Under the pieces are notes generated by a model. The model searched no databases. It was given only the letters and a program-made list of their open reading frames with translations, and had not been told where the DNA came from. Positions 1 to 64,000 of a stretch of 64,000 bases of DNA are shown here, piece after piece. The stretch is from Deltaproteobacteria bacterium (GTDB taxonomy: Bacteria; Desulfobacterota; GWC2-55-46). The translations under genes and the position numbers were made by a program. The stretch covers positions 1,262-65,261 of the forward strand of contig JACRET010000001.1 in the NCBI GenBank assembly GCA_016218105.1, read 5' to 3'. Numbering within the stretch: the first letter of the stretch is position 1; every line of letters starts with the position of its first letter.

Positions 1-3
1 CCG

Positions 4-26
4 CCCTCTCCCGCAGGTGGAGAGGG
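4..26. repeat. CCCTCTCCC...GGAGAGGG palindromic REP-like hairpin
   Basis: ccctctcccgcaggtggagaggg; related hairpins at ~2784-2823, ~29870-29907 and ~30110-30147. Confidence 0.6.
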
Positions 27-44
27 AACTATGAGGATGTCAGA

Positions 45-644
45 TCATTTTCTGGAAAGGCACTTTAAAGCCTCTTTAAAGAGTTCCTCGAAACCGCCAC
101 CCGGAAGGGCCGTCTTTGACTTTTTTGCCGCCTCTTCCGCCAGCACGTTCTTGTAGCCCAGATTCTCAAGGGCCGACACCACGTCGGCTGTAAGAGAATC
201 CCTGGATGCAGGAACGGCCGCCTTGGTCTCCGGCTTTGCGATATTTTTAACCTTGTCCTTAAGCTCCAGTATGAGCCTCTCGGCGGACTTCGCGCCAATG
301 CCGGGTATGGAGCTTAAGCGCGCCTTGTCGCCTGCGCCGATGGCCGAGACGAGATCAGCTACGGCTATGCCTGAGAGGATATTACGCGCGAGCTTCGGCC
401 CAACCCCTGTTACGCTTATAAGGAGCTGGAAAGATTCCTTCTCTTCATGCGTAAGAAAGCCGTAGAGCTGAATGGCGTCTTCCTTATGGTTCATGTGGAC
501 GTTAAGGAATACGGTCTCGTTTATTTCAGGGAGCTTATAGAAGGTAGAGAGCGGAATAAAGACTTCGTAGCCGACCCCGCCTACGTCCACGATTACGGAT
601 TCGGTCGTCTTAACGGTCAGTCTGCCGTTTACGTGGGCTATCAT
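45..644 (-). CDS. ruvA: Holliday junction branch migration protein RuvA
   Basis: MIAHVNG..VDVGGVGYEV, LYGF, VTGVGPKLA and IPGIGAKSAERLILELKDK HhH motifs; ALENLGY C-terminal domain. Confidence 0.97.
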   Translation of the reverse strand: MIAHVNGRLTVKTTESVIVDVGGVGYEVFIPLSTFYKLPEINETVFLNVHMNHKEDAIQLYGFLTHEEKESFQLLISVTGVGPKLARNILSGIAVADLVSAIGAGDKARLSSIPGIGAKSAERLILELKDKVKNIAKPETKAAVPASRDSLTADVVSALENLGYKNVLAEEAAKKSKTALPGGGFEELFKEALKCLSRK

Positions 645-1183
645 GATTTTATGGGGGCGGCCCCGGAGGCGCGCTTCCGTTTTAAAACGGCCTGTTCATG
701 GAGATGGAGGCCCGGATGGAAGTGATTTATATGGCATATGGCTGCGGCGAGCGCGTCAGCCGCGTCCGGCTTTACCGGTTCGGTTATCTTAAGGAGCGCC
801 TTTATCATCTGATTTACCTGCTCCTTTTCCGCGTTCCCGTAACCCGTTACGGCCTGCTTTATGGCCCTTGGCGCGTATTCGAATACTTGAAGGCCGCTTG
901 AAGCGGCCGCCAGGAGGGCCACACCTCTGGCATGGCCGAGCGTTATGGCGCTCCTTACGTTCCTGGCGAAAAAGACGGATTCAACCGATACAGCGTCCGG
1001 CTTTAAGTCACGGATCACGGAGGAGAGCCCCTCCGATATCAGGAGGAGGCGTCCTGAAAGTTCCATCCCCTCGTCAAGGGCGATAGTGCCGCTGGAGATA
1101 TGTATGAGCTTACCGCCGCCGCCCTTTTCTACAAGGCCCCATCCTGTAACGTGGCTTCCGGGGTCAATGCCCAATATTCTCAA
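641..1183 (-). CDS. ruvC: Crossover junction endodeoxyribonuclease RuvC
   Basis: RILGIDPGS..TGWG, VESVFFARN, VTGYGNAEKEQV, DAADALA; start moved to TTG at 1183 behind an AGAGAGG RBS. Confidence 0.96.
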   Translation of the reverse strand: MRILGIDPGSHVTGWGLVEKGGGGKLIHISSGTIALDEGMELSGRLLLISEGLSSVIRDLKPDAVSVESVFFARNVRSAITLGHARGVALLAAASSGLQVFEYAPRAIKQAVTGYGNAEKEQVNQMIKALLKITEPVKPDAADALAAAICHINHFHPGLHLHEQAVLKRKRASGAAPIKS

Positions 1184-1197
1184 ATCGGCCTCTCTGT

Positions 1198-1254
1198 CAG
1201 GATGTTGAAAAAGTCCATCCATGGATTGCACAGGAGGGTTTTTTTCAACACCCT
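1198..1254. mobile_element. Miniature inverted-repeat remnant (CAGG..GTTGAAAAA end family)
   Basis: ggatgttgaaaaa...tttttcaacaccc inverted ends; the left end is the reverse complement of the gatggactttttc end of the 31553-31675 element. Confidence 0.55.
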
Positions 1255-1265
1255 CCTGGTTTTAC

Positions 1266-2018
1266 TTAGGCTATATTCGCCATATCCTCGGCGGAGATAT
1301 CGAAATTCGCGTAAACAGTCTGCACATCGTCAAGATCTTCCAGATCCTCCAGGAGATTCAACACCTGCTGTGCAACCTTGCCCTCCACCTTTACGGTCGT
1401 CTTGGGGATCATCGAGATATCGGCGTTTGTATATTTTATCCCGGCCTGATCGAAGGCGGATCTTACCTTGTTGAAATCAGTGTGTTCGGTATAGACCTCA
1501 AATATACCGTCCTCCTGATTAGGGACTACATCCTCGGCCCCCGCCTCAAGCGCGGCTTCCATGAGTTTTTCTTCGGATATCGAACCCATGTCGAAGGTAA
1601 AAAAGCCTTTCTTCTCGAACATGTAAGCGACCGACCCGCTCTGCCCGAGACTTCCGTTATACCGTGTAAAGGCGTGCCGCACCTCGGAGGCTGTCCTGTT
1701 CCTGTTATCCGTCATAAAGTTTACGATTACGGCGACCCCGCCCGGCCCGTAGCCCTCGTAAGTGCCTTCCTCGTAAGTTACGCCCTGAAGCTCGCCGGCG
1801 CCTTTCTTTATGGCCCTGTCGATATTATCCGCCGGAAGGTTTTCAGCCTTGGCCTTGTCGATAGCCGCCCTCAGGCGCGGGTTGCCGTTAGGGTCGCTTC
1901 CGCCGACCTTCGCGGCCACCATCATCTCTTTCACGAGCTTTGTAAATATCTTGCCCTTCTTGGCGTCTGTTTTGGCTTTCTTATGCTTTATATTGGCCCA
2001 TTTTGAATGACCTGACAT
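1266..2018 (-). CDS. yebC: YebC/PmpR family protein
   Basis: [14 protein letters not shown] start at 2018, [21 protein letters not shown]; usual yebC-ruvC-ruvA order. Confidence 0.97.
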
Positions 2019-2276
2019 CAAAAACCCCCGGATAGTAGAGTATGTGTAATACCCACCGCCCCTTTTGCAGAGGCGATATAATGGATTATGTTTACATAAC
2101 ACAAAAGACGGAACTTTGCAATTTCAAATGGAAAACGAAGCGCGCGAGACCCCCCTCTCACTTGACAGCATAAGTGAAAGGCGCATAAAATTAATAAGCT
2201 GCCCAACTGCACAAACAAAAGTATGAACGCGGCCTAAAGACCGAATTTTCCAACTGGCTTTATTAAGAGGTAAAAG

Positions 2277-2687
2277 ATGAGCGGTGAAAAGATAATTAAA
2301 ACCGAAGAGGAATGGAAAAAAATACTTACCCCTGAGCAGTTCAAGGTTACAAGGAAGAAAGGGACTGAGCGGGCGTTCTCGGGTGAATACGCCCACACTA
2401 AAGAGGACGGGGTCTATAAATGCGTCTGCTGCGGCAACGAGCTCTTCAACTCTAAGGAAAAATACGACTCCGGCACAGGGTGGCCTAGTTTCAGAGCCCC
2501 TATCACCCCGGATAAGGTCAGCCTGCAAACTGACAGAGGCCTTTTTACAAGCAGGATAGAGGTATTATGCGCGAGGTGCGACGCGCACCTGGGCCATGTA
2601 TTCGACGACGGCCCTCCGCCTGCCGGAAAGCGGTACTGCTTGAATTCCGCCGCGCTTACACTGGAGAGGGAGAAAGCGCCAAAATAA
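2277..2687 (+). CDS. msrB: Peptide-methionine (R)-S-oxide reductase MsrB
   Basis: GTERAFSG, CxxC zinc pairs, KYDSGTGWPSF, HLGHVFDDGP, RYCLNS. Confidence 0.97.
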   Translation: MSGEKIIKTEEEWKKILTPEQFKVTRKKGTERAFSGEYAHTKEDGVYKCVCCGNELFNSKEKYDSGTGWPSFRAPITPDKVSLQTDRGLFTSRIEVLCARCDAHLGHVFDDGPPPAGKRYCLNSAALTLEREKAPK

Positions 2688-2727
2688 CCGTGTGCCTCTT
2701 CTTAAGCGGCGGCCACTTGAAAAAAAA

Positions 2728-2994
2728 GCAGGGCCCGTTCACCGAACGGGCCGAGAACAACGGAAACCCTGCAGCAAGCAAAACCTCTCCTCCTCGACGG
2801 GAGGGGACTGAGGGGAGGGTGAAAATTCATTCCAGTCAGATAAAGCCCTTTTGCGCGCTGCCGCGCGCTTTTGGGTATTGGCTCCGCGTGCTGTGCAATG
2901 AAAACAGAGGCTTGCTCGTTCTCTCTCCTTTATGCTCGCTTCGAAATACCCTTGGTATTTTTGAAAACAAAATCTAAAAACGAAAGTCATTGCG
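2728..2994 (-). repeat. Mosaic REP-containing intergenic repeat, copy 1
   Basis: Reverse complement aligns with 29934-30188 (cgcaatgac..ttcgttt; gcggagccaatacccaaaagcgcg; tcaccctcccct.agtcccctcccgtc; ggcccgttc..gaacgggcc). Confidence 0.85.
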
Positions 2995-3011
2995 GGCTTT
3001 ACCCAACGCGG

Positions 3012-4073
3012 CTATCGTCCCTTGGGCTGTGGCGGTTCATTTTCATCCTGAAGTCCATCAGAGTAGACGCCGTTACGGCCGGCCTCCTTTGCGTGATAAA
3101 GAGCGGCATCGGCGCGCTTGAGTAAACTCTCGGCTGTCTCCCCGGGCCTGACCTCGGCAATGCCGATTGAAAGGGTTGTCATTAATTCGACGTCGCCAAG
3201 CAGAAACCGGGTCGTCCTTATGGCGGCGTTGACCTTCCAGGCGACATCCGTCGCGGTCTTGATGTCCGTCTTTATCAAAATAAGGGCAAACTCGTCGCCG
3301 CCGAACCTTGCCAGAAAGTCGCTCTTGCGCAAAACCACCTTGATCTTTGACACCATGCCTTTAAGTACCCGGTCGCCTGCCTGATGGCCATGCGTGTCAT
3401 TTATGGTCTTGAAGTTATCCGCGTCGATCATCATGAGAGAGAATGGGTCGTTATAGCGTTGCCGCAAACTTATCATCTCCGCCAGTTTTTCATCAAAATA
3501 GGCTCGATTAGCGATTTGGGTCAGGCCGTCGATACGGACAGTCGTTTTCAATTCCTCAATTTGACTGCGCTGAGTGTTCATAACGGCCTGTGAGCTGGCA
3601 AGTTCATTTTTGAGCATTGTATTGTTGGCGATCACCCGGTCAATTTCCGTTATGAGGAGTGATTGCGCCGACGCCAGCTCAGGGGGAAGCCCTGCATTAT
3701 TAATGCTCTTCTTTATGTCAATTAGAGCCTGGGACGCATTGCTTGCCGCCTGGTCAGCCCGCATGATGACCGATGTCAATGTAAGAAGAATACTCCGGAT
3801 GGTTTGAGCGGAATCGCTTATCTGCTGTTCGCGTGGGTCTACAGGCGGCGTGACAGGCGCGTGCGGCTGTTTGACCTCTTTTTGCGCCTTTGGGGCAACC
3901 GGCTTTCTCCTGAAACGGTTGCGCAGGCGCGAAAAAGGCGCGGCAACGCCCCGCCCAATCGCGCCCATAAGGCTGTCAACGCCCTTGGTCTGGAGCAGAC
4001 CGGCAACAAGGTGGATAATAAGGCCGAAAAGAAGCCCGGCGCTAAAAAGAAGTATATATGGCAACAATTCCAT
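3012..4073 (-). CDS. Membrane-anchored diguanylate cyclase (GGDEF)
   Basis: N-terminal TM helix, coiled coil, DGLTQIANR, NDTHGHQAGD, RKSD I-site, RFGGDEF. Confidence 0.93.
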   Translation of the reverse strand: MELLPYILLFSAGLLFGLIIHLVAGLLQTKGVDSLMGAIGRGVAAPFSRLRNRFRRKPVAPKAQKEVKQPHAPVTPPVDPREQQISDSAQTIRSILLTLTSVIMRADQAASNASQALIDIKKSINNAGLPPELASAQSLLITEIDRVIANNTMLKNELASSQAVMNTQRSQIEELKTTVRIDGLTQIANRAYFDEKLAEMISLRQRYNDPFSLMMIDADNFKTINDTHGHQAGDRVLKGMVSKIKVVLRKSDFLARFGGDEFALILIKTDIKTATDVAWKVNAAIRTTRFLLGDVELMTTLSIGIAEVRPGETAESLLKRADAALYHAKEAGRNGVYSDGLQDENEPPQPKGR

Positions 4074-4219
4074 GTAATATGCCCTGACGTGGAGTTTTGC
4101 AGGACGACTGAGCCGGCCTGCCTAAGTAGCGTTTGAGCCGGGTTACGGAACTAAACGCTACATCTCAAGGCTCATTATTTCAGTAAAAAAACTCAACCCG
4201 GCCCTGCAAGGTGACAAGG

Positions 4220-4435
4220 TTACACCTTTTTCAAAAAACATGTCTTGAGCACGATGGTGGTTTTCCCTTCACGGCACTCAATCTCTTCGTTTTTAGAAGT
4301 GGTGCGGATATTTTTAAAGACCTTTCCTCTTTTGAGCGTGATGGAAGAACCTTTTACCTTTAAATCTTTAATGAGTTGCACGGAGTCCCCTTCAGTGAGA
4401 ACTGTTCCATTGCTGTCTTTTATGTCCATGATCAC
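4220..4435 (-). CDS. PhnA/YjdM C-terminal-domain-only protein
   Basis: KDSNGTVLTEGDSVQLIKDLKVKGSS..LKRG..LKTCFLKK; lacks the N-terminal zinc ribbon. Confidence 0.85.
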   Translation of the reverse strand: MIMDIKDSNGTVLTEGDSVQLIKDLKVKGSSITLKRGKVFKNIRTTSKNEEIECREGKTTIVLKTCFLKKV

Positions 4436-4515
4436 CTTTCCTGATAATTATAAAATTGTACTTCGATCTGTTTAGTTACGTTGGTCGGGCTAAGGCCTTC
4501 ACACGCAAAGGTTCT

Positions 4516-5451
4516 TTATCCTGTTTCGGGTAAAAAGCTCGGGATGCTGATTCCTTTGAAGGGCTGGAATTCTCCCCACACCTGGTAAAGGTGTGTCTCC
4601 ACATTTCTGGCCTTCCATTCGTACATCTGGCTGACTAATTTGCAGCAATCCATAGGTATGACGGAAAGTACCCCCTCGCCCTTATATCTTTCGAGCGAGG
4701 AAAGTATTAATGCGGCGGCAGCCTCTTCTGTCCTGGCCACACCCGGCCCGATCATGTTGAGGGCTGGGTGCTTGATCGATATCATGAAGCCATCCAGGCA
4801 TCCCTGAGTAGTCTCAATTACCTTTACTTGAAAGAGGCCGCGTTTATTCTCTATCGCATACAAGTAATCCTGCAGACGCTTTATGCCGCTCAACTCAAAT
4901 TCCAGTTCTCCCATTGAATGCGCGTCGCCGATCGTTGCATCTCTGACCATGTCGAGACCGCGCACCTTGCCTCTGATTCCATCAGCCGGAACAGAGATGA
5001 CCATGTCATGATAGGTTTTCCGCGGCACGAAACCTGATTTATTGTACAGGGAGAATGAATCCATGTTGATCGCGCTCCCGACCAGGCGAAGAGATTTGTA
5101 GCCCTTGCTCCTTGTAAAATCTATAATATATTTCACCAGGGCCTTGCCTATGCCCCTGCCGCCATAACTCGGATGAACGCTCATGATCCCCAGGCTGACA
5201 TGATATTCCCTTGGGTGATAAAAACACGCCCCCATCATTCGTTTAGTCTTTTTATTTATCGCCGCGATGCTGCAAGCGGGGGAAAGGTCGTTATAAATGT
5301 CATAAAAGACAGCCGCATCCTCCGGCGGGCACCTGAAATAATCCATGCCCCAGCCCTTCTTCCAATACCAGGCGTTAAAGGAGCTGTGCACCAGGTCGGC
5401 ATATTCGCTTTTGTCGCTCTCTTCCAGCGGTCTCAATTCAAAATCAAACAT
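4516..5451 (-). CDS. GNAT family N-acetyltransferase
   Basis: VHPSYGGRGIGKALV acetyl-CoA motif, LYNKSGF; tandem GNAT-like length (311 aa). Confidence 0.85.
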   Translation of the reverse strand: MFDFELRPLEESDKSEYADLVHSSFNAWYWKKGWGMDYFRCPPEDAAVFYDIYNDLSPACSIAAINKKTKRMMGACFYHPREYHVSLGIMSVHPSYGGRGIGKALVKYIIDFTRSKGYKSLRLVGSAINMDSFSLYNKSGFVPRKTYHDMVISVPADGIRGKVRGLDMVRDATIGDAHSMGELEFELSGIKRLQDYLYAIENKRGLFQVKVIETTQGCLDGFMISIKHPALNMIGPGVARTEEAAAALILSSLERYKGEGVLSVIPMDCCKLVSQMYEWKARNVETHLYQVWGEFQPFKGISIPSFLPETG

Positions 5452-5611
5452 GAACAGATTCCCCTTTTGTTTGATATTTATCTTATGTCTATTTTCAGGA
5501 AGAATATACGATTACCATCCTATACGGTCAAATATGGCTTCAGGACGGAGCGCAGAAAATCACAAGGATGACAATGTAAAATTATTACAGTTCTTTACAC
5601 TTATCAAGCAA

Positions 5612-5722
5612 AATTCAATTACCCTGCCATAAATGGCAGGGATTGTCGGCAAGGTACCTGTCTTTTATAAGCCTAAACTTTGACCCGTCCTTAAAGGGCA
5701 GGATTCCGCCGGGCACCTGATT
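5612..5722. repeat. ~110-bp double-hairpin repeat (IS200/IS605-end-like), copy 1
   Basis: First 46 nt identical to 45217-45262; hairpins CCCTGCCATAAATGGCAGGG and CCCGTCCTTAAAGGGCAGG; partial third copy ~5861-5890. Confidence 0.85.
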
Positions 5723-5815
5723 GAATGCTCCACGCAGAAAGTGAGAACTCGAACTGTAAGGATGTTAGGTTTTTTATTCGCGGAAGGCTGAGGGGTAGCG
5801 GGATCGATGCATTTT

Positions 5816-5866
5816 CAATATGTATGGCGAGCGGATTCCCCGCAGCTTGCCACAGGGAGCTTCAAT
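5816..5866 (-). repeat. ~52-bp ATTGAAGCTCCC-hairpin repeat, copy 1
   Basis: Reverse complement attgaagctccctgtggcaagctgcggggaatccgctcgccatacatatt matches 28636-28686. Confidence 0.8.
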
Positions 5867-5973
5867 TACCCTGCCACAAAACGGCAGGGTTGCAGGGCAG
5901 TTACTTACCTTTTATGTATACGCCGATGGCCCGCCATTAAATGAATGGAACTTCCGTCTGGCACCATTTAAAC

Positions 5974-7413
5974 TCAGATACCAGGCTCCCTTATCTTAAG
6001 CTCCTTCATCTTTATAAAAAGGGTATTTCGGTGGATCTTCATCACCCTGGCGGCCTCAAGCCTGTTCCAGTTGGTTCTATTCAACACCCCTATTATGTAC
6101 CTGCGTTCAAAAAGCTTGCACGCCTCTTTGTAGTCCTTCACGTCTTTTGCGGCATGCTCGTCAAATGCCCCGTCGAAGATACCCTGAGGGAGGTCTTCAA
6201 AGCCGATAGAAAACCCTTCCCTTGATATGACTACAAGCCTCTCGATAAGGTTCTCAAGCTCTCTGACATTTCCGGGCCACGAGTAGCCAAAGAAGGCTTT
6301 TATCGCCTCATCCGTGATGCCGGTTATTTTTTTCCCGCACTTCTTGCCATGCTTTTCGAGAAAATGCCTTACAAGCAGCGGTATGTCTTCTTTCCTCTCG
6401 CGAAGGGGCGGAAGCTCGATGGGTACGACTTTCAGCCTGTAATAAAGGTCTTCTCTGAAGCTGCCTCTGCGCACAGCGTTCTCAAGGTCTACATTTGTAG
6501 CCGCTATCACCCTTATATCCACTTTAACAGGCATATTCGACCCGACACGCTCGAAGGATTTTTCCTGGAGCACCCGCAGTAATTTTATTTGAAGGTGCAT
6601 GGGAAGGGTCGACACCTCGTCAAGAAACACCGTGCCGCCGTCAGCGTATTCGAATTTTCCGACCTTCCTCGCGTGCGCGCCCGTAAACGCGCCCTTCTCG
6701 TGGCCGAACAGCTCGCTCTCCATAAGCTCCGAGGGTACCGCCCCGCAGTTAAACGCGACAAAGGGCTTGTTCTTCCTATCCCCTATCGACTGGATTGCTC
6801 GCGCCACCAGTTCTTTTCCTGTACCGCTTTCTCCCGTGATCAATACACTCGAAGGGGTACGCCCCACCATCTGTATCAGCTCGAATAACTTCTTCATCTT
6901 TGGGGATATGCTTATTATCTCTCCGTAACTCTGGCTTTTAAGTTCTTCTTTTAGGTAATTTACTTCGCTTTTGAGGGTAAGCGTATCCGCGAACCTCCTG
7001 ATAGTGGAAAGGAGGTCGTCATTCTCAAAAGGCTTGGTTATGTAATCGTACGCCCCTTTTTTGAGCGCCGACACGGCCTGCTGCGCGCTGTCGGAAGCTG
7101 ACAGCATCACAACACCTACCTCGCGGTCGATATTCTTGATCATCTCTAGGGCCTGCAGGCCGTTTACGCCCGGCAGGTTCACATCCATAAGAATTATATC
7201 TATGGAACCCGTCTTGACCGCCTCAAGCGCCTCGTAGGCATCTCTTGCCATCATTGTATCGTATTGGTCATTGAGCAGGAATTGAAGCATCCCCCTCATC
7301 GGCTCTTCATCATCGACAATCAAGATCACCGGTCTTCTCATAGTCATAGCTGCCACCAATTTTGTGTTGTAATTTCTTGAAAGCACCCCCATAATGGCTT
7401 CCTTTCCGCTCAA
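5974..7413 (-). CDS. Sigma54-dependent response regulator (NtrC/AtoC family)
   Basis: Receiver domain, GESGTGKE Walker [15 protein letters not shown], Fis-type HTH; exact start uncertain. Confidence 0.93.
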
Positions 7414-7554
7414 ATATTTAACTAATTATTTATTATACACCATATATTTAGCATATAATAAAAATAATGTCAACTATTGTTTAGTCAATAAATGATGTTT
7501 TTAAATAAATAGTTTGCCCGAGGGCTCTTGGGTGTGGTTTCAATGGTGGAGGGC

Positions 7555-8925
7555 TTACTGGTTTAAAGCATCGGTCTCATGGTCGATGCCGTAGCTCTTT
7601 ATCTTTCGATATAAATGGCTCCTTTCTATGCCGATAGATTCGGCTGTTTTTGAGATATTGCCTCCGCATTCCTTCAACTTCCTGATTATGAACTCTTTTT
7701 CGAACTCGCGCCTGGCTTCCTTAAGGAGCGTTGACCTGAAGAGGTTCTTCGGGTTTGACGGATGAGCACCCCTTATATAAGAGGGCACGTCCTCGGCCGT
7801 TATGATGTTGGAGGGCGTCATTATAACAAGCCTCTCTATCATGTTTTTAAGCTCCCTGACATTACCGGGCCAGTCGTAATTCGTAAGCACCTTCATGGCC
7901 TCGTCATTTATCTTGATGCACTCGCGCGCCGTTTCCCTGCAGAACTCCTTGAGGAAATGCTCTATGAACAGCGGGATATCCTCCACCCGCTCACGGAGAG
8001 GCAGGACATGGAAAGGTATCACGTTAAGCCTGTAGTAAAGGTCTTCGCGGAAAGACCCTTTGACTATCTGCTCTTTGAGGTTTTTGTTCGTGGCGGCTAT
8101 TACGCGCACATCCACAGAAATATGCTCGTTGCCCCCTACCCTCTCGAAGCTCTGCTCCTGGAGTATCCTTAATATCTTTGCCTGGGTCTTAAGGCTCATG
8201 TCGCCTATCTCATCAAGGAATATCGTACCCTTGTCCGCGAGGTCGAACTTTCCTTTCTTCTGCGCCACGGCGCTCGTGAACGCGCCCTTTTCATGGCCGA
8301 AGAGCTCGCTTTCTATTAGCTCTTCCGGAATAGCCGCGCAGTTCACCTCTATGAAGGGCTTGCCTGACCTGTTCGACAAGAGATGTATGTTCCTTGCCAC
8401 GAACTCCTTGCCTGTTCCGTTCTCACCGGTTATAAGAACCCATGAGTTGCTTGGCGCGACCCTTCCAATGTCGCTGCGTAAAGCCTTTATGGACTTTGAT
8501 TGGCCTATTATCTCGTACTTCGACCATGCCTTGGAACGGAGCAGACTGTTTTCCTCGATAAGCCGCTTCTGCTCCAAAGCGTGCTCAGCCGTCAGGATGA
8601 CCTTATCGAGCGAAAGAGGCTTCTCTATGAAATCGTAAGCGCCGAGCTTGGTGGTCCTGACGGCCGTCTCAATGTTTGCATGGCCCGATATCATTATGAT
8701 CGGAAGCGTCGGGTACTTAAGCTTGATGATCTTCAGCGCTTCTATGCCGTCCATGCCCGGAAGCCAGATGTCGAGCAAAACCATGTCCGGTACTTTTGAG
8801 TCGAGCTTACGGAGTGATTCCTCGGCGCTCCCCGCGGTAACGACAGTAAAGCCCTCGTCCTTGAAAACGCCTTCGAGCGCATCTCTTATGTCTTTCTCAT
8901 CGTCCACTATGAGGACTGTCTTCAT
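7555..8925 (-). CDS. ntrX: Sigma54-dependent response regulator NtrX-like
   Basis: LDIWLPGMDG, SGHANIETAV, GENGTGKE, GAFT, ERSHLYRK; downstream of an NtrY-like kinase. Confidence 0.85.
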   Translation of the reverse strand: MKTVLIVDDEKDIRDALEGVFKDEGFTVVTAGSAEESLRKLDSKVPDMVLLDIWLPGMDGIEALKIIKLKYPTLPIIMISGHANIETAVRTTKLGAYDFIEKPLSLDKVILTAEHALEQKRLIEENSLLRSKAWSKYEIIGQSKSIKALRSDIGRVAPSNSWVLITGENGTGKEFVARNIHLLSNRSGKPFIEVNCAAIPEELIESELFGHEKGAFTSAVAQKKGKFDLADKGTIFLDEIGDMSLKTQAKILRILQEQSFERVGGNEHISVDVRVIAATNKNLKEQIVKGSFREDLYYRLNVIPFHVLPLRERVEDIPLFIEHFLKEFCRETARECIKINDEAMKVLTNYDWPGNVRELKNMIERLVIMTPSNIITAEDVPSYIRGAHPSNPKNLFRSTLLKEARREFEKEFIIRKLKECGGNISKTAESIGIERSHLYRKIKSYGIDHETDALNQ

Positions 8926-11147
8926 ACGGTTGCCGCCTTGATCGGGAGCTCTATGACAAAACGCGTTCCGCTTGGGGTGTTGTCTTTCACCCTGATATAG
9001 CCGTTATGGTCGGCTATGATATTGCTTACTATCGCCAGCCCAAGCCCCGTACCAGATCTCTTTGTAGAGAAGTACGGCTCAAAGAGCCTCTGTTTCACTT
9101 CAGCGGATATTCCGGCCCCGTTGTCTATCACCTCAAGCCGCGCCAGCTGAAGCTCTTCCAGATAGAGCGTCTCCACCCTGACCTCGCCGTTATCATCGAC
9201 AGCGGCGATAGCGTTGTCTATCAGGTTTATCAGCACTCTTTTGATCTGATCCCTGTCTATGTCAAGGATCGGGAGATTGCTGTCCGTTACCTCACCGAAG
9301 CTGACATTCCTCTGTCCCGCCTTGTAGAAAGATACCGTCTCGTTTACTATCTCTTTAAGATCATTGGGCGACGGGTTTGACGCAGGCATCCTGGCGAAGC
9401 TTGAGAACTCGTTGACCAGCGTTTTAAGCTCGTCCACCTGCCTTATTATAGTGGTCGTGCACTCATCGAAAACATTACCATCTTCCTGAAACTTATCAAG
9501 GTATTTCTTCCTTAGCCTCTGCGCGGAAAGCTTTATCGGGGTGAGCGGGTTTTTTATCTCGTGGGCTATGCGTCTGGCGACCTCTTTCCACGCGAACATC
9601 CTCTGTGTCTTCAGAAGATGCGTCAGGTCGTCAAGGACGGCGACCATGCCCAAATAGTTGCCTGATTCGTCCTTGAGCGCGTTCAGGTTTACGAGCACGG
9701 TCATTACCTTTTCGCTAAGCTCGACTTTCATCTGCCGCTCCAGGGACTCGGCCCCCATCTCGTTCATCACCCGGATCATTTCCCTGAAGACCTCCCTGTC
9801 CTCCTGCCTCAAGACCTCCTTGTAGGATTTGCCCATGGCGTAATCTTCATCGGTGCCGAGTATCTCAGCCGCCACCCTGTTTAAAGATACTATCCTTCCG
9901 AGCTTGTCTATCGATATGACGCCGGCAGGGATGTTGCCGAGGACTATCTCTATATAACGCCTCCTCTGATCGAGCTCGGTGTTGGTGCGCCTGAGATCAA
10001 GGTTCGCGGCCTCAAGCTTTGTCTTGCCTGCCTTCAGGTCCTCAGTCATCCTGTTAAAAGACGTTACCAAGAGCCCTATCTCGTCTTTTGAGTCTGATTT
10101 TATCCTGTAATCAAGATTTCCGCTCGCTACGGCATGAGTCCCTTCCGCAAGCTCATGTATCGGCACGGTTATCTCTTTGGCCAGATACCTCCCGATCCAT
10201 ATGGAGAAAAAAACAATGAGCAGCGTGATTATAAGGAGTATCGTAAAATAACTTATTTTTACGGGGTTTTTAAGGAGCTTCAGCTGTTTATACCCTTCGA
10301 ACGCGTTTGATATCTCCTTCATTTTATCTATAAGGCTTCGGGGCACATAATAGCTTACGGCTACCACCCCAATGGATCTGTCAGGGTCTGACGGCGATGG
10401 TATGGGGGCGATCCCTCTCACCACGTCCCCTACCTGCAGTGTCTGGACAAACCCGGAGGCCTCACCCCGCAGAGCCTTTATCAAGGACTCCCTGTCGATG
10501 TCAGGGACGGTTGTCCTGTTGATCTTGCTTGAAATGGAATACGCTAGCCTCTTGCCGTCCGCCGAGTAGACCTCGATAGTGGAAAAATCGTTGTCGCCGA
10601 CTTTAATATCTATGAATGTCTGGAGACGGTCACTGTTTAAGCCGTAGCCTTCCCGGACAGAGGCGACGGCCACGGCGCGCGCGCCCGATTCGACCCTTTC
10701 CGTCATATCCTTGTAATAATTCTGCGCGAGCTCAAGGGATTCCTGAAGCGAATCCTCTATCTTTATCCCGAACCATCCGTCTATTGACCTGTTTATGAAC
10801 CCTATTACCACGAAGAAAAGCAGGAATGTGGGGACGATGGTAAGGGTTACGAAAGAGGAAATAAGCTTCGTCATGAGCTTCGAGCCCATGACCTTCCTCT
10901 TTCTTTCCATGTATATCTTGACCGTATTCCTTATGACCAGGAATATCAGGAGGATCAGGAGGATTATGTTTATGTTTATAAGGCCTAAAAGGAAGATGTT
11001 CGTGGCGATCGGCACGTCGCCGCTTATGACGGAGATGTGCGATTCGATGTACGTTAGAAGGATAATGGCGGGGACGACCACCAGGATAATAAGGAACTCG
11101 CGGCGGCGCCTCTTCTGTTCAGCTTCTAACTTCTGTGTATCGTTCAT
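8922..11147 (-). CDS. ntrY: Sensor histidine kinase NtrY-like (HAMP, PAS)
   Basis: Several N-terminal TMs, AWKEVARRIAHEIKNPLTPI H-box, GTGLGL G-box; DUF4390-ntrY-ntrX order. Confidence 0.87.
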   Translation of the reverse strand: MNDTQKLEAEQKRRRREFLIILVVVPAIILLTYIESHISVISGDVPIATNIFLLGLININIILLILLIFLVIRNTVKIYMERKRKVMGSKLMTKLISSFVTLTIVPTFLLFFVVIGFINRSIDGWFGIKIEDSLQESLELAQNYYKDMTERVESGARAVAVASVREGYGLNSDRLQTFIDIKVGDNDFSTIEVYSADGKRLAYSISSKINRTTVPDIDRESLIKALRGEASGFVQTLQVGDVVRGIAPIPSPSDPDRSIGVVAVSYYVPRSLIDKMKEISNAFEGYKQLKLLKNPVKISYFTILLIITLLIVFFSIWIGRYLAKEITVPIHELAEGTHAVASGNLDYRIKSDSKDEIGLLVTSFNRMTEDLKAGKTKLEAANLDLRRTNTELDQRRRYIEIVLGNIPAGVISIDKLGRIVSLNRVAAEILGTDEDYAMGKSYKEVLRQEDREVFREMIRVMNEMGAESLERQMKVELSEKVMTVLVNLNALKDESGNYLGMVAVLDDLTHLLKTQRMFAWKEVARRIAHEIKNPLTPIKLSAQRLRKKYLDKFQEDGNVFDECTTTIIRQVDELKTLVNEFSSFARMPASNPSPNDLKEIVNETVSFYKAGQRNVSFGEVTDSNLPILDIDRDQIKRVLINLIDNAIAAVDDNGEVRVETLYLEELQLARLEVIDNGAGISAEVKQRLFEPYFSTKRSGTGLGLAIVSNIIADHNGYIRVKDNTPSGTRFVIELPIKAATV

Positions 11148-11215
11148 ATATTCCCGGTATTAAAACCCTCGTATCCCAGAAGGTTGCTGAAAAAATCAAA
11201 ATCACATTCAGGCTG

Positions 11216-11779
11216 CTAGGGCGAAAACCTGTATGTATACCACCCAGTCTCAAAGTCCCACAGCTTTAAGAAAAAGAACATGTAATTAAGAAGCGGCGGC
11301 ATGTCAACCGTACGGAGCTCTGCCATTACCCTCAGATCATACTGCTCGCCCTGCGCCAGGTGCGCCGGGGTTATGGCGATCGAGTTTCCGGTCACCATGA
11401 GCCTTTTCATCTCCCCCGCATCCTTTGTCCTGAGGCCTATATCCCCGGTCTCATCTAGGCTTATATCGTACTCCTCTTTGAGCGTATCGTATTTAACGGT
11501 ATGCTTAAACTCCCATCTGCCGACATCTTCGTTGAACCAGACGCTATTTACCTTCTCAAGCTCTACTATAAAGGTGAACGAAGTAGGCAGTCCGCTCGCG
11601 ATGGCCTCCTCTATCTCCTTTGTAAAGGCGTCCCTTACCTGAAAAGAGACCTTGAGGTTCGGGGAGAGGGTTACCTTGACATCATCTATCCTGGCATCAG
11701 GCCTTAAAGCTTCCGCATATCCTTTTGAGGGCAGGAAGATAATAAAAAAGAGCATCAGGTATTTTGTCAGTTTCTTCAT
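11216..11779 (-). CDS. DUF4390-like exported protein
   Basis: Signal peptide, EEAIASGLPTSFTF, WDFETGW; typical position upstream of ntrY. Confidence 0.75.
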   Translation of the reverse strand: MKKLTKYLMLFFIIFLPSKGYAEALRPDARIDDVKVTLSPNLKVSFQVRDAFTKEIEEAIASGLPTSFTFIVELEKVNSVWFNEDVGRWEFKHTVKYDTLKEEYDISLDETGDIGLRTKDAGEMKRLMVTGNSIAITPAHLAQGEQYDLRVMAELRTVDMPPLLNYMFFFLKLWDFETGWYTYRFSP

Positions 11780-12042
11780 GGCCGTTAAAATCCGATGGAT
11801 TCCGGGGCCTCAGGGAAAGCCCGATTGTTTACCTGAAAGATTTGCTCGAAAATCTTTGAAATTTAAAGGAAATGGACTCAAAAAATATAACGAATTTCGG
11901 CCAAAAAAGCAAGAACGTATGCGCACCGGAGCCATCTCCATATCGATTGCGGATGTCTTATGTGATTCTAATAATTCCTTAACCTCCGGGATATTAATAT
12001 TAAACAGGCGACAATCCCGTAAGAAAGGAATAATTATTTATA

Positions 12043-12759
12043 ATGGAAGCTCTAGAGGAACGTGCCCGGTTGTTAACGGATGCGGCGGCTGACATTCATG
12101 CAGTACCAGTACCAGAATCTTTGAGAAAGCGCATGAGGGAGATACACGACGGCGTCCCTCCGGATTATTACGATAGATCTATGGCCGAGAACCCATTTCA
12201 GAGGTTCTGGCATACAAGCAGGATAAAGGCTATCGCGGGCCTCCTTAAAGGCGAAGACGCCAAAATGCTAGATATCGGCTGCGGCGGGGGGACTCTCCTT
12301 GACAAGATAAGCGGCAGGGCAGCGCTAAACTGGTCGGCGGGAGTGGACGCGTCTTTCGGGGCTATTAACTACGCGAACACAGCGCACAAAGGTCCAAAGT
12401 TCCTCTGCGCTGATTTTTATGAACTGCCGTTTAAGAACTCGACATTCGGGCTTATCAGCGCCATTGAGGTCCTTGAGCACCTGCATGAGCCTGAAAAGGC
12501 GCTGGTAGAGCTGAACAGGTGCCTTACCAGGGGCGGGAAGATACTTATACTTGTTCCCAATGAGAACAACCTGCTCTTCCGGGTCATCTGGTTTTTCTGG
12601 ACAAAGGGAAAAGGCAAGGTCTGGAAGGAAGCCCATGTCCAGAAGTTTACGGGCAGGAGCCTTGAAGGGCTCTTAAATGCAACTGGGTTCGAGGTAACCA
12701 AAAAAAAGAAGTTCCTGCTCGGTATGCTGATGGCTATGAAGGGGGTTAAAAAGGATTAG
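12043..12759 (+). CDS. Class I SAM-dependent methyltransferase
   Basis: LDIGCGGG motif I, LPF...EVLEHL..P, LTRGGKILILVPN. Confidence 0.9.
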   Translation: MEALEERARLLTDAAADIHAVPVPESLRKRMREIHDGVPPDYYDRSMAENPFQRFWHTSRIKAIAGLLKGEDAKMLDIGCGGGTLLDKISGRAALNWSAGVDASFGAINYANTAHKGPKFLCADFYELPFKNSTFGLISAIEVLEHLHEPEKALVELNRCLTRGGKILILVPNENNLLFRVIWFFWTKGKGKVWKEAHVQKFTGRSLEGLLNATGFEVTKKKKFLLGMLMAMKGVKKD

Positions 12760-12821
12760 CGTTTTTTCAACAGAATAAACCTCCCCACAAAATTCAGGGT
12801 ATCAGAAAGCGTCTTTATTTT

Positions 12822-12942
12822 TTTTTAGAAAATACCAGGTGTACTGCGGAGCGAGCATAAAGGAGGCGAACGTCCGGGCTTCATTTCTATCGCAGGGTGA
12901 GAGCCGACAGGGTGCGGAGCAATACCCCGAGAGCGCGCGGAA
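12822..12942 (+). repeat. Partial copy of the mosaic intergenic repeat core
   Basis: aaaatacca..gcgagcataaaggaggcgaacg.ccgggcttca..gagagccgacag..gcggagcaataccc..agcgcgcgg shared with the 2728-2994 and 29934-30188 copies. Confidence 0.75.
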
Positions 12943-12983
12943 GTGTATCGGCTCTATGAGAGAATAAGCCCTGCGGTCAGGGA

Positions 12984-14615
12984 CTATCTAATCCTCGCCT
13001 TTTTCTTGATCCCAACCTGCGCCCTGGCTTTCTCAAGATTCGTCAGAGCTATCTTTGACGACGGGTCCAAACCCAAAACCTTCTCAAATTCGGCAGCCGC
13101 CAGATCAAACCTTCCCATCTCGGCATATGCTATCCCCAAAGCGTTATACGCCTCGGAAAAATCAGGTTTTAATTCAACCGCCATCAGAAGCTCGGCTACC
13201 GCGCTATCTAGCCTGCGGCTCTTGATATACAGCGAGCCGAGTTCGTAATGGAGTATATGATTGCCGTTTGAGAGCGCTGTAGCCGCTTGAAGTTCCCTGA
13301 TGGCGCCCTCGGTGTCGCCGGCCCTTAAATAAGCGTGCCCAAGGTTCGCGTGAGGGATGGGAGAGTCAGGCGCGCCCTTTACCATAGCGGCATAAAAAGT
13401 CACGTCATCCCCCCATACACGGTTGCGCTGTATGGTAAGCACCCCGAGGACTATGATCACTGCGGCCGCGGCATACGGGACAAACCTGCTCAATATCTTT
13501 TCCTTCAAGAGTGAATTGAATACGAGCCCCAGGAATATCGAGAAGCCTATGGAAGGTATATAGAGGTATCTTTCGGCTATCGAGAACTCGCCCAGAGTGC
13601 CGATATTGAGCACAGGCAGCAGTGAAACAAAGGTCCAGAGGATCGAGAACGCATGCAGCCTTTTGTCCCTGGCGAGGTAAAATAAGACCCCTGCCCCGGA
13701 TATCAGAAGGAGCAGAAATGCCAGAATAACCCTTACGCTCAAACCTGTCTGCCAGAATATACTGTAATATGCCTTGAGCGGGTAAGGAAAGAAAAGTAGC
13801 CTTATGTAGTCGAATACGGCTACAGAGGATGTAAACGCCAGGGTAATGAAATCCGCCTTAAGCTTGTGCTGCCCCGTAAAGGAACTGAGGCCAAATACCC
13901 TGAAAACAATATAAAGCGCCAGTATTATAAAATAAGGCGCCACCCTGACAAGCCGCCTCCCCCACTTTTCAAAGAACCAGGCGTAGATGGCGAGGAGTAT
14001 GGGCATTGTGACCGCCATCTCCTTTGAAAGGAGCGCCAGCATGAAAAAAAACATTGAGAGTATGTCCCTTAAACCGAAGCCCCTGCCGAACTGCTTGTAA
14101 CCCGGTTCCGGGTGAAAGGCAAAGAGCTGAAAGGAAAGGAGAAGGAAAAAGGCGCAGAGGAGATCGACCCGCGCCGATATGAACGTAACGGACTCAGTAT
14201 GTACCGGGTGCACCGCGAAGACAGCCGCCGCTATAAAGGAGGTTATCCGCTCTTCGGTCAGCTTTAACGCAAAGACGAATACAAGGATCGTGTTCAGAAA
14301 ATGGACTATCACGTTCGTCAGGTGAAACCCGAACGGGTTCAAGCCCCATATCCTGTAGTCGAGCATCGAAAGGATGGTGTGGAGCGGCCTGTAAAAACTC
14401 CGGAACGCGTCGTTATCCACACGAAGGCCCCATAGCCTGGGGCTGAAGGCTGAGAGGACGCTCTCCAACCCGCCTTTTATGCCGGTGTTGTAAAGGACGA
14501 GAGTTTTATCGTCCCACATGAACGGCGTAAAGAGGGCGTTGTAGTATACAACGGCCACAAAGAGCCCCAAAAGGGCTATCGCGTAAATGTTTTTATAAAA
14601 TAGGTCGCGAAGCAT
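12984..14615 (-). CDS. TMTC-like GT-C membrane glycosyltransferase with C-terminal TPRs
   Basis: FMWDD, FYRPL, FHLTNVIVH, HPVHTESV, SKEMA, AERYLYIPS, RNRVW motifs; many TM helices; TPR tail. Confidence 0.8.
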   Translation of the reverse strand: MLRDLFYKNIYAIALLGLFVAVVYYNALFTPFMWDDKTLVLYNTGIKGGLESVLSAFSPRLWGLRVDNDAFRSFYRPLHTILSMLDYRIWGLNPFGFHLTNVIVHFLNTILVFVFALKLTEERITSFIAAAVFAVHPVHTESVTFISARVDLLCAFFLLLSFQLFAFHPEPGYKQFGRGFGLRDILSMFFFMLALLSKEMAVTMPILLAIYAWFFEKWGRRLVRVAPYFIILALYIVFRVFGLSSFTGQHKLKADFITLAFTSSVAVFDYIRLLFFPYPLKAYYSIFWQTGLSVRVILAFLLLLISGAGVLFYLARDKRLHAFSILWTFVSLLPVLNIGTLGEFSIAERYLYIPSIGFSIFLGLVFNSLLKEKILSRFVPYAAAAVIIVLGVLTIQRNRVWGDDVTFYAAMVKGAPDSPIPHANLGHAYLRAGDTEGAIRELQAATALSNGNHILHYELGSLYIKSRRLDSAVAELLMAVELKPDFSEAYNALGIAYAEMGRFDLAAAEFEKVLGLDPSSKIALTNLEKARAQVGIKKKARIR

Positions 14616-14630
14616 ACGGCAGAAAAGTCC

Positions 14631-15359
14631 TTAGCCTTTCCTTAATCCAAGCTTACGAAAAATAGATTCAAAGCGCAACCGCCATACAGTGAGCACGGCC
14701 TCTCTCACTATATGCCCGGACATCTTGGAAACTCCCGAATACCTTCCCCAGAATATGACCGATATCTCGCCTATCCTGAACCCCTTTGAATGCGCGTTGA
14801 AGTTCATCTCTATCTGGAAGGCGTATCCGTTGCTGTGTATCCTGTCGAGATCGATCGACTCAAGAACCTTTCTCTTGAAGCACTTGAAGCCGGCGGTATT
14901 GTCGAATGTCCTGAGGCCCGTCACAAGCCTTGCGTATACGTTGCCGAAATAACTTAACAGGAGCCTCGGAAGAGGCCAGTTTACGACGCTGATCCCGTTG
15001 GCGTATCTGGACCCTATTACCATATCGAACTCATTCATCTTCTCAAGGAACCTCGGGAGGTCCTTGTAATCATGCGAATGGTCCGCGTCCATCTCGAAGA
15101 TATAATCCGCCTTCTCTTTAAGTGCGTATTTAAAGCCGGCGATGTAGGCGGAGCCAAGCCCCATCTTCCCCGGACGCTCAAGGAGCATAACCCGGCTGTC
15201 ATCTTTTCTCAACGACCGCGCGACATCGGCTGTCCTGTCGGGAGAGTTATCATCTACAACAAGCACATGAAATTCTTTCCCAAGCCCCAATATCTTCGGC
15301 ACCAATATGCGTATATTTTCAGCCTCGTTATAGGTAGGGATTATTACAATGATCTTCAT
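14631..15359 (-). CDS. Polyprenol monophosphomannose synthase (GT2, DPM1/Ppm1-like)
   Basis: IIPTYNEAENI, VDDNSPDRT, KMGLGSAYIAGF, EMDADHSH, GYAFQIEM, SKMS; start set at MKII (15359). Confidence 0.88.
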   Translation of the reverse strand: MKIIVIIPTYNEAENIRILVPKILGLGKEFHVLVVDDNSPDRTADVARSLRKDDSRVMLLERPGKMGLGSAYIAGFKYALKEKADYIFEMDADHSHDYKDLPRFLEKMNEFDMVIGSRYANGISVVNWPLPRLLLSYFGNVYARLVTGLRTFDNTAGFKCFKRKVLESIDLDRIHSNGYAFQIEMNFNAHSKGFRIGEISVIFWGRYSGVSKMSGHIVREAVLTVWRLRFESIFRKLGLRKG

Positions 15360-15790
15360 GAAAAAGCCGGTGAACCTGATAAATTTAGCAAAACTTTTGG
15401 CAGGAACTTTCACAGGGCAGGCAGAGGCCTCATACCGCCCCTCTGATTCTGTCTGTAAATACCTTTCTTATATCACCATTTTGTTTAGAAAATCAATCGC
15501 AATCTGGGATTTGAAGGGTTGGCCGGAACACCGAGTTTTCAAAGCTGGTTCGGATATTATGCTTAAAACCATTTAAATTTCAAAAATACAACTGTGATTT
15601 TTTTAAGGGAGCTCGCTCGATAGCGAACGGAGCAATGGGCAGAGGTATAGCGCGCAAATAGGCTTTTGCAAAACATAGGAAGACGCGGGATAAGACTAAA
15701 AAAGATCGATCTCACTAAAGGATAAAATTTTGATGTCGGAGCGGTGGAGGAAATTATGGGGGGAAACGATTGAAAGGTATACCTGATAAC

Positions 15791-16114
15791 TTAACTGTAA
15801 TGCTGTTTTTTGTTCCAGAGCCGTTTTAACCCGGCCTTTATAAGCTCTTTTCTCAGCTTTTTCCTGAGCTCGGATTCATCGACCTTGAACTTGAACGCCT
15901 TCTTGCCGTTTATAAAAACAGTGGGGATATCTTCATTGAACCTTCGCAGCAGGTCCTCATTAGCGTCTATATCGACTTCTTTAAACTGAAAAGGTATATC
16001 AGCCCCTACCCTGTCGATTATATCCTTTACGTCCCTGCACAAAACGCAATCCTTCGCGGAGTCGCAGAGCGTGCAGTCTTTTCTAGCGTAGACTTCTATT
16101 AGAAGCTTCGTCAT
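15791..16114 (-). CDS. Glutaredoxin-like (DUF836-type) protein with tandem CxxC
   Basis: KDCTLCDSAKDCVLC, EVDID...IPTVFING thioredoxin-fold motifs. Confidence 0.8.
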   Translation of the reverse strand: MTKLLIEVYARKDCTLCDSAKDCVLCRDVKDIIDRVGADIPFQFKEVDIDANEDLLRRFNEDIPTVFINGKKAFKFKVDESELRKKLRKELIKAGLKRLWNKKQHYS

Positions 16115-16172
16115 AGGGGTGTAGAGCCGAGTCTCTTTCCATTTAAAAGCCGGCCCCAGGTCGCCCCGGAAG

Positions 16173-16907
16173 CTAGCTTATGCTCGGAATCAAATTGTTC
16201 AGGTACCCCCCTATAATACCAAGAGAGTTTGAAAAAATCAAGACCCCAGTTATTATAAGGAAAATACCGGTCACAATCGATATGACCCTCATGTGCTTCT
16301 TTAATCTGCTGAAGTGCTTGAGGAAGGTATTGATGCCTATGGATGTCAGGAAAAACGGGATCGCAAGCCCGGCGGAATATGCGACGAAAAGTATCATGCC
16401 CGACCAGGCGCTCTCGGATGTGGCCGCCACCGCGAATATGGCGGAAAGGATCGGCCCGATGCAGGGCGTCCATCCAGCGGCAAAGCCGATGCCGACCAGG
16501 AACGAACCTAAAAGACCTGTCGGCCTGCTGCGGCTGAAAAAATCGAGCCGCTTGTCCTTTTGAAGGAATCCGAAGTTGACAACGCCTGTGATATGAACGC
16601 CCAGCAGCACTATCACGATTCCGCCTAACTGCCTTATCGCGTCCTGGTATTGCATAAAGACGGAACCTAGAAGCTGCGCGGAGGAGCCTAGTATAACGAT
16701 AAATACCGTAGAGAAGCCAAGGATGAACATCAGGGAGTTTTTGATTACTATCCTTTTTACCCTGGCGTCGTTGTCATTTGTAAGCTGCTCAAAGGATATG
16801 CCGGTAACGAACGAAACGTAAGAGGGTACGAGCGGGAGTACGCATGGAGAAACAAACGAGAGCAGGCCGCCCAGAAAAGCCAGCGGTATGCTTACTTCTG
16901 TAGTCAT
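16173..16907 (-). CDS. ccdA: Cytochrome c biogenesis protein CcdA
   Basis: GLLSFVSPCVLPLVP and AAGWTPCIGPIL motifs. Confidence 0.95.
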   Translation of the reverse strand: MTTEVSIPLAFLGGLLSFVSPCVLPLVPSYVSFVTGISFEQLTNDNDARVKRIVIKNSLMFILGFSTVFIVILGSSAQLLGSVFMQYQDAIRQLGGIVIVLLGVHITGVVNFGFLQKDKRLDFFSRSRPTGLLGSFLVGIGFAAGWTPCIGPILSAIFAVAATSESAWSGMILFVAYSAGLAIPFFLTSIGINTFLKHFSRLKKHMRVISIVTGIFLIITGVLIFSNSLGIIGGYLNNLIPSIS

Positions 16908-16979
16908 TTCAAGCCTCCTTCCATTAGGCGGTGCAGTTGGACCATTTTAACAGGGGCACATTAAGGCAGGATTAGAGCC

Positions 16980-17582
16980 TTATTTGCCCCTGACGGTCTT
17001 GTACGCCTCTTTGGGCTTTGGCCCGTTCTTGATGAGTTCAACTATCACCCTGTATGAGGCGGGGTCTGACCAGTCCCTCGGGCCCCAGACCTTCTCGGCG
17101 ATATTGCCGTTCTGGTCTATGATAAAGGTTTCAGGCACGCCGGTGGTCTTGTAAGTCTCTTTTATGCTGCCTTTCCTGTCATGGAGTATCGTGAAGGTCA
17201 GGCCGTATTTCTGCGCGTACTTGGCGACGACCTCGGGGCCATCCTTGTCAACGCTTACCGCAACTATCTCGAACGGCTGTCCGGCAAACCCCTGATAGAG
17301 CGCCTGCATCGAGGGCATTTCCTCTTCGCAGGGCTTGCACCATGTCGCCCAGAAGTTGAGGAACACGACCTTGCCCCTGAACTCCTTAAGGCTCCTGGCC
17401 TTTCCTGAAAGATCCGGCAGGGTAAAGTCTATCGACTCGCTTCCGGCTACCACCGGCTCGAACTTGCGTTTCTGCCCGAGCACTATGAAAACCGCGACCG
17501 CTATGACTACCAGTACTATTACGGCCAGAGCCGCCTTTGGCAGCCCCTTTTCCTCTTTTTTATCGCTCATTCTTCCAGCCAT
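16980..17582 (-). CDS. resA: TlpA/ResA thiol-disulfide reductase
   Basis: N-terminal TM, NFWATWCKPC, GVPETFIID, GPRDW. Confidence 0.85.
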   Translation of the reverse strand: MAGRMSDKKEEKGLPKAALAVIVLVVIAVAVFIVLGQKRKFEPVVAGSESIDFTLPDLSGKARSLKEFRGKVVFLNFWATWCKPCEEEMPSMQALYQGFAGQPFEIVAVSVDKDGPEVVAKYAQKYGLTFTILHDRKGSIKETYKTTGVPETFIIDQNGNIAEKVWGPRDWSDPASYRVIVELIKNGPKPKEAYKTVRGK

Positions 17583-17595
17583 TCTGTTTTATTTT

Positions 17596-18486
17596 TTATG
17601 AGGCGTAAGCGTGCAGGCCCGGCAAAATGAAGCTGACTCCCCAGTAGAGGAATATAACCGCTAAAAAGCCCGCGATGGAGATGTAAGCGGCCCTCTTCCC
17701 TCTCCAGCCCCTTGTAACCCTGGCGTGGAGGTATGCCGCGTATACAAACCATGTGATAAGCGACCAGGTCTCTTTCGGGTCCCAGCTCCAGTAAGAGCCC
17801 CAGGCGTAATTGGCCCATACGGCGCCGGAAACGATGCCAGTGGCGAGAAAGGGGAACCCCCATGCTATCGCCCTGTAGCTGAGCTCATCGAGCGTCCTCG
17901 CGTCAGGGAAGGCGCTCATGACGCCTCCGTCCTTGCCGCTCTCCTCAGACCTGTTCTTGAGGAGATATATGAGGCTCAGTCCGAATGATATGGCGAAACC
18001 CGCGTAGCCGATAAAAGTAGTGAAGACATGGAAATCCAGCCAGCCTATCGCGTACTTCTCAAGCCCTAACGGCCTTAAAGCGTCCATCATCCAGTGCCAT
18101 TTATTCTGAAGCGCGGGGTTTAACGGCTCCGCGCTTTTAAACCTGTAGGGAAGCAGCGACGCCGAGAGCATGGCTAGGAACTCCAACCCCATGACAAAGG
18201 CGCCTATCGCCTTGAACTTGTGCTTGTACTCAAGGAGGAGATACCCGGCGTTGGTCGCCCAGACGAAAAGCATCATGGACTCCCATAGGTTGGAAAAGGG
18301 CGCGTGCCCCGATTCGCCCGCCCTGGTGACAAGTATCATGGTGGTGGACATAAGGGCGATAAAGGACATGGCCGTGCCGGTCTGCCCGATCCATTTCTTC
18401 TTGAATAACCAGTGGCCGATATACAGAAGGGCCGTGATCAGGTAGAAAACAAATGAGAAAGTGAAAAACACCAAAGATAGAATCAT
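17596..18486 (-). CDS. ccsA: System II cytochrome c synthase subunit CcsA/ResC
   Basis: GHAPFSNLWES, WWD domain GAVWANYAWGSYWSWDPKETW, GLHAY. Confidence 0.95.
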   Translation of the reverse strand: MILSLVFFTFSFVFYLITALLYIGHWLFKKKWIGQTGTAMSFIALMSTTMILVTRAGESGHAPFSNLWESMMLFVWATNAGYLLLEYKHKFKAIGAFVMGLEFLAMLSASLLPYRFKSAEPLNPALQNKWHWMMDALRPLGLEKYAIGWLDFHVFTTFIGYAGFAISFGLSLIYLLKNRSEESGKDGGVMSAFPDARTLDELSYRAIAWGFPFLATGIVSGAVWANYAWGSYWSWDPKETWSLITWFVYAAYLHARVTRGWRGKRAAYISIAGFLAVIFLYWGVSFILPGLHAYAS

Positions 18487-18489
18487 CTC

Positions 18490-19911
18490 TTACCCCCGCG
18501 GTTTATCCGAACTTACCAGTTCAACAATATCCTTTAATTCTTTTTCGAATACAAGGTTATTTTTATTTATTATGCCTCCGAGCTTGACCTCGGTTGATTT
18601 GCCTGAATCTTTCACCACGACCCAGACCCTCCTGTGGTAGACGAAGAAGGCCAGGATGAACCCGAAGCCCATCACTATCGAACCCGCCCAGACTATATTC
18701 GTGCCGGGGTCCTTATTGATGGAAATCCCGGAATACATCACACCCCTGAAGCCTGTGAAGACGAGGTCTTCGTCGGAGTTCGGTATGGCAGGGAATATCC
18801 CCGGATATTTAAGGAATAGCCACGGCGTGGAGATGACTTTGCCGTCCTCGGTTATCTCGACCTTTACGGCGGGGTTTTCCGCTTCAGCGGATTTCGAGTA
18901 GACCGTATTTGTCTTCTCGTCGTAGGCGAAATCAGCCGTGTACCCTACGAGCTTTACGGAGTACTTTGTGCCGGTAAGCTCCTGCGGGTTTTCCCATTTG
19001 AGGGTTATCGGCTCGCCGGTGTTGTCCTGGTTTTTCTTCTTGACCGCTATCTGAGCCTCTTCAACCCTGTTCCAGGCCATTCCGTAGCTGGACTGGTAGA
19101 ACCTGATGCCTTTATAATAAAGGGGCTCGTTGACCCATATCTGCTTCTTTAATACCTCTTTGCCGTCCTCTACGACCGTCAGCATGCTGTTGTACTGCTT
19201 TATCTGGCCTGAGTCGTAATAATCTATCCAGAACTTGTCCAGCTTTATCCTGAAGTCGGCTTTCGGCACGGACATATCGCCGCCGACGAACACGGCCCTG
19301 AAGTCCTTATATCCAGCGAAGCTTCCGACTATCGCTCCAAGAAGGATCAGCAAGAGGCTGATGTGAGTGAAATCGGAACCAAGCCTCCCGATCCTCCCCT
19401 TCCAGGCGTAAAAATGGAACTCGCTCCCTGCCCCCGATGAGATGACGTCGTACTTCTTCCTTTTAAACGCGCTTATGACCCTCTCCTTTACGGCCTCGGG
19501 GCTGGCGTTTACGGTGAAGGTCTCCTTATTCGAGAACTTGTCTATAAGCTTGGAGTCGAATTTATCCGATTTGTGGTTCAGGAGGGCCTTCCACTTGGGA
19601 GGGAACCTCTCGAAGGTGCAGACTATGATGTTAAGCGCGAGCATCGCCAGGAGCGCCACGAACCAGTAAGAGTGGTACATGTCGTTGAGGCGGAGATAAA
19701 GGATGAAGCTGGTCCACTTCTCCCCGTACTGCTTTAAATAATCCTCCACAGGCAGGTTCTGCTCGATAACCGTACCGAATATGGAGACGACGGCCAGCGT
19801 TATCAATACGAACAAGGTGAGCTTAAGGGAGTTGAAAAAATACCATATCTTTGAGAGCGCGGCCTTGTGCCAGGGTTTTGTCTCAGCGGCTGCTTTTGCT
19901 TTATCGTGCAT
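18490..19911 (-). CDS. resB: System II cytochrome c biogenesis protein ResB/CcsB
   Basis: GTVIEQ, MYHSYWF, THISLLLILLG, VNEPLYYKGIRFYQSSY, KDPG. Confidence 0.93.
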   Translation of the reverse strand: MHDKAKAAAETKPWHKAALSKIWYFFNSLKLTLFVLITLAVVSIFGTVIEQNLPVEDYLKQYGEKWTSFILYLRLNDMYHSYWFVALLAMLALNIIVCTFERFPPKWKALLNHKSDKFDSKLIDKFSNKETFTVNASPEAVKERVISAFKRKKYDVISSGAGSEFHFYAWKGRIGRLGSDFTHISLLLILLGAIVGSFAGYKDFRAVFVGGDMSVPKADFRIKLDKFWIDYYDSGQIKQYNSMLTVVEDGKEVLKKQIWVNEPLYYKGIRFYQSSYGMAWNRVEEAQIAVKKKNQDNTGEPITLKWENPQELTGTKYSVKLVGYTADFAYDEKTNTVYSKSAEAENPAVKVEITEDGKVISTPWLFLKYPGIFPAIPNSDEDLVFTGFRGVMYSGISINKDPGTNIVWAGSIVMGFGFILAFFVYHRRVWVVVKDSGKSTEVKLGGIINKNNLVFEKELKDIVELVSSDKPRG

Positions 19912-19922
19912 CTACAATGTCC

Positions 19923-20501
19923 TTATTTTTTATTGAACTGCGCGAGGAATTCTCCGGCTGCCTTGCCGACCTGGCTTTCCGGGTTCAAGGCATTGGCCTT
20001 TTCCCAGGCGGCCTTCGCGCCGTCAAGGTCCCCCATGCCGTAGGCGAGTATAAAGCCCTTGGTGAGCCAGATTCTCTGGTGATAAGGGTTTTTCTTTATG
20101 CCTTCCTCGACGATCTTAAGCCCTTCGTCGGATTTGCCCAGGTAGTGGGCTGAAAGGCCCAGGTCGTTATAGATATCCGCCTCGTTGGGTTTGAACTGCA
20201 GAGCCTTTTTGTAATATGCGGAAGATTCGGCAAACTGTTTTGAATCGAAGTACGCATCTCCCAGCCTCCAGAGGATATCCGGGTCATTCGGCTTTTCCTT
20301 GAGCCTCGACGTAAGGTCGGCTATTATCGTAGAGTTATTTATGGGGGCGCTGGGCTGGGCCGCCTCTTCCTTGGCGCTGGTCTGCGCCGTCTGGTTCTCT
20401 TTCGATTTAGAGCAGCCGCTCATGCCCGTTACGACCGCGAGACCGACCGCCATAGCGCCTAGCAATATTGTTTTCTTCCGCACAGATACCTCCGTTATCA
20501 A
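19923..20501 (-). CDS. TPR-repeat lipoprotein
   Basis: Lipobox-like MSGC; TPR repeats (LGDAYFD..A..YYKKAL..P); start approximate. Confidence 0.8.
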   Translation of the reverse strand: MITEVSVRKKTILLGAMAVGLAVVTGMSGCSKSKENQTAQTSAKEEAAQPSAPINNSTIIADLTSRLKEKPNDPDILWRLGDAYFDSKQFAESSAYYKKALQFKPNEADIYNDLGLSAHYLGKSDEGLKIVEEGIKKNPYHQRIWLTKGFILAYGMGDLDGAKAAWEKANALNPESQVGKAAGEFLAQFNKK

Positions 20502-20911
20502 TGACGTAAACTGGAAAATTTGCTGTCAACGGCCTCTCTTATTAACTTGACGTCCTTACCCTGCTTGTGGAGGTCGTAAGCCATGAGCGCCTCTTCTATG
20601 CAGATGTCGCAGTGCACGGCGTGTTCATCCACATAGCAGGTTAAGAGGCTCTTATGGTCAAAATGCTTCTTACAGTCGCAATAGCAATAAAGGCTGTCTA
20701 TTACCTCAGGGATCTCCCTGGCGGCCTGATACGCTCTGGCCGTTTCTCCCGTATAGTTAGCCGGGGATAAAGTCTCCCTGGTCTCCCCGCCGCGAAGCGA
20801 TGAGTTTTGAACTTCAGTCTTTGAGCAGGAAGTCAGGACAAAGATGGCGAATAAAGATAAAAGAACCGAGGTATATAAACGGGTTCTACTCTGATTTTTC
20901 ATTCTAACCAT
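20498..20911 (-). CDS. PCYCGC-motif family Cys-rich lipoprotein
   Basis: LTSC lipobox; AYQAAREIP..LYCYCDC..H.SLLTCY...H...CDIC. Confidence 0.8.
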   Translation of the reverse strand: MVRMKNQSRTRLYTSVLLSLFAIFVLTSCSKTEVQNSSLRGGETRETLSPANYTGETARAYQAAREIPEVIDSLYCYCDCKKHFDHKSLLTCYVDEHAVHCDICIEEALMAYDLHKQGKDVKLIREAVDSKFSSLRH

Positions 20912-21117
20912 ATCGGCACTAATTGTTATTTATAAACTTTTTTTTGTTGGATTTCAAATAGATTTTGGATTCAGGGTCATATTAACAGAATTGGATTAAA
21001 AACTTATTAAGATTAAATTACTTAATTTTTAAGTAACCGGGCCTGACTTCTCCTGTTTTCGAGAGAAAACGAGAAAAGGCCGTGATCCTTAATTTCGGGA
21101 AGTCAGGATGGGCAGGC

Positions 21118-21143
21118 AAAAAAAAACGGCCTTTTGGGGCCGC
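21118..21143 (-). terminator. Probable intrinsic terminator after rnfB
   Basis: Minus strand GCGGCCCCAAAAGGCCG followed by a T-run. Confidence 0.6.
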
Positions 21144-21207
21144 TTTGCGCTGTAAAGCAAATCTGTTTTATAAAGGCGTGAACCAGGCTTTAGACCGGTG
21201 GTGTCAT

Positions 21208-22062
21208 TTACCCTGTCTTTTTTGGCTGTGAGGCGTAAAAAGCGGCCTTTGTGACCTTTTCCTCGATCCCCGAAAGTATGCACTTTGTCGGGCAGCGCTT
21301 TACGGACTCGTCGTTCTGAGGGGCAAGCCCATAATTCACCACTGCAAGGTTGTCCTTTAACGCTATGCCGCCGGGCACCGAGCAGTCCTTTACGCAGAGC
21401 CCGCAGGCTATGCAGGAGACCTTGCAGACCTTTTTGGCGTGCGCCCCCTTGTCCTTGCTCTTGCAATATACGAACAGCTTATGGTCTTCCGGGTGCATCT
21501 CGATTATATCTCTCGGGCATGCCCTCGCGCACGCTCCGCAACCTACGCACTTATCAAAAAATACCACCGGCAGCCCGTTGGCGTTCATCGCCATCGCGTC
21601 GAATTTGCAGGCATCCACGCACTCGCCGTAACCGAGGCACCCGTACGTGCAGCTCTTGTCCCCGCCGGTAAGGTTTGCCGCGGTACAGGTCATCTCTCCC
21701 CTGTACTGTGCCCTGCGCTCCGCCTCAGCCGTGCCGCCCTTACAAAGGACGACGGCTACCTTCCTCTTGTGCTCTGACGCGTCAGCGCCTAGTAAAGCCG
21801 CGAGCGCCTTTGCGGTATCGCTGCCGCCAGCCACGCAGGCGTTCGAAGGCGCTGTGCCCGCAAGAAGGGCTTCGGCAAGCATCCTGCAGCCGGGATATCC
21901 GCAGCCGCCGCAGTTCGTGTTAGGGAGTATCCCGGCTATCGCCTCTATGCGCGGGTCTTCCTCCACCCTCAGCTTTTTATCCGCGAAGGCAAGGAATATC
22001 GAGAGAGCGGCGCCAAGGCCTCCCATGCTTACGGCTGATATTATGAGCGAAGCGGCTGTCAT
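21208..22062 (-). CDS. rnfB: Rnf electron transport complex subunit B
   Basis: LPNTNCGGCGYPGC, CTYGCLGYGEC..C, CVGCGACARACP, CIACGLC. Confidence 0.95.
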   Translation of the reverse strand: MTAASLIISAVSMGGLGAALSIFLAFADKKLRVEEDPRIEAIAGILPNTNCGGCGYPGCRMLAEALLAGTAPSNACVAGGSDTAKALAALLGADASEHKRKVAVVLCKGGTAEAERRAQYRGEMTCTAANLTGGDKSCTYGCLGYGECVDACKFDAMAMNANGLPVVFFDKCVGCGACARACPRDIIEMHPEDHKLFVYCKSKDKGAHAKKVCKVSCIACGLCVKDCSVPGGIALKDNLAVVNYGLAPQNDESVKRCPTKCILSGIEEKVTKAAFYASQPKKTG

Positions 22063-22066
22063 TGAT

Positions 22067-22645
22067 CTATCCTCTTATAAGTCCGGCAAAACCCATGAAA
22101 GCCAGGGCCATCATGCCGGCTACTATGAGCGTTATGGAAATGCCCTGGAACGGCTTGGGAATGTCCGCGAACTCAAGCTCTTCCCTTATGCCTGACATCA
22201 TGAGTATGGCAAGTGTAAAGCCCACGCCAGTCGCGAAACCGAAGATTATCGATTCGATATAGTTATATTCCCTCAAGACCATGAAGAGCGCAAGCCCGAG
22301 GACGGCGCAATTCGTGGTGATTAGCGGCAGATATATCCCAAGCGCCCTGTAGAGGGCGGGACTGGATTTGCGTATATACATCTCGACCAGCTGGACGAGC
22401 GCGGCTATGGCGATAATGAAGGCCACGTACTCGAGGAACGGCACGTTGAACCTGACGAGCACATAAGTGTATATGGGCCACGTGACCGCGGCCGTAAGGG
22501 TCATTACAAAGGTCGTGGCAAGACCCATATTGAGCGCGTTCTCCGTCTTGTTGGATACCCCTACGAACGGGCATATGCCCAGAAAATAGGTGAGCACGAA
22601 GTTGTTGATCAGGGACGCTGATATAAAAATCATTAATAGCTTCAA
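22067..22645 (-). CDS. rnfA: Rnf complex subunit A
   Basis: NNFVLTYFLGICPF, LGIYLPLITTNCAVLG. Confidence 0.96.
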   Translation of the reverse strand: MKLLMIFISASLINNFVLTYFLGICPFVGVSNKTENALNMGLATTFVMTLTAAVTWPIYTYVLVRFNVPFLEYVAFIIAIAALVQLVEMYIRKSSPALYRALGIYLPLITTNCAVLGLALFMVLREYNYIESIIFGFATGVGFTLAILMMSGIREELEFADIPKPFQGISITLIVAGMMALAFMGFAGLIRG

Positions 22646-22655
22646 AGCAAAACTC

Positions 22656-23285
22656 CTAAGCGTTCTCTGTGCCTGCAGCTTTTCTGCTTGAGATATAATT
22701 CACGAGCGCGATGAGCGCGCCGAAGACGAGGAACGCGCCAGCCGGCAGGATCATCACTATCCAGGGTTCGAACCAGGTGTTGCTGAGTATCTTGAAGTTG
22801 AATATCGAGCCGAAGCCTAGCAGCTCCCTGATAAAGCCCATTGTCATGAGGCTCAAGGTAAATCCTATGCCGATCCCGAGCGCGTCGGCAATCGATGGAA
22901 TGACCGGGTTCTTTTGCGCGAACGCCTCGGCGCGGCCCAGGATGATGCAGTTTACGACTATACTCGGCAAATAGGGCCCAAGCGCCTTGGATATCGGCGG
23001 GAACTTGGCCGCCACAAACAAATCAGCCACGGTTACGAGGAGCGCTATGATAACGACGTACGCCGCGATCCTGACCTGCGGCGAGATATACTTTCTTACC
23101 GCCGAAATAAGGATATTCGAACCCAGGAGGACAAAGAGTGTAGCAAGACCCATCGCGACGCCGTTTATTACTGAGTTCGTAACTGCGAGGGTCGGGCATG
23201 TGCCGAGCACCAGCCTGAACGGCGGGATGTCCTGCCAAAGGCCTTTTTTAAACTCATACCAGAGTGAATAATTATTTTCCGCCAT
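22656..23285 (-). CDS. rnfE: Rnf complex subunit E
   Basis: LGTCPTLAVT, IVVNCIILGRAEAFA, LPAGAF. Confidence 0.96.
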   Translation of the reverse strand: MAENNYSLWYEFKKGLWQDIPPFRLVLGTCPTLAVTNSVINGVAMGLATLFVLLGSNILISAVRKYISPQVRIAAYVVIIALLVTVADLFVAAKFPPISKALGPYLPSIVVNCIILGRAEAFAQKNPVIPSIADALGIGIGFTLSLMTMGFIRELLGFGSIFNFKILSNTWFEPWIVMILPAGAFLVFGALIALVNYISSRKAAGTENA

Positions 23286-23928
23286 CTTTTGACTCCTTGG
23301 GCTCCGCGCTCTCCGGGGCCTTTACAGCCGAAGCCGGTTTCGCCTCGAAAGCCGCGAGACCGTCTTTGGGGAACTCCCTTAAGACCTTCTGGACGGCATT
23401 GTTTATGTTCTTGACGACCGCGTCCGACGAGATAGTCGCGCCTGTGATGGACTGGATCTGGTTCGGCTTCTCGGGCTTCCGGTTCTTTATGTACTCTACC
23501 TTCGGGGTTATGTCGATGCCTTTGAACTGGTTCTCGAATTCAGGCTCGCTTATCCTGTTTCCAAGGCCTGGAGTCTCGACCTGGTCAAGTATCTTTATGC
23601 CTTTGAGCTTTAGATAATCAAGCCCCAGGCCTACCATGACCCCGATATTCCCCTGGAAACCGCCGCCGTCCGCCTTGAAAGCAAGCCCGACAGGCTTTCC
23701 TTCCCCGTCAATGCCTTCATACACGACTATCGTCTCCTGCCCAACCTTCTTCTCAAGGAGCTTGTAATCCTTCGCCTCGGGGAGGACGACGAAAATGGCC
23801 TCCTTGAGCTCCTTTTCCTTGTTGGCCTGTATCATCGGGTCGGCGACCTGGAAGACCCCGGCGAGTATTACGCCCGATATCGCGCCCACAAGCGTGAGGT
23901 TCAGAAACATTTTTGTTACATTATTCAA
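23272..23928 (-). CDS. rnfG: Rnf complex subunit G (FMN-binding)
   Basis: ETPGLG and ITGATISS flavinylation motif. Confidence 0.95.
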   Translation of the reverse strand: MNNVTKMFLNLTLVGAISGVILAGVFQVADPMIQANKEKELKEAIFVVLPEAKDYKLLEKKVGQETIVVYEGIDGEGKPVGLAFKADGGGFQGNIGVMVGLGLDYLKLKGIKILDQVETPGLGNRISEPEFENQFKGIDITPKVEYIKNRKPEKPNQIQSITGATISSDAVVKNINNAVQKVLREFPKDGLAAFEAKPASAVKAPESAEPKESKDGGK

Positions 23929-23958
23929 GAGTAAAACCCCTCCGGAAACTTAACTTGA

Positions 23959-24987
23959 TTACTGTCCTGCCTTAAGCCCGTTCGCGCCGAACACCCTCGG
24001 CCGCGTGTGTTTATTGAGGAGCGGCACGAACGCGTTCATAAAGAGTATGGAGTACATGACGCCTTCCGGCAGACCGCCGAAGAGCCTGATTACCACAGCC
24101 ATTATCCCGCCCAGTATCGCGAATATCCACTGTCCGGTATCCGTAGTAGGGGATGTTACCATGTCAGTGACCATGAACCACGCCCCTAGCATCGCGCCTC
24201 CGGCGCAGAGATGGAAAAGCGGGCTGGGATATTTCACGGGGTCGATAAACCAGAATATCGCGGAGAAGGCCGCCATTGATCCAAGATAGCCGAGCGGCAG
24301 CTTCCAGTTGACGTAGCCTTTATAACGGAGATAAAGCCCTCCGATGATTATGGCGATAACCGAGGTCTCGCCAAGCGACCCGGCGACGTTACCCGTGAAG
24401 AGGTCCATTATAGGCGTCGCCTTGCCCTCGAACTTCATCAAGGCCAGCGGTGTGGCCGCCGATACCGCGTCTACCGCCTTTTGTATCGTCCTCGGCTCTA
24501 CCCATGTGGTCGTAAGAACCGGGTAGGTAGCCATCAAAAACGCCCTTCCAAGGAGAGCGGGGTTGAATATATTGAATCCCAGTCCGCCGAAGAGCTGTTT
24601 GCCTATGCCTATCGCGAAGACCGAGCCGAGTATCGTTCCGAATACCGGGAACCCCGGAGGAAGGGTCATCGCAAGGAGTATGCCTGTTATAATGGCGCTG
24701 CCGTCATAGATTTTTATAGGCCTGCCGCGGTATTTCTGGAATGCGTATTCGGTAATGAGGCATGTGCCGATCGCTATCACGTAAAGGAGAAGCGCCCTGA
24801 AACCGAAAAAATATACAGATGCGGCCATCGCCGGAAAGAGCGCCATCACGACCGTGTGCATGATCTTCGGTACGGACTCGTTCTTCAGGAAATGCGGTGA
24901 CGATGTCACGAAGAGCTTCCCGCTCCCGCTCCCGCCTTCGGGCATAGAGGCCTTTATCTCTTTTTTGTCGAGCGTCTTATCTTCCAT
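23959..24987 (-). CDS. rnfD: Rnf complex subunit D
   Basis: SSPH, KQLFGGLGFNIFNPA, SAATPL flavinylation site, TDMVTSP, PEGVMYSIL. Confidence 0.96.
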   Translation of the reverse strand: MEDKTLDKKEIKASMPEGGSGSGKLFVTSSPHFLKNESVPKIMHTVVMALFPAMAASVYFFGFRALLLYVIAIGTCLITEYAFQKYRGRPIKIYDGSAIITGILLAMTLPPGFPVFGTILGSVFAIGIGKQLFGGLGFNIFNPALLGRAFLMATYPVLTTTWVEPRTIQKAVDAVSAATPLALMKFEGKATPIMDLFTGNVAGSLGETSVIAIIIGGLYLRYKGYVNWKLPLGYLGSMAAFSAIFWFIDPVKYPSPLFHLCAGGAMLGAWFMVTDMVTSPTTDTGQWIFAILGGIMAVVIRLFGGLPEGVMYSILFMNAFVPLLNKHTRPRVFGANGLKAGQ

Positions 24988-25048
24988 GATAAACTCTATA
25001 ATCCCTTTTTTAAAGCCGGCTGTTCATCCCAGGGCTTAAGCCCTGGGG

Positions 25049-26377
25049 TCATTTGGACGAGGCACGCTGCGCCTCTTTACGGACAAAGTACTTGCCCACC
25101 CTTATCCACTGAAGGAGCGGCCTCTTGGCCGGGCATACGTATGAACAGCAGCCGCATTCTATGCAGGCTCCAGCGTCCCAGCCCTTGAAATTATCGAGCA
25201 TCTTGGCCTTGCCGTAGTCTCCCAGCCTGTAGGGCATAAGGCCCATGGGGCAGGCGTGGACGCAGCTGGCGCATTTGATGCAAGGGTCGTATCCTTCGGG
25301 TTTGATGGCGCCGGCGTCTATTACCGTGATGCCTGATGTGCCCTTAATGACAGGCGCTGTCAGGGATGACTGGGCTATACCCATCATGGGGCCGCCGTTC
25401 AAAACTTCTTTTTCGCCCTCGCCTGTCAGACCGCCGCACTGGTTTATTACTTCCTCAAAGCTTGTGCCTATGCGCACCCTCAGATTGCGCGGGTCTCTCA
25501 CACCGTTGCCGCTTATGGTGACGATCCTCTCTATAAGAGGCTTTTTATAGACAAGTGCCTCGTAAATAGCGGCGGCCGTGCCGACGTTATTGACCACAAC
25601 ACCTACATCCAGGGGTAATTTTCCAGGGGGGACTTTTCTGTTAAGGGCGGCCTTGATGAGCATCTTCTCGGCGCCCTGCGGATACTTTGCTTCCAGGATT
25701 ATTATCTGAACGTCCGATAAGCCGATCGATTTTTTCAAGGCCTCGATCGCGTCAGGCTTATTCTCTTCTATGCCGATAAAGCCTTTAGTAGCGCCCGTAG
25801 CCCTCATAAGCGCCCTCAGGCCCCAGACTACCTTTTCAGACTCTTCTACCATTATCCTGTGGTCGGCCGTAAGGTAAGGCTCGCACTCGCATCCGTTCAA
25901 GATAATGGCGTCAATCGCCTTGCCTTTGGGTGGGGCGAGCTTTACGGAGGTCGGGAATGCCGCTCCGCCCATGCCGACGATGCCTGCGTCGCGCACCAGT
26001 TCGCGGATGGATTCGGGCGACTGTGAATTTAAATCCACAGTCCCCTCCGCCTTCCACTCACGGGTGGTCCCATCGCCCTCTATGACGACCGCCAATACCC
26101 TGGCGCCACCGGGGTGCTGGGCAAGCTCGATATCCTTTACCTTGCCGTTTATGGATGAATGCACCGGTGCCGAGACAAAGGCTTTTATATCGCCTATCTT
26201 CTGGCCTTCCTGTACGATGTCGCCTTTTTTAACGAGTGGTTCGCAGGGCGCGCCTGCGTGCTGCTGGAGCGGTATGGTTACGACTTTGGGAAGTGCCGCG
26301 GTTACGACACCTTTGCCGGAGGTCAGTTCTTTATAGTAAGAGGGGTGTATGCCCCTCTCGAAAGTCTTATGTCCCAT
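25049..26377 (-). CDS. rnfC: Rnf complex subunit C
   Basis: QQHAGAPC, GIVGMGGAAFP, NGCECEPYLTAD, YPQGAEK, GGPMMG, two [4Fe-4S] motifs. Confidence 0.97.
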   Translation of the reverse strand: MGHKTFERGIHPSYYKELTSGKGVVTAALPKVVTIPLQQHAGAPCEPLVKKGDIVQEGQKIGDIKAFVSAPVHSSINGKVKDIELAQHPGGARVLAVVIEGDGTTREWKAEGTVDLNSQSPESIRELVRDAGIVGMGGAAFPTSVKLAPPKGKAIDAIILNGCECEPYLTADHRIMVEESEKVVWGLRALMRATGATKGFIGIEENKPDAIEALKKSIGLSDVQIIILEAKYPQGAEKMLIKAALNRKVPPGKLPLDVGVVVNNVGTAAAIYEALVYKKPLIERIVTISGNGVRDPRNLRVRIGTSFEEVINQCGGLTGEGEKEVLNGGPMMGIAQSSLTAPVIKGTSGITVIDAGAIKPEGYDPCIKCASCVHACPMGLMPYRLGDYGKAKMLDNFKGWDAGACIECGCCSYVCPAKRPLLQWIRVGKYFVRKEAQRASSK

Positions 26378-26446
26378 AAAATTCCAAAACTAAGGATTTT
26401 ATTTAATTTCCAAAAGCAAAAGCTGCTTACCAAGGGAGCGAGAGAC

Positions 26447-26512
26447 AAAAAAAAAAGACCGTCACGGCAATACACTTACAGTTTTTAGCTGCAGGTATTC
26501 GCCCAGACGGTC
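26447..26512 (-). terminator. Riboswitch expression-platform intrinsic terminator
   Basis: RNA GACCGUCUGGGCGAAUAC...GUAUUGCCGUGACGGUC followed by a U-run; 5' arm overlaps the aptamer 3' end. Confidence 0.9.
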
Positions 26513-26580
26513 GGCAGTTACTCTATAATCTCTCGATCCCCGGTGGTAGCCACCTTGATTCCGTCAGTCACGAAAGATAT
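26500..26580 (-). ncRNA. ZMP/ZTP riboswitch (pfl motif) aptamer upstream of rnfC
   Basis: AUCUUUCG-UGACUGACGGAA-UCAA-GGUGGCUACCACC-GGGGAU-CGAGAGAU...UGCCGACCGUCUGGGCG: P1 AUCUUUCG/CGAGAGAU, P2 GGUGG/CCACC, pseudoknot GACGG/CCGUC. Confidence 0.93.
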
Positions 26581-26597
26581 TTGTTACCTATAGAGAC

Positions 26598-26627
26598 ACT
26601 ATAATTCATAGAGCGCCTGCTTGTCAA
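26598..26627 (-). promoter_or_regulatory. Sigma70-type promoter for the riboswitch-rnf leader
   Basis: TTGACA (26627-26622), 18-bp spacer, TATAGT (26603-26598) just upstream of the aptamer. Confidence 0.65.
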
Positions 26628-26664
26628 GCTGAAAAAACATAACTAACGTAATTTTATTTGATCG

Positions 26665-27297
26665 CTATAACCTGCCATGTAAAAAATCCTTTATGAGGAA
26701 AAAAAGCGTTATGAGTATCCCGGCAAGCACCAGGAGTATGCTTAAACCCACTATCGGTATGACCGATTCAGCGGCGACCTCGGCCCCAAGGGCGGTAGTC
26801 CTGTAGCCCATTATTATCCACGCGAACGGGTAGAAGAAGCCGCCAGTGCCGAGGCATGTTGAGGCGACAGTCTTTACCTTGTGATTGGCTGAAAGGAATG
26901 AGAGCAGTATGGAGACGCTTATCGAGAGTATGCCAAGCCCCATCGCGTGAATATGCCCTCTCGTAAGCCTCTCGTGCGCCTCTTCCATGTCGCCGTCTGA
27001 ATGGGAGGAATGGTCTTCTGTTTTACCGTGTTCATGCGGCGCGCCAGCGGTTTGAGCAGCATGGCCGCTGGCCCCTTCGGCTGCCGCCGTGGTATCGGCG
27101 GGGTTATGATGCTCGTGGCCCTGCCCCGGCCCGCTTAAAACGAACTTTTCCTCAATCGCGGTTTTAGCGCTTAGCGAGAGCGTCCTGTGAATGGATTCAT
27201 GGTTTACCGTCATGTAGGCGGCCCAGAATATCCCGAACAACAGGCTGAATAAACCTAAAAGTAACCCGATAAAGACTGGGCGAAACTGATTTTTCAT
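26665..27297 (-). CDS. Membrane protein with His-rich loop, function unknown
   Basis: About 4 TM helices, GHEHHNP..HEHGK..HSSH loop, RGHIHAMGLG; start moved to MKNQF behind AAAGGAGA. Confidence 0.75.
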   Translation of the reverse strand: MKNQFRPVFIGLLLGLFSLLFGIFWAAYMTVNHESIHRTLSLSAKTAIEEKFVLSGPGQGHEHHNPADTTAAAEGASGHAAQTAGAPHEHGKTEDHSSHSDGDMEEAHERLTRGHIHAMGLGILSISVSILLSFLSANHKVKTVASTCLGTGGFFYPFAWIIMGYRTTALGAEVAAESVIPIVGLSILLVLAGILITLFFLIKDFLHGRL

Positions 27298-27390
27298 ATC
27301 ATCTCCTTTGATCAGGCCGCTAAACGCAATAAATACAAGTAACATAATACGGCAATACAACGCGGCATTAAAGACATTTTATCGCGTTCG

Positions 27391-27447
27391 TACGCCGCAG
27401 TGACGAGCGGTGATGCAACGAAGCAGATGGACTTTTTCAGCAGCCTG
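27391..27447. mobile_element. Right-half copy of the 123-bp MITE
   Basis: tacgccgcagtgacgagc..tgatgcaacgaagcagatggactttttcagcagcctg matches 31618-31675; abuts CTAG containing the degP stop. Confidence 0.85.
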
Positions 27448-28521
27448 CTAGTTGCCGCGGGGCATCTCATCAAGCCTGACGCTTACAGATCTCACCTTGC
27501 CGTCCCTCAATATCTTCAGGTTCACGGCAGCGCCCACCTCGAGCTTGTCCATCATCTCATTGAACTCATCCATTGATTTGACCGGGCTTCCGTCAACGGC
27601 GGTAATGAGGTCTCCGCCTGAAGCGATGATCAGATTGCCTATCCTGATATTGCGGCTGGAACCCCTGAGACCCGCCTTCTCAGCCGGGCTGTTCCTGTAT
27701 ATGTCCGCTATCAGCACACCCGGAGAGCCGAGACCCAGCACCTCCGCGTCAGCAGCGTCTATGGATTGCCCCGTTATCCCAAGCCAGGGCCGTGATACGT
27801 ACCCCTTTTTTATCAATTGAGGGAATATCTTTTTTACCGTATTTACAGGAATGGCGAAGCCGATGCCTATGGAACCGCCCACGGGGCTGAAGATCGCGGT
27901 ATTGACCCCTATCATCTTCCCGTCGCTGTTAAGAAGCGGGCCGCCCGAGTTGCCCGGGTTTATCGCCGCGTCGGTCTGAATTACTTCCCTTATGAGCCGC
28001 CCGTTCGTGGCCCTCATGGTGCGGCCGAGCGAGCTTATTATGCCAACGGTAAGGGTTTTCTCAAGGCCGAAGGGGTTGCCGATAGCCAGCGCCTTCTGGC
28101 CGACCTTGAGCGCGGACGATTCCCCGAAGACGAGCGGCCTGAGCTTGTTTAGCGGGGCCTTTATGCGTATGACAGCGAGGTCATTGCCGGGGTCTGTGCC
28201 GATGACCTCGGCATTGAACTTTGATCCGTCAAAGAGAGTCACATAGATGCTTCGCGCGCCCTCGATCACATGAAAATTTGTGACGATATTCCCGGACCTG
28301 TCTACTATTATGCCTGACCCGGTCCCCGTGGAAGGCACGGGGTTATAAAAGAAATCATAAGAGACGGTAGAGCTTACGATATTTACGACCGACTGCCCTG
28401 CCTCCTCGTAGATCCTGATGTTCGCCTCCTCGTCCGGCGTGGCGTAGAGAGAGGCCGGGGCTAAAAAGGCCAGGAGCAAAATCAGATGTAAGGTTCCGAT
28501 CGTTTTACAAAAACGGTTCAT
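27448..28521 (-). CDS. HtrA/DegP-family serine protease with one PDZ domain
   Basis: GTGSG, TNFHV, DLAV, IQTDAAINPGNSGGPL, GIGFAIP, PDZ; start approximate. Confidence 0.93.
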   Translation of the reverse strand: MNRFCKTIGTLHLILLLAFLAPASLYATPDEEANIRIYEEAGQSVVNIVSSTVSYDFFYNPVPSTGTGSGIIVDRSGNIVTNFHVIEGARSIYVTLFDGSKFNAEVIGTDPGNDLAVIRIKAPLNKLRPLVFGESSALKVGQKALAIGNPFGLEKTLTVGIISSLGRTMRATNGRLIREVIQTDAAINPGNSGGPLLNSDGKMIGVNTAIFSPVGGSIGIGFAIPVNTVKKIFPQLIKKGYVSRPWLGITGQSIDAADAEVLGLGSPGVLIADIYRNSPAEKAGLRGSSRNIRIGNLIIASGGDLITAVDGSPVKSMDEFNEMMDKLEVGAAVNLKILRDGKVRSVSVRLDEMPRGN

Positions 28522-28635
28522 AAAGCCTTGCATTCCTTTTTTATACAATAAAAGCGGATAGATGTCCATAAAAGCAAAAAAACGTGGACGCCGGTTTGCC
28601 TCATTTTTTCAAAGCTGATATAATCTTTTTGCCAA

Positions 28636-28686
28636 ATTGAAGCTCCCCGCGGCAAGCCGCGGGGGATGCGCTCGCTATGCATATTC
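28636..28686 (+). repeat. ~52-bp ATTGAAGCTCCC-hairpin repeat, copy 2
   Basis: attgaagctccccgcggcaagccgcgggggatgcgctcgctatgcatattc; perfect CCCCGCGGC-AA-GCCGCGGGG hairpin. Confidence 0.8.
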
Positions 28687-28711
28687 CATATGGGGTTTAT
28701 TAAAGGGGCAT

Positions 28712-29851
28712 ATGAAAAAGAAAAGGCTCGCCGCAATAATTTTTTCAGCGCTGATGATGATCGCATCCGCCGCCTATCCGGAAAACAACTTCCGCATGCA
28801 GTTTGCCGACAGCTACAGGCAAAACAGGTTCGACGCCCTCGCCTTCCTCGTAAAAAAGAACAAGGATATTATCCCGGCGGAGGTGCGCTCCCTCACCAAA
28901 GAGGCCCTGGAAGGCGACAAGACTTTTAATGAGAAGATGAACCTCCTCGACCTCGCCAGCGCCATGGCGTCCATGTACAGGCACTGGCACGGGGATGGCA
29001 GTCTCGTCCCGGAGGTCGATCAGGTAAACAAGGCGGAGATAAAGAAGGAAGAGTCCCGTGTCACAGAGCTAACCAAATGGGACAAATACGAAAAATTCCT
29101 TGGAAACTTCGTAATGAAAGACCATCAGGCCGGGATGGACACCAAAGGCCTTTCCCCGGTCATTTATCCGCACTGGTTCCACAGGCTGCTTTTCGAATGC
29201 AAGACCTGCCATCAGGAGATATTCGTCATGAAAAGGGGCGGCAACGCGATATCGCACGACGGGATGCGGGAAGGCAAGCTCTGCGCCGCGTGCCATAACG
29301 GGAAGCTGTCCTTCAGCTCCGGCGAGAATTGCGGTAAATGCCACACAGCCGGGCTTCCCGAATCAGAGCGGCTCAGAGACTTATCAAAGATGGACTTAAA
29401 CGCCATAAAGGAAGCAGCCTATCGCATAGGCTCCGTATTCAACCCGGATAACCTTCCGGGCAAGTCCCTGCCGCTTGACAAGTTCGGCCATATAGACTGG
29501 GCGTACCTAAAAGAAAAGAAGGCATACGAGCCTTTGAAGGCCCTGGACAAAGGAGCGATCGACGAGGTCAGGGAGAACGCGATATTATTCGAGCCCCCGA
29601 TGACATACGTCAAAAACGTCGTCTTCGACCACAAGACGCATTCATCTCAGATAAAATGCGCCACCTGCCACCCGGCTATCTTTAAAGACGAATTGGGCTC
29701 GAACAAGGTCACGATGATTGAGATGTCCACGGGCAAGTACTGCGGATATTGCCACGGAAAAGTGGCGTTCAAGTTCGCGGAATGCAACAGGTGCCATTCA
29801 AAGCCGCCGGGAGACCAAACAGGCGGAGCGCTCATAAGAAAGGCCAAGTGA
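28712..29851 (+). CDS. Hexaheme c-type cytochrome with two c7-type triheme domains
   Basis: Signal peptide MKKKRLAA; CKTCH, CAACH, CGKCH, CATCH, CGYCH, CNRCH; H..H and Met ligand spacing of c7 repeats. Confidence 0.9.
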   Translation: MKKKRLAAIIFSALMMIASAAYPENNFRMQFADSYRQNRFDALAFLVKKNKDIIPAEVRSLTKEALEGDKTFNEKMNLLDLASAMASMYRHWHGDGSLVPEVDQVNKAEIKKEESRVTELTKWDKYEKFLGNFVMKDHQAGMDTKGLSPVIYPHWFHRLLFECKTCHQEIFVMKRGGNAISHDGMREGKLCAACHNGKLSFSSGENCGKCHTAGLPESERLRDLSKMDLNAIKEAAYRIGSVFNPDNLPGKSLPLDKFGHIDWAYLKEKKAYEPLKALDKGAIDEVRENAILFEPPMTYVKNVVFDHKTHSSQIKCATCHPAIFKDELGSNKVTMIEMSTGKYCGYCHGKVAFKFAECNRCHSKPPGDQTGGALIRKAK

Positions 29852-29933
29852 GCGATATGGTATATGTCACCCTGTCCCCCTGCGGGAGAGGGCGGAGGGT
29901 GAGGGGGATATTTAAGCGAGACTTCGCTCCACT

Positions 29934-30188
29934 CGCAATGACATTCGTTTTGCTTTTAGTTTTTAAAAAATCACAGTGGTGCGCAGCGAATAAAAGAGGC
30001 GAGCGACCGGGCTTCAGTGCCATCGGAGGGAGAGAGCCGACAGCTAGCGGAGCCAATACCCAAAAGCGCGTGGCAACGCGCAAAAAGGCCTTTTACCAAG
30101 AGGCATGAATTCACCCTCCCCTTAGTCCCCTCCCGTCAAGGGGGGGGATGTTAAAACGATCCCGGCCCGTTCGGGGAACGGGCCCTAC
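29934..30188 (+). repeat. Mosaic REP-containing intergenic repeat, copy 2
   Basis: Aligns with the reverse complement of 2728-2994; ends in a GTAG-type REP (minus strand GTAGGGCCCGTTCCCCGAACGGGCC). Confidence 0.85.
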
Positions 30189-30279
30189 ATTCGTTTTTAG
30201 ATTTTGTTTTTGTATTACCCAGACACAAGGGCGCAGGGAATATTTGACCTTAAGAGAGAATAACCGCCCTGGTTCTTCT

Positions 30280-31080
<801 letters not shown>

Positions 31081-31102
31081 AGATGGACTTTTTCAGAGCC
31101 TG
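31081..31102. mobile_element. Terminal remnant of the 123-bp MITE
   Basis: agatggactttttcagagcctg fills the whole gap between the cytochrome c stop and the selenoprotein ATG. Confidence 0.7.
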
Positions 31103-31468
31103 TTAGAATATCCCGGCTTCTTTCTGAAGGTTACGTATATATTTAATGAGCACTTCTATCTCATCATCACTCACTCCGTCTATCTTCGGCATATTGCCGA
31201 ATGTCCAGTGGTGGGAGCGCGCCCCTCTCTGCACCGCCCAGCGAAAGCTCATATCCGAATGATGGTTGGGATGGTATATCTTGTGCACAAGCGGAGGGCC
31301 CGACTCTGTACCCGATCCCTTCTCCCCGTGGCATTTCAAACAGCTGTGTTTATAAAGCAACTCCCCTTTCTTCAAGGTCTCCGCATCGGGCGCGGCATAT
31401 TCCGCCTGTAAAGGCGAGGCGGTTATTACAAAAGAGGCAAAGATCATTATAGCAGCTATCTTTCTCAT
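31103..31468 (-). CDS. Monoheme class I cytochrome c
   Basis: Signal peptide MRKIAA, CLKCHG, GPPLVH..Y.PNHH, HHWTFGNMP; start behind AAGGAG. Confidence 0.88.
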   Translation of the reverse strand: MRKIAAIMIFASFVITASPLQAEYAAPDAETLKKGELLYKHSCLKCHGEKGSGTESGPPLVHKIYHPNHHSDMSFRWAVQRGARSHHWTFGNMPKIDGVSDDEIEVLIKYIRNLQKEAGIF

Positions 31469-31552
31469 ATGGACTCCTTTCAGGGACTTTTTACCACACT
31501 GGAAATGCCTGGTAAAGGATTTAACAGTTTGCCTAAAAACCCGGGATTTGTT

Positions 31553-31675
31553 CAGGCTGCTCAAAAAGGTTCCGCTGCGAGGCGTCGAAAAGCGAGGAAT
31601 GAGGCGTACTTTGTCTATACGCCGCAGTGACGAGCTTTGATGCCAACGAAGCAGATGGACTTTTTGAGCAGCCTG
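31553..31675. mobile_element. 123-bp MITE with 16-bp perfect terminal inverted repeats
   Basis: CAGGCTGCTCAAAAAG ... CTTTTTGAGCAGCCTG; abuts the copA stop codon; partial copies elsewhere. Confidence 0.85.
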
Positions 31676-34567
31676 TCAGGCATGCGCAGGCTTGAACCTT
31701 TTAAGCCTTAGTGAGTTGCTTACTACGCTTACCGAAGACAGCCCCATTGCCGCGGCGGCGAACATCGGGTCTAAAAGAACGCCGAAGAAAGGATAAAGTA
31801 TGCCTGCGGCTACGGGGATGAGCAGTACGTTATAGAAAAACGCCCAAAACAGGTTCTGCTTGATATTCCTGATAGTGGCCCTGCTCAGTGAAATGGCTGT
31901 AACGATAGACCGCAGGTCTCCGCCGATAAGTGTAATGTCCGACGCCTCCATCGCGACGTCGGTGCCTGTGCCAATGGCTATGCCGATGTCGGCCTCCGCG
32001 AGTGCGGGCGCGTCGTTTATGCCATCGCCTACCATCGCCACTATCTTGCCCTCGGCCTGGAGCTTTTTCACCTCTCTCGCCTTGTCCTCGGGCAAAACCT
32101 CGGAAAGCACCCTGTCTACGCCGATTTCCTTTCCGATGGCGTTTGCCGTCCTCCGGTTGTCGCCTGTGATGATAGCGACCAAGAGCCCCATGCGCTTGAA
32201 AGAGGCTATCGCCTCCTTCGAGAACTCCTTCAAGGTGTCGGCTACGGCGATCAATCCGGCGGCCTTGTTGCCAACGCTGAGGTAAATAGCGGTCTTGCCC
32301 TGGTCAGATAACCTGGCCGCGGCATCCTGCAGACTGCCTACCGCGATGCCGCTGTCGGCCATCATCTTGAAATTACCGAGGAACACACCCTTGCCGTCTA
32401 TTTCAGCCTTTATGCCGTGGCCCGGAACAGCCTCGAATAATGACGGGTCTTTAAGCTCTACCCCCCTTGCGGCGGCGTGCGCGACTATCGCCTCTCCCAC
32501 CGGATGCTCGGAGCCTTTCTCTGCTGATGCGGCGTAGAAGAGCAAGCTGTCCTCAGGCGACAAGCCTAGGCGCGATATTTCATTTAAAACATCTTTATCT
32601 TCCGTAAGCACGATATCGGTGAGCGACGGCTCTCCCCTGGTGAGGGTGCCTGTCTTGTCGAGCACTATCGCGTTTAATTTATGGGCGGTCTCAAGCGACT
32701 CCCCTCCCCTGATAAGTATCCCGTTCTCCGCGCCTTTGCCTGTGCCGACCATAATGGAGGTCGGGGTCGCGAGCCCCATCGCGCACGGGCATGCTATTAT
32801 CAGCACTGCTATGAAGTTCAAAAGCCCGTAAGTGAACGCGGGCTCAGGGCCGAATATGAACCATATGAAAAAGGTTATGACCGCCAGGACGATCACGGCC
32901 GGGACAAACCAGCTCGCTATGATATCCGCCAGCCTGGCTATCGGCGGCTTACTGCCCTGGGCCTCCTCCACCATCTTGATAATCTGTGAGAGCGTCGAAT
33001 CCTTTCCGACCCTTGTAGCCTTGTATTTAAAAGAGCCGGTCTTGTTTATCGTTGCCCCGACGACCTCGTCGCCCGACTTTTTGTCTACCGGCAGGCTCTC
33101 CCCGCTTATCATCGACTCGTCTATAGAGGAATAGCCCTCGATGACCCTGCCGTCCACGGGTATCTTTTCGCCCGGCCTTACTACGATGATATCTCCCTCG
33201 ACGGCCTCTGCCGCCGGGATGTCTTGCTCCCTGCCGCCTCGCACCACCCTTGCCGTCTTCGGCTGCATGCCGATGAGCTTCTTTATAGCTTCTCCGGTCT
33301 TGCCGCGCGCCCTCATCTCAAGGAGCCTCCCGAGGAGTATCAGTGCGATGATGGCGGTTGCGGTATCGAAGTAGACACCGGCATGGAAACCATGCACGCC
33401 AAAGTATTGCGGAAAAAAAGTCACGGCTGTACTGTAAAAATATGCCGCCGAGGTTCCGACGGCTATCAGGGTATTCATGTCCGTTGTCCTGTGGCGGGCC
33501 GAGGCGACGGCGCCCCTGTAGAACTGCCACCCTGCCCAGAACTGGACCGGCGTAGCCAATATGAACAGTAAATAGTTATTGCTGAGGATAGAGGGTATCC
33601 ATGAAAACCACTCTGAAAATGCCCCTGCCATGACAGGCACGGAGAGGACCGCGGCAAAAATAAATTTGGCGCGCGTCTTCTTGAACTCCTCCTTCTTTAT
33701 CCGCTCATCCCTCCCGAGCGCGTCCTCGTCCCCGGCCGGGGCGAGGGCCTTGTAGCCTATAGAGTTTATGGCCTTTACGAGGCCGTCAACGCCTATGATC
33801 GTCGGGAGGTAATTTATGGCCGCCTTTTCCGAAGCGAAGTTGACTGAGGCGCTTATGACGCCTTCGACCGAGTTTAAGGTCTTTGTTATCTTTTCAACGC
33901 ACGAGGCGCAGGACATGCCCTGAACAGGAATAGTAACGCTCGCCACCCCCGCACCGTACCCGAGCTCTTTGATGGTCTTTATGAAGTCCGTCAGGTGGAC
34001 TTCCTGAGGGTCATAGGAGATGCTTACCTTCCCGGCGGCAAAGTTGACGCTGGCCTCTCGTATGCCGCTTAAGGATACGAGCCCTTTCTCGATCTTGGCG
34101 GCGCATGAGGCGCAGGACATGCCTGTTATAGGCAGGTTTACCTTTTTAAGCCCTTTAGGGAGCGGCTTTTTATCTTCCGCGGAATGGACGTGGCCGTGGA
34201 TGGAACCTTTTTCTTTAGAGTCCTTGCCCGCCAGGTACTTTTCAGGCTCTCTTTGGAACTTTTCCCTGCAGTTAGGGTTGCAGAAATAATATGTTTCGCC
34301 CTTATAGGCATGCGTTCCGCCCTTCGGGTCGTTTTTGGGGACGGTCATGCCGCAAACAGGGTCTATAGCCTTCTCTTCCATATGCTCATCCGGCATTTTC
34401 AAGGCCCTGGCGCCGTCCGTATCCATAAAGGACGCTGTGTCCGCGTCAAATCTCTCCTTGCATCTAACGGCGCAAAAATAAATCTTCACGCCTTTGTAGA
34501 CGGACTCCCCCTTTGCCTTTCCTGGGGCTACTTCCATCCCGCAGACCGGGTCTCTTGCCATGTACAT
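31676..34567 (-). CDS. copA: Cu(+)-translocating P1B-type ATPase with two YHS and two HMA domains
   Basis: DPVCGM..YFC twice, GMSCASC twice, [26 protein letters not shown] and MGLSS. Confidence 0.93.
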
Positions 34568-34748
34568 CCTCCTGTTATCATATTATATCATACAGGTTTA
34601 ATGCCCTTCTACATTAAGTGAAAGGCAGGGCTCTGCGCAAGCCTTCAATAATCAATTCCTGACAAAAATTTAGTATTGTTTAAGGGTTATAACTATGTTA
34701 TCTTTTTTATATTAATGCCTGCCTAGAGAAGGGACTGAAGACGTTAGA

Positions 34749-35816
34749 ATGGACGAATACAGGATAGACAGCCATAAGTTGATTTTTCATGTCGAGCGGG
34801 TAAACGATTGGCTTAATAACGGCAATATCTACCCCATTTATATGGAAGTCTCCCCGGTCGGGGCCTGTAATCACAGGTGTACGTATTGCGCCCTCGATTA
34901 TATGGAATACCAGGCCCGTTCCCTCGACAGGGAAATCCTGAAAACAAGGCTTACTGAAATGGGGCGACTGGGGCTTAAGTCCATCATGTACGCCGGCGAA
35001 GGCGAACCCTTTCTCCACAAGCACATCGCGGAGATAATAAACCACACAAAAGAGTCCGGAATTGACGTCGCGATAACCTCCAACGGCGTCCTTTTTACCG
35101 AAAAGATAATGGAAGCCTCGCTGAAATCCATAACATGGATAAAGGTAAGCATAAACGCCGCCACAAAAGAGACCTACGCGAAGATCCACCGGACAAAGGA
35201 AGAGGATTTCGAGAGGGTACTGGACAACATCTCAAAAGCCGTGAAATTCCGCGCCGCTAACGGCCTTACATCCACGATAGGCATGCAGCTTATATTGCTC
35301 CCGGAAAACGTGAACGAGGCCGTGCTGCTCGCGAAAAAGGCCAAGGAAATCGGCGCGGACTACCTTGTCATAAAATCTTACTCCCAACACCTCAAGAGCC
35401 ATACAAGGCAATATGAGGACTTCAAATACAGAGACCACCTCCATCTGAACGACGAGCTTCAGAAGATATCCGATAACAGGTTTAAGGTGATCTTCAGAAG
35501 CAACGCCATGAGAAAGCTTGAGGAAAAAGGCAGGAATTACACCCATTGCCTGGCGCTCCCCTTCTGGTCCTACATAGATTCAGGCGGCGGCGTCTGGGCC
35601 TGCAGCGCATTTCTGAACGATGACAGGTTCCTGCTCGGAAATATAAACGAGAATACTTTCGAGGAGATTTGGAAGGGAGAGAAGAGGAAGCGCGTAATGG
35701 AGTTCGTCTCCAGGGAACTCGATACCAACGAATGCCGCAAGAACTGCAGGATGGATGAGGTAAACCGCTATCTCTGGGAGCTTAAAAACCCCTCACTGCA
35801 CGTCAACTTCATATAG
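34749..35816 (+). CDS. Radical SAM protein with SPASM/twitch domain
   Basis: CNHRCTYC, GEGEP, C-terminal C..(GGVWAC)..LGNI..IW..CRKNC. Confidence 0.9.
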   Translation: MDEYRIDSHKLIFHVERVNDWLNNGNIYPIYMEVSPVGACNHRCTYCALDYMEYQARSLDREILKTRLTEMGRLGLKSIMYAGEGEPFLHKHIAEIINHTKESGIDVAITSNGVLFTEKIMEASLKSITWIKVSINAATKETYAKIHRTKEEDFERVLDNISKAVKFRAANGLTSTIGMQLILLPENVNEAVLLAKKAKEIGADYLVIKSYSQHLKSHTRQYEDFKYRDHLHLNDELQKISDNRFKVIFRSNAMRKLEEKGRNYTHCLALPFWSYIDSGGGVWACSAFLNDDRFLLGNINENTFEEIWKGEKRKRVMEFVSRELDTNECRKNCRMDEVNRYLWELKNPSLHVNFI

Positions 35817-35838
35817 GCCCCCTAAAAAAACCAAGACA

Positions 35839-36870
35839 ATGATGAAAGACGAATTGATAAAATACGGGATAAAGACTGTCACCAGGACGATGCTCCTGCA
35901 GATGTATGCCTCGATGCTTAAAATACGCATGTTCGAGGAAAAGATAGTGGAGCTTTATCCGGAGCAGGAGATGAAGTGCCCGGTGCACCTGTGTATCGGC
36001 CAGGAAGCCATAGCCGCTGGCGTGTGCCTGAATCTAAGGAAAGAAGACTATGTTTTTTCCAACCACCGCGGACACGGGCATACTATCGCCAAAGGCGGCG
36101 CGTTAAGGCCGCTCATGGCCGAGTTTTATGGCAAGAAGACCGGATGCAGCAAGGGCAAAGGCGGCTCGATGCACATCATCGACGTGGACAACGGGATACT
36201 CGGCACCTCCGCGATAGTCGGCGGCGGCATACCGATGGGTGTCGGCGCGGCCCTTTCATCGGCATTAAGAAAGCAAGACCGCGTCACCGTAATATTTTTC
36301 GGGGACGGCGCCTACGACGAAGGGGTTTTCTACGAATCATTCAACTTCGCGTCCCTTAAAAAACTGCCCGTGGTATTTTTCTGCGAGAATAATTTTTACG
36401 CCACCAACTCACATCAGTCCGCCAGGCAGCCCGGCTGCAGGATATCGGACACCGCGTCGGCCTTTGACGCCCGCGGGACATGCATAGACGGAAACGACGT
36501 CCTTTCGGTCTACAAGGAATCGCAGGATGCCATAGCCCGCGCCAGACGCGGCGGCGGCCCGAGCCTGATAGAGGCAAAGACGTACAGATGGAAGGGGCAT
36601 GTCGGCCCGGAGGCCGATTATGAAAAGGGGTGCAGGCCGAAGGAAGAGCTCTTCTACTGGATAGAGCGGTGCCCGATAAAGAGGTTTAAGGAACTCCTTC
36701 TCCGTAAAGATGTAGCCACAGTAAAGGAGCTGGACGAGATCGCCGCGAAGTTGAGCGCGGAGATCGAGGATTCGGTGGACTTCGCCAAAAAAAGCGAATA
36801 CCCCGAGCTTTCAGAACTCCTTACCGATGTATACTACACTGGCGGCGGCGTGCCAAAGGAAAACAATTAA
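35839..36870 (+). CDS. ThDP-dependent dehydrogenase E1 alpha-like subunit
   Basis: HLCIGQEA, HRGHGH, GKGGSMH, GDGA..EG...CENN, TYRWKGH. Confidence 0.92.
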   Translation: MMKDELIKYGIKTVTRTMLLQMYASMLKIRMFEEKIVELYPEQEMKCPVHLCIGQEAIAAGVCLNLRKEDYVFSNHRGHGHTIAKGGALRPLMAEFYGKKTGCSKGKGGSMHIIDVDNGILGTSAIVGGGIPMGVGAALSSALRKQDRVTVIFFGDGAYDEGVFYESFNFASLKKLPVVFFCENNFYATNSHQSARQPGCRISDTASAFDARGTCIDGNDVLSVYKESQDAIARARRGGGPSLIEAKTYRWKGHVGPEADYEKGCRPKEELFYWIERCPIKRFKELLLRKDVATVKELDEIAAKLSAEIEDSVDFAKKSEYPELSELLTDVYYTGGGVPKENN

Positions 36871-36871
36871 G

Positions 36872-37924
36872 ATGCCGTGGACAAAGGTTTACAGCAATAA
36901 AACGGACTTTGAAAACGCCCTTAAAGACAATAAGGACTTAAGGGGCGTCACCTATAAATCCGCGATATTAGAGGCCACTTACCAGATGCTTGAGTCGGAC
37001 CCGGACGTTTTTGTCATCGGCGAAGGGGTCGATGATTCAGGCGGGGTCTTTGGCACCACAAAGGGCCTCCATGAAAAGTTCGGAAAAGAACGCGTAATGG
37101 ATATGCCTCTGGCGGAGAGCGGCCTTACCGGGGTCGCCGTAGGCGCCGCCATAGCCGGCATGAGGCCGATCCTCGTGCACATGAGGGTCGATTTCATCCC
37201 CTTGTCGATGGACCAGATCATAAACCACGCAGCGAAGTGGCATTACATGTTCGGCGGCAAGCTCAATGTGCCGATAGTCATAAGGTCGATTATCGGACGC
37301 GGCTGGGGCTCGGCCGCCCAGCACTCGCAGAGCTTCCCGTCCCTTTTTACGAATATACCCGGCCTGAAGGTCGTGATGCCCGCAACCCCCTATGACGCAA
37401 AGGGGTTGCTCATGGCCAGCGTATATGACGGGAACCCCGTCATCTCGATAGAGCACCGCTGGCTGTACGAACACATGGGCCATGTCCCTCTTGAGCCCTA
37501 TCAGGTCCCCATCGGCAAGGGGATCGTCAGGAGGCCGGGCAAAGACGCGACCATTGCAGCCATATCATACATGGTATACGAATCCATGCTGGCGGCTGAA
37601 GCTTTGAAGGCAGAGGGCATAGACGCCGAGGTGATAGATCTAAGGACTTTAAAGCCGCTTGATATGCCTCTCATACTGAACTCCGTCGCAAAGACCGGCA
37701 GGCTGGTCATAGCGGATACAGGCTGGAAGGAGACCGGCATAGGGTCTGAGATCATCGCGCGCGTAGTAGAAGATGGTTTCGATTCCCTGAAAGCCCCCGC
37801 GGAAAGGGTGAACCTCCCAGAGGTGCCCACGCCTGCGAGCCCGGTACTTGAAAAGGCGTACTACCCTGGGAAAAATGACATCGTGGCGGCTGTCAAGAGA
37901 ACACTTTCCCGAAAGCGCGGATGA
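36872..37924 (+). CDS. ThDP-dependent dehydrogenase E1 beta-like subunit
   Basis: GEGV..GGVFGTT, DMPLAES, AAQHSQS, PGLKVV.P, EVIDLRTLKPLD; start set at MPWTK (36872). Confidence 0.92.
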   Translation: MPWTKVYSNKTDFENALKDNKDLRGVTYKSAILEATYQMLESDPDVFVIGEGVDDSGGVFGTTKGLHEKFGKERVMDMPLAESGLTGVAVGAAIAGMRPILVHMRVDFIPLSMDQIINHAAKWHYMFGGKLNVPIVIRSIIGRGWGSAAQHSQSFPSLFTNIPGLKVVMPATPYDAKGLLMASVYDGNPVISIEHRWLYEHMGHVPLEPYQVPIGKGIVRRPGKDATIAAISYMVYESMLAAEALKAEGIDAEVIDLRTLKPLDMPLILNSVAKTGRLVIADTGWKETGIGSEIIARVVEDGFDSLKAPAERVNLPEVPTPASPVLEKAYYPGKNDIVAAVKRTLSRKRG

Positions 37925-37929
37925 TGTAA

Positions 37930-38697
37930 ATGGCGGCTGAGAAAAAGCGCAGACAAAAAGAGCCTAGCGTTTCTATTATCGTCCCCTGCCTGAATGAGGA
38001 AGGCAATTTACGGGGCACTATTGAGTCCATTAAAGAGGCGCTCGCCTCAGCCAAGGCCTTCAGCGATTACGAAATACTTATCTTTAACGATTTCAGCACC
38101 GACGGAACCGGCAAGCTCGCCGAAGAGATAAAGAAGACGGAAAAAGGGGTCAAGGTCATACACAACCCCAGGAACATGGGGTTTGGATATAATTACACGG
38201 AAGGGGTAAGGCTCGCCAGAAAAGACTATATAATAATGGTCCCCGGCGATAACGAGATACCCGCGGAGGCGATACGGCAGGTATTAAGCCAGGCCGGTGA
38301 GGCGGATGTCATCATACCATACACCGCGAACACGCATGTAAGGGCGCTCTCTAGAAGGGTGATATCAAAGCTCTTCGTAATAATAATAAACACCCTTTTC
38401 GGCCTTAACGTCATCTATTATAACGGCACCTGCCTTATAAAAAGCTCGCTCCTTAAAAAAGTCCCTCTCAAGACATGGGGGTTTGCCTACATGGCGGCGA
38501 TACTCGTGAGGCTCCTGCGTTCCGGGGCAAGCTACAGGGAAGTAGGGGTTGAGATAAAACCCAGGGCGAGCGGAAAGACAAAGGCATTCAGATTCAAGAA
38601 TATAATGAGCGTAGGGAGCGCGATAGCGTCATTGTTCTGGGAAGTGCGGATAAAGGAACGCTCAAGCTACAATAGCCCCAGAGGCGCGCGCGGATAG
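37930..38697 (+). CDS. Glycosyltransferase family 2
   Basis: SIIVPCLNEE, NDFSTDGT, NMGFG, VPGDNE, R.SG.TK. Confidence 0.9.
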   Translation: MAAEKKRRQKEPSVSIIVPCLNEEGNLRGTIESIKEALASAKAFSDYEILIFNDFSTDGTGKLAEEIKKTEKGVKVIHNPRNMGFGYNYTEGVRLARKDYIIMVPGDNEIPAEAIRQVLSQAGEADVIIPYTANTHVRALSRRVISKLFVIIINTLFGLNVIYYNGTCLIKSSLLKKVPLKTWGFAYMAAILVRLLRSGASYREVGVEIKPRASGKTKAFRFKNIMSVGSAIASLFWEVRIKERSSYNSPRGARG

Positions 38698-38738
38698 CTG
38701 AACAGACCTGATTTAAATTCCGTTAAGGATGGCTCTCT

Positions 38739-40235
38739 TTGAATATCCTCTTTGTCATAAAAGACGTCGAGTACATAGACCCGATGGGCATAATGCTTCT
38801 CTCGGCGCTCGCGAAGGAGAAGGGCCACAAGACCGCCGTAGCAGTATTGGCCAACGGCGACCTTGAAAAGGTTGTAATGTCGTTCAAGCCCGACATAGCG
38901 GCCTTCAGCGCAAAGACCGGGGAGCACAAATATTATATCGCCGCCAACGAAGTCATCAAGGGCCTCTCCAAAGACATCTTTACGGTCATAGGCGGCCCTC
39001 ACGCGACGTTCTTCCCCGAGATTATAGATAAATACCCTTTTGACGCCTTATGCGCCGGAGAAGGCGACGACGCCTGGCCCGAGCTGTTGACGGCCCTCGA
39101 ACGCAAGACCTCTTTTGACAATATCCCGAACATCGTAACGAAGAACAATTACAGGAAAGACAAGCCCCCCTTCATAAGGCAGAGGAGAAGGGAGCTCGAC
39201 GACCTGCCGTTCCTCGACAGGGAGCTCTTCTATTCAACCACGCGCCTCGGCAGATTCCCCATGCGCTCCTTCATGGTCGGCAGAGGATGCCCGTATAAAT
39301 GCACATACTGCTTCAATCACAAGTACAACATGCTCTATAAGGGCAAAGGCCCGCTGGCCTCGCGCATGTCCGTAGACAGGATAATAGCAGAGCTAAAGAC
39401 GCTAAAGAACAGTTACGAGACGCAGTTCATCAAGTTCTACGACGATATCTTCGTAATGAAGGACGACGAATGGCTCGACGAGTTCTCGGAAAAGTACGCC
39501 AGGGAAATCGGCATCCCCTTCCATTGCCTTATGAGGGCGAACCTCCTTACGGAATCGATCCTCATCAAGCTTAAAAAGGCCGGGCTCTCTTCCATGAGCA
39601 TGTCGATAGAGAGCGGCAACGATAACATAAGGAATGAAGTATTGAAGCGGAACATGACAAAAGAGACCATGACCGACGCCTTCGACCTTTGCTTCAAGCA
39701 CGGCATACCGACCTTTTCAAACACGATATTCGCGATACCAGGCACCTCGCTCTCAGAAGACATAGAGTCGCTCGATTTCAATCTGAGGTGCAGGGTGACC
39801 CTCGGCGAGTTTCCGGTCTTTTTCCCCTACCCCGAGACCGAGCTTGCGAATTACGCCATAAAAAGGGGGGATTTTGACGGCGACTTCAACAAGCTCCACA
39901 TGAGCTATCAGTCGACCTCTCCCCTCAGTTGCTTTACCGACAAGGAAAAGATGGAGCAGCTGAACCTTTCCATGCTTTCGACCGTCTGCCTGTGGAAGCC
40001 GTCGCTCAGGAACCTGATCGTGAACAGGCTTATCAAGCTCCCTTTGCCGAGGCTCTACTTCCTGATGTACTATTTCGTAAAGGCTTATCTGGTAAAGACG
40101 AAGATATACCCGATGAAGTTCTCATTCGTAAATACGGTACGCGGCATATACGAGAGCTTCATCCTTGAGAACTTCAAGCACTCTGAGGAGATAATCACCG
40201 AAAAGGAGGGCCTTAAGGCCGTAAAGGGTAAATAG
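38739..40235 (+). CDS. Cobalamin-binding radical SAM protein (class B-like)
   Basis: PMGIMLLSA, GGPHAT, GEGD, RGCPYKCTYC, DDIF, IESG, PYPET; TTG start. Confidence 0.9.
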   Translation: MNILFVIKDVEYIDPMGIMLLSALAKEKGHKTAVAVLANGDLEKVVMSFKPDIAAFSAKTGEHKYYIAANEVIKGLSKDIFTVIGGPHATFFPEIIDKYPFDALCAGEGDDAWPELLTALERKTSFDNIPNIVTKNNYRKDKPPFIRQRRRELDDLPFLDRELFYSTTRLGRFPMRSFMVGRGCPYKCTYCFNHKYNMLYKGKGPLASRMSVDRIIAELKTLKNSYETQFIKFYDDIFVMKDDEWLDEFSEKYAREIGIPFHCLMRANLLTESILIKLKKAGLSSMSMSIESGNDNIRNEVLKRNMTKETMTDAFDLCFKHGIPTFSNTIFAIPGTSLSEDIESLDFNLRCRVTLGEFPVFFPYPETELANYAIKRGDFDGDFNKLHMSYQSTSPLSCFTDKEKMEQLNLSMLSTVCLWKPSLRNLIVNRLIKLPLPRLYFLMYYFVKAYLVKTKIYPMKFSFVNTVRGIYESFILENFKHSEEIITEKEGLKAVKGK

Positions 40236-40736
40236 GTGACAGTCAAAGACCATGTGATACTCAGTAGCGCCGCTTCCCTGGCGCTCTGGACGGAGCTGGG
40301 CTTTGACGCGATCTTTTTCTGGGTTGCCGCCATCGGCATAGATCTCGACCATTATATAGATTACATCTGGCATAACGGCTTCACGGACTTCGGCATTAAG
40401 AAGATGTTCCTTTACCACCACGTCCTTGAGCGGTTCTGGGGACGGTCCGAGTTCTTGAACGTTGTAATCTTCCATACGGTGGAATTCGTAGCGCCTCTTT
40501 TTGTCATATCGTACTGGACAGGCTCCACGGCGCTCTTTGCCCTCTCTTTGGGGCTTACGTTTCATATAGCGTGCGATATCGTTTTTTTACTCAGGCTCAG
40601 GATATTCCTTATACGGGCGCACTCTTTTACGGAGTACTTCATAAGGAAGCGCCGTTTTGAGAACAGGGGCCTGAAACCGGGGTCCGTATTCGCCGAGGCC
40701 ATAAAAATTGTAAATGAAACCGGCGGGGAAATATGA
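40236..40736 (+). CDS. Membrane protein, putative metal-binding (H..DLDH..H..H..D pattern)
   Basis: Hydrophobic helices with DH, IDLDHY, FHTVE and FHIACD; GTG start adjacent to the upstream stop. Confidence 0.7.
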   Translation: MTVKDHVILSSAASLALWTELGFDAIFFWVAAIGIDLDHYIDYIWHNGFTDFGIKKMFLYHHVLERFWGRSEFLNVVIFHTVEFVAPLFVISYWTGSTALFALSLGLTFHIACDIVFLLRLRIFLIRAHSFTEYFIRKRRFENRGLKPGSVFAEAIKIVNETGGEI

Positions 40737-40772
40737 GATACTTTGCCGAAAAGACCGCGTTGAGAGGTTGGA

Positions 40773-41702
40773 ATGGGAACGACTGAGAAGGTACTGATAA
40801 TAAAGCTCGGATACTCGGAGACCCTTGTCGGGGAGATAAGCAGAAAGACAAGCCTCGGCGACGTGCTGCGGTCAACCGTGCTTTTAAATCTCTTTAAGAA
40901 CGCCAACGTGACATGGCTTGTTGATGAAAAGGCGATATCCCTTCTCAAGGGAAATCCGCTAATAAACCGCATAATGCCCTATGACCTGACCACAGTCCTC
41001 CAGCTTAAGGCAGAGAGGTTCGACACCATCATAAACCTTGAGAAGGTCGCTGGCATCTGCGCGTTCGCGGACTCGCTTACCGCATGGAGGCGTTTCGGTT
41101 TCAGGTTCGATCCTGAAACAGGCAGCGCCATGGCCTATGACGGGAGCCAGCACGTTTTAGAGCTTTGCATGAGCCAGAAGGACAAGCTCGCGAACAAAAA
41201 ATACTGGGAAGACTTCCTCTTTGAGATGGTCGGCGCCAAGTGGCAGGGAGAGATACCCACTATCGGCTACAAGCCGTCCTCGAAAGAGATATTCGACATA
41301 GGCTTTAACCACAATGTCGGCGAGAAGTGGCCGATAAAGGCGTGGCCCCCTGAATACTGGAAGGAGCTTGAGGCCCTTATCGACGGGAAATACACGATAT
41401 CATGGCAGCAGGGGCTTAAGTCCATTGAGGAATACATAGAGTGGATCAACTCGTGCAGGCTGCTGGTCACGAACGACAGCCTCGGGCTCCATATAGCCCA
41501 CGCGCTCAATAAAAAGGTGGTAACGCTTTTCGGCCCCACCCTTTCGACCGAGGTGTATGTAAAAAACGGCGTCAAGCTCCTGCCCGACGCCGTTTATGAC
41601 TGCATGCCCTGCCTGTCCACGACCTGCGTAAAGGAAAGGCCGTGCATGTTTGAAATAAAGCCTGCCAGAGTTCTTTCAGAGATAGATAAATTACTTGGCT
41701 AG
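40773..41702 (+). CDS. Glycosyltransferase family 9 (heptosyltransferase-like)
   Basis: LIIKLG..LGDVLRST, KAWP, TNDSLGLHIAHAL, LFGPT, CMPC...C....CM. Confidence 0.88.
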   Translation: MGTTEKVLIIKLGYSETLVGEISRKTSLGDVLRSTVLLNLFKNANVTWLVDEKAISLLKGNPLINRIMPYDLTTVLQLKAERFDTIINLEKVAGICAFADSLTAWRRFGFRFDPETGSAMAYDGSQHVLELCMSQKDKLANKKYWEDFLFEMVGAKWQGEIPTIGYKPSSKEIFDIGFNHNVGEKWPIKAWPPEYWKELEALIDGKYTISWQQGLKSIEEYIEWINSCRLLVTNDSLGLHIAHALNKKVVTLFGPTLSTEVYVKNGVKLLPDAVYDCMPCLSTTCVKERPCMFEIKPARVLSEIDKLLG

Positions 41703-41712
41703 AGAGGTGGAT

Positions 41713-42588
41713 ATGAAGGACTTGAAACCTATTGCAATACCGGAACACTACAACTATATCGCCGCTTTCATGACCCTTGCCTGCAATCTCTCATGCAGCT
41801 ATTGCATAAACCACTTCGGCAAGGACGGCTTCGTGAAAAAGAGGCTTACGGGAGAGGAATGGGTAAGAGGCCTTAACAGGATAGTGTCGAGGGAAGACCT
41901 TCCGATAACGCTCCAGGGAGGCGAGCCGAGCCTGCACAAGGACTTCATATACATACTTAACAATATAAAGCCTGAGCTTAACATAGACATACTTACGAAC
42001 CTCCAGTTCGACGTTGACGAATTCATAAAAAAGGTAGACCCGAAACGGATCAGGAGAAATTCTCCCTACGCCTCTATAAGGGTCAGCTACCACCCCGAGG
42101 TGATGAAGCTTGAGCCTCTGGTGGAAAAAGTCCTCAAGATGCTTGAAGCGGGGTTCTCGATCGGCATATGGGGCGTACTCCACCCTATCCAGGAGGAAAC
42201 GGTAAGGCAGGCCCAGAAGCACTGCCAGGCGCTTGGTATAGACTTCCGCTTTAAAGAGTTCCTTGGCGAGCATAACGGAAAGATGTACGGGACTTACAGG
42301 TACGAGGGGGCTTGCGACCAGAAGTTTGAAAAGTCTGTCCTCTGCAAAACCACTGAGCTTATAATGGGCAGCGACGGCTCCGTATACCGGTGCCACAGCG
42401 ACCTTTACGAGGGGCGCACCCCTGTCGGCAACATCATCGACCCCGCTTTCGACATAGAGGATATCTACAGGCCCTGCCATGTGTTCGGGCACTGCAACCC
42501 GTGCGACATCAAGGTCAAGACAAACAGGTTCCAGGAGTTCGGCCATACGTCAGTAGAGATAGAGGATATGCCTGTAGAGCACAAGTAA
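41713..42588 (+). CDS. Radical SAM protein
   Basis: CNLSCSYC, GGEP, LTNL, C-terminal C..YRCH..C..CNPCD; ATG behind GAGGTGG. Confidence 0.88.
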   Translation: MKDLKPIAIPEHYNYIAAFMTLACNLSCSYCINHFGKDGFVKKRLTGEEWVRGLNRIVSREDLPITLQGGEPSLHKDFIYILNNIKPELNIDILTNLQFDVDEFIKKVDPKRIRRNSPYASIRVSYHPEVMKLEPLVEKVLKMLEAGFSIGIWGVLHPIQEETVRQAQKHCQALGIDFRFKEFLGEHNGKMYGTYRYEGACDQKFEKSVLCKTTELIMGSDGSVYRCHSDLYEGRTPVGNIIDPAFDIEDIYRPCHVFGHCNPCDIKVKTNRFQEFGHTSVEIEDMPVEHK

Positions 42589-42618
42589 GGAACTGCAGAC
42601 CGCGTAAAAACAGTATTG

Positions 42619-42650
42619 AAAGGCAGGCATTCGTGTCCTGCCTTTTTTTT
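42619..42650 (+). terminator. Intrinsic terminator ending the radical SAM/GT cluster
   Basis: AAAGGCAGG-cattcgtgt-CCTGCCTTTTTTTT. Confidence 0.8.
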
Positions 42651-42704
42651 ACCTGATCCCGGGCGTTTCGGATGAAAAAAAGTTCAGAGTAAAACGGCTC
42701 AGCC

Positions 42705-44360
42705 TCACCTCTTAAGACGCTTAAGCGCGTCCTCCGCGTATTTATAATCAGGCCATCTCGCAAGTATGTATTTAAACTCCGCTTCAGCTTCCGGCTTTAA
42801 CCCCTTTTTCATATATAATACCCCAAGGTTATAGGAAGGTTCCGGATTGCCAGGGTCGAGCCCCTTCAAGATTCGCGCCTCGCCGATGGCCTCAGCGGTC
42901 ATCCCCAGCGAATCGTAATATTTTACCAGCGTGCGGCGGACATACCGCGACTTCGGGTTTATTTCCTCCGCCTTTTTAAACTCCTCTAACGCCTCGCCGT
43001 GTCTTTCTATCTCGTAATATTTCATTCCAAGATACATATGCGGGCTTACGGAGTAAGGGTTCTTTTTCACCTCGTCCTCGTAGAGCCGCAACGGTACCCT
43101 CCAAAGCTCATTCCTGAAATAAGCGGCAAACGAGAGCGGCACAGCCAGCGCAAGCAAAAGAAACGTCATCAATATCTTCCGCCTGCCCCGGCTCAGGGAG
43201 TCTTCCATATATAAAACCGCTGTAACAAACGACAGCATGATCCCTGCCGATGGGAGATAAACCCTGTGCTCGTTTATGGCATCCCTGATGGGTATTACCG
43301 AGGATTCGACGGAGAGGGTGATAAAAAACCATAACACCCCGAATGATATGATAGACCCGTAGGCATTCCCTTTCATTATGGAGAAGGCAAACATATATAT
43401 GGAGGCGCCGATGAATAAAACAACGGCAATTAAGGGGCCAGACACCCCCGGGTCAAAGACCGATTCCGCAAGCGGGAAATAATACGTAAAATGCTGATCC
43501 ACTGGTAAGATCAAAAGCCTTAAATAGACAAGTATCGCCTGCGGCTCCGTTATCAGGTAATTATACCTGGAGATGGTGAACGCCTCCTCCAGCTTTCGGA
43601 CCCGCATCAGCTCGTCGACCGTATTCACTGCCCCGGTACCCGGGATGACCATGCTTAGAGGTATTATCAGGAGCGTTAAGAAGAACGGCAAGAGGCGTTT
43701 GCCCCTCCCCTCACCTTTCGGAAAGAATGAGAACTCCACGAGAGTCAAGATGAAGGGCAGCGTAAAGCTTATCTCCTTCGACTTCATTGCGAGGACGGCT
43801 GAAAGGACAGCCCCTGCGTAAAGGAGCCTGCCTTTTGTACCCCCCGGTATTCCTGTCCTTGCCTTTAGATAAAGAACCAGAGACAAAAGATAGAAAAGGG
43901 TCGCGAGAGACGTGTATCTCTGGCTTATATAAGAGACCGCCTGTGTCTGTACAGGGTGCGTAAGGAAGTATACCGATGTCGCGAGAGCGGCCGCAAAGGG
44001 AAAAATCTCCCTATCCTTAATATTCGTCTTTATAAAAGGCGTCTCGAAGAGAGCCTTTATAAGCTTAAACACAAGGGCCGAATTGGCTATGTGGATCAAT
44101 ATATTGACGAGGTGATAACCGAACGGATCAAGGCCGGAGAGCTTGTAATTCAAAGCGAAACTGAGGTCTCCAGCATACCTAACGCCGGACACATCCAGAA
44201 AATTCCATAGAGACCTTATCCAGGGCGCCTCCGTAACATACGCCCTGTCATCGAATACGAAATCGCCGAAAAGAGCATTTGAATAGATTATTAGGCCGAG
44301 AGGCAGTAATACGAGATACAAACGGTTACAAGTTATGATTTTTTCATATAGTGTCTTCAA
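42705..44360 (-). CDS. TMTC-like GT-C membrane glycosyltransferase with TPRs
   Basis: FVFDD, YHLVNILIH, HPVQTQAV, KSKEIS, EHRVYLPS, RNELW, TPR tail; directly downstream of pilA. Confidence 0.8.
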   Translation of the reverse strand: MKTLYEKIITCNRLYLVLLPLGLIIYSNALFGDFVFDDRAYVTEAPWIRSLWNFLDVSGVRYAGDLSFALNYKLSGLDPFGYHLVNILIHIANSALVFKLIKALFETPFIKTNIKDREIFPFAAALATSVYFLTHPVQTQAVSYISQRYTSLATLFYLLSLVLYLKARTGIPGGTKGRLLYAGAVLSAVLAMKSKEISFTLPFILTLVEFSFFPKGEGRGKRLLPFFLTLLIIPLSMVIPGTGAVNTVDELMRVRKLEEAFTISRYNYLITEPQAILVYLRLLILPVDQHFTYYFPLAESVFDPGVSGPLIAVVLFIGASIYMFAFSIMKGNAYGSIISFGVLWFFITLSVESSVIPIRDAINEHRVYLPSAGIMLSFVTAVLYMEDSLSRGRRKILMTFLLLALAVPLSFAAYFRNELWRVPLRLYEDEVKKNPYSVSPHMYLGMKYYEIERHGEALEEFKKAEEINPKSRYVRRTLVKYYDSLGMTAEAIGEARILKGLDPGNPEPSYNLGVLYMKKGLKPEAEAEFKYILARWPDYKYAEDALKRLKR

Positions 44361-44484
44361 TTGTCATCCGTTTGAAAACGCATCACGCTCACATTCCAGT
44401 CAGTCTCACGGGAGCGGCAAGGGAATGGAAAATTGCAAACTCCTGATTATTGCCAGGAGTCCGTCTCACAGCGGGTCTTCAATC

Positions 44485-44520
44485 AAAAAAAAAGGAGGGG
44501 TTTTCACCCCTCCTCTCTTT
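44485..44520. terminator. Intrinsic terminator after pilA
   Basis: A-run, GGAGGGG-ttttca-CCCCTCC hairpin; U-tract on the minus strand. Confidence 0.75.
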
Positions 44521-44539
44521 AAACGTATTCAAGATTCAA

Positions 44540-44947
44540 TCAGGGTGAGTTGGCGAATACGATCCTGCCGTTAAAGAATACTACAGTGTTGTTGTCGGTA
44601 AGACCGGCTGCTGTTGTCTTAAGCTCGACGTTGCCCGATGTAAGGTTCATACCACCGTTTACGAAGCTTACGTTAACAGACTTCTGGTAACCGCCAGATT
44701 TAAGCTTGGCAAGGCCGTTGGTGCTGTCCACAGACTGTGCCGGGTTATCGGTAAGATAAGCCTGAGCAGCTGTGTACGCGTTCTTTGCGTCTGAATCGAG
44801 CTCTGTCTTGTACCCTCTCAGCCTGTACTTTGTAAACTGCGGGATGGCGATGGCGGCAAGTATGGCGATGATAGCGACGACTATCAAAAGCTCAACCAGC
44901 GTGAAGCCTTCCTCCCTCTTGATCCTCTTTAGCATCTGTTGCAGCAT
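44540..44947 (-). CDS. pilA: Type IVa major pilin
   Basis: Prepilin G|FTLVELLIVVAIIAILAAIAIPQF; own sigma54 promoter and terminator; inside the pil locus. Confidence 0.92.
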   Translation of the reverse strand: MLQQMLKRIKREEGFTLVELLIVVAIIAILAAIAIPQFTKYRLRGYKTELDSDAKNAYTAAQAYLTDNPAQSVDSTNGLAKLKSGGYQKSVNVSFVNGGMNLTSGNVELKTTAAGLTDNNTVVFFNGRIVFANSP

Positions 44948-45036
44948 ATTTTCCTCCTTCCGGCTTTTGATGAGCAGCTTTTAAGTATCTTCGGCTGTTC
45001 TCTAAAAAACTTGAAACATATTTGACATATATACTT

Positions 45037-45052
45037 AGCAACATCTATGCCA
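45037..45052 (-). promoter_or_regulatory. Sigma54 -24/-12 promoter of pilA
   Basis: Minus strand TGGCATAGATGTTGCT (GG-N10-GC). Confidence 0.85.
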
Positions 45053-45116
45053 AAATAAAATATCTTTTAAGAATGGGTACTTACCCTTTTATAGCGATAC
45101 AAATAATGTACTTAAG

Positions 45117-45152
45117 TGACAATTTTTGTCAGTGTATTGACAATTTTTGTCA
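45117..45152. promoter_or_regulatory. Tandem palindromic upstream activator sites (putative PilR boxes)
   Basis: TGACAATTTTTGTCA at 45117-45131 and 45138-45152, 21 bp apart, upstream of the sigma54 promoter. Confidence 0.7.
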
Positions 45153-45216
45153 GTGAGGGCAGGGTTTGTGGGGGGGGCAAGCTCGTAGCGATGGGATACG
45201 CTCGCAATGACAAATC

Positions 45217-45330
45217 AATTCAATTACCCTGCCATAAATGGCAGGGATTGTCGGCAAGGTACTTTGTTTCTTTCGTATAGCCCGGCTTTGACCCGCCCTA
45301 AAAGGGCGGGATTCCGCCGGGCACCCGATT
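45217..45330. repeat. ~110-bp double-hairpin repeat, copy 2
   Basis: Matches 5612-5722; overlaps the last codons and stop of CDS 45298..47088. Confidence 0.85.
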
Positions 45331-47088
45331 AATGGGTATATCCATGAATCTGCCGCAGCCATCCATATCCCGTTCCAAACAGGATCTTTTAATCCCTGTT
45401 ACAACCTCTTTCATTAAAGGGCTCTTGATGAATTCGGAAAAACCGGGGTAGATTACAGCGGCCTGGTCAAAGTCCTTTAAAGCCTCCTTGTGCCTGCCTG
45501 AGGCCGCGTATGAGATGCCGCGGTTCAGGTATACGATCTCGTAATCACGGTTAAGGGCAAGCGCGGCGCTGAATGACTCTATGGATCTCCTGTGGTCTCC
45601 CAGCCCGGAATACGCCACCCCCCTGAGATTATGCGCCTCGGCTATCTTCGGGTTCATCGAGAGGACCTTATCCGCGTCGTAGAGCGCCTCGGCAAACTTG
45701 TTCTTCTTGAGATTAAGCAGACCCCTGAAGTAATAGAGCCTCGATTTACCGGGGGACTTCCCGATAGAATCGTTAAGGAGCGCCATCTCATCGTTCCATA
45801 CGTTATTTCTCAAGTAAAGCGAGGTGAAGAGCGCCGGGCACAAAATAATGAGCAGCCCGGCAGTCAATACCTTATACGAAATCTTTTTCTCCCTCTTTGA
45901 ATTCAGATATTCGACTGTCCAGAAAACCAGCGAAACAAAGGAGATTAAAAGTCCGACGCTCGGGAGATAAACCCTGTGCTCATATATGAAATCCTGTATA
46001 GGGACAAGGGTGGATTCTACCGATAGGGTTAAAAAGAACCAGAAGACCCCGAAAGGGAAAAGATGCCCCCAGATATTTCCTGTTTTACGGGAAGACCTTA
46101 GAACAAAAAAAGAAATTAAAATGAGAGATGAAAGGAATAAGAAAGACATGAAAGCGGGAGGGTCGAATAAAGACGTCGATACCGGGTAATCGTATTCAAG
46201 CCTCTGCCCTACAGGGAGCAGAAGGAGCCGTATATATGTTACTACCACCTTTAGCTCGGTGAAGAAATAAACGCTCCTGGGGAGCCTCGCGGCCTCGTTT
46301 ATCTGCAGATTCCTCAGGTGCTCGGCGCTTGCGTTATAGTTACCGAAAATCCCGATATCAGGCCCCAGGAGAGTAAGGGGTATTATGACCAGAGTAAAAT
46401 AAAAAGGTATCCTGTAGCGCGCGGAACTCTTTATCTCGGGCCGGAAGAAGACGAACTCATAGAGCGCGATGGCGAATGGCAGCGTAAAGCTTATCTCCTT
46501 TGTCTTCATCGCTATAACGGCCGAGAGCAACGACCCTGCGTAGAAGAGCCGGTTCGCCGTCCCCCCTTTGCCTTGCGCCCAGCCGATCCTCGCCTTCACG
46601 TAAAGAAGCACTGATGATATATAAAAAAAAGCCGCCAGCGAGGTAAACCTCTGGGTCACGTAGCTTACGGCCTGTGATTCTACCGGGTGAGAGAGGAAGA
46701 TAACCGCCGCGATGAATGCGGCATAAACAGAGACCTCATCACTGGCATGTATTCCCTTTATGAAAGGCGTGCGGAAGGTATTTCTTACAAGAGAGAAGAC
46801 AAGAATGGAATTGAGTACGTGTATGAGTATGTTGACGAGATGGAAATCAAACGGGACGAGGCCGCCGGTAGAGTAGTTGAGGGCAAAGCTCAAAAAACCG
46901 ATATACCTTGTGCCTGAGAGGTCCAGAAAATTACCGAGAGACCTTATCTGCCGGTTCGCGAGGACATAAGCCTCGTCATCGTAGACGAAAGGCGCGTTCA
47001 GCACGTTTGAGTACAACAGCACACCCAAAGGGATGAGGAGTAAAGGCAGATATTTAAGGAAGATTTTTTTATCGGGAATATTTTTCAT
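45298..47088 (-). CDS. TMTC-like GT-C membrane glycosyltransferase with TPRs
   Basis: FVYDD, FHLVNILIH, HPVESQAV, KTKEIS, EHRVYLPS, RNNVW, TPR tail; clear paralog of 42705..44360. Confidence 0.8.
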   Translation of the reverse strand: MKNIPDKKIFLKYLPLLLIPLGVLLYSNVLNAPFVYDDEAYVLANRQIRSLGNFLDLSGTRYIGFLSFALNYSTGGLVPFDFHLVNILIHVLNSILVFSLVRNTFRTPFIKGIHASDEVSVYAAFIAAVIFLSHPVESQAVSYVTQRFTSLAAFFYISSVLLYVKARIGWAQGKGGTANRLFYAGSLLSAVIAMKTKEISFTLPFAIALYEFVFFRPEIKSSARYRIPFYFTLVIIPLTLLGPDIGIFGNYNASAEHLRNLQINEAARLPRSVYFFTELKVVVTYIRLLLLPVGQRLEYDYPVSTSLFDPPAFMSFLFLSSLILISFFVLRSSRKTGNIWGHLFPFGVFWFFLTLSVESTLVPIQDFIYEHRVYLPSVGLLISFVSLVFWTVEYLNSKREKKISYKVLTAGLLIILCPALFTSLYLRNNVWNDEMALLNDSIGKSPGKSRLYYFRGLLNLKKNKFAEALYDADKVLSMNPKIAEAHNLRGVAYSGLGDHRRSIESFSAALALNRDYEIVYLNRGISYAASGRHKEALKDFDQAAVIYPGFSEFIKSPLMKEVVTGIKRSCLERDMDGCGRFMDIPINRVPGGIPPF

Positions 47089-47111
47089 GCAGGCGGCTCA
47101 ACGTGCGGGCG

Positions 47112-49361
47112 TCATTTCAGTATCTCGTTCAATGCGCCGCCTTTGGCCGTACCCTTGAATTTATCGGAAAGGTTCTTAAGCACCGCCTTGTATTCAGGCT
47201 TCGTCTCAATCGCCTTGCCGTAATAATAAGCGCCCTCGTCAAGCCCCCCCGTCTCAAAGAGCGAATTGCCTATGTAGTAATATATGTCCCCCAGTTCCTT
47301 CGGATCGTCTATGGCGAACGCGGCCCGTTTGAGGTACGTGACCGCAGGCTCGAAATCCGATGTGTCGAAGTACGACATGCCCAGCGCCTGATAGGCAAAC
47401 GGGTCTGATTCATCGTCAGCCATGATGACGTATTTATTAAGATTGCATATCGCCTCTTTATGGTCCTTCATATCACGGCTTACAAGGCCGAGCGCGAGGT
47501 AGGAGTTTTTGTAGGACTTGTCGCACTTGATAGACGACCAGAAGGCATCTATGGATTCCTTCTGTCTCTTAAGCTTCCCAAGGACAACGCCCATGTCATA
47601 ATAGGTATCCGCGCTCTTGATGACCGAAAGCGCCTTCTTAAACTCCGTTACCGCTTCTTCCATATACTCCCCTCCTAGCATGCTGTCAACCAGCCCGAGG
47701 AGCCTGTGGGGCCTGGCGAACGGCTCGCCGCCCGAATCGGAGATGAACCTCTTAAGCTCGGCCCTTATGGACTTAAGCCCTTCCCTGTCCTCCGGGAGCT
47801 TGTATTTAGGGTCATCAGAGCAGGCGTTAAAGGCCATACCGTGCCTCCCTATGGCTTCCCTATGGCTTTCGGTATTCTTTAAAAAAAGTATGGAGATGTC
47901 ATCGAAGCTTACGGCCTTCCATTCCGGGCTCAGGTGTAAATTCTTGCAGAAGGGGCTGTCCAGCTTTATCAGCGCCATGTCGATGGACAGCTCGGCTACG
48001 AGCCTGTCCCATCTTGCCGGGTTGTTTACGAGCCTCGATTGCCAGAAAAAATAAGGCGAATAGACCGTCGGCGTCCTTCCGTCTATATAGACCTTCGCCT
48101 CGGGATACTCGTATATAAGGTACCCTCCGAAGATGTACTCATTATAGATATTGCCCTTTATCCCTTCTTTTTTCATGAAGGCCACCGTGCCTTCGGGGTA
48201 TTGGCCTTTCTCAAGCCCAAGCCCCAGGCTGCCGCCTATAAAGGCCTTTCCGAAATCAAAGATCATAACGAACGCCAAAAACAGGCTTATGAGCACCGGT
48301 AGTAAAAGATGCGGCTTTTTTCCCCTCGACTTCAGATAATCGTTTATATTGAGCGCCAGCACAGGCCCGGCAAAATATGCGAACAAGGCTATCCATCTCA
48401 CGTGCGAGATTGCCATATACAGCCCTGCCGCCACGAGGAATATCGACCTTGCCTTAAGAGACCTGTAGTTGATTATGAGGGCTATTACGGTAGCGATTAT
48501 CAGCAGCTCAAAGGCGAAGTGATCGAGCGGAAAAGGATACAGATAGAAAAAAAGCTCTTTTAGGCCGGGTTTTGTCCACTCGCCGATATGCTTTATGGCG
48601 TCCGCATTGTCCACGCCGTGATGTATGAAAGGGAAGATGACCAGCTTGGGGCCGTAGGGGTTGATAAGGGAGACCGCCGGCAAGGCGACGGCCGCGCCTA
48701 TCATGCTTTTGAGCTTCCCGGAGAGGTCGCCCTTCAAGCCCTGCCTCCGTATCGTATCAATCACCTCGCCTGCCGCGTAAGCCCCGGCTATAAATATACC
48801 GAGTATCGCGCTTGAATGCACGTTGACCCATATCACCTGCAAGGGCAAAAGCGCCAGCAGATATAAAAGCTTACCCTTACGCTCATAAAGCGTGAATAAA
48901 AGGAGATACAGGGATACGAAAAAATACTCAAAGAGATGGGGGCGTATAAAAAGCCTGGTATGCGAGCATACGAAGACAAGGTAGAGTATCGGGATTACAA
49001 GCCAGATATCCCCTGCTGTATGCCTTAGATTGCGGTAAAGGAAGATGAATGTGAATGTGACGAGTATTACCTGAAGTATGAAAAGGCCCTGCCACCCTCC
49101 GAGCCAGGTGAAGAAAAAATAAGTCAATACCTGAAAGCCCCAGGTAAAATCAACCCAGGGTTTTCCGCCGAAGGTGTATGAGAACGGGTCGGTAAAGGGT
49201 ACCTTGAGGTTGGATGTGATCCATTCGCCGCTTTTAAGGGCCCAGAATATGTCCGTGTCCCAGTGCTGTTTCTGGTATGAGACAAGGATTATAAGGATGC
49301 CGAGTACCGCGAACAGGATCGCTGCCAGTACCCTGGTGATGCGGCTACTCGGGGATTTCAT
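47112..49361 (-). CDS. Multi-TM membrane protein with TPRs, probable GT-C of a second family
   Basis: DTDIFWALKSGEWI..DPFSYT..W, RPHLF, WVNVH, INPYG, EW, GGYLIY..YIDGR, C-terminal TPRs; overlaps the pilR stop by 17 bp. Confidence 0.7.
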   Translation of the reverse strand: MKSPSSRITRVLAAILFAVLGILIILVSYQKQHWDTDIFWALKSGEWITSNLKVPFTDPFSYTFGGKPWVDFTWGFQVLTYFFFTWLGGWQGLFILQVILVTFTFIFLYRNLRHTAGDIWLVIPILYLVFVCSHTRLFIRPHLFEYFFVSLYLLLFTLYERKGKLLYLLALLPLQVIWVNVHSSAILGIFIAGAYAAGEVIDTIRRQGLKGDLSGKLKSMIGAAVALPAVSLINPYGPKLVIFPFIHHGVDNADAIKHIGEWTKPGLKELFFYLYPFPLDHFAFELLIIATVIALIINYRSLKARSIFLVAAGLYMAISHVRWIALFAYFAGPVLALNINDYLKSRGKKPHLLLPVLISLFLAFVMIFDFGKAFIGGSLGLGLEKGQYPEGTVAFMKKEGIKGNIYNEYIFGGYLIYEYPEAKVYIDGRTPTVYSPYFFWQSRLVNNPARWDRLVAELSIDMALIKLDSPFCKNLHLSPEWKAVSFDDISILFLKNTESHREAIGRHGMAFNACSDDPKYKLPEDREGLKSIRAELKRFISDSGGEPFARPHRLLGLVDSMLGGEYMEEAVTEFKKALSVIKSADTYYDMGVVLGKLKRQKESIDAFWSSIKCDKSYKNSYLALGLVSRDMKDHKEAICNLNKYVIMADDESDPFAYQALGMSYFDTSDFEPAVTYLKRAAFAIDDPKELGDIYYYIGNSLFETGGLDEGAYYYGKAIETKPEYKAVLKNLSDKFKGTAKGGALNEILK

Positions 49362-50745
49362 ATTTGCTAAGTTTGTACCTCATCGATCTGAAGGACAGGC
49401 CGAGAAGCTCAGCCGCCCTCTTTTTTACGCCACCTGACTTCTTGAGAGCATCTATTATAATAGCCTTTTCAAATTCTTCAATAGTCTTTTCAAGGTCTAC
49501 GCCTCCGGAAGGAACAGGCACGCCAATACCGGGGTTCGCGAGGTTCGCCGCGCCGTGGACGGTTTCCGCCCGCTCCCTTAGATACGATGGAAGGCTCTCC
49601 GTGGTGATGATATCCGTGGTTTCAAGCGCCACCGCCCGCTCCATTATATTTTCAAGCTCGCGGACGTTGCCCGAATAATCGTATTCAACAAGGCATTTGA
49701 GCGCCCCTTCCGAAAGCCTTTTTATATTTTTGCCGTGCTCCAGGCTGAACTTCTCCAAAAAATATCTTGATAGCGCCGGAATATCTTCCTTCCGCTCCCT
49801 TAAAGGGGGCAGGCCTATCCTTATCACGTTGAGCCTGTAGAAGAGGTCCTCCCTGAACCTTCCGGCCTTGACCTCGGCCTCAAGGTCTTTGTTTGACGCG
49901 GCTATAAGCCTTATGTCCACGGAGATATCGGCTGTGGCTCCGACCCTCCTGAAATTCCTCTCCTGAATAAAACGAAGGAGTTTTACCTGGAGGTGAAGCG
50001 GCAGCTCAGTCAATTCATCGAGAAAAAGCGTCCCTCCGTCCGCCTGCTCCGCCAGCCCCTCTTTGTTCGCGACAGCGCCGGTAAAGGCCCCCTTCTGGTG
50101 GCCGAAAAGCTCGCTCTCAAGGAGGTTTTCAGGTATGGCGCCGCAGTTTATCGCGACGAACGGCTTGTCCTTCCTGTCGCTCTCCAAGTGTATCGCCCTG
50201 GCGACCAGCTCCTTGCCCGTGCCGCTTTCTCCTGTAACGAAAACATTGGTCTTGGTCTTCGCGATACTCATTATGAAACTGTATATCTCGGCCATCCTGG
50301 GACTCGTGCCCACAATATTGGAGAAACCGTATTTTGTCTTAAGGTCTTTTTTAAGAAGCCTGTTCTCAAGCTCAAGGCTCCTAAGCTTAAGCGCCTTCTT
50401 TATGTTGAGCTTTATTTCATCTATGTTAAAGGGCTTTGTAAAGTAATCGTAAGCGCCCGCCTTCATCGCCTCTATCGCGGTCTCAACCGACGCGTAAGCA
50501 GTTATCATTATGACGAGCGTGTCAGGATCAAGCTCTTTTAAAGCCTTTAGGAAATCCACCCCCCCCATGCCAGGCATCCTGATATCGCTTATTACAAGGT
50601 CAACAGGGTTGTCCCTGCAGAAGTCGAGCGCCGCCTTCGCGCTGTCCATTCCCCTGGCGCCGTAGCCTTCCTTGCGGAGCATTATTTCGAGGAACTCCCG
50701 CATGTCCCTTTCGTCATCGACTATGAGTATATTTACTTTTGCCAT
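49345..50745 (-). CDS. pilR: Sigma54-dependent response regulator PilR
   Basis: Receiver domain, [26 protein letters not shown]; follows pilS. Confidence 0.9.
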   Translation of the reverse strand: MAKVNILIVDDERDMREFLEIMLRKEGYGARGMDSAKAALDFCRDNPVDLVISDIRMPGMGGVDFLKALKELDPDTLVIMITAYASVETAIEAMKAGAYDYFTKPFNIDEIKLNIKKALKLRSLELENRLLKKDLKTKYGFSNIVGTSPRMAEIYSFIMSIAKTKTNVFVTGESGTGKELVARAIHLESDRKDKPFVAINCGAIPENLLESELFGHQKGAFTGAVANKEGLAEQADGGTLFLDELTELPLHLQVKLLRFIQERNFRRVGATADISVDIRLIAASNKDLEAEVKAGRFREDLFYRLNVIRIGLPPLRERKEDIPALSRYFLEKFSLEHGKNIKRLSEGALKCLVEYDYSGNVRELENIMERAVALETTDIITTESLPSYLRERAETVHGAANLANPGIGVPVPSGGVDLEKTIEEFEKAIIIDALKKSGGVKKRAAELLGLSFRSMRYKLSKYEIPE

Positions 50746-50751
50746 CCCGTT

Positions 50752-52416
50752 TTAGCCTATAACCCTTTCCCTTTCGACCGGCAAGGCGATCCTGAAAGCA
50801 GTGCCTTGCCCCAGAACGCTTTTGACCTCTATGCTGCCGCTGTGGCTCTCTATTATCCTGTGCACCATCGCAAGCCCGAGACCCGTGCCGAAGTCCTTTG
50901 TGGAAAAGAACGGATCGAATATCCTGTTCAAGTCCTCCGGCCTGATCCCCTTGCCTGTGTCAATCACTTCTATCAATGCGAAGGAAGCTTCATCCCCGCC
51001 TCCCCCGCCGGGCCTCCCCCATCCAAGGCTGGCGGAGACATTCAAAACTCCCCCCCCTTCCATGGCGTGGGCCGCGTTAAGGAACAGGTTCCAGAATACC
51101 TGCCCCAATTGTCTCGCGTCACCCTTGAGCATCAGCCTTTCCACGACGCCGCTTTTTATGTCGATTGAAGCGGCTTCGGGGGAGTTCCTGAAAATCCTTA
51201 TCGTCTCGTCTATCACTGAGCTCAGATCGATCAATTCCCTTTTCTCCTTCGCGGGTTTCGCGAAAAGGAGATAGTCGGTGATAAGGAGATTAAGACGGTC
51301 AGTCTCGCGCAAGACTATATCCATGAGCTTAAGGTCCTCTCCGCTCAAATCCAGTTCCTCCTTAAGAAGCTGGATAGAGCCGCTTATGGAAGCGAGCGGA
51401 TTTCTTATCTCGTGGGCTATGCCTATGGATATCTCACCAAGGGCCTTTAATTTTTCATCCCTTCTGAGCTGCTCTTCCATGGCCTTTAGCCGGGTCAGGT
51501 TCTGGAATATTATTATATTCGAGGCGTCCCCGCCCTGCCCCTCCGAGATGGAAAAGCCGAGGTATACCTCTTCCCCGTCTTTCCTCCTGAACCTCTTCTC
51601 GATCCTGATGCCGCTGAGATCCTTCCTGTTGCCGTCCAGCATCCCGGGGAATATCTCGTTAACGTCCCTGTAATAAACCTCCTTCAGCGTATACCCGGTT
51701 ACAAGCTCCGCCTCTCTGTTGAAGGAGGTGATGCGAAGCCTCTCGTCAAGCGTCATTATGCCGCTTGTGATATTCTCAACGATATGCCTGTTTAACTGCT
51801 CCAGCGCCTCAAAGTCTATCTCCTTTTCTTCAAGCTCCCTCTCCACCCTGGCTGCCTTCTCGGCAAGATAGCCGGTGAGATAAGCGACGGTAAAGAATGC
51901 GAGTATGTTCGTAGCTACGGTGGTAAATACGTCCTCCCACCTCTGGACAGGCATCGAATGTATCACTTTAAACCTGGCGGGCAGCATCCTGTAAAAATCC
52001 ATGTCTATCAGTATGCCGTACGAGATGCTTGAAAAAGAAGCGGCGAAAAGCCCGCCCCGCTTGCTTAAAAGTATCGCGGCGCCGATGACGGAAAGCGGAT
52101 AAAGCGTCTGGAGGTAGCTCTCCGTTCCGCCGGTGATGTAGACAATTACGGTGATGAGGATTATGTCTATCGCTACCTGGAGATATGTAAAGAGGCGTAA
52201 ATTAGCTATCCTCTTGATGGCAAGCGAGTAGATGATCGTGAGGAAACCGGTCGTGACGACTATCCCATAGAGGGGGTAGAAGTTCAGTCTGGTGAGTGAA
52301 TATTCCTTTATCTGGAACCAGGTGGTTATGCCGAGGAATGCAAGCGCAAGCACAACCCTTAAGACCATCATGGCCAGGAGTTTCTGCCTAAGCGCCTGTG
52401 GATTTGTTACAAACAT
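50752..52416 (-). CDS. pilS: Sensor histidine kinase PilS
   Basis: Multi-TM N-terminus with TGG..S, PAS, AHEIRNPLASISGS; pilC-pilS-pilR order. Confidence 0.9.
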   Translation of the reverse strand: MFVTNPQALRQKLLAMMVLRVVLALAFLGITTWFQIKEYSLTRLNFYPLYGIVVTTGFLTIIYSLAIKRIANLRLFTYLQVAIDIILITVIVYITGGTESYLQTLYPLSVIGAAILLSKRGGLFAASFSSISYGILIDMDFYRMLPARFKVIHSMPVQRWEDVFTTVATNILAFFTVAYLTGYLAEKAARVERELEEKEIDFEALEQLNRHIVENITSGIMTLDERLRITSFNREAELVTGYTLKEVYYRDVNEIFPGMLDGNRKDLSGIRIEKRFRRKDGEEVYLGFSISEGQGGDASNIIIFQNLTRLKAMEEQLRRDEKLKALGEISIGIAHEIRNPLASISGSIQLLKEELDLSGEDLKLMDIVLRETDRLNLLITDYLLFAKPAKEKRELIDLSSVIDETIRIFRNSPEAASIDIKSGVVERLMLKGDARQLGQVFWNLFLNAAHAMEGGGVLNVSASLGWGRPGGGGGDEASFALIEVIDTGKGIRPEDLNRIFDPFFSTKDFGTGLGLAMVHRIIESHSGSIEVKSVLGQGTAFRIALPVERERVIG

Positions 52417-52421
52417 TTTCT

Positions 52422-53645
52422 TTAGCCCGCCGCGGCCCCCGCGATCTGGAATATCGGAAGATACAGAGCTATAACCAGTCCGCCGACGACTATGCCGAGG
52501 AACGCCATAAGAAGCGGCTCGATAAGAGAGGTCAGCGCGTCCACCGCCGCGTCAACTTCCTCTTCATAAAAATCAGCTATCTTCGTGAGCATCGCGTCGA
52601 GCGCCCCTGTCTGTTCGCCGACGGCTATCATCTGTGTGACCATCCCAGGGAAAACCTTTGTTTCCATAAGCGGGTCGGCCAGCGTTTTACCCTGGCTCAA
52701 GCTCGTGCGGGCCTTCATAATGGCTTCTTCTATTATTACGTTCCCCGAAGTTTTGGAGACTATCTCAAGCCCCTCAAGGATTGGCACGCCGCTGGACAAC
52801 ATCGTGCCGAGCGTGCGCGTGAACCTCGCAACCGCCGACTTCCTGACCAGATCGCCCGCCACAGGCGCCTTCAGGATAAGGGCGTCCATTATTCTCCTGC
52901 CCTTTGGCACCTTATAGAACCTGTTGATGGCGATACCCGTGCCGACCAACCCTGCTATTATAAAATGCCAGTAGCTCTGAAGCGCCTTGCTTAGATTGAC
53001 TACCAGCTGGGTCGGCGCAGGCAGCGCCTGGCCGAACCCCGCGAACATACTCTCGAATATGGGAACAACCCATAGGAGGAGTCCCGCGACTACCAGGCAC
53101 GCTATTATGATAACCGCGCTCGGATAGGTCATCGCGCCTTTTATCTTACCTTTGAGTTTTTCTGATTTTTCTAGAAAACCAGAGAGCCTGTTCAAGATCG
53201 TGTCGAGTATGCCGCCTATTTCTCCGGCGGCGATGAGGTTTACGTACAGTTGGTCAAATACCTTCGGGTGCTTGCGCAGCGCGTCGGCAAAGGTGGAGCC
53301 GCCTTCGACCGAGCCCTTTACATCCATAAGCACCTTTTTGAATTCAACGTTATCCTGCTGGCTGGCGAGTATATCGAGACATTGCACGAGCGGGAGACCC
53401 GCGTCGATCATCGTGGCAAACTGGCGGCTGAAGACGACAAGGTCTTTTGTCTTTATTCTTGTACCGAGCCCTGGGATCTGAATGCTGCTTAGAGATGAAA
53501 GGCCGCCTTTTTTCTGGCTTATAGAGGCCGGCACTATCTGCTGCCTCCGGAGAGCCGCCGTAGCCTGGGCCAGGTTAGCGGCCTGAAGCTCGCCTTTCTT
53601 CATTTCACCGCTGACGGTCTTGCCTGTATACGCGAATGTCGGCAT
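52422..53645 (-). CDS. pilC: Type IV pilus inner membrane platform protein PilC
   Basis: FSRQFATMIDAGLPL, AGEIGGILD, AMTYP, GEQTGALD, LIEP, LYLPIF. Confidence 0.96.
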   Translation of the reverse strand: MPTFAYTGKTVSGEMKKGELQAANLAQATAALRRQQIVPASISQKKGGLSSLSSIQIPGLGTRIKTKDLVVFSRQFATMIDAGLPLVQCLDILASQQDNVEFKKVLMDVKGSVEGGSTFADALRKHPKVFDQLYVNLIAAGEIGGILDTILNRLSGFLEKSEKLKGKIKGAMTYPSAVIIIACLVVAGLLLWVVPIFESMFAGFGQALPAPTQLVVNLSKALQSYWHFIIAGLVGTGIAINRFYKVPKGRRIMDALILKAPVAGDLVRKSAVARFTRTLGTMLSSGVPILEGLEIVSKTSGNVIIEEAIMKARTSLSQGKTLADPLMETKVFPGMVTQMIAVGEQTGALDAMLTKIADFYEEEVDAAVDALTSLIEPLLMAFLGIVVGGLVIALYLPIFQIAGAAAG

Positions 53646-53648
53646 CGC

Positions 53649-54770
53649 CTAGCTCCTGCCTGTGGGCGGCCCGCTTCTTAAGACGCCGGCGTTTATCATC
53701 ATCTGCCGGAGCTCATCGGGCTCCGAGCTTCTGCCGAGCGCCTCTTCAAGGGTTATAAGCCGCCTGGAGTAAAGGTTCATGAAGCTCTGATTCATCGTCT
53801 GCATCCCGAACTTTGATTGCCCGACCTGCATCTGAGAGTATATCTGGTGCACCTTGTCTTCCCTGATAAGGTTGCGTATCGCGGCGTTCGGGATCATTAT
53901 CTCCATCGACACGACCCTGCCTTTTCCGTCGGCCCTGGGTATCAGGAGCTGGGAAAGAACGGCCTCAAGGACGAATGAAAGCTCCGCCCTTACCTGCGGC
54001 TGCTGATGGGAAGGGAAGACGTCTATGACCCTATTTATGGTCTGTACGCATGAATTAGTGTGAAGCGTGGCGAAACAAAGATGCCCTGTCTCGGCTATGG
54101 TCAGCGCCGTCTCGATAGTTTCCATATCCCTAAGCTCTCCGAGGAGAACAACGTCAGGGTCCTGCCGGAGCACATATTTGAGGGCTTTTTTAAAGGCGTG
54201 CGTGTCGTAGCCGACCTCCCTCTGGTTTACAAGCGCCGTCTTTGAGTTATGCAGATATTCAATCGGGTCTTCTACCGTTATAATATGCTCGGCGCGATCT
54301 GTGTTTATCTTGTCTATCATGGAAGCCAGCGTCGTTGATTTACCGCTCCCCGTAGGCCCTGTAACAAGGACGAGCCCTCTTGGCTTCTTGCATAACTCCT
54401 CGATTATCGGGGGCAGCCCCAATTCCTGGAACGATTTGATCTTGAAGGGGATCGTCCTGAATACGCCCGCCACAGTTCCTCTCTGGACGAACAGATTGCC
54501 CCTGAAGCGGCTTAAGCCCTTTATTCCAAACGAAAAGTCAAGCTCGTTCTCCTCTTCGAACTTGTGTTTCTGAACATCGGCAAGGATACTGTAACAGAGC
54601 TGTTTTGATTCGACCCCCGTAAGTTGAGGGGCGTTTATGGGAGAAAGCTTGCCGTGTATCCTTATCCTCGGCGCCGAGCCGGCCGCGACATGCAGATCGC
54701 TTCCGCCCTGATCCACCATTATCCTCAGGAGTTCCTGCAGATTTAATTTTGAACCGCCTTCAGTTCCCAC
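53649..54770 (-). CDS. pilT: Type IV pilus retraction ATPase PilT
   Basis: GSDLH, GPTGSGKSTT, LRQDPD, AETGHL..TLHT, AIRNLIRE, GMQT. Confidence 0.96.
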   Translation of the reverse strand: MGTEGGSKLNLQELLRIMVDQGGSDLHVAAGSAPRIRIHGKLSPINAPQLTGVESKQLCYSILADVQKHKFEEENELDFSFGIKGLSRFRGNLFVQRGTVAGVFRTIPFKIKSFQELGLPPIIEELCKKPRGLVLVTGPTGSGKSTTLASMIDKINTDRAEHIITVEDPIEYLHNSKTALVNQREVGYDTHAFKKALKYVLRQDPDVVLLGELRDMETIETALTIAETGHLCFATLHTNSCVQTINRVIDVFPSHQQPQVRAELSFVLEAVLSQLLIPRADGKGRVVSMEIMIPNAAIRNLIREDKVHQIYSQMQVGQSKFGMQTMNQSFMNLYSRRLITLEEALGRSSEPDELRQMMINAGVLRSGPPTGRS

Positions 54771-54886
54771 TTATCCTCCGATGCACGGATACCGCCTGAT
54801 ATATTATATTAAATTATCAGGCAAATAATTGTAATGACAAAAGTTACAGGATGAATGCGCCGCCATATCCATTAAAAACCAGGGTT

Positions 54887-56584
54887 TCAGTCCGCCATTG
54901 TCACCCTTAAGACCTCTTCTATCGTGGTGACCCCTTCGCCGACCTTGGTTATCCCGCTCATCCTGAGTGACTTCATCCCGTCTTTTATGGACGCCCTTTT
55001 TATTTCGGCTGTCGAGGCGCCGTTTAAAACAAGTTCTTTAATGGTTTCGGTAAACGGCATTACCTCGTAAAGGGCTATCCTGCCCTTGTAGCCCGTGCCG
55101 CCGCACACCGCGCAGCCGCTCCCCTTGCAGACATCCATCTTTTGAGCTTCCGATTGAGGCACTCCGAGGTCGATCAACACCTTCTCCGTTATCGGCATCT
55201 TTACCTTGCAGTCCTTGCATATCTTGCGCGCGAGCCTCTGCGCTAGTATCAGGTTGCAGGATGAAGAGACGAGGAACGGCTCTATGCCCATGTTCAGCAG
55301 CCTGTTTACCGTAGACGGGGCGTCATTGGTGTGGAGGGTTGAAAGTACCATATGGCCTGTCAGGGCGGCCTTTATCGCTATTTCGGCAGTCTCGTAGTCC
55401 CTTATCTCCCCGACCATTATGATATCGGGGTCCTGTCTTAGAAAACTCCTCAGGGAAGCGGCGAAATTCAGCCCTATATCCTCATGCATCTGTACCTGAT
55501 TGATGCCCATGAGGTTAAATTCGACCGGGTCTTCCGCGGTCGAGATGTTCTCGCTTATCTTATTCAGTTCCGACAGGGCGGAGTAAAGCGTCGTCGTCTT
55601 GCCGCTGCCTGTCGGCCCCGTGACAAGGACTATCCCCCACGGCTTATGTATGGCGTTCATGAAGTCCTTAAGCGCCTTTTCCTCGAACCCGAGTTTCGTC
55701 ATGTCGAGCTGAAGGTTGCTCTTGTCCAGGAGCCTTAGGACGACCTTCTCGCCGAAGAGCGTAGGCAGTACGGAGACCCTGTAATCCATCTCCTTGTTCT
55801 TGGAGAGCTTAAGCTTTATACGGCCGTCCTGAGGCAGCCTCCTCTCGGCGATATCGAGCTGGCTCATGATCTTTATCCTCGATACTATCGCGTTCTTAAG
55901 CTTCATCGGGGGCTTCATCACTTCCATCAAAATACCGTCTATCCTGTACCTTACGCGGAAGTGCTTTTCATACGGCTCTATATGAATATCGCTGGCGCCC
56001 TTCTTTATCGCGTCAGTAAGGATCAGGTTCACGAGCTTTACGACCGGCGCGTCTTCGACGGCTTTTTTAAGGTCAGTGAGGTCAACCTCCTCCTCGTCCT
56101 TTATGATCTCCATCTCACCTTCGTCAAATTCGGTGAGCACGCCCTCAAGCCCCATCTCAGGGCTCTCATAGAGCTTCTCGATAGAGGTTTTTATAGCCGC
56201 GTCGGATGCCACAAGAGGCTCGACATTGTAGCCTGTTAAGAATTTAATGTCGTCTATGGCGAATATATTCGAGGGGTCGGCCATTGCTACGACCAGGGTA
56301 GAGCCTGTCCTGCTTATGGGTACTACCTGGTATTTTTGAGCGACATCTTCTGGGATGAGCTTGATGATCTCGTGGTCTATTTCCTGGGCCGAAAGGTCTA
56401 TCGTAGGAATGCCGTATTGGCGGCTTAAAAATGCGGTTAAGTCTTTTTCGGTGATAAAGCCGAGCTTTGTAAGATTATACCCGAGCCTGCCACCGCTTTT
56501 TTTCTGCTCTTCGATGGCTTTCTTAAGCTGTTCAGGTGAAATTAACTTTTCTCTAAGTAAAAGCTCGCCTATCCTGTCGGTCAT
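54887..56584 (-). CDS. pilB: Type IV pilus assembly ATPase PilB
   Basis: RIGELL and RLG N-terminal motifs, ASDIHIEP, ERRLPQDGR, GPTGSGKTTT, LRQDPD, Cys4 zinc site. Confidence 0.96.
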   Translation of the reverse strand: MTDRIGELLLREKLISPEQLKKAIEEQKKSGGRLGYNLTKLGFITEKDLTAFLSRQYGIPTIDLSAQEIDHEIIKLIPEDVAQKYQVVPISRTGSTLVVAMADPSNIFAIDDIKFLTGYNVEPLVASDAAIKTSIEKLYESPEMGLEGVLTEFDEGEMEIIKDEEEVDLTDLKKAVEDAPVVKLVNLILTDAIKKGASDIHIEPYEKHFRVRYRIDGILMEVMKPPMKLKNAIVSRIKIMSQLDIAERRLPQDGRIKLKLSKNKEMDYRVSVLPTLFGEKVVLRLLDKSNLQLDMTKLGFEEKALKDFMNAIHKPWGIVLVTGPTGSGKTTTLYSALSELNKISENISTAEDPVEFNLMGINQVQMHEDIGLNFAASLRSFLRQDPDIIMVGEIRDYETAEIAIKAALTGHMVLSTLHTNDAPSTVNRLLNMGIEPFLVSSSCNLILAQRLARKICKDCKVKMPITEKVLIDLGVPQSEAQKMDVCKGSGCAVCGGTGYKGRIALYEVMPFTETIKELVLNGASTAEIKRASIKDGMKSLRMSGITKVGEGVTTIEEVLRVTMAD

Positions 56585-56603
56585 CAGTAATCCGCTTTTG
56601 AGG

Positions 56604-56618
56604 TGACAAAAATTGTCC
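56604..56618. promoter_or_regulatory. Third copy of the pilA palindromic box, upstream of pilB
   Basis: tgacaaaaattgtcc; minus strand GGACAATTTTTGTCA is a 14/15 match, 20 bp upstream of the pilB ATG. Confidence 0.55.
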
Positions 56619-56727
56619 TTCTTATATTATTAAAATTAACTTTTTATGTCAAGGTATTTAGGCCGGTCACCGGGGGAGTATCCTGGCAAGTTAAGTATCT
56701 GATAAAATTAATTATTTAAGGCAACCG

Positions 56728-57108
56728 TCAAGAGTATCTCTGGGCTGTGGTTATGATCTCCTCCGCGAAAAAGGGTTTCCTTAAAAACTCGTCTATCATG
56801 CCCTCCTTTATTCCCTGGTATATGGCGGTGTCGGCATCCTTGAAGTACCCTGTAAAGAGCACAACCTTTGAAACAGGGCTTATCTCCTTTATTTTCCTGA
56901 AGGTCTCAAGACCATTCATCCCAGGCATCACCATATCCATAAAGACCAGAGAATACCGTGATTTCAGTACCTCTTCGAGGGCATCTTTTCCGCTTGTCAC
57001 GTAAAATGCCTTAAATCCCGCGCCTTTAAGGATCTCTGACATCCCGAGGCCGACTGATTCCTCATCATCGACTATCAATATGTTTTTTGGTTCCTTTTCC
57101 CCTGACAT
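56728..57108 (-). CDS. Single-domain response regulator
   Basis: ILIVDDE, FMDMVMPGMNG, FTG, KPF. Confidence 0.92.
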   Translation of the reverse strand: MSGEKEPKNILIVDDEESVGLGMSEILKGAGFKAFYVTSGKDALEEVLKSRYSLVFMDMVMPGMNGLETFRKIKEISPVSKVVLFTGYFKDADTAIYQGIKEGMIDEFLRKPFFAEEIITTAQRYS

Positions 57109-57172
57109 ATGGCCAACCCCCTTATTTTATCGGCAGGTTTCATGAAAGCTTAAAGATCTTAACCGGCTGTAG

Positions 57173-57203
57173 ATTGAAGCTATGCGCTCGCGATGCGTAT
57201 TCA
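57173..57203 (+). repeat. Hairpin-less copy of the ~52-bp repeat
   Basis: attgaagct joined directly to atgcgctcgcgatgcgtattca; both flanks match 28636-28686 with the central hairpin missing. Confidence 0.7.
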
Positions 57204-59144
57204 CTTCTTTTTGATGGGCAGATAGACCCTGAATATTGCTCCGCCGCCCGCGTTATTCTCGAATTCTATCATACCCCCGTGCTCCTTTACGATCGACTGC
57301 GATATCGAAAGGCCAAGCCCGATATTGAGCCCTCCGCCCTTCTCCTTTGTGGTAAAGAAGGGATCGAACATCTTTTCTTTTACCTCATCGGAAATACCGG
57401 GGCCGGTGTCCCTCACCTGGGCTACCGCGTACTCCAGGTCTTCCCTCTTTACCAGGTATGTGGAGATGAATATCCTTCCGTTGCCGTTTATGGCGTCACG
57501 GGCGTTCTTTAACAGATTGAGCGCCACCTCCATTATCCTGCCTTTGTGACCCATTATCTCAGGCAGGTCGGGCTCATAATCGGCGATGATATCTATTGAG
57601 CTCAACTTCATCTCGGATACGAAAAGGCTCAACGTAGCCCTTATCGTCTCGTTCAGGTTCATGGGCTCATAATCCGCTTTCGAAGGCCTGGAATACGTAA
57701 GCACATCAAGTATTATGTACTTGGAGCGCACCGCGGCCTCTCTCATCTTTTCAAGGAGAAAATAGTCGGGGTGTTTCCTGTCCGTTCTCCTCAACAATGC
57801 CTCGCAGATGCTTAATATCCCGGCTATCGGGCTATTAAGCTCATGAGCGATCCCCGCCCCCATCTCGCCAAGGGATATGAGCTTGGCGGACTGTATGAGC
57901 CTCTGTTCGGAATACTGCAGCTTTTTATAGGCTGTCTCCAGTTCCTTGAGAGAATCGTCAAGCTTCAAGGTCCTCTCTCTGACCGTATCCTCAAGCTCAG
58001 AGACGTATTTGTTCAGAGTGGCTACGAACCCCTTTCTCTCGGTGAGGTCTCTCCATATCTCCTGCATATAGAATTTCCCGTCAAACTCAAAGACAGACGC
58101 GGCTATTTCAACCGGCACGCTGAAACCGTCCTTTTTGATTATAACCGCGTCATGCAGATACCCCTTGCCGTCATGCTTCCACCTTTTAAATACCTCCATG
58201 TACTCTGAAACCTTCTCAGGCGGATAAAGGTCTTCAGAGCGCATGTTAAGGAGTTCCTGTAATGAATACCCGGTCAGAACAGAGGCGGCGGGATTGGCGT
58301 CGGCTATCATCTTTGTGCTCATGTCTTTAAGCAGGATCGCGTCAGCCGCCATCTGGACAAGCCTGGAGTGTTTCTCGCTCAAATATCTGAGCCTTTCAGT
58401 CGCATTATGGAGGGATTCCGCCATCTGGTCGAACGCAAGACCGACATCTTCGAATTCATCGCCGGTCTTAATGCCCACCCTGTGCCAGAAATCACCTTCG
58501 GCCAGCGCCAAAGCCCCCTTTTTAAGGCTTTCGAGCGGCTTTAAAAGCCTTTTATTGACCGTAACGAGTATTGCCATGAAGATCAGTAAAAGGATACCTC
58601 CGCACCAGTAAATGAATCCCCTGCTGTGGCCTAATATCGCTCCCTCGTATCTTTTCATGGAAATTTCAACGGAGACGGCCCCGCTTACGTCGCCGGCCTT
58701 CGCGGTATGGCAGGTCATGCAATCCTCAAAAAATACAATGGGCCTTACGACCCTTACCGTCATGTGACCGTCATGAGACCCGAATTCCGTTCCCCTGCGG
58801 CCTTCAAGGGCCTGCCTGTCCAGCTCATCTATGGGCAGTTCGTCTTCTTCAATCCCGAATTGCCTGTCGAGGTGAGCGCCATGTATAATCCGCAGATCCT
58901 CTATATCGCCGGCATTCCTGAACCTCTCGATTATAAGCCTGTTCTCTTTCCTCCCTCCGCCTAGCCTCATCGACGTATAAAGCTGATGAAAGACGGTTTC
59001 AGAGATCTGTTCGGCCTCGCTTATGCCTATTTCATCAAGGAGTTTTTTGCTTGAACGTATGTCATAGATAAAGAGCGCAAGCATCCCCAGGAGCAGGATG
59101 CCTCCGATATAGAGATTAAACCTGTTGGTAAGTTTAAGCCTCAT
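57201..59144 (-). CDS. Sensor histidine kinase with periplasmic c-type heme motif, HAMP and PAS
   Basis: Two TMs flank a domain containing CMTCH; HAMP; PAS; AHELNSP; GLGL. Confidence 0.88.
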   Translation of the reverse strand: MRLKLTNRFNLYIGGILLLGMLALFIYDIRSSKKLLDEIGISEAEQISETVFHQLYTSMRLGGGRKENRLIIERFRNAGDIEDLRIIHGAHLDRQFGIEEDELPIDELDRQALEGRRGTEFGSHDGHMTVRVVRPIVFFEDCMTCHTAKAGDVSGAVSVEISMKRYEGAILGHSRGFIYWCGGILLLIFMAILVTVNKRLLKPLESLKKGALALAEGDFWHRVGIKTGDEFEDVGLAFDQMAESLHNATERLRYLSEKHSRLVQMAADAILLKDMSTKMIADANPAASVLTGYSLQELLNMRSEDLYPPEKVSEYMEVFKRWKHDGKGYLHDAVIIKKDGFSVPVEIAASVFEFDGKFYMQEIWRDLTERKGFVATLNKYVSELEDTVRERTLKLDDSLKELETAYKKLQYSEQRLIQSAKLISLGEMGAGIAHELNSPIAGILSICEALLRRTDRKHPDYFLLEKMREAAVRSKYIILDVLTYSRPSKADYEPMNLNETIRATLSLFVSEMKLSSIDIIADYEPDLPEIMGHKGRIMEVALNLLKNARDAINGNGRIFISTYLVKREDLEYAVAQVRDTGPGISDEVKEKMFDPFFTTKEKGGGLNIGLGLSISQSIVKEHGGMIEFENNAGGGAIFRVYLPIKKK

Positions 59145-59271
59145 TATAGGTACCGTAAGATTTTTTTCCGGGAAGTATTCGGGGTGAGAAAATGCTGGAG
59201 CCGGTGGTTATGGGAAAGAATTTTCTTCCCGGGACATAATCAGTTCAATCTTATCCAATAGCTGCTTTTTG

Positions 59272-59856
59272 TCAATTACCCGTCAGGTTATGGCTTTTAA
59301 AGAAGCTTACGAAATAATCGACCCCAGACCACATGGTAAGCACGAAGGACACAAGGAGCAGCGCCGAACCCGCAAGGTGAAAATCAAAACCCATGAAGGG
59401 ATAATGCATCAGGAGCGGTACGATGCATACTATCTGTGAGATGGTCTTGATCTTTCCAAGCCTGCTCGCTGAAATGACCACGCCCATGTCTGAAGCTATT
59501 GCGCGAAGTCCCGTTACCGCCATTTCACGGGATATCATGAGGGCAATGATCCACGCGGGAACCCTTCCGAGCGGAATAAGCATTATAAACGCCGTTGTTA
59601 TCAGAAGCTTATCGGCCAGAGGGTCAAGGAATTTGCCAAGGGAAGTGATTACACCCATCCTGCGGGCCAGATACCCGTCAAGCCAGTCCGTCAGGCAGAC
59701 GAGAATGAAGATGCCAGCCGTAATCGCGCTTAAAAGCCTCCCGGGCGACAGCAGAAGATAGACGAACAACGGGGCAGAGCCTATCCTGATGATGGAAAGG
59801 CTGTTGGGAAGGTTTAAAAAACTCACCCGCGGCTCTGAGGACATAATTTCACTCAT
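59272..59856 (-). CDS. pgsA: CDP-diacylglycerol--glycerol-3-phosphate 3-phosphatidyltransferase
   Basis: NLPNSLS..R, TDWLDGYLARR..T.LGKFLDPLADK, SG.DYF. Confidence 0.95.
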   Translation of the reverse strand: MSEIMSSEPRVSFLNLPNSLSIIRIGSAPLFVYLLLSPGRLLSAITAGIFILVCLTDWLDGYLARRMGVITSLGKFLDPLADKLLITTAFIMLIPLGRVPAWIIALMISREMAVTGLRAIASDMGVVISASRLGKIKTISQIVCIVPLLMHYPFMGFDFHLAGSALLLVSFVLTMWSGVDYFVSFFKSHNLTGN

Positions 59857-59924
59857 TTTTTCTTGCTATTATTTATTACAGATAAAGGAAGGGAATTCAA
59901 GCAAAAAGACGGAAGAATCTACCT

Positions 59925-60518
59925 CTATTTCCCTGCGCCCCTGTATTGGCTGTAATAGTAGAGCACCCTCTTTACGTATGTCTGGGTTTCGGAGTACGGG
60001 GGTATGGAGCCGTATTTCAACACAGCGTTCTCTCCGGCGTTATAAGCCGCGACGGCCAAAGGGACCTTCCAATCGAACATCTTAAGGAGTTTGCTCAGGT
60101 ACCTTATCCCGCCCTCCACGTTCTCCTCAGGGTCATGTATGTCCCTGACGCCCATGAGCCTTGCGGTCTCCGGCATAAGCTGCATGAGCCCCCTCGCGCC
60201 TTTAACGGAGACAGCCCTCGCGTCAAAATCAGATTCAGCCTTGACGATGGCCTTTACCAGCTTCGGGTCTATCCCGTATCTCTGCGAGGTATTATATATG
60301 ATATCCTCGAACCTGCTGTTAGACGATATCCTGTATGAGGCGTTCCTTGGCCCTGAATTGCGTTCTGACATCATCCATTTGTAATTCGAAGATGTCGGGA
60401 CGTTCGTGATGTGCACGACGCCGTTCTCGTCGGTATACTTGTAGAAATCCGCGTGGGCCGCGGAGACCAGCATGAAGATTACCGGGAGGAACAGGAGGTA
60501 TATAATTTTTATCGTCAT
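59925..60518 (-). CDS. Lytic transglycosylase (SLT domain) with N-terminal DUF4124-like domain
   Basis: YKYTDENGVVHITN; AES, GARGLMQLMP, AAYNAG, PPYSETQTYV. Confidence 0.92.
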   Translation of the reverse strand: MTIKIIYLLFLPVIFMLVSAAHADFYKYTDENGVVHITNVPTSSNYKWMMSERNSGPRNASYRISSNSRFEDIIYNTSQRYGIDPKLVKAIVKAESDFDARAVSVKGARGLMQLMPETARLMGVRDIHDPEENVEGGIRYLSKLLKMFDWKVPLAVAAYNAGENAVLKYGSIPPYSETQTYVKRVLYYYSQYRGAGK

Positions 60519-60838
60519 ATTACCGTTTCGCTAAGGTTATGGCTCTGAAGCAACAAACCTTGCCCTTAAGTGTACAATGTGATTTAAAAAAGGGCAAGCC
60601 CTTTATACATGACAATGCAAAACAATTAATAAATTCAACTACTTGCATTTAAAAATTGACAAAGAGTCACTCTTGTCATAATCTTGAAAAGTTCCCTCAC
60701 ATATAATATCGTCCGTTACTCATGAAACTTAAAGATATAGAGCTCCGAACGGGTATGAACCGCGCTTGCGGTTTCAGCTGTGGATAATGGAAAAATCATG
60801 CCCTGGAGTTTCAATTTAAATCTGAAAGAGGCTTTCCA

Positions 60839-62452
60839 TTGGAAATAAGGTCTGATTTTTTAGTCATCGGGAGCGGCATAGCTGGTTTAAGTTTCGCCTT
60901 GAAGGCGGCCCAAACCGGCACCGTATCCATTATAACCAAACGCTCGATAAGGGAGTCCGCCACCTTTTACGCCCAGGGCGGCATCGCCTCGGTATCAAGC
61001 AAGGAAGACACCTTCGAGGCCCACATAAAAGACACCTTATACGCCGGGGCCGGGCTGTGCCACAAAGATATCGTGGAGGTGGTGGTAAAGGACGCGCCTG
61101 CGCGCATTCAGGAGCTTATACAGCTTGGGGTCAAGTTCTCCAGCCGCTCGACCGGCGCCGATGTGGAGCTGGACCTGGGGAAGGAAGGCGGCCATTCAAA
61201 GAGAAGGATAGTACATGCAGAGGACCTGACCGGCAGGGCCGTAGAAGAGGCCCTTGTGGCGGCGATAGAGTCGAACAGGAACATAAAGGTATTTGAAAAC
61301 CATATCGCGGTAGACCTTATCTCCCATTCCAAATTCGTGGAAAATACGGGAGAGGAGATCATATGGGGCGCTTACGCCCTGAATAAAGATACGGGTGAAG
61401 TTTATACCTTTTTATCGAAAGCCACGATACTCGCCACAGGCGGGGCCGGCAAGGTATACCTTTTCACCTCAAATCCCGATATCGCCACTGGGGACGGCAT
61501 CGCCATGTCATACCGAGCCGGGGCTGAGATCGCGAACATGGAGTTCATCCAGTTCCATCCGACCTGCCTTTACCACTCAAAGGCTAAGAGTTTTCTTATT
61601 TCAGAGGCGTTAAGGGGGGAAGGCGGCCTCTTAAAGCTTAAAGACGGGACCACCTTCATGAAAGGCCACCATCCGATGGCGGACCTCGCCCCAAGGGATA
61701 TTGTCGCCAGGGCCATCGACTTTGAGCTTAAAAAAAGCGGCGACGATTGCGTCTATCTGGATATCAGCTTCAAACCCTCCAAATTTATAAAGGAACGGTT
61801 TCCCAATATTTACGGCAAATGCCTTGAGTTCGGGATAGACATTACGGAGGCCCCCATCCCTGTAGTGCCTGCGGCACATTACACATGCGGAGGGGTGCTG
61901 ACCAATAAGGACGGGCTTTCTTCCTTAAGCAGGCTTTATGTGATCGGAGAGACCGCCTGCACCGGGCTCCACGGGGCGAACAGGCTCGCGTCAAACTCCT
62001 TGCTCGAATCGCTTGTTATAGCCGAGAGGGCGTCGATCCACGCCAGGGATGTAGTCAGGCGCACGTCCGGCCCGATCCCCGCGATACCCGAGTGGGAGAC
62101 GAGGGGCGCCGTGGTGAGCGATGAGGCTGTCGTTATCAGCCAGAACTGGGACGAGATAAGAAGGTTCATGTGGAATTATGTCGGCATCGTAAGGTCTGAC
62201 AAGAGGCTTGAGCGCGCGCAGAGGCGGATCAGCCTCCTTAAAGAAGAGATAAACGAGTACTATTGGGATTTCAAGATAACGAATAATCTGATCGAACTTC
62301 GGAACATCTCTACGGTAGCCGAGCTTATCATAAAATCGGCGAGCCTGCGGAAGGAATCGAGGGGGCTCCATTACAATATAGATTATCCTGAAAAGGATGA
62401 CGTGAACTTCATGAAGGATACTGTCTTGAAGCTTGGGGTCGAGCCTGCGTGA
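60839..62452 (+). CDS. nadB: L-aspartate oxidase
   Basis: GSGIAG, YAQGGI, EGGHSKRRIVH, QFHPT, SEALRGEG, PAAHYTCGG, GLHGANRLASNSL, ESRGLHY. Confidence 0.96.
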   Translation: MEIRSDFLVIGSGIAGLSFALKAAQTGTVSIITKRSIRESATFYAQGGIASVSSKEDTFEAHIKDTLYAGAGLCHKDIVEVVVKDAPARIQELIQLGVKFSSRSTGADVELDLGKEGGHSKRRIVHAEDLTGRAVEEALVAAIESNRNIKVFENHIAVDLISHSKFVENTGEEIIWGAYALNKDTGEVYTFLSKATILATGGAGKVYLFTSNPDIATGDGIAMSYRAGAEIANMEFIQFHPTCLYHSKAKSFLISEALRGEGGLLKLKDGTTFMKGHHPMADLAPRDIVARAIDFELKKSGDDCVYLDISFKPSKFIKERFPNIYGKCLEFGIDITEAPIPVVPAAHYTCGGVLTNKDGLSSLSRLYVIGETACTGLHGANRLASNSLLESLVIAERASIHARDVVRRTSGPIPAIPEWETRGAVVSDEAVVISQNWDEIRRFMWNYVGIVRSDKRLERAQRRISLLKEEINEYYWDFKITNNLIELRNISTVAELIIKSASLRKESRGLHYNIDYPEKDDVNFMKDTVLKLGVEPA

Positions 62453-62493
62453 GAGCGGATTACGGCTTTTAAAAGCGCCGGCAGGCTTATCGC

Positions 62494-63561
62494 TTATCTC
62501 TTTCCGGCAGGGCGGAGTTTTACCGTTACCGCCGTCCCCTCCCCTTTTTTGCTCTCCACATCTATGTCCCCGCCATGATCGTGTATTATCCTGTATGTGA
62601 TCGTAAGGCCCAGCCCGGCCCCTTCGAATTTCGAGGATTGGAAGGGGTTGAAAATTTTTCTAAGCTCGTCGGGGTTTATTCCGATGCCGTTGTCGGATAT
62701 CCTGATCATTAAAGTCTGATCGGGCGCCGTGGACGTTTCAACTTTTATCTCCCCCTTTTTTTCTATGGCTTCGACCGAGTTCTGCAGGATATTGTAGAGG
62801 GCCGTCTTGAAGTTTCCGTAATCGAGGTTGACCGGCGGCGGGGCTGGCATCAAAACCGCGTTTATGGCGATCTCCTTGTCAATGCCTTCGATGAATTCCT
62901 TTATGTCGTTTACCGATTCGCTTACCGCCTTGTTTACGTCCCCGGGGACGAGGGTTGAGACGAGTATCCTCTTGTATTCATCTATCCTCTGAAGCATCCT
63001 CTCCAGGCGCTGGACGGATTTTATGATCCACTGCGCGTACTCCTTGTGCTGGGGGTCTGTCTCGCCCTCAAAGAGCCTTCTGGCCATGCCTCCGATGGCC
63101 GTCAGGGGATTTCTGATCTCATGCGCGATGCCGTCCACCATGCCGCCGAGCGCGGCCATCTTCTCGGATTCCCTGAGCCTTGTCTGAAGGGCGCGCATAC
63201 GCAGGAGGGATTTGACCCTGGCGGCGACCTCTTGAAGGCTGTAGGGCTTATTGATGTAATCCTCGGCACCGACCTCGAAACCAAGCACCTTATCCTCTAT
63301 CTCAGTCCTGCCGGTCAGCATTATTACCGGGATATACCTTGTCTCCTCACGCGACTTGAGGTGCCTTAGAGCCTCATAACCGTCCATCTGAGGCATCATA
63401 ACATCCATAAGGATCAGATCAGGCGGGTCAGCCTCTACCCTGGCGAGCGCCTCTATCCCATTTCTGGCATTTGCGACTTCATACCCCTCCCGCTCCAGTT
63501 TAGCCGTAAGGAGCGCAAGGTTCCTTTCATCGTCATCTACGGCAAGTATCCTTGGCTTCAT
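62494..63561 (-). CDS. Hybrid receiver-histidine kinase
   Basis: N-terminal receiver (VDD, MDVMMP, KPY), AHEIRNPL, GAGLGL. Confidence 0.92.
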   Translation of the reverse strand: MKPRILAVDDDERNLALLTAKLEREGYEVANARNGIEALARVEADPPDLILMDVMMPQMDGYEALRHLKSREETRYIPVIMLTGRTEIEDKVLGFEVGAEDYINKPYSLQEVAARVKSLLRMRALQTRLRESEKMAALGGMVDGIAHEIRNPLTAIGGMARRLFEGETDPQHKEYAQWIIKSVQRLERMLQRIDEYKRILVSTLVPGDVNKAVSESVNDIKEFIEGIDKEIAINAVLMPAPPPVNLDYGNFKTALYNILQNSVEAIEKKGEIKVETSTAPDQTLMIRISDNGIGINPDELRKIFNPFQSSKFEGAGLGLTITYRIIHDHGGDIDVESKKGEGTAVTVKLRPAGKR

Positions 63562-64000
63562 CTTGCTTTATTGTCTCCGGAGAGCAGCCCGTCCCTGATG
63601 CCTTTATAGAACGCGGCCTTCTCTTCATTTCCCATTTCTTTATAGATATATATCATCCTGTCAAGACTTTTGGCCGCGTGCAGCGCAAAGCCGCCGTTAA
63701 GGCTCACAAGATAGCATCTCTCGAAAAGGAACAGGGCGTCCCTGGATTTGCCGTCCTCAAGCTTCAGTTCCGCCATATTCTCCAGGTCCGCGGCTATCTT
63801 CAAGGCATCGCCGTTGGACTTGTCTATCCTGTACGCGTCCTCAAAATGAAGGGCGGCCTCTACGGCCTTGCCCTCCTGGCGTTTAAGCCTGGCGAGCCCC
63901 CTGTATGAATTGGCGGCCTCTGTTCCATTGCCGTCCGTCCCGCCGATCTCAAGCGCCTTTCTGAAAAGCTCCTCAGCCTCTTTCCCCCTGCCTGTATCCA
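63558..64000 (-). CDS. TPR-repeat protein, 5' end beyond window
   Basis: Frame stays open from 63558 to the window edge (..EAEELFRKALEI..SYRGLARL..AALHFEDAYRIDK..), TPR-like. Confidence 0.75.
   Translation of the reverse strand, partial: DTGRGKEAEELFRKALEIGGTDGNGTEAANSYRGLARLKRQEGKAVEAALHFEDAYRIDKSNGDALKIAADLENMAELKLEDGKSRDALFLFERCYLVSLNGGFALHAAKSLDRMIYIYKEMGNEEKAAFYKGIRDGLLSGDNKAR

What the first reader, a model, noticed from the sequence alone, without database searches (positions are those of the whole stretch)
21208..26627. ZTP riboswitch controls a complete rnfCDGEAB operon: folate-stress sensing wired to membrane electron transport
Seen: a sigma70-like promoter, then a near-canonical ZMP/ZTP aptamer (26580-26500; UGACUGACGGAA, GGUGG/CCACC, GCCGACCGUCUGGGC, intact pseudoknot), then an overlapping intrinsic terminator ending about 70 nt before the rnfC ATG. 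Established: this riboswitch senses the 10-formyl-THF-deficiency alarmone ZMP/ZTP, acts as an ON switch by antitermination, and typically precedes purH, fhs, folD, glyA or pfl; an RnfC-like subunit is part of some acetogen methylene-THF reductases. Inference: here the ferredoxin:NAD+ ion pump is induced by one-carbon shortage, for example to reoxidise NADH from glycine or methylene-THF oxidation or to supply reduced ferredoxin for CO2-to-formate conversion. I know of no described ZTP-rnf regulon but could not search for one.
Basis: partly seen in the sequence, partly recalled or inferred. Interest (0 to 1): 0.88.

Follow-up and report, generated by a model that had tools for sequence, protein, structure and literature searches.

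The report
ZTP riboswitch controlling an Rnf operon
A known RNA sensor of folate and purine shortage sits in front of the genes for a membrane redox pump, a link conserved across an uncultured groundwater bacterial class where the same sensor also precedes citric-acid-cycle and serine-synthesis genes.

Summary
Rfam's ZMP-ZTP model hits window 26581-26494 (-) at 56.4 bits (gathering score 39). A promoter-like site lies upstream. A terminator overlaps the aptamer's pseudoknot strand and ends 70 nt before rnfC. Six genes, rnfC-D-G-E-A-B, follow and end at their own terminator.

The linkage is not chance. A ZTP aptamer lies 84-325 nt upstream of rnfC in 29 of 32 genomes of the family that have RnfC; one of the three misses is cut by a contig end. 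It also occurs in 1 and 3 genomes of two sister families, and later in 3 more genomes, two of them from a second order. All 33 aligned leaders share the same terminator design, and stem P1 covaries.

The context changes the reading. In this 96-genome class ZTP aptamers precede icd(-aclBA), aclB, sucC, pntA, a serC-like aminotransferase with serA, and cation transporters. I found none before purH, folD, glyA or fhs, although G000 has all four. Elsewhere in the phylum ZTP is rare and mostly canonical (glyA, fhs twice, serA).

So rnf belongs to a class-specific ZTP regulon of central carbon and redox supply. Ten literature searches found no ZTP-rnf report. The direction of Rnf and ligand binding are untested.

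The parts
26598..26627 (-). Promoter-like site P1 (TTGACA, 18 nt, TATAGT), 16 nt upstream of the aptamer
   Evidence: 11 of 12 matches. A TTGACA-17/18-TAnnAT site lies 8-32 nt upstream of the aptamer in 29 of 33 rnf leaders.
26494..26581 (-). ZMP/ZTP riboswitch aptamer (pfl motif): P1, P2 and P3 plus a pseudoknot, GACGG 26565-26561 with CCGUC 26510-26506
   Evidence: RF01750, 56.4 bits against a gathering score of 39, full length; across 33 leaders 87.5% of cells are paired, 10 pairs change on both sides, and 0 of 500 shuffles reach the observed values. P2 never varies; the pseudoknot is invariant at 4 of its 5 pairs, with one unpaired cell (99.4% paired).
26447..26512 (-). Intrinsic terminator (expression platform): hairpin 26512-26457, then a run of ten U at 26456-26447. 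Its 5' arm GACCGUC contains the pseudoknot 3' strand.
   Evidence: dG -27.7 kcal/mol. The same design is present in 33 of 33 aligned rnf leaders and in G093 and G071.
26378..26446 (-). 69-nt spacer between the U-run and the rnfC ATG. No promoter-like site in G000.
   Evidence: Relatives outside genus g1 often carry TTGA[CT]-N15-16-TAGTAT here (20 of 33).
25049..26377 (-). rnfC (442 aa)
   Evidence: TIGR01945, 516.5 bits (cut-off 246).
23959..24987 (-). rnfD (342 aa)
   Evidence: TIGR01946, 334 bits (cut-off 207).
23272..23928 (-). rnfG (218 aa)
   Evidence: TIGR01947, 106.4 bits (cut-off 102), so only just above the cut-off.
22656..23285 (-). rnfE (209 aa)
   Evidence: TIGR01948, 224.9 bits (cut-off 213.4).
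22067..22645 (-). rnfA (192 aa)
   Evidence: TIGR01943, 258.7 bits (cut-off 229.3).
21208..22062 (-). rnfB (284 aa, polyferredoxin type)
   Evidence: TIGR01944, 113.7 bits (cut-off 68.7); NF005503, 225 bits.
21115..21146 (-). Terminator-like site closing the operon, 62 nt after the rnfB stop
   Evidence: 9-pair stem at 21146-21123, then a T-run.

Best explanation
This is a genuine ZMP/ZTP-class riboswitch acting as a transcriptional ON switch on a self-contained rnfCDGEAB operon.

Mechanism. Transcription starts at the promoter-like site 26627-26598. When no ligand is bound, the strand GACCGUC (26512-26506) pairs with GACGGUC (26463-26457). This forms a -27.7 kcal/mol hairpin followed by ten U, and transcription stops 70 nt before rnfC. 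When ZMP or ZTP is bound, the same CCGUC is held in the aptamer pseudoknot with GACGG (26565-26561). The terminator cannot form, and RNA polymerase reads through into rnfC-D-G-E-A-B.

What is shown by sequence and comparison: the aptamer, the mutually exclusive terminator, the operon, and conservation of the whole arrangement. What is inferred from the family: that the ligand is ZMP/ZTP and that the switch turns expression on.

Physiological reading, which is inference. In this class of uncultured groundwater bacteria the alarmone for 10-formyl-THF and purine shortage controls a supply regulon, not the C1 enzymes themselves. The regulon covers serine synthesis (a serC-like aminotransferase with serA), ferredoxin- and NADP-linked TCA or reverse-TCA steps (icd-aclBA, aclB, sucC), and the two ion-coupled redox converters Rnf and PntA.

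My preferred version is that Rnf runs towards ferredoxin reduction. It would drain NADH made by SerA, FolD and the glycine cleavage system, and feed reduced ferredoxin to 2-oxoglutarate synthase and pyruvate synthase. Carbon and oxidised cofactors would then flow towards serine and so to formyl-THF. The direction in which Rnf runs is not established.
For: Aptamer: RF01750 at 56.4 bits against a gathering score of 39, and E = 1.8e-8 in the whole-genome search.

Expression platform: the terminator's 5' arm is the pseudoknot 3' strand.

Conservation: ZTP lies 84-325 nt upstream of rnfC on the same strand in 29 of 32 family f1 genomes with RnfC (G000 included), 1 of 1 in f5 and 3 of 7 in f8. It also does so in G071 (f8) and in G093 and G094 (f14, a different order). 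All 33 aligned leaders have the same terminator design. P1 covaries: columns 10-62 show CG 18 and UA 10; columns 12-60 show CG 13, UA 11 and UG 6. None of 500 shuffles reaches the observed covariation. The upstream promoter-like site is conserved in 29 of 33 leaders, and none lies downstream of the terminator in G000.

Regulon context: G000 has five ZTP sites. They precede rnf; icd-aclB-aclA; a class-V aminotransferase followed by serA, hisZ and purA; a second aminotransferase copy; and a CPA2 exchanger. Across the class, 102 non-rnf sites were examined (76 + 26). Their first downstream genes are monomeric IDH 48, aminotransferase 22, AclB-like 9, SucC 5, CPA2 5, PntA 2, dimeric IDH 1 and Kup 1, with 9 unresolved.

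Partner enzymes: G000 encodes the ferredoxin-dependent partners porCDAB and sucD-korAB. It lacks a canonical SerC; the only hits to the SerC model are the two ZTP-controlled aminotransferases.

Outside the class: ZTP occurs in 5 of the roughly 143 genomes drawn from other classes, before glyA, fhs twice, serA and a BenE-family transporter.
Against: There is no experimental evidence of any kind. No ligand binding, no termination assay and no expression data exist, and no RNA run was listed.

G000 and most relatives have a genuine citrate synthase as well as ATP-citrate lyase (10 of 13 genomes). The cycle could therefore run oxidatively, with Rnf oxidising ferredoxin, which is the opposite of my preferred direction.

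Twenty of 33 relatives carry a conserved TTGA[CT]-N15-16-TAGTAT element between the terminator and rnfC. If that is a promoter, the riboswitch is not the only control there.

Two family f1 genomes (G008, G014) have rnfC with no aptamer even at E <= 1. Five families of the order have none: 0 of 14 genomes with RnfC in f2, f3, f4, f6 and f7. The link is therefore dispensable.

rnfG passes its model cut-off only narrowly. The genome is a metagenome bin with 5.78% estimated contamination.
Confidence: 0.8

Rival explanations
1. Same riboswitch mechanism, opposite physiology. The cycle runs oxidatively. KorAB and PorABCD produce reduced ferredoxin, and Rnf oxidises it to make NADH plus an ion gradient, and hence ATP. 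IDH and PntAB make NADPH. ZTP would then raise the energy and NADPH supply needed for purine synthesis, Fhs (ATP) and dihydrofolate reduction (NADPH).
For: Citrate synthase is present in G000 and in 10 of 13 genomes sampled. NADP-dependent IDH of two different families and PntA are both ZTP targets, which fits an NADPH-supply theme. Fhs is present.
Against: ATP-citrate lyase is co-transcribed with icd behind the aptamer in G000 and is itself the first ZTP-controlled gene in 9 sites of family f8. From general knowledge, ACL is the hallmark of the reductive cycle. The serA-type oxidations that feed C1 units need oxidised cofactors, not reduced ones (inference).
Confidence: 0.3
2. The aptamers of this class have drifted to a different ligand, such as another purine or histidine pathway intermediate or a redox or energy metabolite. 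The odd regulon would then reflect a different signal, not ZMP/ZTP.
For: No canonical target (purH, folD, glyA, fhs) carries the aptamer in G000, although all four genes are present. All 32 distinct rnf leaders carry an A-U pair in the pseudoknot where the Rfam consensus has G-C.
Against: The hits are full length at 50-68 bits, and all the consensus core positions shown are kept. The pseudoknot change is compensatory, so it is structurally neutral. The same aptamer type precedes the serC-like/serA-hisZ-purA operon, which fits classical ZTP logic of C1 supply and AICAR recycling.
Confidence: 0.07
3. The riboswitch has little regulatory effect on rnf. The operon is transcribed mainly from its own promoter downstream of the terminator, and the leader only terminates or tunes transcription coming from upstream.
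For: A conserved TTGA[CT]-N15-16-TAGTAT(CA) element lies 42-56 nt (74 and 86 nt in two leaders) before the rnfC ATG in 20 of 33 leaders. Canonically spaced promoter-like sites occur downstream of the terminator in 4 of 33.
Against: The element is absent from G000 and its whole genus, G000-G004. Its spacing (k = 16) is not the one enriched genome-wide in G000, where the peak is k = 18 with 88 sites against 13 at k = 16. A dedicated promoter-like site precedes the aptamer in 29 of 33 leaders. The aptamer and terminator are maintained with covariation directly in front of rnfC across two orders, which is hard to explain without function.
Confidence: 0.08

Closest known systems
ZMP/ZTP riboswitch (pfl motif, Rfam RF01750), for example the pfl-associated switches of Thermosinus carboxydivorans, Clostridium beijerinckii and Fusobacterium ulcerans
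   Same: The aptamer architecture is the same: P1/P2 and P3 subdomains joined by a pseudoknot. So is the logic of a terminator that overlaps the 3' pseudoknot strand, giving a transcriptional ON switch. Sources; the abstract of PMC7337938 seen in the listing; passages of PMC2864571 read.
   Different: The genes downstream differ. Published associations are purH, fhs, pfl, glyA, folD and other purine or folate genes (passages of PMC2864571 and PMC7266159). Here the target is a six-gene ion-translocating ferredoxin:NAD+ oxidoreductase. In the same class the targets also include icd, aclBA, sucC, pntA and cation transporters. The pseudoknot carries A-U where the consensus has G-C.
Rnf / Rsx complexes (rnfABCDGE type)
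   Same: All six subunits are present, and each is above its NCBIfam cut-off. The gene order C-D-G-E-A-B is, as I recall, the one common in anaerobes.
   Different: In 31 papers that mention both 'riboswitch' and 'Rnf complex', the two I opened did not link them; the other 29 were seen only as listing rows.
Canonical ZTP sites elsewhere in the same phylum
   Same: They hit the same Rfam family at 58-64 bits.
   Different: They occur once per genome and precede glyA (G163), fhs (G113, G152), serA (G223) or a BenE-family transporter (G131). None precedes rnf or a TCA gene.

Membership tests
ZMP/ZTP riboswitch (RF01750) | Covariance-model score at or above the curated gathering score, over the full model | tested here: met
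   56.4 bits against 39, model positions 1-86 of 86. The site was found again in the whole-genome search.
ZMP/ZTP riboswitch (RF01750) | P1/P2 and P3 helices supported by compensatory changes | tested here: met
   10 pairs change on both sides (8 in P1, 2 in P3). 87.5% of cells are paired, against 38-50% when the 3' partners are slid. None of 500 shuffles reaches the observed values. P2 never varies, so it says nothing either way.
ZMP/ZTP riboswitch (RF01750) | Pseudoknot between the J1/2 strand and the P3 loop | tested here: met
   GACGG/CCGUC forms five Watson-Crick pairs. Four of the five pairs are identical in all 32 distinct leaders; the fifth has one unpaired cell. Against the Rfam consensus it carries a compensated G-C to A-U change.
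ZMP/ZTP riboswitch (RF01750) | Selective binding of ZMP/ZTP | not testable with these tools
   This needs in-line probing or ITC.
ZMP/ZTP riboswitch (RF01750) | Expression platform mutually exclusive with the aptamer (ON switch) | tested here: met
   The terminator's 5' arm GACCGUC includes the pseudoknot 3' strand, and ten U follow the hairpin. The design holds in 33 of 33 leaders.
ZMP/ZTP riboswitch (RF01750) | Association with purine or one-carbon genes (the published regulon) | tested here: not met
   The downstream operon is rnfCDGEAB. This is a typical context and not a defining structural feature, so it does not affect family membership. It is the point of novelty.
Rnf complex (RnfABCDGE type) | All six subunits encoded together, each above its family cut-off | tested here: met
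   RnfC 516.5/246, RnfD 334/207, RnfG 106.4/102, RnfE 224.9/213.4, RnfA 258.7/229.3, RnfB 113.7/68.7 (bits/cut-off).
Rnf complex (RnfABCDGE type) | Ferredoxin:NAD+ oxidoreductase activity coupled to Na+ or H+ translocation | not testable with these tools
   Neither ion specificity nor direction can be read from these searches.
Reductive TCA cycle (context for the physiological reading) | ATP-citrate lyase, 2-oxoglutarate:ferredoxin oxidoreductase and pyruvate:ferredoxin oxidoreductase all present | tested here: met
   The aclB and aclA-like genes follow icd. sucD-korAB and porCDAB are present.
Reductive TCA cycle (context for the physiological reading) | Cycle runs in the reductive direction | tested here: inconclusive
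   A genuine citrate synthase is also present (454 bits). The gene content allows either direction.

The most novel reading that the evidence does not exclude
In this uncultured class, ZMP/ZTP is more than a local folate and purine alarmone. It acts as a riboswitch-borne global signal that coordinates carbon fixation and the cell's redox economy. One aptamer type switches on three groups of genes: the ATP-, ferredoxin- and NADPH-demanding steps of a reverse or bidirectional TCA cycle (aclBA, sucCD, icd); the two ion-coupled converters that supply those cofactors (Rnf for reduced ferredoxin, PntAB for NADPH); and serine synthesis. If so, this would be the first case of a bioenergetic membrane complex and a carbon-fixation cycle under the control of a metabolite riboswitch regulon.
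Probability: 0.4. Interest if true: 0.85.

Novelty: new variant of a known kind. Interest (0 to 1): 0.74.

Why it matters
ZTP riboswitches are the textbook example of an alarmone riboswitch with a narrow and well-understood regulon of purine and formyl-THF genes. Here the same aptamer is placed in front of an ion-translocating redox complex. Across one class it also precedes TCA or reverse-TCA enzymes and a transhydrogenase.

This matters in four ways.
- It shows that a riboswitch regulon can be rewired wholesale, from pathway enzymes to the supply of carbon and reducing power.
- It gives a testable hypothesis for how anaerobes couple one-carbon demand to ferredoxin and NAD(P)H balance.
- It offers a rare regulatory clue to when and why Rnf is needed in organisms that cannot yet be grown.
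- It provides natural ZTP switches that differ in linker and terminator and carry a compensated pseudoknot pair change, for mechanistic work.

Tried and rejected
Glyoxylate route. I considered that ZTP-controlled IDH, the aminotransferase and Rnf form a reductive route from glyoxylate to glycine through isocitrate lyase. I rejected it. G000 has no true isocitrate lyase, only a PrpB-like 282-aa protein (40.6 bits to PF00463; best NCBIfam hit methylisocitrate lyase). The aminotransferase is co-transcribed with serA.

This is weakened. No CdhC or acetyl-CoA synthase was found. The best formate-dehydrogenase-like proteins score 356 and 290 bits against a cut-off of 666.

Search for the linkage in other phyla. 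Of the 80 RnfC loci returned from genome contigs, 3 have ZTP. All three are close relatives at 75-82% RnfC identity. That scan kept the best 80 of at least 594 relatives.

Sensitive Rfam scan (E <= 1) of rnfC upstream regions in G005, G008, G014, G043, G051, G039, G060 and G037. It found no ZTP. G005's contig ends 88 nt upstream of rnfC, so that genome says nothing either way.

Rows dropped. Four ZTP hits below the gathering score (G014:C175, G008:C88, G009:C5, G027:C112) were left out of the target tally. Nine of the 102 non-rnf sites gave no classifiable downstream gene, mostly because of contig ends (L123, L125, L131, L142, L158 and L226 among them).

Lifestyle markers. dsrA was above cut-off in 0 of 13 genomes. 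NiFe hydrogenase content varies, and G000 has only a 24-bit hit. These did not settle the electron donor.

Expression data. No RNA holder was listed.

Literature. Ten full-text searches were run. None returned a paper linking ZTP to rnf, isocitrate dehydrogenase, citrate lyase, transhydrogenase or the reductive TCA cycle. The one hit for 'ZTP + riboswitch + citrate lyase' is a HeLa metabolomics paper, seen only as a listing row. I read passages of PMC2864571, PMC7266159, PMC3543383, 10.1101/2025.09.12.675768 and PMC7337938. Kim et al. 2015 (PMC4538711) is not held. Additional File 3 of PMC2864571 and the gene tables of Kim et al. could list rare associations that I could not see.

Tools not used: structure prediction, fold search, complex prediction, the search for homologous proteins, the search of protein representatives and the protein-atlas search. 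Nothing in the question needed them.

Full report
THE OBSERVATION

Rfam's ZMP-ZTP model (RF01750) matches window 26581-26494 on the minus strand over its full length, at 56.4 bits against a gathering score of 39. It is the only Rfam hit at gathering score in the 64-kb window.

A promoter-like site (TTGACA, 18 nt, TATAGT; 11 of 12 matches) lies at 26627-26598. Downstream of the aptamer, GACCGUC (26512-26506) pairs with GACGGUC (26463-26457) around an inner stem. The hairpin has a dG of -27.7 kcal/mol and is followed by ten U at 26456-26447. The tool's own terminator scan missed this hairpin because it is longer than the scan allows.

The six open reading frames downstream are rnfC, D, G, E, A and B. 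Each scores above its NCBIfam subunit cut-off, although rnfG passes only narrowly at 106.4 against 102. A terminator-like site at 21146-21123 closes the operon 62 nt after rnfB.

IS IT MORE THAN CHANCE?

I searched G000 and 60 relatives from the same order with RF01750 and with RnfC, and cross-matched the coordinates. A ZTP hit lies 84-325 nt upstream of rnfC, on the same strand, in these numbers:
- 29 of 32 family f1 genomes that have RnfC, counting G000
- 1 of 1 genome in f5
- 3 of 7 genomes in f8
- 0 of 14 genomes across f2, f3, f4, f6 and f7

Of the three f1 misses, G005's contig ends 88 nt upstream of rnfC. G008 and G014 have no ZTP there even at E <= 1.

A survey of the whole class (96 genomes held, ZTP in 70) added three more ZTP-rnfC cases. 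These are G071 (f8) and G093 and G094 (f14, a different order).

In contrast, only 3 of the 80 RnfC loci returned from 185,579 species' genomes have the aptamer. All three are close relatives at 75-82% RnfC identity. The other 77, from Nitrospirota, Bacillota, Ignavibacteria, acetogens and others, have none.

I fetched the 32 relatives' leaders and analysed them together with G000's.
- All 33 have a terminator whose 5' arm is the pseudoknot strand (GA)CCGUC, paired to G(A/G)CGG just before a U-run.
- On the alignment A1, the Rfam architecture has 87.5% of cells paired, against 38-50% when the 3' partners are slid.
- Ten pairs change on both sides, and none of 500 shuffles reaches the observed covariation.
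- P1 switches between C-G and U-A at two positions. P2 never varies, and the pseudoknot is invariant at 4 of 5 pairs, with one unpaired cell.
- Relatedness inflates such statistics, but the compensatory P1 changes are plain.

G093 and G071 show the same design. G094's copy is weaker (44.9 bits), and its 5' pseudoknot strand is degenerate.

IS THERE A SECOND PROMOTER?

In G000, no promoter-like site lies between the terminator and rnfC. By the same criteria only 4 of 33 leaders have one, at inconsistent positions, while 29 of 33 have the site upstream of the aptamer.

However, 20 of 33 leaders carry a conserved TTGA[CT]-N15-16-TAGTAT(CA) element, mostly 42-56 nt before the ATG. None of the 20 is in G000's genus (G000-G004). 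Its spacing is not the one enriched genome-wide in G000: TTGAC-k-TAnnAT peaks at k = 18 with 88 sites, against 13 at k = 16. It may be a weak or specialised promoter, or an operator. I report it as a caveat for the relatives.

THE CONTEXT THAT CHANGES THE READING

G000 has five ZTP sites, and none precedes a canonical target. The four besides rnf are these.
- Contig C42: monomeric NADP-isocitrate dehydrogenase, followed after gaps of 49 and 34 nt by an AclB-like gene and a 903-aa AclA-like gene, which together make ATP-citrate lyase.
- Contig C84: a class-V aminotransferase directly abutting serA (660 bits), then hisZ and purA.
- Contig C68 (3.6 kb): a second aminotransferase copy, 93% identical in protein but diverged in DNA. 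It is either a paralogue or comes from a co-binned relative.
- Contig C2: a CPA2-type cation/proton exchanger.

G000 does have purH, fhs, glyA, folD and gcvT, all without an aptamer. It has no canonical SerC. The only hits to the SerC model are the two ZTP-controlled aminotransferases. Together with the adjacency to serA, this makes them the likely phosphoserine aminotransferase (inference).

Across the class I classified the first gene downstream of all 102 non-rnf sites that scored above the gathering score (76 + 26):

| First downstream gene | Sites |
|---|---|
| Monomeric IDH | 48 |
| Class-V aminotransferase | 22 |
| AclB-like | 9 |
| SucC | 5 |
| CPA2 exchanger | 5 |
| PntA (proton-translocating transhydrogenase) | 2 |
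| Dimeric-type NADP-IDH | 1 |
| Kup K+ transporter | 1 |
| Unresolved, mostly at contig ends | 9 |

With the 36 rnf sites and G000's own four other sites, the class regulon consists of TCA or reverse-TCA steps, two ion-coupled redox converters, serine synthesis and cation transporters.

Elsewhere in the phylum ZTP is rare. It occurs in 8 of 151 evenly drawn genomes, counting G000 and two class members. The five sites outside the class precede glyA, fhs (twice), serA and a BenE-family transporter. The class has therefore expanded and rewired the regulon.

HOW IT MOST LIKELY WORKS

The RNA mechanism follows from the anatomy and from what is established for this family. Bound ZMP or ZTP stabilises the pseudoknot. 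That sequesters the terminator's 5' arm and lets RNA polymerase read into rnfC. The passages of PMC2864571 I read note that terminators overlap the 3' part of many pfl RNAs. The abstract of PMC7337938 describes a transcriptional ON switch with a pseudoknot. Ligand identity and the ON response are inferred here, not shown.

The physiological logic is inference. G000 encodes the ferredoxin-dependent enzymes Rnf would serve: porCDAB and sucD-korAB. It also has ATP-citrate lyase.

Making 10-formyl-THF from 3-phosphoglycerate through SerA, GlyA and FolD, plus glycine cleavage, releases NADH and NADPH (general knowledge). My preferred reading is that ZTP induces the sinks and suppliers that keep this route running:
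- Rnf drives NADH to reduced ferredoxin, at the cost of the ion gradient.
- KorAB and PorABCD use that ferredoxin for carboxylation.
- IDH consumes NADPH, and PntAB balances the two pyridine nucleotide pools.
- ACL and SucCD pull the cycle along.
- The carbon returns to 3-phosphoglycerate and serine.

The opposite direction cannot be excluded. That would be an oxidative cycle, with Rnf conserving energy and IDH and PntAB making NADPH for folate reduction and purine synthesis. A genuine citrate synthase is present in G000 and in 10 of 13 genomes sampled. Markers for the electron donor were uninformative: dsrA was above cut-off in 0 of 13 genomes, and hydrogenases vary.

COMPARISON WITH WHAT IS KNOWN, AND NOVELTY

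The RNA is a regular member of the ZTP class. Every structural criterion I could test is met. What is new is what it controls.

The published regulon is purH, fhs, pfl, glyA, folD and other purine or folate genes (passages of PMC2864571 and PMC7266159). Ten full-text searches found no paper linking ZTP to rnf, IDH, citrate lyase, transhydrogenase or the reductive TCA cycle. Of 31 papers that mention both 'riboswitch' and 'Rnf complex', I opened two and neither links them. The other 29 were seen only as listing rows.

There are limits to this claim. Kim et al. 2015 is not held. Supplementary gene tables are closed.

I rate this a new variant of a known kind: a known sensor with an unprecedented, lineage-wide regulon.

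VERDICT

- Confidence in the riboswitch-controls-rnf mechanism: about 0.8.
- Confidence in the specific physiological direction: well under 0.5.
- Interest: 0.74. The finding is surprising to a riboswitch or anaerobe-bioenergetics specialist and directly testable in vitro, but it rests on uncultured metagenome bins with no expression data.

Noticed in passing
rnf leaders L173-L204 (relatives), the region matching window 26446-26378: A conserved TTGA[CT]-N15-16-TAGTAT(CA) element lies mostly 42-56 nt upstream of the rnfC ATG in 20 of 33 leaders. It is absent from genus g1, which includes G000. It could be a second promoter with an unusually short spacer, or a protein-binding site.
   Followed up: partly
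G000:C42:45243-38642 (locus L167): A ZTP aptamer precedes monomeric NADP-IDH, an AclB-like gene and a 903-aa AclA-like gene (ATP-citrate lyase). icd is the commonest ZTP target in the class: 48 monomeric-IDH sites among the 102 non-rnf sites classified, plus G000's own.
   Followed up: partly
G000:C84:12336-6877 (locus L168): A ZTP aptamer precedes a class-V aminotransferase, serA, hisZ and purA. The genome has no canonical serC, so this aminotransferase is probably the phosphoserine aminotransferase.
   Followed up: partly
G000:C68 (3.6-kb contig; locus L002): A second ZTP aptamer with an aminotransferase copy. The protein is 93% identical to the C84 copy, but the DNA has diverged and only the aptamer region aligns by megablast. 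It is either a paralogue or a co-binned relative; the bin's estimated contamination is 5.78%.
   Followed up: partly
G000:C2:138130-139776 (locus L169): A ZTP aptamer precedes a 514-aa CPA2-type cation/proton exchanger. The same target occurs in 5 relatives. A Kup K+ transporter is a ZTP target in G090.
   Followed up: partly
L224 (G088) and L228 (G095): A ZTP aptamer precedes pntA, the alpha subunit of the proton-translocating NAD(P) transhydrogenase, in two genomes of family f14. In G090 (L219) a dimeric-type NADP-IDH replaces the monomeric type behind the aptamer.
   Followed up: partly
window 20911-19923 (-): A CYCXC-family (seleno)protein gene (NF041379, 124 bits) and an overlapping TPR-protein gene lie just downstream of the rnf terminator.
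   Followed up: no
L210:30-225 (G039, upstream of rnfC): A long inverted repeat hits several eukaryotic microRNA precursor models below their gathering scores (best 65.7 bits against 117). It is probably a palindromic element, not a microRNA.
   Followed up: no
G006:C49, G038:C150 and G039:C47: NiFeSe-type hydrogenase large-subunit genes with one in-frame TGA, presumably encoding selenocysteine. G000 itself shows only a 24-bit hit to the NiFe hydrogenase family.
   Followed up: no
L242 (G094): The rnf-associated aptamer scores only 44.9 bits and has a degenerate 5' pseudoknot strand, followed by a much longer terminator. The switch may be decaying.
   Followed up: no
L246 (G131, another class of the phylum): A ZTP aptamer (63.6 bits) precedes a BenE-family transporter, which is an unusual target.
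   Followed up: no

Follow-up and report, generated by a model that had tools for sequence, protein, structure and literature searches.

An eight-gene radical SAM, ThDP-enzyme and glycosyltransferase operon beside a type IV pilin locus, a candidate sugar-tailoring pathway

Organization of the operon and its gene products

Positions 34749–42588 of the window (the whole 64 000-nucleotide stretch of DNA that was analysed) carry eight co-directional plus-strand genes, here called g1–g8, with intergenic gaps of at most 41 nt (22, 1, 5, 41, 0 and 36 nt from g1 to g7, followed by an 8 nt overlap of g7 and g8). Their 3′ end is marked by an intrinsic terminator on the same strand (approximately 42618–42650), in which a GGCAGG/CCTGCC stem is followed by T8; it folds with −17.2 kcal/mol (z-score −3.3), is possibly common to the convergent gene and was not detected by a consensus terminator scan. 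The original prediction of a tightly packed operon with its own terminator agrees with these coordinates, and Pfam returned the same domains that it had named. The operon promoter presumably lies in the intergenic region (34568–34748) from which copA and g1 diverge; a single weak σ70-like match (34555–34584) carries no evidence of function. The GC content of the operon (0.49–0.55) is comparable to that of the rest of the window. None of the eight proteins attains an NCBIfam equivalog cut-off, Pfam finds no NDP-sugar dehydratase or epimerase domain among them, as had been claimed, and the operon contains neither a nucleotide-sugar activation gene nor a recognized flippase. It is convergent with minus-strand genes for a 551-residue TPR membrane protein (42705–44360) and a 135-residue prepilin (44540–44947).

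Three of the genes encode radical SAM enzymes. The product of g1 (34749–35816) consists of a radical SAM domain (PF04055, 76.7 bits) followed by a SPASM/twitch-type C-terminal Fe–S domain (PF13186, 38.1 bits); its orthologues at 18 loci are 56–83% identical, its NCBIfam matches all fall far below the cut-offs and, among solved chains, it comes closest to viperin, BlsE and DesII (E about 1e-6). It would catalyse a radical oxidation, dehydration or epimerization of a sugar or nucleotide sugar. The product of g5 (38739–40235) joins a B12-binding domain (PF02310, 41.5 bits) to a radical SAM domain (PF04055, 73.9 bits) and matches AprD4 (1.7e-14), TokK (5.8e-7) and CysS (2.7e-4) in the PDB. Among solved structures, the diol dehydratase AprD4 thus ranks above the methylases TokK and CysS; g5 may act either as a methylase or as a dehydratase of the AprD4 type, and the branched, methylated product proposed at the outset stays hypothetical. 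With these relatives, both g1 and g5 resemble radical SAM enzymes of small molecules and sugars. In g8 (41695–42588), the radical SAM domain (PF04055, 35.7 bits) precedes a Cys-rich C-terminal region whose pattern reads as SPASM/twitch-like; its PDB matches, to SkfB and QueE, are weak.

The genes g2 and g3 encode a ThDP-dependent E1 pair. The α-like subunit g2 (35839–36870; PF00676 E1_dh, 237.5 bits) scores 329.5 bits against TIGR03182, below the cut-off of 393.85, and the β-like subunit g3 (36872–37924; PF02779 Transket_pyr and PF02780 Transketolase_C) scores 341.6 bits against the subfamily-level NF006667, with a cut-off of 321. The open reading frame of g3 opens at 36827, and ATG 36872 (Met16 of that frame) is the more likely start because orthologue alignments begin only at residues 3–16 and the site lies 1 nt past the g2 stop. 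The operon encodes neither an E2 nor an E3 partner, and the E2 of this genome adjoins a different E1, on contig C16. The closest paralogue of the pair (52 and 54% identity) belongs to a classical glycan locus on contig C99, where it is flanked by an aldo-keto reductase gene and a DegT gene and accompanied by a PglF/CapD-type dehydratase, GT4 and Bac_transf; g2 is 52% identical to this copy and 29% identical to the PDH-like copy on C16. In a maximum-likelihood tree, midpoint-rooted and with one very long outgroup branch, the C99 E1 nests with the E1s of the operon and its relatives (clade support 96/95) and the PDH-like copy lies on a branch of length 7. Assignment of g2/g3 as sugar-locus E1s rather than PDH is supported because the operon is E2-less, the paralogue lies in a sugar locus and the tree places the two together. 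C2 transfer from pyruvate is proposed for AviB1/AviB2 and Pau11/Pau12, and the aldo-keto reductase Pau7 reduces the branch formed after this transfer (PMC4425429, PMC4753412).

The remaining genes encode two glycosyltransferases and a membrane protein. The short GT2 enzyme g4 (37930–38697; PF00535 Glycos_transf_2, 91.7 bits) is of the DPM1/GtrB/ArnC kind, with NCBIfam matches below cut-off to AglJ, PgfS, ArnC, a Dol-P-hexose transferase and PpgS. Its nearest solved relatives include GtrB, DPMS and ArnC, all polyprenyl-phosphate glycosyltransferases, so that the lipid-carrier loading originally assigned to the GT2 finds support, and g4 is a putative polyprenyl-phosphate sugar synthase. Unlike GtrB and ArnC, it lacks C-terminal membrane helices, with no hydrophobic segment past residue 163. 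The first base of g6 (40236–40736) directly follows the g5 stop. This accessory gene encodes a small membrane protein with hydrophobic segments at residues 73–94 and 98–126, without a Pfam or NCBIfam match up to E = 1 and with a YdjM-like Atlas lead (TM 0.56) only; it was not detected in six of the 17 order-level loci that extend past g5, where the g5–g7 gap is 32–223 nt. The divergent GT9-like (GT-B) enzyme g7 (40773–41702) matches PF01075 Glyco_transf_9 (43.4 bits) in its C-terminal part only. Of nine GT9 matches across the genome it is the weakest (35.9 bits in that comparison), against a maximum of 171 bits on contig C65. Its profile matches are PDB entry 3tov (a Veillonella GT9) and WaaF, and two motifs, SLGD and TNDSLGLH, as well as four cysteines are invariant among its orthologues. 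A scheme with a monophosphate carrier does not account for its role.

The pilin locus and its GT-C/TPR proteins

The type IV prepilin gene pilA (44540–44947, minus strand) has N_methyl and PilA-type matches in Pfam and NCBIfam. Its product contains no cysteines, and a C-terminal N-S/T-P motif is conserved among ten aligned orthologues. A σ54-like TGGCAT-N5-TTGC element lies at 45038–45052 on the same strand, although such matches are not above chance across the window. Genes for a PilR-like σ54 response regulator, a PilS-like kinase, PilC, PilT and PilB follow at 49345–56584 (minus strand). In NCBIfam, PilB (811.6 bits) and the PilT family (491 bits) exceed their cut-offs, PilC (570 bits) is below its cut-off of 700 and the kinase matches a histidine kinase model.

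Three GT-C/TPR genes, all on the minus strand, lie inside this pilB–pilT–pilC–pilS–pilR–pilA string. The 551-residue protein encoded downstream of pilA has TPR repeats and hydrophobic segments and is 42% identical to the 596-residue paralogue encoded upstream (45298–47088), sharing its invariant DD motif (Asp37 and Asp38 in the latter). Residues 4–436 of the AF2 model of the 596-residue protein (pLDDT 81.7) superimpose on Pmt1–Pmt2 with Z = 22.2 (363 residues, r.m.s.d. 4.5), followed by Pmt4 (Z = 21.2), AglB (19.6) and ArnT (18.9); its Atlas leads are PMT_2 and TMTC. A second type, of 749 residues (47112–49361; pLDDT 79.1), is encoded by a gene whose first 17 nt lie within the end of the pilR-like gene, shows no BLAST similarity to the 596-residue protein outside the TPR part and adjoins pilA in many relatives. 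Residues 3–498 of its model match STT3 (Z = 20.7, 448 residues), AglB (18.8), PglB (18.6) and ArnT (17.3). Judged from the models, the 596- and 749-residue proteins are GT-C folds and the 551-residue protein is a homologue. Pfam matched the TPR repeats alone in the three proteins, and the GT-C label given to these genes originally is carried by the fold comparison of two models and not by Pfam. The layout is the same as that of TfpW, which combines a GT-C fold with a TPR domain at its C terminus, is encoded just 3′ of pilA and is required for pilin glycosylation (bioRxiv 10.1101/2020.04.19.049825).

Conservation of the gene cassette

The g1–g8 order is kept in all 18 order-level loci fetched from relatives, with 49–89% identity; 17 of these extend past g5 and one (L029) ends after it. 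Another 34 distant loci have a different gene order and contain g7 (33/34), a g1-type gene (28/34), g8 (25/34), the GT2 gene (23/34) and E1 α/β (16/34). The core of the cassette consists of the GT9-like enzyme, the radical SAM/SPASM enzyme, a second radical SAM enzyme (g8), a ThDP enzyme and the GT2, and its shuffled order indicates selection on the set rather than inherited synteny. The original prediction was staked on the genes being conserved together, and since they are, both among relatives and across phylum labels, it survives on this point. Labels that bear the core include Planctomycetota, Nitrospirota, Nitrospinota, Omnitrophota, Geobacteraceae and Sulfuricella, and the cassette, single-copy in this genome, recurs in many uncultured anaerobes. 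It is also present under anammox labels.

The most conserved gene of the operon is g7, which served as the cassette marker and has orthologues in 30 of 41 relatives and in 122 stretches among the genome contigs searched. The variable member is g5 (orthologue in 30 of 41 relatives), in whose place most distant loci have a second radical SAM/SPASM gene. A split transketolase occupies the E1 position in some distant loci (N-half in 12/34, C-half in 8/34), which suggests that the ThDP step is constant and its enzyme exchangeable. The E1 and transketolase forms would transfer different C2 units, and products may therefore vary between lineages.

Sixteen order-level loci extend 5.7 kb or more past g8, and 13 of them have a convergent pilA within 5.3 kb. 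This adjacency is confined to a single order, whose members are kin rather than independent cases. An open reading frame with a prepilin motif is found in one of the 34 distant loci. The cassette is not pilin-specific there, and the pilin-or-LPS acceptor of the original prediction is hypothetical. Among the distant loci, 12 of 34 have a GT-C/TPR gene adjoining g7; in L073, a PMT_2 gene lies 3′ of g8. In this genome, 16 matches belong to the GT-C/TPR family (three in tandem on contig C82). Of the 41 relatives, 40 have the family, including nine of the ten in which neither g5 nor g7 was detected, and so it does not need the cassette. Within the window, a second DPM1/PpgS-like GT2 gene is located directly 5′ of another GT-C/TPR homologue (12984–15413), suggesting that each GT-C enzyme may have its own donor supply.

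Proposed pathway and alternatives

It is highly probable that the operon encodes some sort of sugar pathway for surface glycans. Our preferred reading, held with about even confidence, is that it specifies oxygen-independent tailoring of a sugar and that the product reaches GT-C/TPR transferases as a lipid-linked donor, pilin being the likely acceptor here. We infer the chemical steps, their order, the carrier and the acceptor as follows. Either g1 or g8 (SPASM/twitch-type) would convert a sugar hydroxyl to a ketone by oxidation or dehydration, on a free, nucleotide-linked or lipid-linked sugar, and so stand in for the missing NDP-sugar 4,6-dehydratase. Further tailoring by g5 and the remaining radical SAM enzyme could comprise deoxygenation, methylation or epimerization. 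The sugar would then be placed on a polyprenyl-phosphate carrier by g7 and g4 and, after flipping, be taken as donor by the periplasmic GT-C/TPR transferases; this lipid-carrier route to the GT-C enzymes has, in our estimate, an equal chance of being right or wrong. The likeliest acceptor in this organism would be the type IV pilin flanked by GT-C genes, in analogy to TfpW in Pseudomonas aeruginosa, an assignment that we make tentatively. Of the pathway as first predicted, the joint conservation, GT2 type, GT-C folds and E1 family stand, whereas the sugar, its branching and methylation and the acceptor are hypothetical. No description of the cassette was found in the literature searched for it, and no described pathway corresponds to the eight-gene set. 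If our reading holds, the cassette is one form of a widespread, uncharacterized, oxygen-independent sugar-tailoring pathway.

The 16 GT-C/TPR matches, the near-universal presence of the family in relatives, its pilin-free adjacency to the cassette in 12 distant loci and the Atlas leads (PMT_2, and the eukaryotic TMTC with its GT-C plus TPR architecture) would also fit general O-glycosylation, in which the cassette supplies many GT-C/TPR paralogues, and through them many periplasmic and surface proteins, with pilin one target at most. We consider this unlikely, as the single-copy cassette stands beside the pil cluster in this order and not beside other paralogues, many GT-C/TPR genes occur in genomes where the cassette was not found, and the other GT2–GT-C/TPR pair in the window suggests separate donor supplies.

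GT9 enzymes are known mainly from the LPS core, so that an LPS target is conceivable: g7 could act at the cytoplasmic face and attach the tailored sugar to the core, or lipid A could be decorated by a GT2 and then a GT-C enzyme as in the Arn route, with the pilA neighbourhood as functionally irrelevant inherited synteny. The GT9 family of g7, its WaaF and Veillonella profile matches, the proximity of g4 to ArnC, the presence of ArnT among the GT-C fold matches, the absence of pilin linkage from all but one of the 34 distant loci and the confinement of pilA adjacency to kin all agree with this. However, contig C65 already holds an LPS-core-like cluster with five canonical GT9 genes (92–171 bits) and the best PMT_2 match, and g7 lies apart from it as the weakest GT9 match (35.9 bits). 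The GT-C genes beside the operon are within the pilus string, one overlapping pilR, and their best folds are the protein-modifying PMT, STT3 and AglB, then ArnT, although all within a few Z units. An LPS target thus seems improbable to us.

A pathway unrelated to glycans, in which the radical SAM and ThDP enzymes would produce or tailor a hopanoid- or ladderane-like membrane lipid or take part in cofactor or peptide maturation and the glycosyltransferases would do no more than attach a head group, is very improbable: the matches of g5 to a ladderane-type lipid B12 radical SAM family (83.5 bits, cut-off 360), HpnJ and HpnR, of g1 to HpnH and peptide or cofactor maturases and of g4 to HpnB are weak, the lipid and maturase matches all falling several-fold below cut-off, the anammox-labelled occurrences stand against many labels not known to be associated with ladderanes, Pfam finds neither a precursor peptide nor a squalene-hopene cyclase nor a fatty-acid gene in the operon, and the distant loci sit amid nucleotide-sugar and glycosyltransferase genes. 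In other phyla, the surroundings of the cassette include RmlD-like, epimerase, DegT, carbamoyltransferase, methyltransferase, GT4 and deacetylase genes.

Organization and conservation of the operon

Eight genes (g1–g8) form a compact plus-strand operon between positions 34749 and 42588. In Pfam terms, g1 (34749–35816) combines Radical_SAM and SPASM domains, g2 (35839–36870) is an E1_dh protein, g3 (36827–37924) carries Transket_pyr and Transketolase_C, g4 (37930–38697) is Glycos_transf_2, g5 (38739–40235) joins B12-binding and Radical_SAM domains, g7 (40773–41702) matches Glyco_transf_9 and g8 (41695–42588) matches Radical_SAM. The product of g6 (40236–40736), a 166-residue protein with hydrophobic segments, belongs to no Pfam family; a Pfam search at E values up to 1 gave nothing useful, and a structure search of the Atlas returned a faint YdjM-like lead (TM 0.56, 13% of one cluster) from which no assignment was made. 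Alignments of orthologues suggest that the true start of g3 is Met16 (position 36872), and with this start the genes are separated by 22, 1, 5, 41, 0 and 36 nt, followed by an overlap of 8 nt. A hairpin (GGCAGG/CCTGCC) followed by eight T residues lies 30 nt past the stop codon of g8 and has a predicted folding energy of −17.2 kcal/mol (z score −3.3). The operon is convergent with the genes for a TPR membrane protein and a 135-residue prepilin. Open reading frames, Pfam matches and terminator thus confirm the operon as first described from the sequence, and only the label 'GT-C' for its neighbours needed evidence from protein folds. The base composition of the operon is close to that of the remainder of the window, and the possibility of a horizontally acquired island was therefore set aside.

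Among 41 relatives from the same order, orthologues of g5 (66–83% identity) and of g7 were each found in 30, and one or the other in 31; neither was found in the other ten, which include all four genomes of one family (f2). The gene order g1–g8 is kept in all 18 order-level loci that were fetched around g5 orthologues, with identities of 49–89% (g6 aside). The exception, g6, is dispensable: it is absent from six of the 17 order-level loci that reach past g5, where g5 and g7 are 32–223 nt apart.

A g7 profile search of contigs from one genome per species gave 122 stretches, of which 80 were kept. Matches labelled as Deltaproteobacteria or Thermodesulfobacteriota MAGs represent the order of the window itself. 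Beyond the order, matches carry the labels Planctomycetota (with anammox genera), Omnitrophota, Nitrospirae, Nitrospinota, Geobacteraceae, Desulfuromonadaceae, Deferrisomatales, Sulfuricella and Novimethylophilus. Two loci labelled Candidatus Saccharibacteria (L070 and L071) encode g7 proteins 68–72% identical to that of the window, as close as those of order members, and may reflect a binning error rather than an occurrence in the CPR. In 34 distant loci, many of which end at contig edges, we found g7 in 33, a g1-type radical SAM/SPASM gene in 28, g8 in 25, a short GT2 gene in 23, both E1 α and E1 β in 16, and the N-terminal and C-terminal halves of a split transketolase in 12 and eight, respectively. 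The usual order there is g7, g1, the ThDP enzyme, GT2, a second radical SAM/SPASM gene and g8; neighbouring genes encode an RmlD-like reductase, an NAD epimerase/dehydratase, a DegT aminotransferase, a carbamoyltransferase, methyltransferases, GT4 glycosyltransferases and a polysaccharide deacetylase. The set is kept while its order is shuffled, which argues for functional linkage. Joint conservation of the genes, on which the original prediction depended, is therefore found both within the order (18 of 18 loci) and, in rearranged form, outside it.

None of the eight operon proteins reaches an NCBIfam equivalog cut-off, and the E1 β protein g3 is the sole one to pass an NCBIfam subfamily model. 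A full-text literature search for radical SAM enzymes in glycosyltransferase, ThDP and glycan contexts found no description of this gene set and its distant versions (hereafter the cassette); in a paper on the S-layer glycan of Kuenenia (PMC5088730), the terms 'radical' and 'gene cluster' are both absent from the text.

Enzymes encoded by the operon

By sequence, the nearest solved relatives of g1 are viperin, BlsE and DesII, and its SPASM match (PF13186, 38.1 bits against a cut-off of 21.5) indicates a C-terminal auxiliary Fe–S domain. For g5, the nearest solved relative is AprD4 (E = 1.7e-14), ahead of TokK and CysS; the matches to PF02310 (41.5 bits, cut-off 32.1) and PF04055 (73.9 bits, cut-off 29.5) correspond to a class B radical SAM architecture, and g5 is a B12-domain radical SAM enzyme that may bind cobalamin and could act either as a methylase or as an AprD4-like dehydratase. 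g8 has weak PDB matches, to SkfB and QueE alone, and its SPASM-like assignment is a cysteine pattern read from the sequence, Pfam giving no SPASM match. The resemblance of g1 to DesII and BlsE and of g5 to AprD4 is limited to the radical SAM core, with E values of just 1e-5 to 1e-14 and scores below the NCBIfam cut-offs. Searches of the PDB with the radical SAM enzymes of the operon did not return BtrN, a dehydrogenase whose type we take as the model for the keto-sugar-forming step proposed below. A pathway of the hopanoid, ladderane or RiPP type was dropped because every such NCBIfam match was far below its cut-off.

One alternative is that g2 and g3 are the E1 subunits of pyruvate dehydrogenase (PDH) or another 2-oxoacid dehydrogenase. 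g3 reaches the cut-off of the subfamily model NF006667 (341.6 against 321); g2 falls short of the PDH E1 α model TIGR03182 (329.5 against 393.85). Pfam detects no E2 domain in the operon; the PF00198 (E2) matches of the genome are on contig C16, beside another E1, and a fragment on contig C47. We rejected this assignment on the missed PDH E1 α cut-off and the lack of a lipoyl-E2 gene alongside. The E1 pair on C16 is 29% and 41% identical to g2 and g3, while a pair on contig C99 is 52% and 54% identical. In a maximum-likelihood tree of 25 E1 α sequences, the C99 protein nests in a clade (support 96/95) with cassette E1s from five labels, and the branch leading to the C16 protein has a length of 7. 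Because the tree is midpoint-rooted and has one long outgroup branch, we use it solely for the conclusion that the C99 and cassette E1s appear to be one family and not PDH.

A C2-transfer role is the reading that we prefer for g2 and g3. AviB1/AviB2 from avilamycin and Pau11/Pau12 from paulomycin biosynthesis are PDH-like pairs proposed to use pyruvate as the source of a C2 unit that is attached to a keto-sugar, and in the paulomycin pathway the aldo-keto reductase Pau7 reduces the resulting acetyl branch (PMC4425429, PMC4753412). Like these pairs, g2 and g3 are an E1 α/β pair without E2 and E3 among sugar and glycosyltransferase genes, a likeness drawn from gene content and published description. 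The C99 paralogue follows an aldo-keto reductase gene directly, in a classical glycan locus. The E2-less pair and this arrangement therefore agree with the published proposals. There are also differences. The AviB and Pau pairs belong to Streptomyces antibiotic pathways, in which ordinary NDP-sugar dehydratases supply the 4-keto sugars; the g1–g8 operon contains no dehydratase and has three radical SAM enzymes instead, and in other lineages of the cassette a split transketolase takes the place of E1. The ThDP step is constant across cassette loci, with E1 and transketolase interchangeable between lineages, and this exchange favours C2 transfer; given the exchange, the sugar products may differ between lineages.

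The C99 locus (L119, 1–13905) begins with genes for a DegT protein, a GFO/IDH/MocA oxidoreductase, a hexapeptide acyltransferase, a GT4, a methyltransferase and a Bac_transf protein, followed by the aldo-keto reductase, the E1 α/β pair, a second DegT protein and a PglF/CapD-type dehydratase fusion. The locus is thus a candidate for the synthesis, in a Gram-negative bacterium and with an AviB-type pair, of a C2-branched sugar resembling yersiniose or paulomycose.

Among the best PDB matches of g4 are GtrB, DPMS and ArnC (E values 1e-8 to 4e-5), mixed with other GT2 enzymes, and its NCBIfam matches to ArnC, AglJ, PpgS and a Dol-P-hexose transferase are all under the cut-offs. No C-terminal membrane helices of the GtrB/ArnC type were found in g4, which has no hydrophobic segment past residue 163 of 255. 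Some forms of DPM1 also lack C-terminal transmembrane helices.

The Pfam match of g7 (PF01075, 43.4 bits against a gathering threshold of 22) covers profile positions 173–242 only. Its nearest solved relatives are a Veillonella GT9 protein (PDB entry 3tov) and WaaF, and its conserved motifs, SLGD near the N-terminus and TNDSLGLH near the C-terminus, are ones that we take to resemble those of heptosyltransferases. A role in LPS core synthesis would accord with the PF01075 match and the profile match to WaaF, but g7 scores 39.9, 39.6 and 30.5 against the WaaC, WaaF and WaaQ equivalogs (cut-offs 134.6, 185.3 and 170.2, none reached), and its partners are radical SAM enzymes and not LPS genes. Of the nine GT9 matches in the genome it scores lowest, and its gene stands apart from the core cluster; the strongest five are grouped on contig C65 with the best PMT_2 match of the genome. 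g7 is not a canonical core heptosyltransferase. The names of its relatives in a collection of 5.8 billion proteins are generic ('glycosyltransferase family 9', 'heptosyltransferase').

GT-C/TPR proteins and the pilus genes

Downstream of the operon, the minus strand from 56584 to 42705 carries pilB, pilT, pilC, a histidine kinase gene, a σ54 response regulator gene and then genes for a 749-residue protein (47112–49361), a 596-residue protein (45298–47088), the pilin PilA (44540–44947) and a 551-residue protein (42705–44360). The start of the 749-residue protein gene overlaps the regulator gene by 17 nt. For the three large membrane proteins Pfam reports TPR repeats alone, with PMT_2 not detected, and a search with their N-terminal membrane domains at E values up to 1 gave nothing useful. 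Residues 4–436 of the 596-residue model (pLDDT 81.7) align with Pmt1–Pmt2 over 363 residues (Z score 22.2, r.m.s.d. 4.5), followed by Pmt4 (Z score 21.2), AglB (19.6), ArnT (18.9), STT3 (18.4) and PglB (17.5); a Foldseek comparison of this model with the PDB gave TPR matches alone, and the GT-C fold surfaced only with an exhaustive aligner. Residues 3–498 of the 749-residue model (pLDDT 79.1) align best with STT3 over 448 residues (Z score 20.7), followed by AglB (18.8), PglB (18.6), Pmt (17.4) and ArnT (17.3). Outside the TPR part, the two proteins have no similarity detectable by BLAST. The models thus support a GT-C fold for the 596- and 749-residue proteins, and with it the description of the genes beside pilA as GT-C genes. 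The 551-residue protein was assigned to the same class because it is 42% identical to the 596-residue protein; the two have in common two invariant N-terminal aspartates. Asp37 and Asp38, which form an acidic DD motif, are unchanged throughout a set of 15 sequences of the 596/551 type. GT-C enzymes take lipid-linked donors.

The GT-C/TPR family is strongly expanded. There are 16 matches in the 2.9 Mb genome that contains the window and up to 19 in relatives; examples in the former lie at C82:4656–9611, C5:54987–56258 and C86:27316–28581, and three of the 16 are in tandem on C82. The family occurs in 40 of the 41 relatives, including nine of the ten in which neither g5 nor g7 was found, and therefore does not depend on the cassette. 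In the distant loci, a GT-C/TPR gene adjoins g7 in 12 of 34, and a PMT_2 gene follows g8 in one Planctomycetota locus.

A second unit within the window, on the minus strand at 12984–15413, consists of a DPM1/PpgS/AglJ-like GT2 gene (14631–15413) followed directly by a GT-C/TPR homologue (12984–14615), whose 543-residue product is 26% identical (E = 1e-29) to a pilA-flanking protein and has the same FxWDD-type motif. Such pairs of GT2 and GT-C/TPR genes suggest a repeated design in this genome.

The linkage of the cassette to pilin is confined to kin: of the 16 order-level loci whose sequence runs far enough past g8, 13 have a convergent pilA within 5.3 kb, and an open reading frame with a prepilin motif was found in just one of the 34 distant loci. 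Among eight stretches around GT-C/TPR genes from relatives without g5, pilA was alongside in one short contig (L114) only; the genome to which it belongs (G029) holds g7, so this comparison says little. The pilin itself (44540–44947, minus strand) contains no cysteine and hence lacks the usual C-terminal disulfide loop, and its C-terminus has the conserved ending F-A-N-S/T-P. A σ54-like site upstream of pilA is suggestive by its position alone, since the promoter pattern is not enriched in the window (38 matches against 48 expected).

The closest precedent for this arrangement is TfpW of Pseudomonas aeruginosa group IV pilins. TfpW is described as a GT-C protein that ends in a TPR domain; its gene lies immediately downstream of pilA, and glycosylation of the pilin depends on the protein (bioRxiv 10.1101/2020.04.19.049825). 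The likeness is one of architecture and position: a GT-C domain with a DD-type motif, a C-terminal TPR region and a gene beside pilA. TfpW transfers D-arabinofuranose from a DprE-type route, and the pilus locus of the window has three GT-C/TPR genes, which fall into two types. By analogy, a glycosylated pilin is predicted in this organism.

Proposed pathway and other features of the window

The proximity of the GT2 protein g4 to GT-C proteins that fold like PMT, ArnT, STT3, AglB and PglB recalls the ArnC/ArnE–F/ArnT, GtrB/GtrA/GtrC-type and DPM1/PMT systems, as does the second GT2 and GT-C/TPR pair of the window. Unlike the three-component systems, the operon has no recognisable flippase; g4 differs from ArnC and GtrB in its lack of C-terminal membrane helices; radical SAM and ThDP chemistry would make the sugar, in place of the dehydrogenase and aminotransferase reactions; and the GT9-like g7 is an extra component without counterpart and with no evident place in a monophosphate-carrier scheme. 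The general idea of the original prediction, an unusual-sugar pathway in which the GT2 protein loads a lipid carrier for the GT-C enzymes by pilA, is supported by these results; a branched, methylated product, and pilin or LPS as its acceptor, are what we still infer.

One possible, though in its entirety rather unlikely, reading is that the cassette constitutes an undescribed anaerobic route to a branched or chain-extended sugar that supplies GT-C/TPR O-glycosyltransferases. A radical SAM dehydrogenase would replace the NDP-sugar 4,6-dehydratase and yield a keto-sugar. An E1-like or transketolase-like ThDP enzyme would then extend this keto-sugar by a C2 unit, and the substrate of that step may be a membrane-bound polyprenyl-phosphate sugar rather than a nucleotide sugar. 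The resulting sugar would be a donor dedicated to bacterial protein O-glycosyltransferases of the TMTC/PMT-like GT-C/TPR kind, a large and unstudied family that would include pilin-modifying enzymes of groundwater Thermodesulfobacteriota.

This analysis contributes evidence of GT-C folds for two types of pilA-flanking protein among the pil genes, counts that set the cassette and the GT-C family apart, the second GT2 and GT-C/TPR pair and the E1 paralogue that follows an aldo-keto reductase gene in the glycan locus on C99. If the proposal is correct, the gene set marks an oxygen-independent synthesis of unusual surface sugars that bypasses the dehydratase and epimerase steps of textbook routes, in records labelled with at least five phyla, mostly uncultured anaerobes (the two Saccharibacteria-labelled records, possibly mis-binned, being additional). 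It would bring together three poorly understood groups, namely orphan PDH-E1-like pairs outside Streptomyces, the many radical SAM enzymes of glycan loci and the expanded GT-C/TPR membrane proteins of environmental bacteria, and the cassette enzymes would add to the tools available for sugar chemistry. The glycosylated type IV pilin that it predicts for the lineage matters for how the pilus works, for attachment to surfaces and for recognition by phages.

The window also contains, on the minus strand at 45145–45305, 5540–5700 and 5787–5947, a dispersed intergenic repeat, one copy of which lies upstream of pilA. The repeat is ∼90 nt long, with a palindromic core CCCTGCCATTTATGGCAGGG followed by TAATTGAA, and the genome has 45 copies with at most three mismatches, 24 of them exact (none for the reversed control). 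In some variants the hairpin is preserved by paired changes. The element looks like a REP/MITE-type repeat or a shared regulatory site.

Further from the operon, the minus strand at 15791–21000 encodes a system II cytochrome c biogenesis set (CcsB, a ResA-like thiol-disulfide oxidoreductase and a DsbD-like protein), together with a match to the CYCXC (seleno)protein family and a TPR protein, just downstream of the rnfCDGEAB operon (21208–26377). In a Geobacter-labelled locus (L090), genes for ResB and CcsA lie between a GT-C/TPR gene and g7. A 404-residue multihaem cytochrome with two c7-type triheme 'nanowire' domains (TIGR04257, 132 bits) is encoded on the plus strand at 28637–29851, between htrA and copA, and its gene is found near the operon in several relatives too.

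Follow-up and report, generated by a model that had tools for sequence, protein, structure and literature searches.

The locus lies on the minus strand of a 64-kb window, the whole stretch of DNA that we analysed, from an uncultured sulfate-reducer-type bacterium of the Thermodesulfobacteriota with a genome of 2.87 Mb. Its genes run in the order pilB-pilT-pilC-pilS-pilR, ORF749, ORF596, pilA, ORF551 (Table 1). The genes pilS, pilR, ORF749 and ORF596 are tightly packed: by their coordinates the 3' end of pilR overlaps the start of ORF749 by 17 nt, and ORF596 follows ORF749 after a gap of 23 nt. ORF551 stands about 180 nt downstream of pilA. The first-pass annotation had described a pilin gene with TMTC-like paralogs on both sides, and the ORFs sit exactly where it placed them, with FVFDD in ORF551 and FVYDD in ORF596. 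The third GT-C-type gene that it saw between this pair and pilR is ORF749, and the predicted fold agrees.

Table 1. Features of the pil/GT-C locus, with positions numbered from the first nucleotide of the window.
Feature	Position	Strand	Basis
pilC, pilT, pilB: pilus platform protein and ATPases, upstream of pilS	52422..56584	-	Pfam T2SSF, T2SSE
pilS, sensor kinase	50752..52416	-	Pfam 6TM_PilS 1.4e-19, HisKA, HATPase_c
pilR, sigma-54-dependent response regulator	49345..50745	-	Pfam Response_reg, Sigma54_activat 4.2e-72, HTH_8
ORF749, GT-C-fold membrane glycosyltransferase, core partner of pilA	47112..49361	-	AF2 model, fold matches, synteny
D35-T36-D37 codons of ORF749, DxD-type motif just after TM1	49251..49259	-	ortholog alignment
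ORF596, TMTC/PMT-like GT-C with C-terminal TPRs	45298..47088	-	AF2 model, VIA matches, TPR Pfam hits
FVYDD codons, residues 34-38 of ORF596	46975..46989	-	alignment of family members
Two 18-nt direct repeats, 21 nt apart, each with palindrome TGACA-N5-TGTCA	45117..45155	-	repeat search
Sigma-54-type promoter element TGGCAT-N5-TTGCT, ~90 nt upstream of the pilA ATG	45037..45052	-	motif search
pilA, major type IVa pilin	44540..44947	-	Pfam N_methyl 1.1e-8
Intrinsic-terminator hairpin with U-run, directly after pilA	44487..44520	-	fold energy
ORF551, second TMTC/PMT-like GT-C, C-terminal TPRs, TTG start	42705..44360	-	homology, TPR Pfam hits
FVFDD codons, residues 34-38 of ORF551	44247-44261	-	motif position

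The prepilin encoded by pilA has 135 aa, and its mature form of 121 aa is free of cysteine; the match to the NCBIfam model of Myxococcus-type PilA (2.8e-16) falls under that model's cut-off. The gene forms its own unit: a sigma-54 promoter and candidate PilR sites precede it, and a terminator of its own follows. Within the window the promoter element has no second match (chance expectation 0.15), and this motif recurs upstream of pilA in 33/35 related loci. The repeats are candidate PilR binding sites; their palindrome is found upstream of pilA in 26 of the same 35 loci. The terminator hairpin folds at -23.5 kcal/mol (z -4.58), and none of 200 shuffled sequences was equally stable.

Enzymes of the GT-C class face the periplasm and draw on lipid-linked sugar donors. 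The products of ORF749, ORF596 and ORF551 are very probably all of this class. All three carry C-terminal TPR repeats by Pfam, and their membrane domains matched no Pfam glycosyltransferase family, even at E<=10, and no NCBIfam glycosyltransferase model. ORF749, which is present once in the genome, encodes a GT-C protein distinct from the other two, with about 13 TM helices, an extra periplasmic alpha/beta domain (approximately residues 390-510) and a TPR domain (approximately residues 549-749; nt 47115-47717). Its AF2 model (pLDDT 85.9) was matched by VIA to STT3 (Z 18.0, 459 residues aligned) and DPY19 (Z 17.2, 468 residues), with further matches to Pmt4, ArnT, AglB and PglB. Across STT3, PglB, AglB and DPY19 the alignments cover about 430-470 residues at Z 14.4-18.0, taking in a common GT-C core followed by a periplasmic domain; relative to these enzymes the TPR domain of ORF749 is an addition. 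Like that group, ORF749 has a DxD-type motif after TM1: helix 7-28 of the model precedes it, and D35 and D37 are invariant in 20/20 orthologs, as are many further polar residues in loops. By analogy with GT-C enzymes in general, D35 and D37 are likely to be catalytic. The WWDYG motif of oligosaccharyltransferases, in contrast, occurs in 0/20 orthologs. C-mannosylation of PilA in the manner of DPY19 is unlikely because mature PilA sequences are nearly free of tryptophan, with none in the 42 that we aligned except for a single C-terminal residue in one of them.

ORF596 and ORF551 encode paralogs (42% identity over 532 residues, E 2e-125), each with 11 predicted membrane helices; the TPRs of ORF596 lie at about residues 434-573. 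The closest structure to the AF2 model of ORF596 (pLDDT 88.9) is yeast Pmt1-Pmt2 (Z 21.3, 371 residues aligned), followed by Pmt4 (Z 20.0) and ArnT (Z 18.6); with AglB, STT3 and PglB these other matches span Z 16.6-20.0. The best matches are thus fungal protein O-mannosyltransferases (PMTs; GT39). The first lumenal loop of PMTs contains an acidic pair, as does the corresponding loop of ORF596, but PMTs carry a MIR domain, a feature of that family, where ORF596 has its TPR domain, and the Pfam models PMT and PMT_2 gave no hit in ORF596. Residues D37, D38, R61, K197, E198, T202, E370, R372 and Y374 are invariant in 32/32 relatives of ORF596.

The animal protein O-mannosyltransferases TMTC1-4 likewise combine 11 TM helices with a C-terminal TPR domain, lumenal there and periplasmic in the bacterial ORF596 and ORF551. 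Set against the motifs M1-M7 as given in Table 4 of PMC7801869, M1 (DD in EL1) corresponds to D37/D38, M4 (EL3) to K-E-x-x-x-T, and M7 (E/R/Y in EL5) matches approximately, apart from a one-residue displacement of the R; M2 and M3 are partial, and M5 (DW) and M6 (PxxP) are not seen as such. A chordate TMTC_DUF1736 cluster appears in the Atlas search at rank 21 with a score of 0.93, and Pfam PF08409 (TMTC_DUF1736) gave no match even at E<=10. With 11 TM helices, a C-terminal TPR domain and invariant DD, K-E-x-x-x-T and E-x-R-x-Y, the label 'TMTC-like' is a fair one.

Gene order in relatives singles out ORF749. Its homolog lies directly downstream of pilR in 41/41 close loci and directly upstream of pilA in all 35 in which the contig continues (the other six are cut off); a second set of regions, which shares some members with the first, showed the same neighbours in 20/20. 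Across an order-level clade, ORF749 keeps its place between pilR and pilA. In the Desulfofervidaceae a homolog with 32% identity stands after a tandem pair of pilin genes, and pilR is absent from both loci (2/2). In the one that was scanned, L090, a GT2-methyltransferase fusion lies downstream, and the ORFs of L089 agree with those of L090 in size and order. Because these loci keep the pilin gene without pilR, the constant neighbour of ORF749 is the pilin and not the regulator.

It is conceivable that ORF749 is not an enzyme, or not only an enzyme, and acts as a membrane-anchored TPR scaffold in pilus assembly or PilS-PilR signalling; it might, for instance, sense how much pilin is pooled in the inner membrane. 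Such a role would account for co-transcription with pilSR, and the packing of ORF749 with pilSR rather than with pilA, seen in its overlap with the pilR stop and its position ahead of both the PilR-site-like repeats and the pilA sigma-54 promoter, would fit a regulatory or assembly function. PilF, PilW and Tgl are TPR proteins that act in pilus biogenesis, and they appear here as weak matches through the TPRs only. We nevertheless find this account improbable: the invariant D35/D37 and polar loop residues follow the pattern of an active GT-C enzyme, the full core and periplasmic domain align with STT3 and DPY19 over some 460 residues, and the Desulfofervidaceae homologs retain a pilin neighbour without pilSR, at least one of them with a GT2 gene downstream.

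The TMTC-like genes present a different picture. The first-pass annotation inferred a TMTC-type pilin glycosylation system and called for a survey of pilA neighbourhoods for TMTC-like genes. The survey found one beside pilA in 11/27 informative related loci and none there in 16/27, so the conserved partner is ORF749 (35/35) and not the pair. The family is very large: it comprises 36,198 representatives at E<=1e-3, and the source genome alone has 20 copies, including tandem arrays on three contigs. With so many copies a single pilA adjacency is weak evidence. Numbers differ among relatives: one has only 3 paralogs at E<=1e-20, the best of which is the pilA-adjacent one, and the complete genome of another has none at that threshold. 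The flanking of pilA by ORF596 and ORF551 could be a by-product of family expansion and mobility without functional meaning, and three loci of the same genus lack ORF551 downstream of pilA. The tree, however, makes this most improbable. All 14 pilA-adjacent copies, from the source genome and its relatives, form one clade (support 100/99) that leaves out eight other paralogs of the same genome, and 0/500 label shuffles required as few changes in pilA adjacency as observed. Within this clade, to which ORF596 and ORF551 belong, the side of pilA varies; ORF551 falls in a sub-clade of seven genes, every one of them pilA-downstream (support 100/100), that extends over loci in which ORF749 shares only 45-61% identity with the source copy.

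A more serious competitor is that the three GT-C/TPR enzymes act on envelope components other than pilin, through general O-glycosylation of periplasmic or outer-membrane proteins or through glycolipid or LPS modification of the kind performed by ArnT, and that proximity to pilA reflects inherited gene order and no substrate relationship. Most of the 20 TMTC-like copies in the genome lie beside unrelated genes, some of them among housekeeping genes (glycine cleavage, LptFG, AspRS), so adjacency does not generally name a substrate in this family; ArnT, which modifies lipid A, is among the fold matches of both models; and the loci without a TMTC-like neighbour of pilA point the same way. We consider this reading unlikely all the same. 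The adjacency of ORF749 and pilin holds wherever the contig continues and is kept in the distant Desulfofervidaceae despite an otherwise different context. This, together with a single TMTC-like clade whose side of pilA varies, suggests that the linkage is selected and not merely inherited. TPR domains are also better suited to proteins than to lipids as substrates, as established for OGT and TMTC.

The design of the locus has a precedent in TfpW, which acts as the D-arabinofuranosyltransferase for pilin in the group IV strains Pa5196 and PA7 of Pseudomonas (para)aeruginosa. This GT-C enzyme is described as having 11 predicted TM helices, with a DDX motif in its first periplasmic loop and TPRs in a periplasmic C-terminal domain; its gene directly follows pilA, its loss abolishes pilin glycosylation, and the homologs listed are from Azotobacter, Acinetobacter, Teredinibacter, Pseudomonas and Kingella (10.1101/2020.04.19.049825). 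By that description ORF596 and ORF551 share its TM count, acidic motif, TPRs and pilA adjacency, and the contrast first drawn between this locus and TfpW as a known mechanism was overstated. The TfpW proline motif YX6PFX7P is, however, found in 0/32 ORF596 relatives and 0/20 ORF749 orthologs. The five genera are Gamma- and Betaproteobacteria, whereas the present locus is from the Thermodesulfobacteriota, encodes three enzymes and places one of them between pilR and pilA. TfpO/PilO and PglL, of the Wzy_C family, are further periplasmic enzymes that glycosylate pilin with sugars from a lipid-linked donor, and the tfpO gene is also a neighbour of pilA (10.1101/2020.04.19.049825). They differ in fold and family from the three enzymes described here, none of which has a Wzy_C Pfam hit.

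From gene context and fold, we lean towards the view that at least one of the three enzymes modifies PilA. The earlier proposal of a TMTC-type pilin glycosylation system stands in its link to the pilin, through conserved synteny, and in its TMTC-like architecture, but the TMTC-like pair is not a fixed partner. In a plausible scheme, a GT2 enzyme would make a polyprenyl-phosphate sugar on the cytoplasmic face, and the sugar would then be flipped across the membrane. Mature PilA would wait in the inner membrane, held by its N-terminal helix, while the GT-C enzymes, ahead of pilus assembly, put sugar on Ser/Thr residues in its globular part in the periplasm. A C-terminal TPR domain is the sort of module with which enzymes of this type hold their protein substrates. 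Catalysis would depend on the conserved acidic motifs of the first periplasmic loop, DxD in ORF749 and DD in ORF596 and ORF551. The core pilin transferase would then be ORF749, with the TMTC-like enzymes as accessories that supply further sites or sugars, in a mode of action like that of P. aeruginosa TfpW.

The pil/GT-C cluster itself contains no sugar-donor gene. The suggestion that lipid-linked donors come from the GT2 genes at 14631 or 37930 fared poorly: for the GT2 at 14631-15413 the resemblance to polyprenyl-phosphate sugar synthases stays below curated cut-offs, and the gene lies 30 kb away beside a different, distant paralog; the one at 37930 has an ambiguous match and sits in a convergent cluster.

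On its gene context, the best reading of the locus is pilin O-glycosylation. The earlier suggestion that such glycosylation may shield the pili from phage is a speculation by analogy (10.1101/150227).

The pilin gene pilA is flanked on both sides by TMTC-like genes, ORF596 and ORF551, and a third large membrane/TPR gene, ORF749, separates them from pilR; the first-pass annotation was right about this flanking arrangement, about the FVYDD and FVFDD motifs and about the gene coordinates. In this 2.87-Mb genome of 104 contigs, pilR and ORF749 share 17 nt where the one stops and the other starts, and a gap of 23 nt separates the end of ORF749 from the start of ORF596; by this spacing, ORF749 and ORF596 are probably co-transcribed with pilSR. 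The pilin gene itself is predicted to form its own PilR/sigma-54-type unit, with ORF749 (and, in this genome, ORF596) packed with pilSR, because the sigma-54 motif and the TGACA-N5-TGTCA palindrome recur 5' of pilA in related loci (33/35 and 26/35, respectively). A strong hairpin with a U-run (-23.5 kcal/mol, z -4.58) lies 3' of the pilA stop. Two further hairpins, both GC-rich, separate ORF596 from the pilA regulatory region: one (CCCGCCC-TTTTA-GGGCGGG) extends across the ORF596 stop codon, and the other reads CCCTGCCA-TTTA-TGGCAGGG. Each could be a terminator or a repeat element.

Features of the pil locus, of other regions of the window and of loci from relatives (prefix L)
Feature	Position	Strand	Content
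pilB	54887-56584	minus	
pilT	53649-54770	minus	
pilC	52422-53645	minus	
pilS	50752-52416	minus	6TM_PilS, HisKA, HATPase_c
pilR	49345-50745	minus	receiver, sigma-54 activator, HTH_8
ORF749	47112-49361	minus	
ORF596	45298-47088	minus	
Two GC-rich hairpins	45227-45310	minus	
Two 18-nt direct repeats	45117-45155	minus	21 nt apart, each with the TGACA-N5-TGTCA palindrome
Sigma-54 pattern	45037-45052	minus	TGGCAY-N5-TTGCW; sole match in the window, 0.15 expected by chance
pilA	44540-44947	minus	N_methyl (Pfam, 1.1e-8)
ORF551	42705-44360	minus	
Cluster convergent with pilA	34749-42588	plus	rSAM/SPASM, TPP-dependent E1 alpha and beta, GT2, B12-binding radical SAM, 166-aa ORF without family, GT9 heptosyltransferase-like, radical SAM
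GT2	14631-15413	minus	polyprenyl-phosphate sugar synthase-like: PpgS (6.6e-19), AglJ, ArnC-type, all below curated cut-offs
ORF543	within 12984-15413	minus	distant TMTC-like paralog, 27% identical to ORF596, C-terminal TPRs, directly downstream of GT2
Desulfofervidaceae operon	L090:4411-11307		two pilin genes, ORF749-like GT-C/TPR, 548-aa membrane protein, GT2-methyltransferase fusion; reading frames overlap
Desulfofervidaceae operon	L089:1565-8046		two pilin genes (scanned), then ORFs matching L090 in size and order
L083 multi-pass protein	L083:7726-9372	same as pilA	548 aa, directly after pilA

PilA bears the marks of a type IVa major pilin: a class III signal peptide (G/FTLxE), a hydrophobic N-terminal helix, a pilBTC-pilSR context and a sigma-54 promoter. 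Residues G14, F15, T16, L17 and E19 were invariant in 32/32 sequences, and an alignment of 42 PilA proteins gave mature lengths of 115-126 aa, without cysteine, a Ser+Thr content of 11-21% and a conserved Thr in G-x-M-T-L.

The first-pass annotation had called ORF749 a third GT-C-like gene, and the predicted structure bears this out. The AF2 model (pLDDT 85.9) shows ~13 helices in the membrane together with a periplasmic alpha/beta domain (residues ~390-510) and TPRs (~549-749). When it was compared with representative structures in the Z-scored VIA search, the matches included STT3 (Z 18.0, 459 aligned, residues 4-498), DPY19 (17.2, 468 aligned), Pmt4 (16.6), ArnT (15.2, 438 aligned), AglB (15.1, 433 aligned) and PglB (14.4, 449 aligned), with TPR-only matches interleaved. 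By the shape of its model, ORF749 is thus a GT-C protein of the STT3/DPY19 type. Just after TM1, in the first extracytoplasmic loop, D35 and D37 of an H-W-D-x-D motif were invariant in 20 aligned orthologs, as were many loop residues. BLASTP similarity between ORF749 and ORF596 was confined to the TPR part; the two belong to different GT-C families. The gene is single-copy in its genome; it has 201 relatives at E<=1e-5, and the sole names among the best 120 of these were 'tetratricopeptide repeat protein' and 'hypothetical'. N-oligosaccharyltransferases of the STT3/PglB/AglB family share a WWDYG motif in the periplasmic domain. This motif was found in 0/20 ORF749 orthologs, and membership of that family was ruled out on this ground.

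The gene neighborhood of ORF749 is strongly conserved. Homologs occur in 27/41 genomes (its own and those of 40 relatives), and the order pilS-pilR-ORF749-pilA was seen in 20/20 regions picked by their ORF749 match. Among 185,579 species genomes scanned, 43 loci were recovered, which overlap in part with these regions. Of them, 41 come from close relatives (40-61% identity), with pilR directly upstream in 41/41 and pilA downstream in all 35 loci where the contig continues; the other six stop inside or just past the gene. Two tandem pilA paralogs follow the ORF749 homolog in L057, L061, L062, L076, L084, L091, L039, L045, L047 and L048. The remaining two loci belong to Desulfofervidaceae (32% identity), where the homolog comes after a tandem pair of N_methyl pilin genes and pilR is missing. 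Because this context keeps the pilins without the regulator, it suggests that the pilin and not PilR is the functional partner of ORF749, and it is the strongest single argument for that partnership. The 548-aa membrane protein encoded in one of these operons (L090) matched no known family and, by single-sequence hhalign, showed no relation to either of our reference protein alignments, A1 (used with ORF596) and A2.

Surveying pilA neighborhoods for TMTC-like genes, as the first-pass annotation had proposed, placed one next to pilA in 11/35 loci with pilA (L049, L050, L051, L053, L054, L056, L057, L065, L068, L078 and L085). No such gene adjoins pilA in 16/35 loci, each of which extends at least 2 kb beyond it, and the remaining 8/35 end too soon, within ~750 nt past pilA, to be informative here. 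In L083, a multi-pass protein gene occupies the place that the TMTC-like gene holds in other relatives. Its product had no Pfam match, is unrelated to the Desulfofervidaceae protein of the same length, and might be another glycosyltransferase.

ORF596 and ORF551 are 42% identical across 532 residues, and Pfam and NCBIfam recognized their TPR repeats alone: no Pfam family matched the membrane domains even at E<=10, and neither resource assigned them a glycosyltransferase family. The membrane domain is nevertheless abundant, with 36,198 of the 1.84 billion cluster representatives searched matching at E<=1e-3 and 3,964 still doing so at E<=1e-30. We aligned the two proteins with 30 of 150 listed representatives (n=32) and found D37, D38, R61, H90, H134, P135, Q146, R147, K197, E198, T202, E370, R372 and Y374 to be invariant. 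The AF2 model of ORF596 (pLDDT 88.9, pTM 0.89) consists of 11 long membrane helices and, after them, TPR helices (residues 434-573); given an odd TM count and a Lys-rich N-terminus, the TPR domain would lie on the non-cytoplasmic side. In the VIA search the model matched Pmt1-Pmt2 (Z 21.3, 371 aligned, rmsd 4.8), Pmt4 (20.0), AglB (19.7), ArnT (18.6), STT3 (17.5) and PglB (16.6), and all TPR-only rows scored below these GT-C rows, at Z 13.1 or less. Because the GT-C matches outscore the TPR-only ones, ORF596 has, as modeled, a GT-C fold, and ORF551 is counted as a probable GT-C protein through its identity to ORF596. The fold surfaced in the VIA search only: TPR matches dominated a Foldseek search of the PDB with the whole model, and searches of PDB sequences with the full-length A1 profile or with ORF596 (phmmer) returned TPR proteins only. 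In the model, D37 and D38 lie just after TM1 and form the acidic motif of the first extracytoplasmic loop. As a lead only, the nearest named clusters to the ORF596 type in a protein-language-model Atlas were bacterial PMT_2 clusters (0.98), and a chordate TMTC_DUF1736 cluster scored 0.93.

How far the 'TMTC-like' label holds can be judged against the seven-motif set that PMC7801869 gives for TMTC proteins (Table 4), namely M1 (DD, EL1), M4 (KE(T/Q)xxT, EL3) and M7 (ERxxY, EL5), along with M2 (SHKSYRP), M3 (RxD), M5 (DW) and M6 (PxxP). ORF596 and ORF551 share the TMTC architecture of 11 TM helices and a C-terminal TPR domain. In the ORF596 family M1 (D37 D38) and M4 (K197 E198 ... T202) are invariant (32/32), and M7 is approximated by E370-H-R372-x-Y374 (32/32), with Arg one position off. 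M2 is partial, as S-G-T-R-Y-x-G (R61 32/32, Y62 27/32), and of M3 R147 is present but the Asp is absent. M5 is not evident, although it may correspond to D300 (Asp in 26/32) and the Y/F after it, and M6 was not located. The TMTC signature of Pfam, PF08409 (TMTC_DUF1736), did not match either membrane domain at E<=10, and of the 76 families matched across the 32 members, the 25 with the most matches did not include it. The label thus suits the architecture and core motifs, but strict TMTC membership fails because this signature is not matched.

TMTC-like copy number is very uneven between genomes: 20 ORFs (300 aa or longer) match the membrane-domain profile in this genome, a relative (G007) has 3 copies at E<=1e-20, the best of them pilA-adjacent, and the complete relative G039 has 0 at that threshold. 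Some of the copies in this genome form tandem arrays of three, five and two genes (contigs C82, C86 and C45, including loci L093 and L094), and the two other paralog regions scanned have unrelated neighbors, glycine cleavage, LptFG and AspRS genes among them. A maximum-likelihood tree was computed for 38 rows: 11 of these 20 paralogs, the 12 genes that adjoin pilA in relatives, and 15 representatives out of the 150. It omits the 9 most distant paralogs and samples those of relatives incompletely. All 14 pilA-adjacent copies fell in one clade of 19 rows (support 100/99), the other five being four representatives of unknown context and one paralog from contig C5; eight paralogs of this genome lie outside it. 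Within the clade, the ORF551 lineage (7 copies, support 100/100) is always downstream of pilA, and the ORF596 lineage includes copies on the upstream side in this genus and on the downstream side in L056, L057 and L085. That adjacency is kept while the side changes argues for a selected linkage to pilA, as far as related genomes, which are not independent samples, allow.

A GT-C protein with TPRs beside pilA has a precedent. TfpW is described as a GT-C protein for which 11 TM helices are predicted; it carries a DDX motif in the first periplasmic loop and C-terminal TPRs on the periplasmic side, is encoded directly downstream of pilA and is needed for pilin arabinosylation (10.1101/2020.04.19.049825). 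Since TfpW has this design, it was already known, and the contrast with TfpW drawn in the first-pass annotation falls. Judged by these described features, ORF596 and ORF551 resemble TfpW in adjoining pilA and in their ~11 TM helices, DD motif and C-terminal TPRs. However, the TfpW proline motif near the TPR domain, YX6PFX7P, was found in 0/32 ORF596 relatives and 0/20 ORF749 orthologs, and the present locus belongs to a different lineage and combines three enzymes from two GT-C families, with an STT3/DPY19-like family fixed between pilR and pilA. A literature search of limited scope, including Desulfobacterota and Geobacter, found no description of this three-enzyme pilA arrangement. The cyanobacterial pilin-modifying Ogt was excluded as a precedent because it is described as GT41, not GT-C (PMC9306852).

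TfpW-like periplasmic O-glycosylation of the pilin is the best reading of the locus; folds, motifs and synteny are observed, and donor, acceptor sites, sugar and biological role are inferred. The pilin glycosylation system proposed in the first-pass annotation thus keeps its observation and its fit to fold and synteny, but loses the TfpW contrast and the donor link to pilA. Enzymes of the GT-C superfamily use polyprenyl-phosphate-linked sugars as donors. The GT-C cores would move lipid-linked sugars onto PilA at the stage when it is retained in the inner membrane, and the protein substrate would be bound by the TPR domains and, in ORF749, also by the alpha/beta domain; ORF749 would be the core enzyme and ORF596 and ORF551 accessory. 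At the PilA C-terminus, a Ser/Thr-Pro end (e.g. ...ANSP) occurs in 11/13 PilAs with a TMTC-like neighbor, 2/21 from the 16 loci without one and 1/8 from loci that stop early; because these groups largely track phylogeny, the association is an exploratory lead and not a test.

The first-pass annotation had sought a donor source in the GT2 gene near 14631. This gene and ORF543 look, from their sequences, like a synthase-transferase pair, and the GT2 is a plausible donor synthase for the TMTC-like family in general, but no link to pilA was found. The cluster convergent with pilA may be a glycolipid or sugar-modification cluster. Size-matched ORFs (~285, 307, 169 and 491 aa) are convergent to pilA in at least seven loci (L060, L064, L069, L077, L080, L082 and L086), and scanning of these ORFs covered the two in L060 closest to pilA, one a radical SAM and one a GT9 gene.

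It is possible, if somewhat doubtful, that ORF749 represents an unannotated pilin-dedicated GT-C family (STT3/DPY19-like 13-TM core, alpha/beta domain, TPRs), fixed in the pilSR operon of an order-level Thermodesulfobacteriota clade, and that it forms, with the pilA-linked TMTC-like clade, a multi-enzyme pathway of site-specific pilin O-glycosylation, in which the TMTC-like enzymes might target the Ser/Thr-Pro end of PilA. If true, the bacterial TMTC/PMT-like family, a very large one, would thereby gain a first concrete substrate; in the literature searched, no study gave this GT-C and TPR family a substrate. The conserved tie to one small surface protein, PilA, would also offer a tractable enzyme-substrate pair from an organism that is uncultured. 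Because ORF749-type enzymes are annotated as TPR proteins only, annotators of this clade may overlook pilin glycosylation. Pilin glycans alter pilus surface chemistry, and in Pseudomonas they are reported to protect against pilus-specific phages (10.1101/150227); glycosylation here would thus matter for the attachment and phage-host ecology of these sulfate-reducer lineages of groundwater and sediment.
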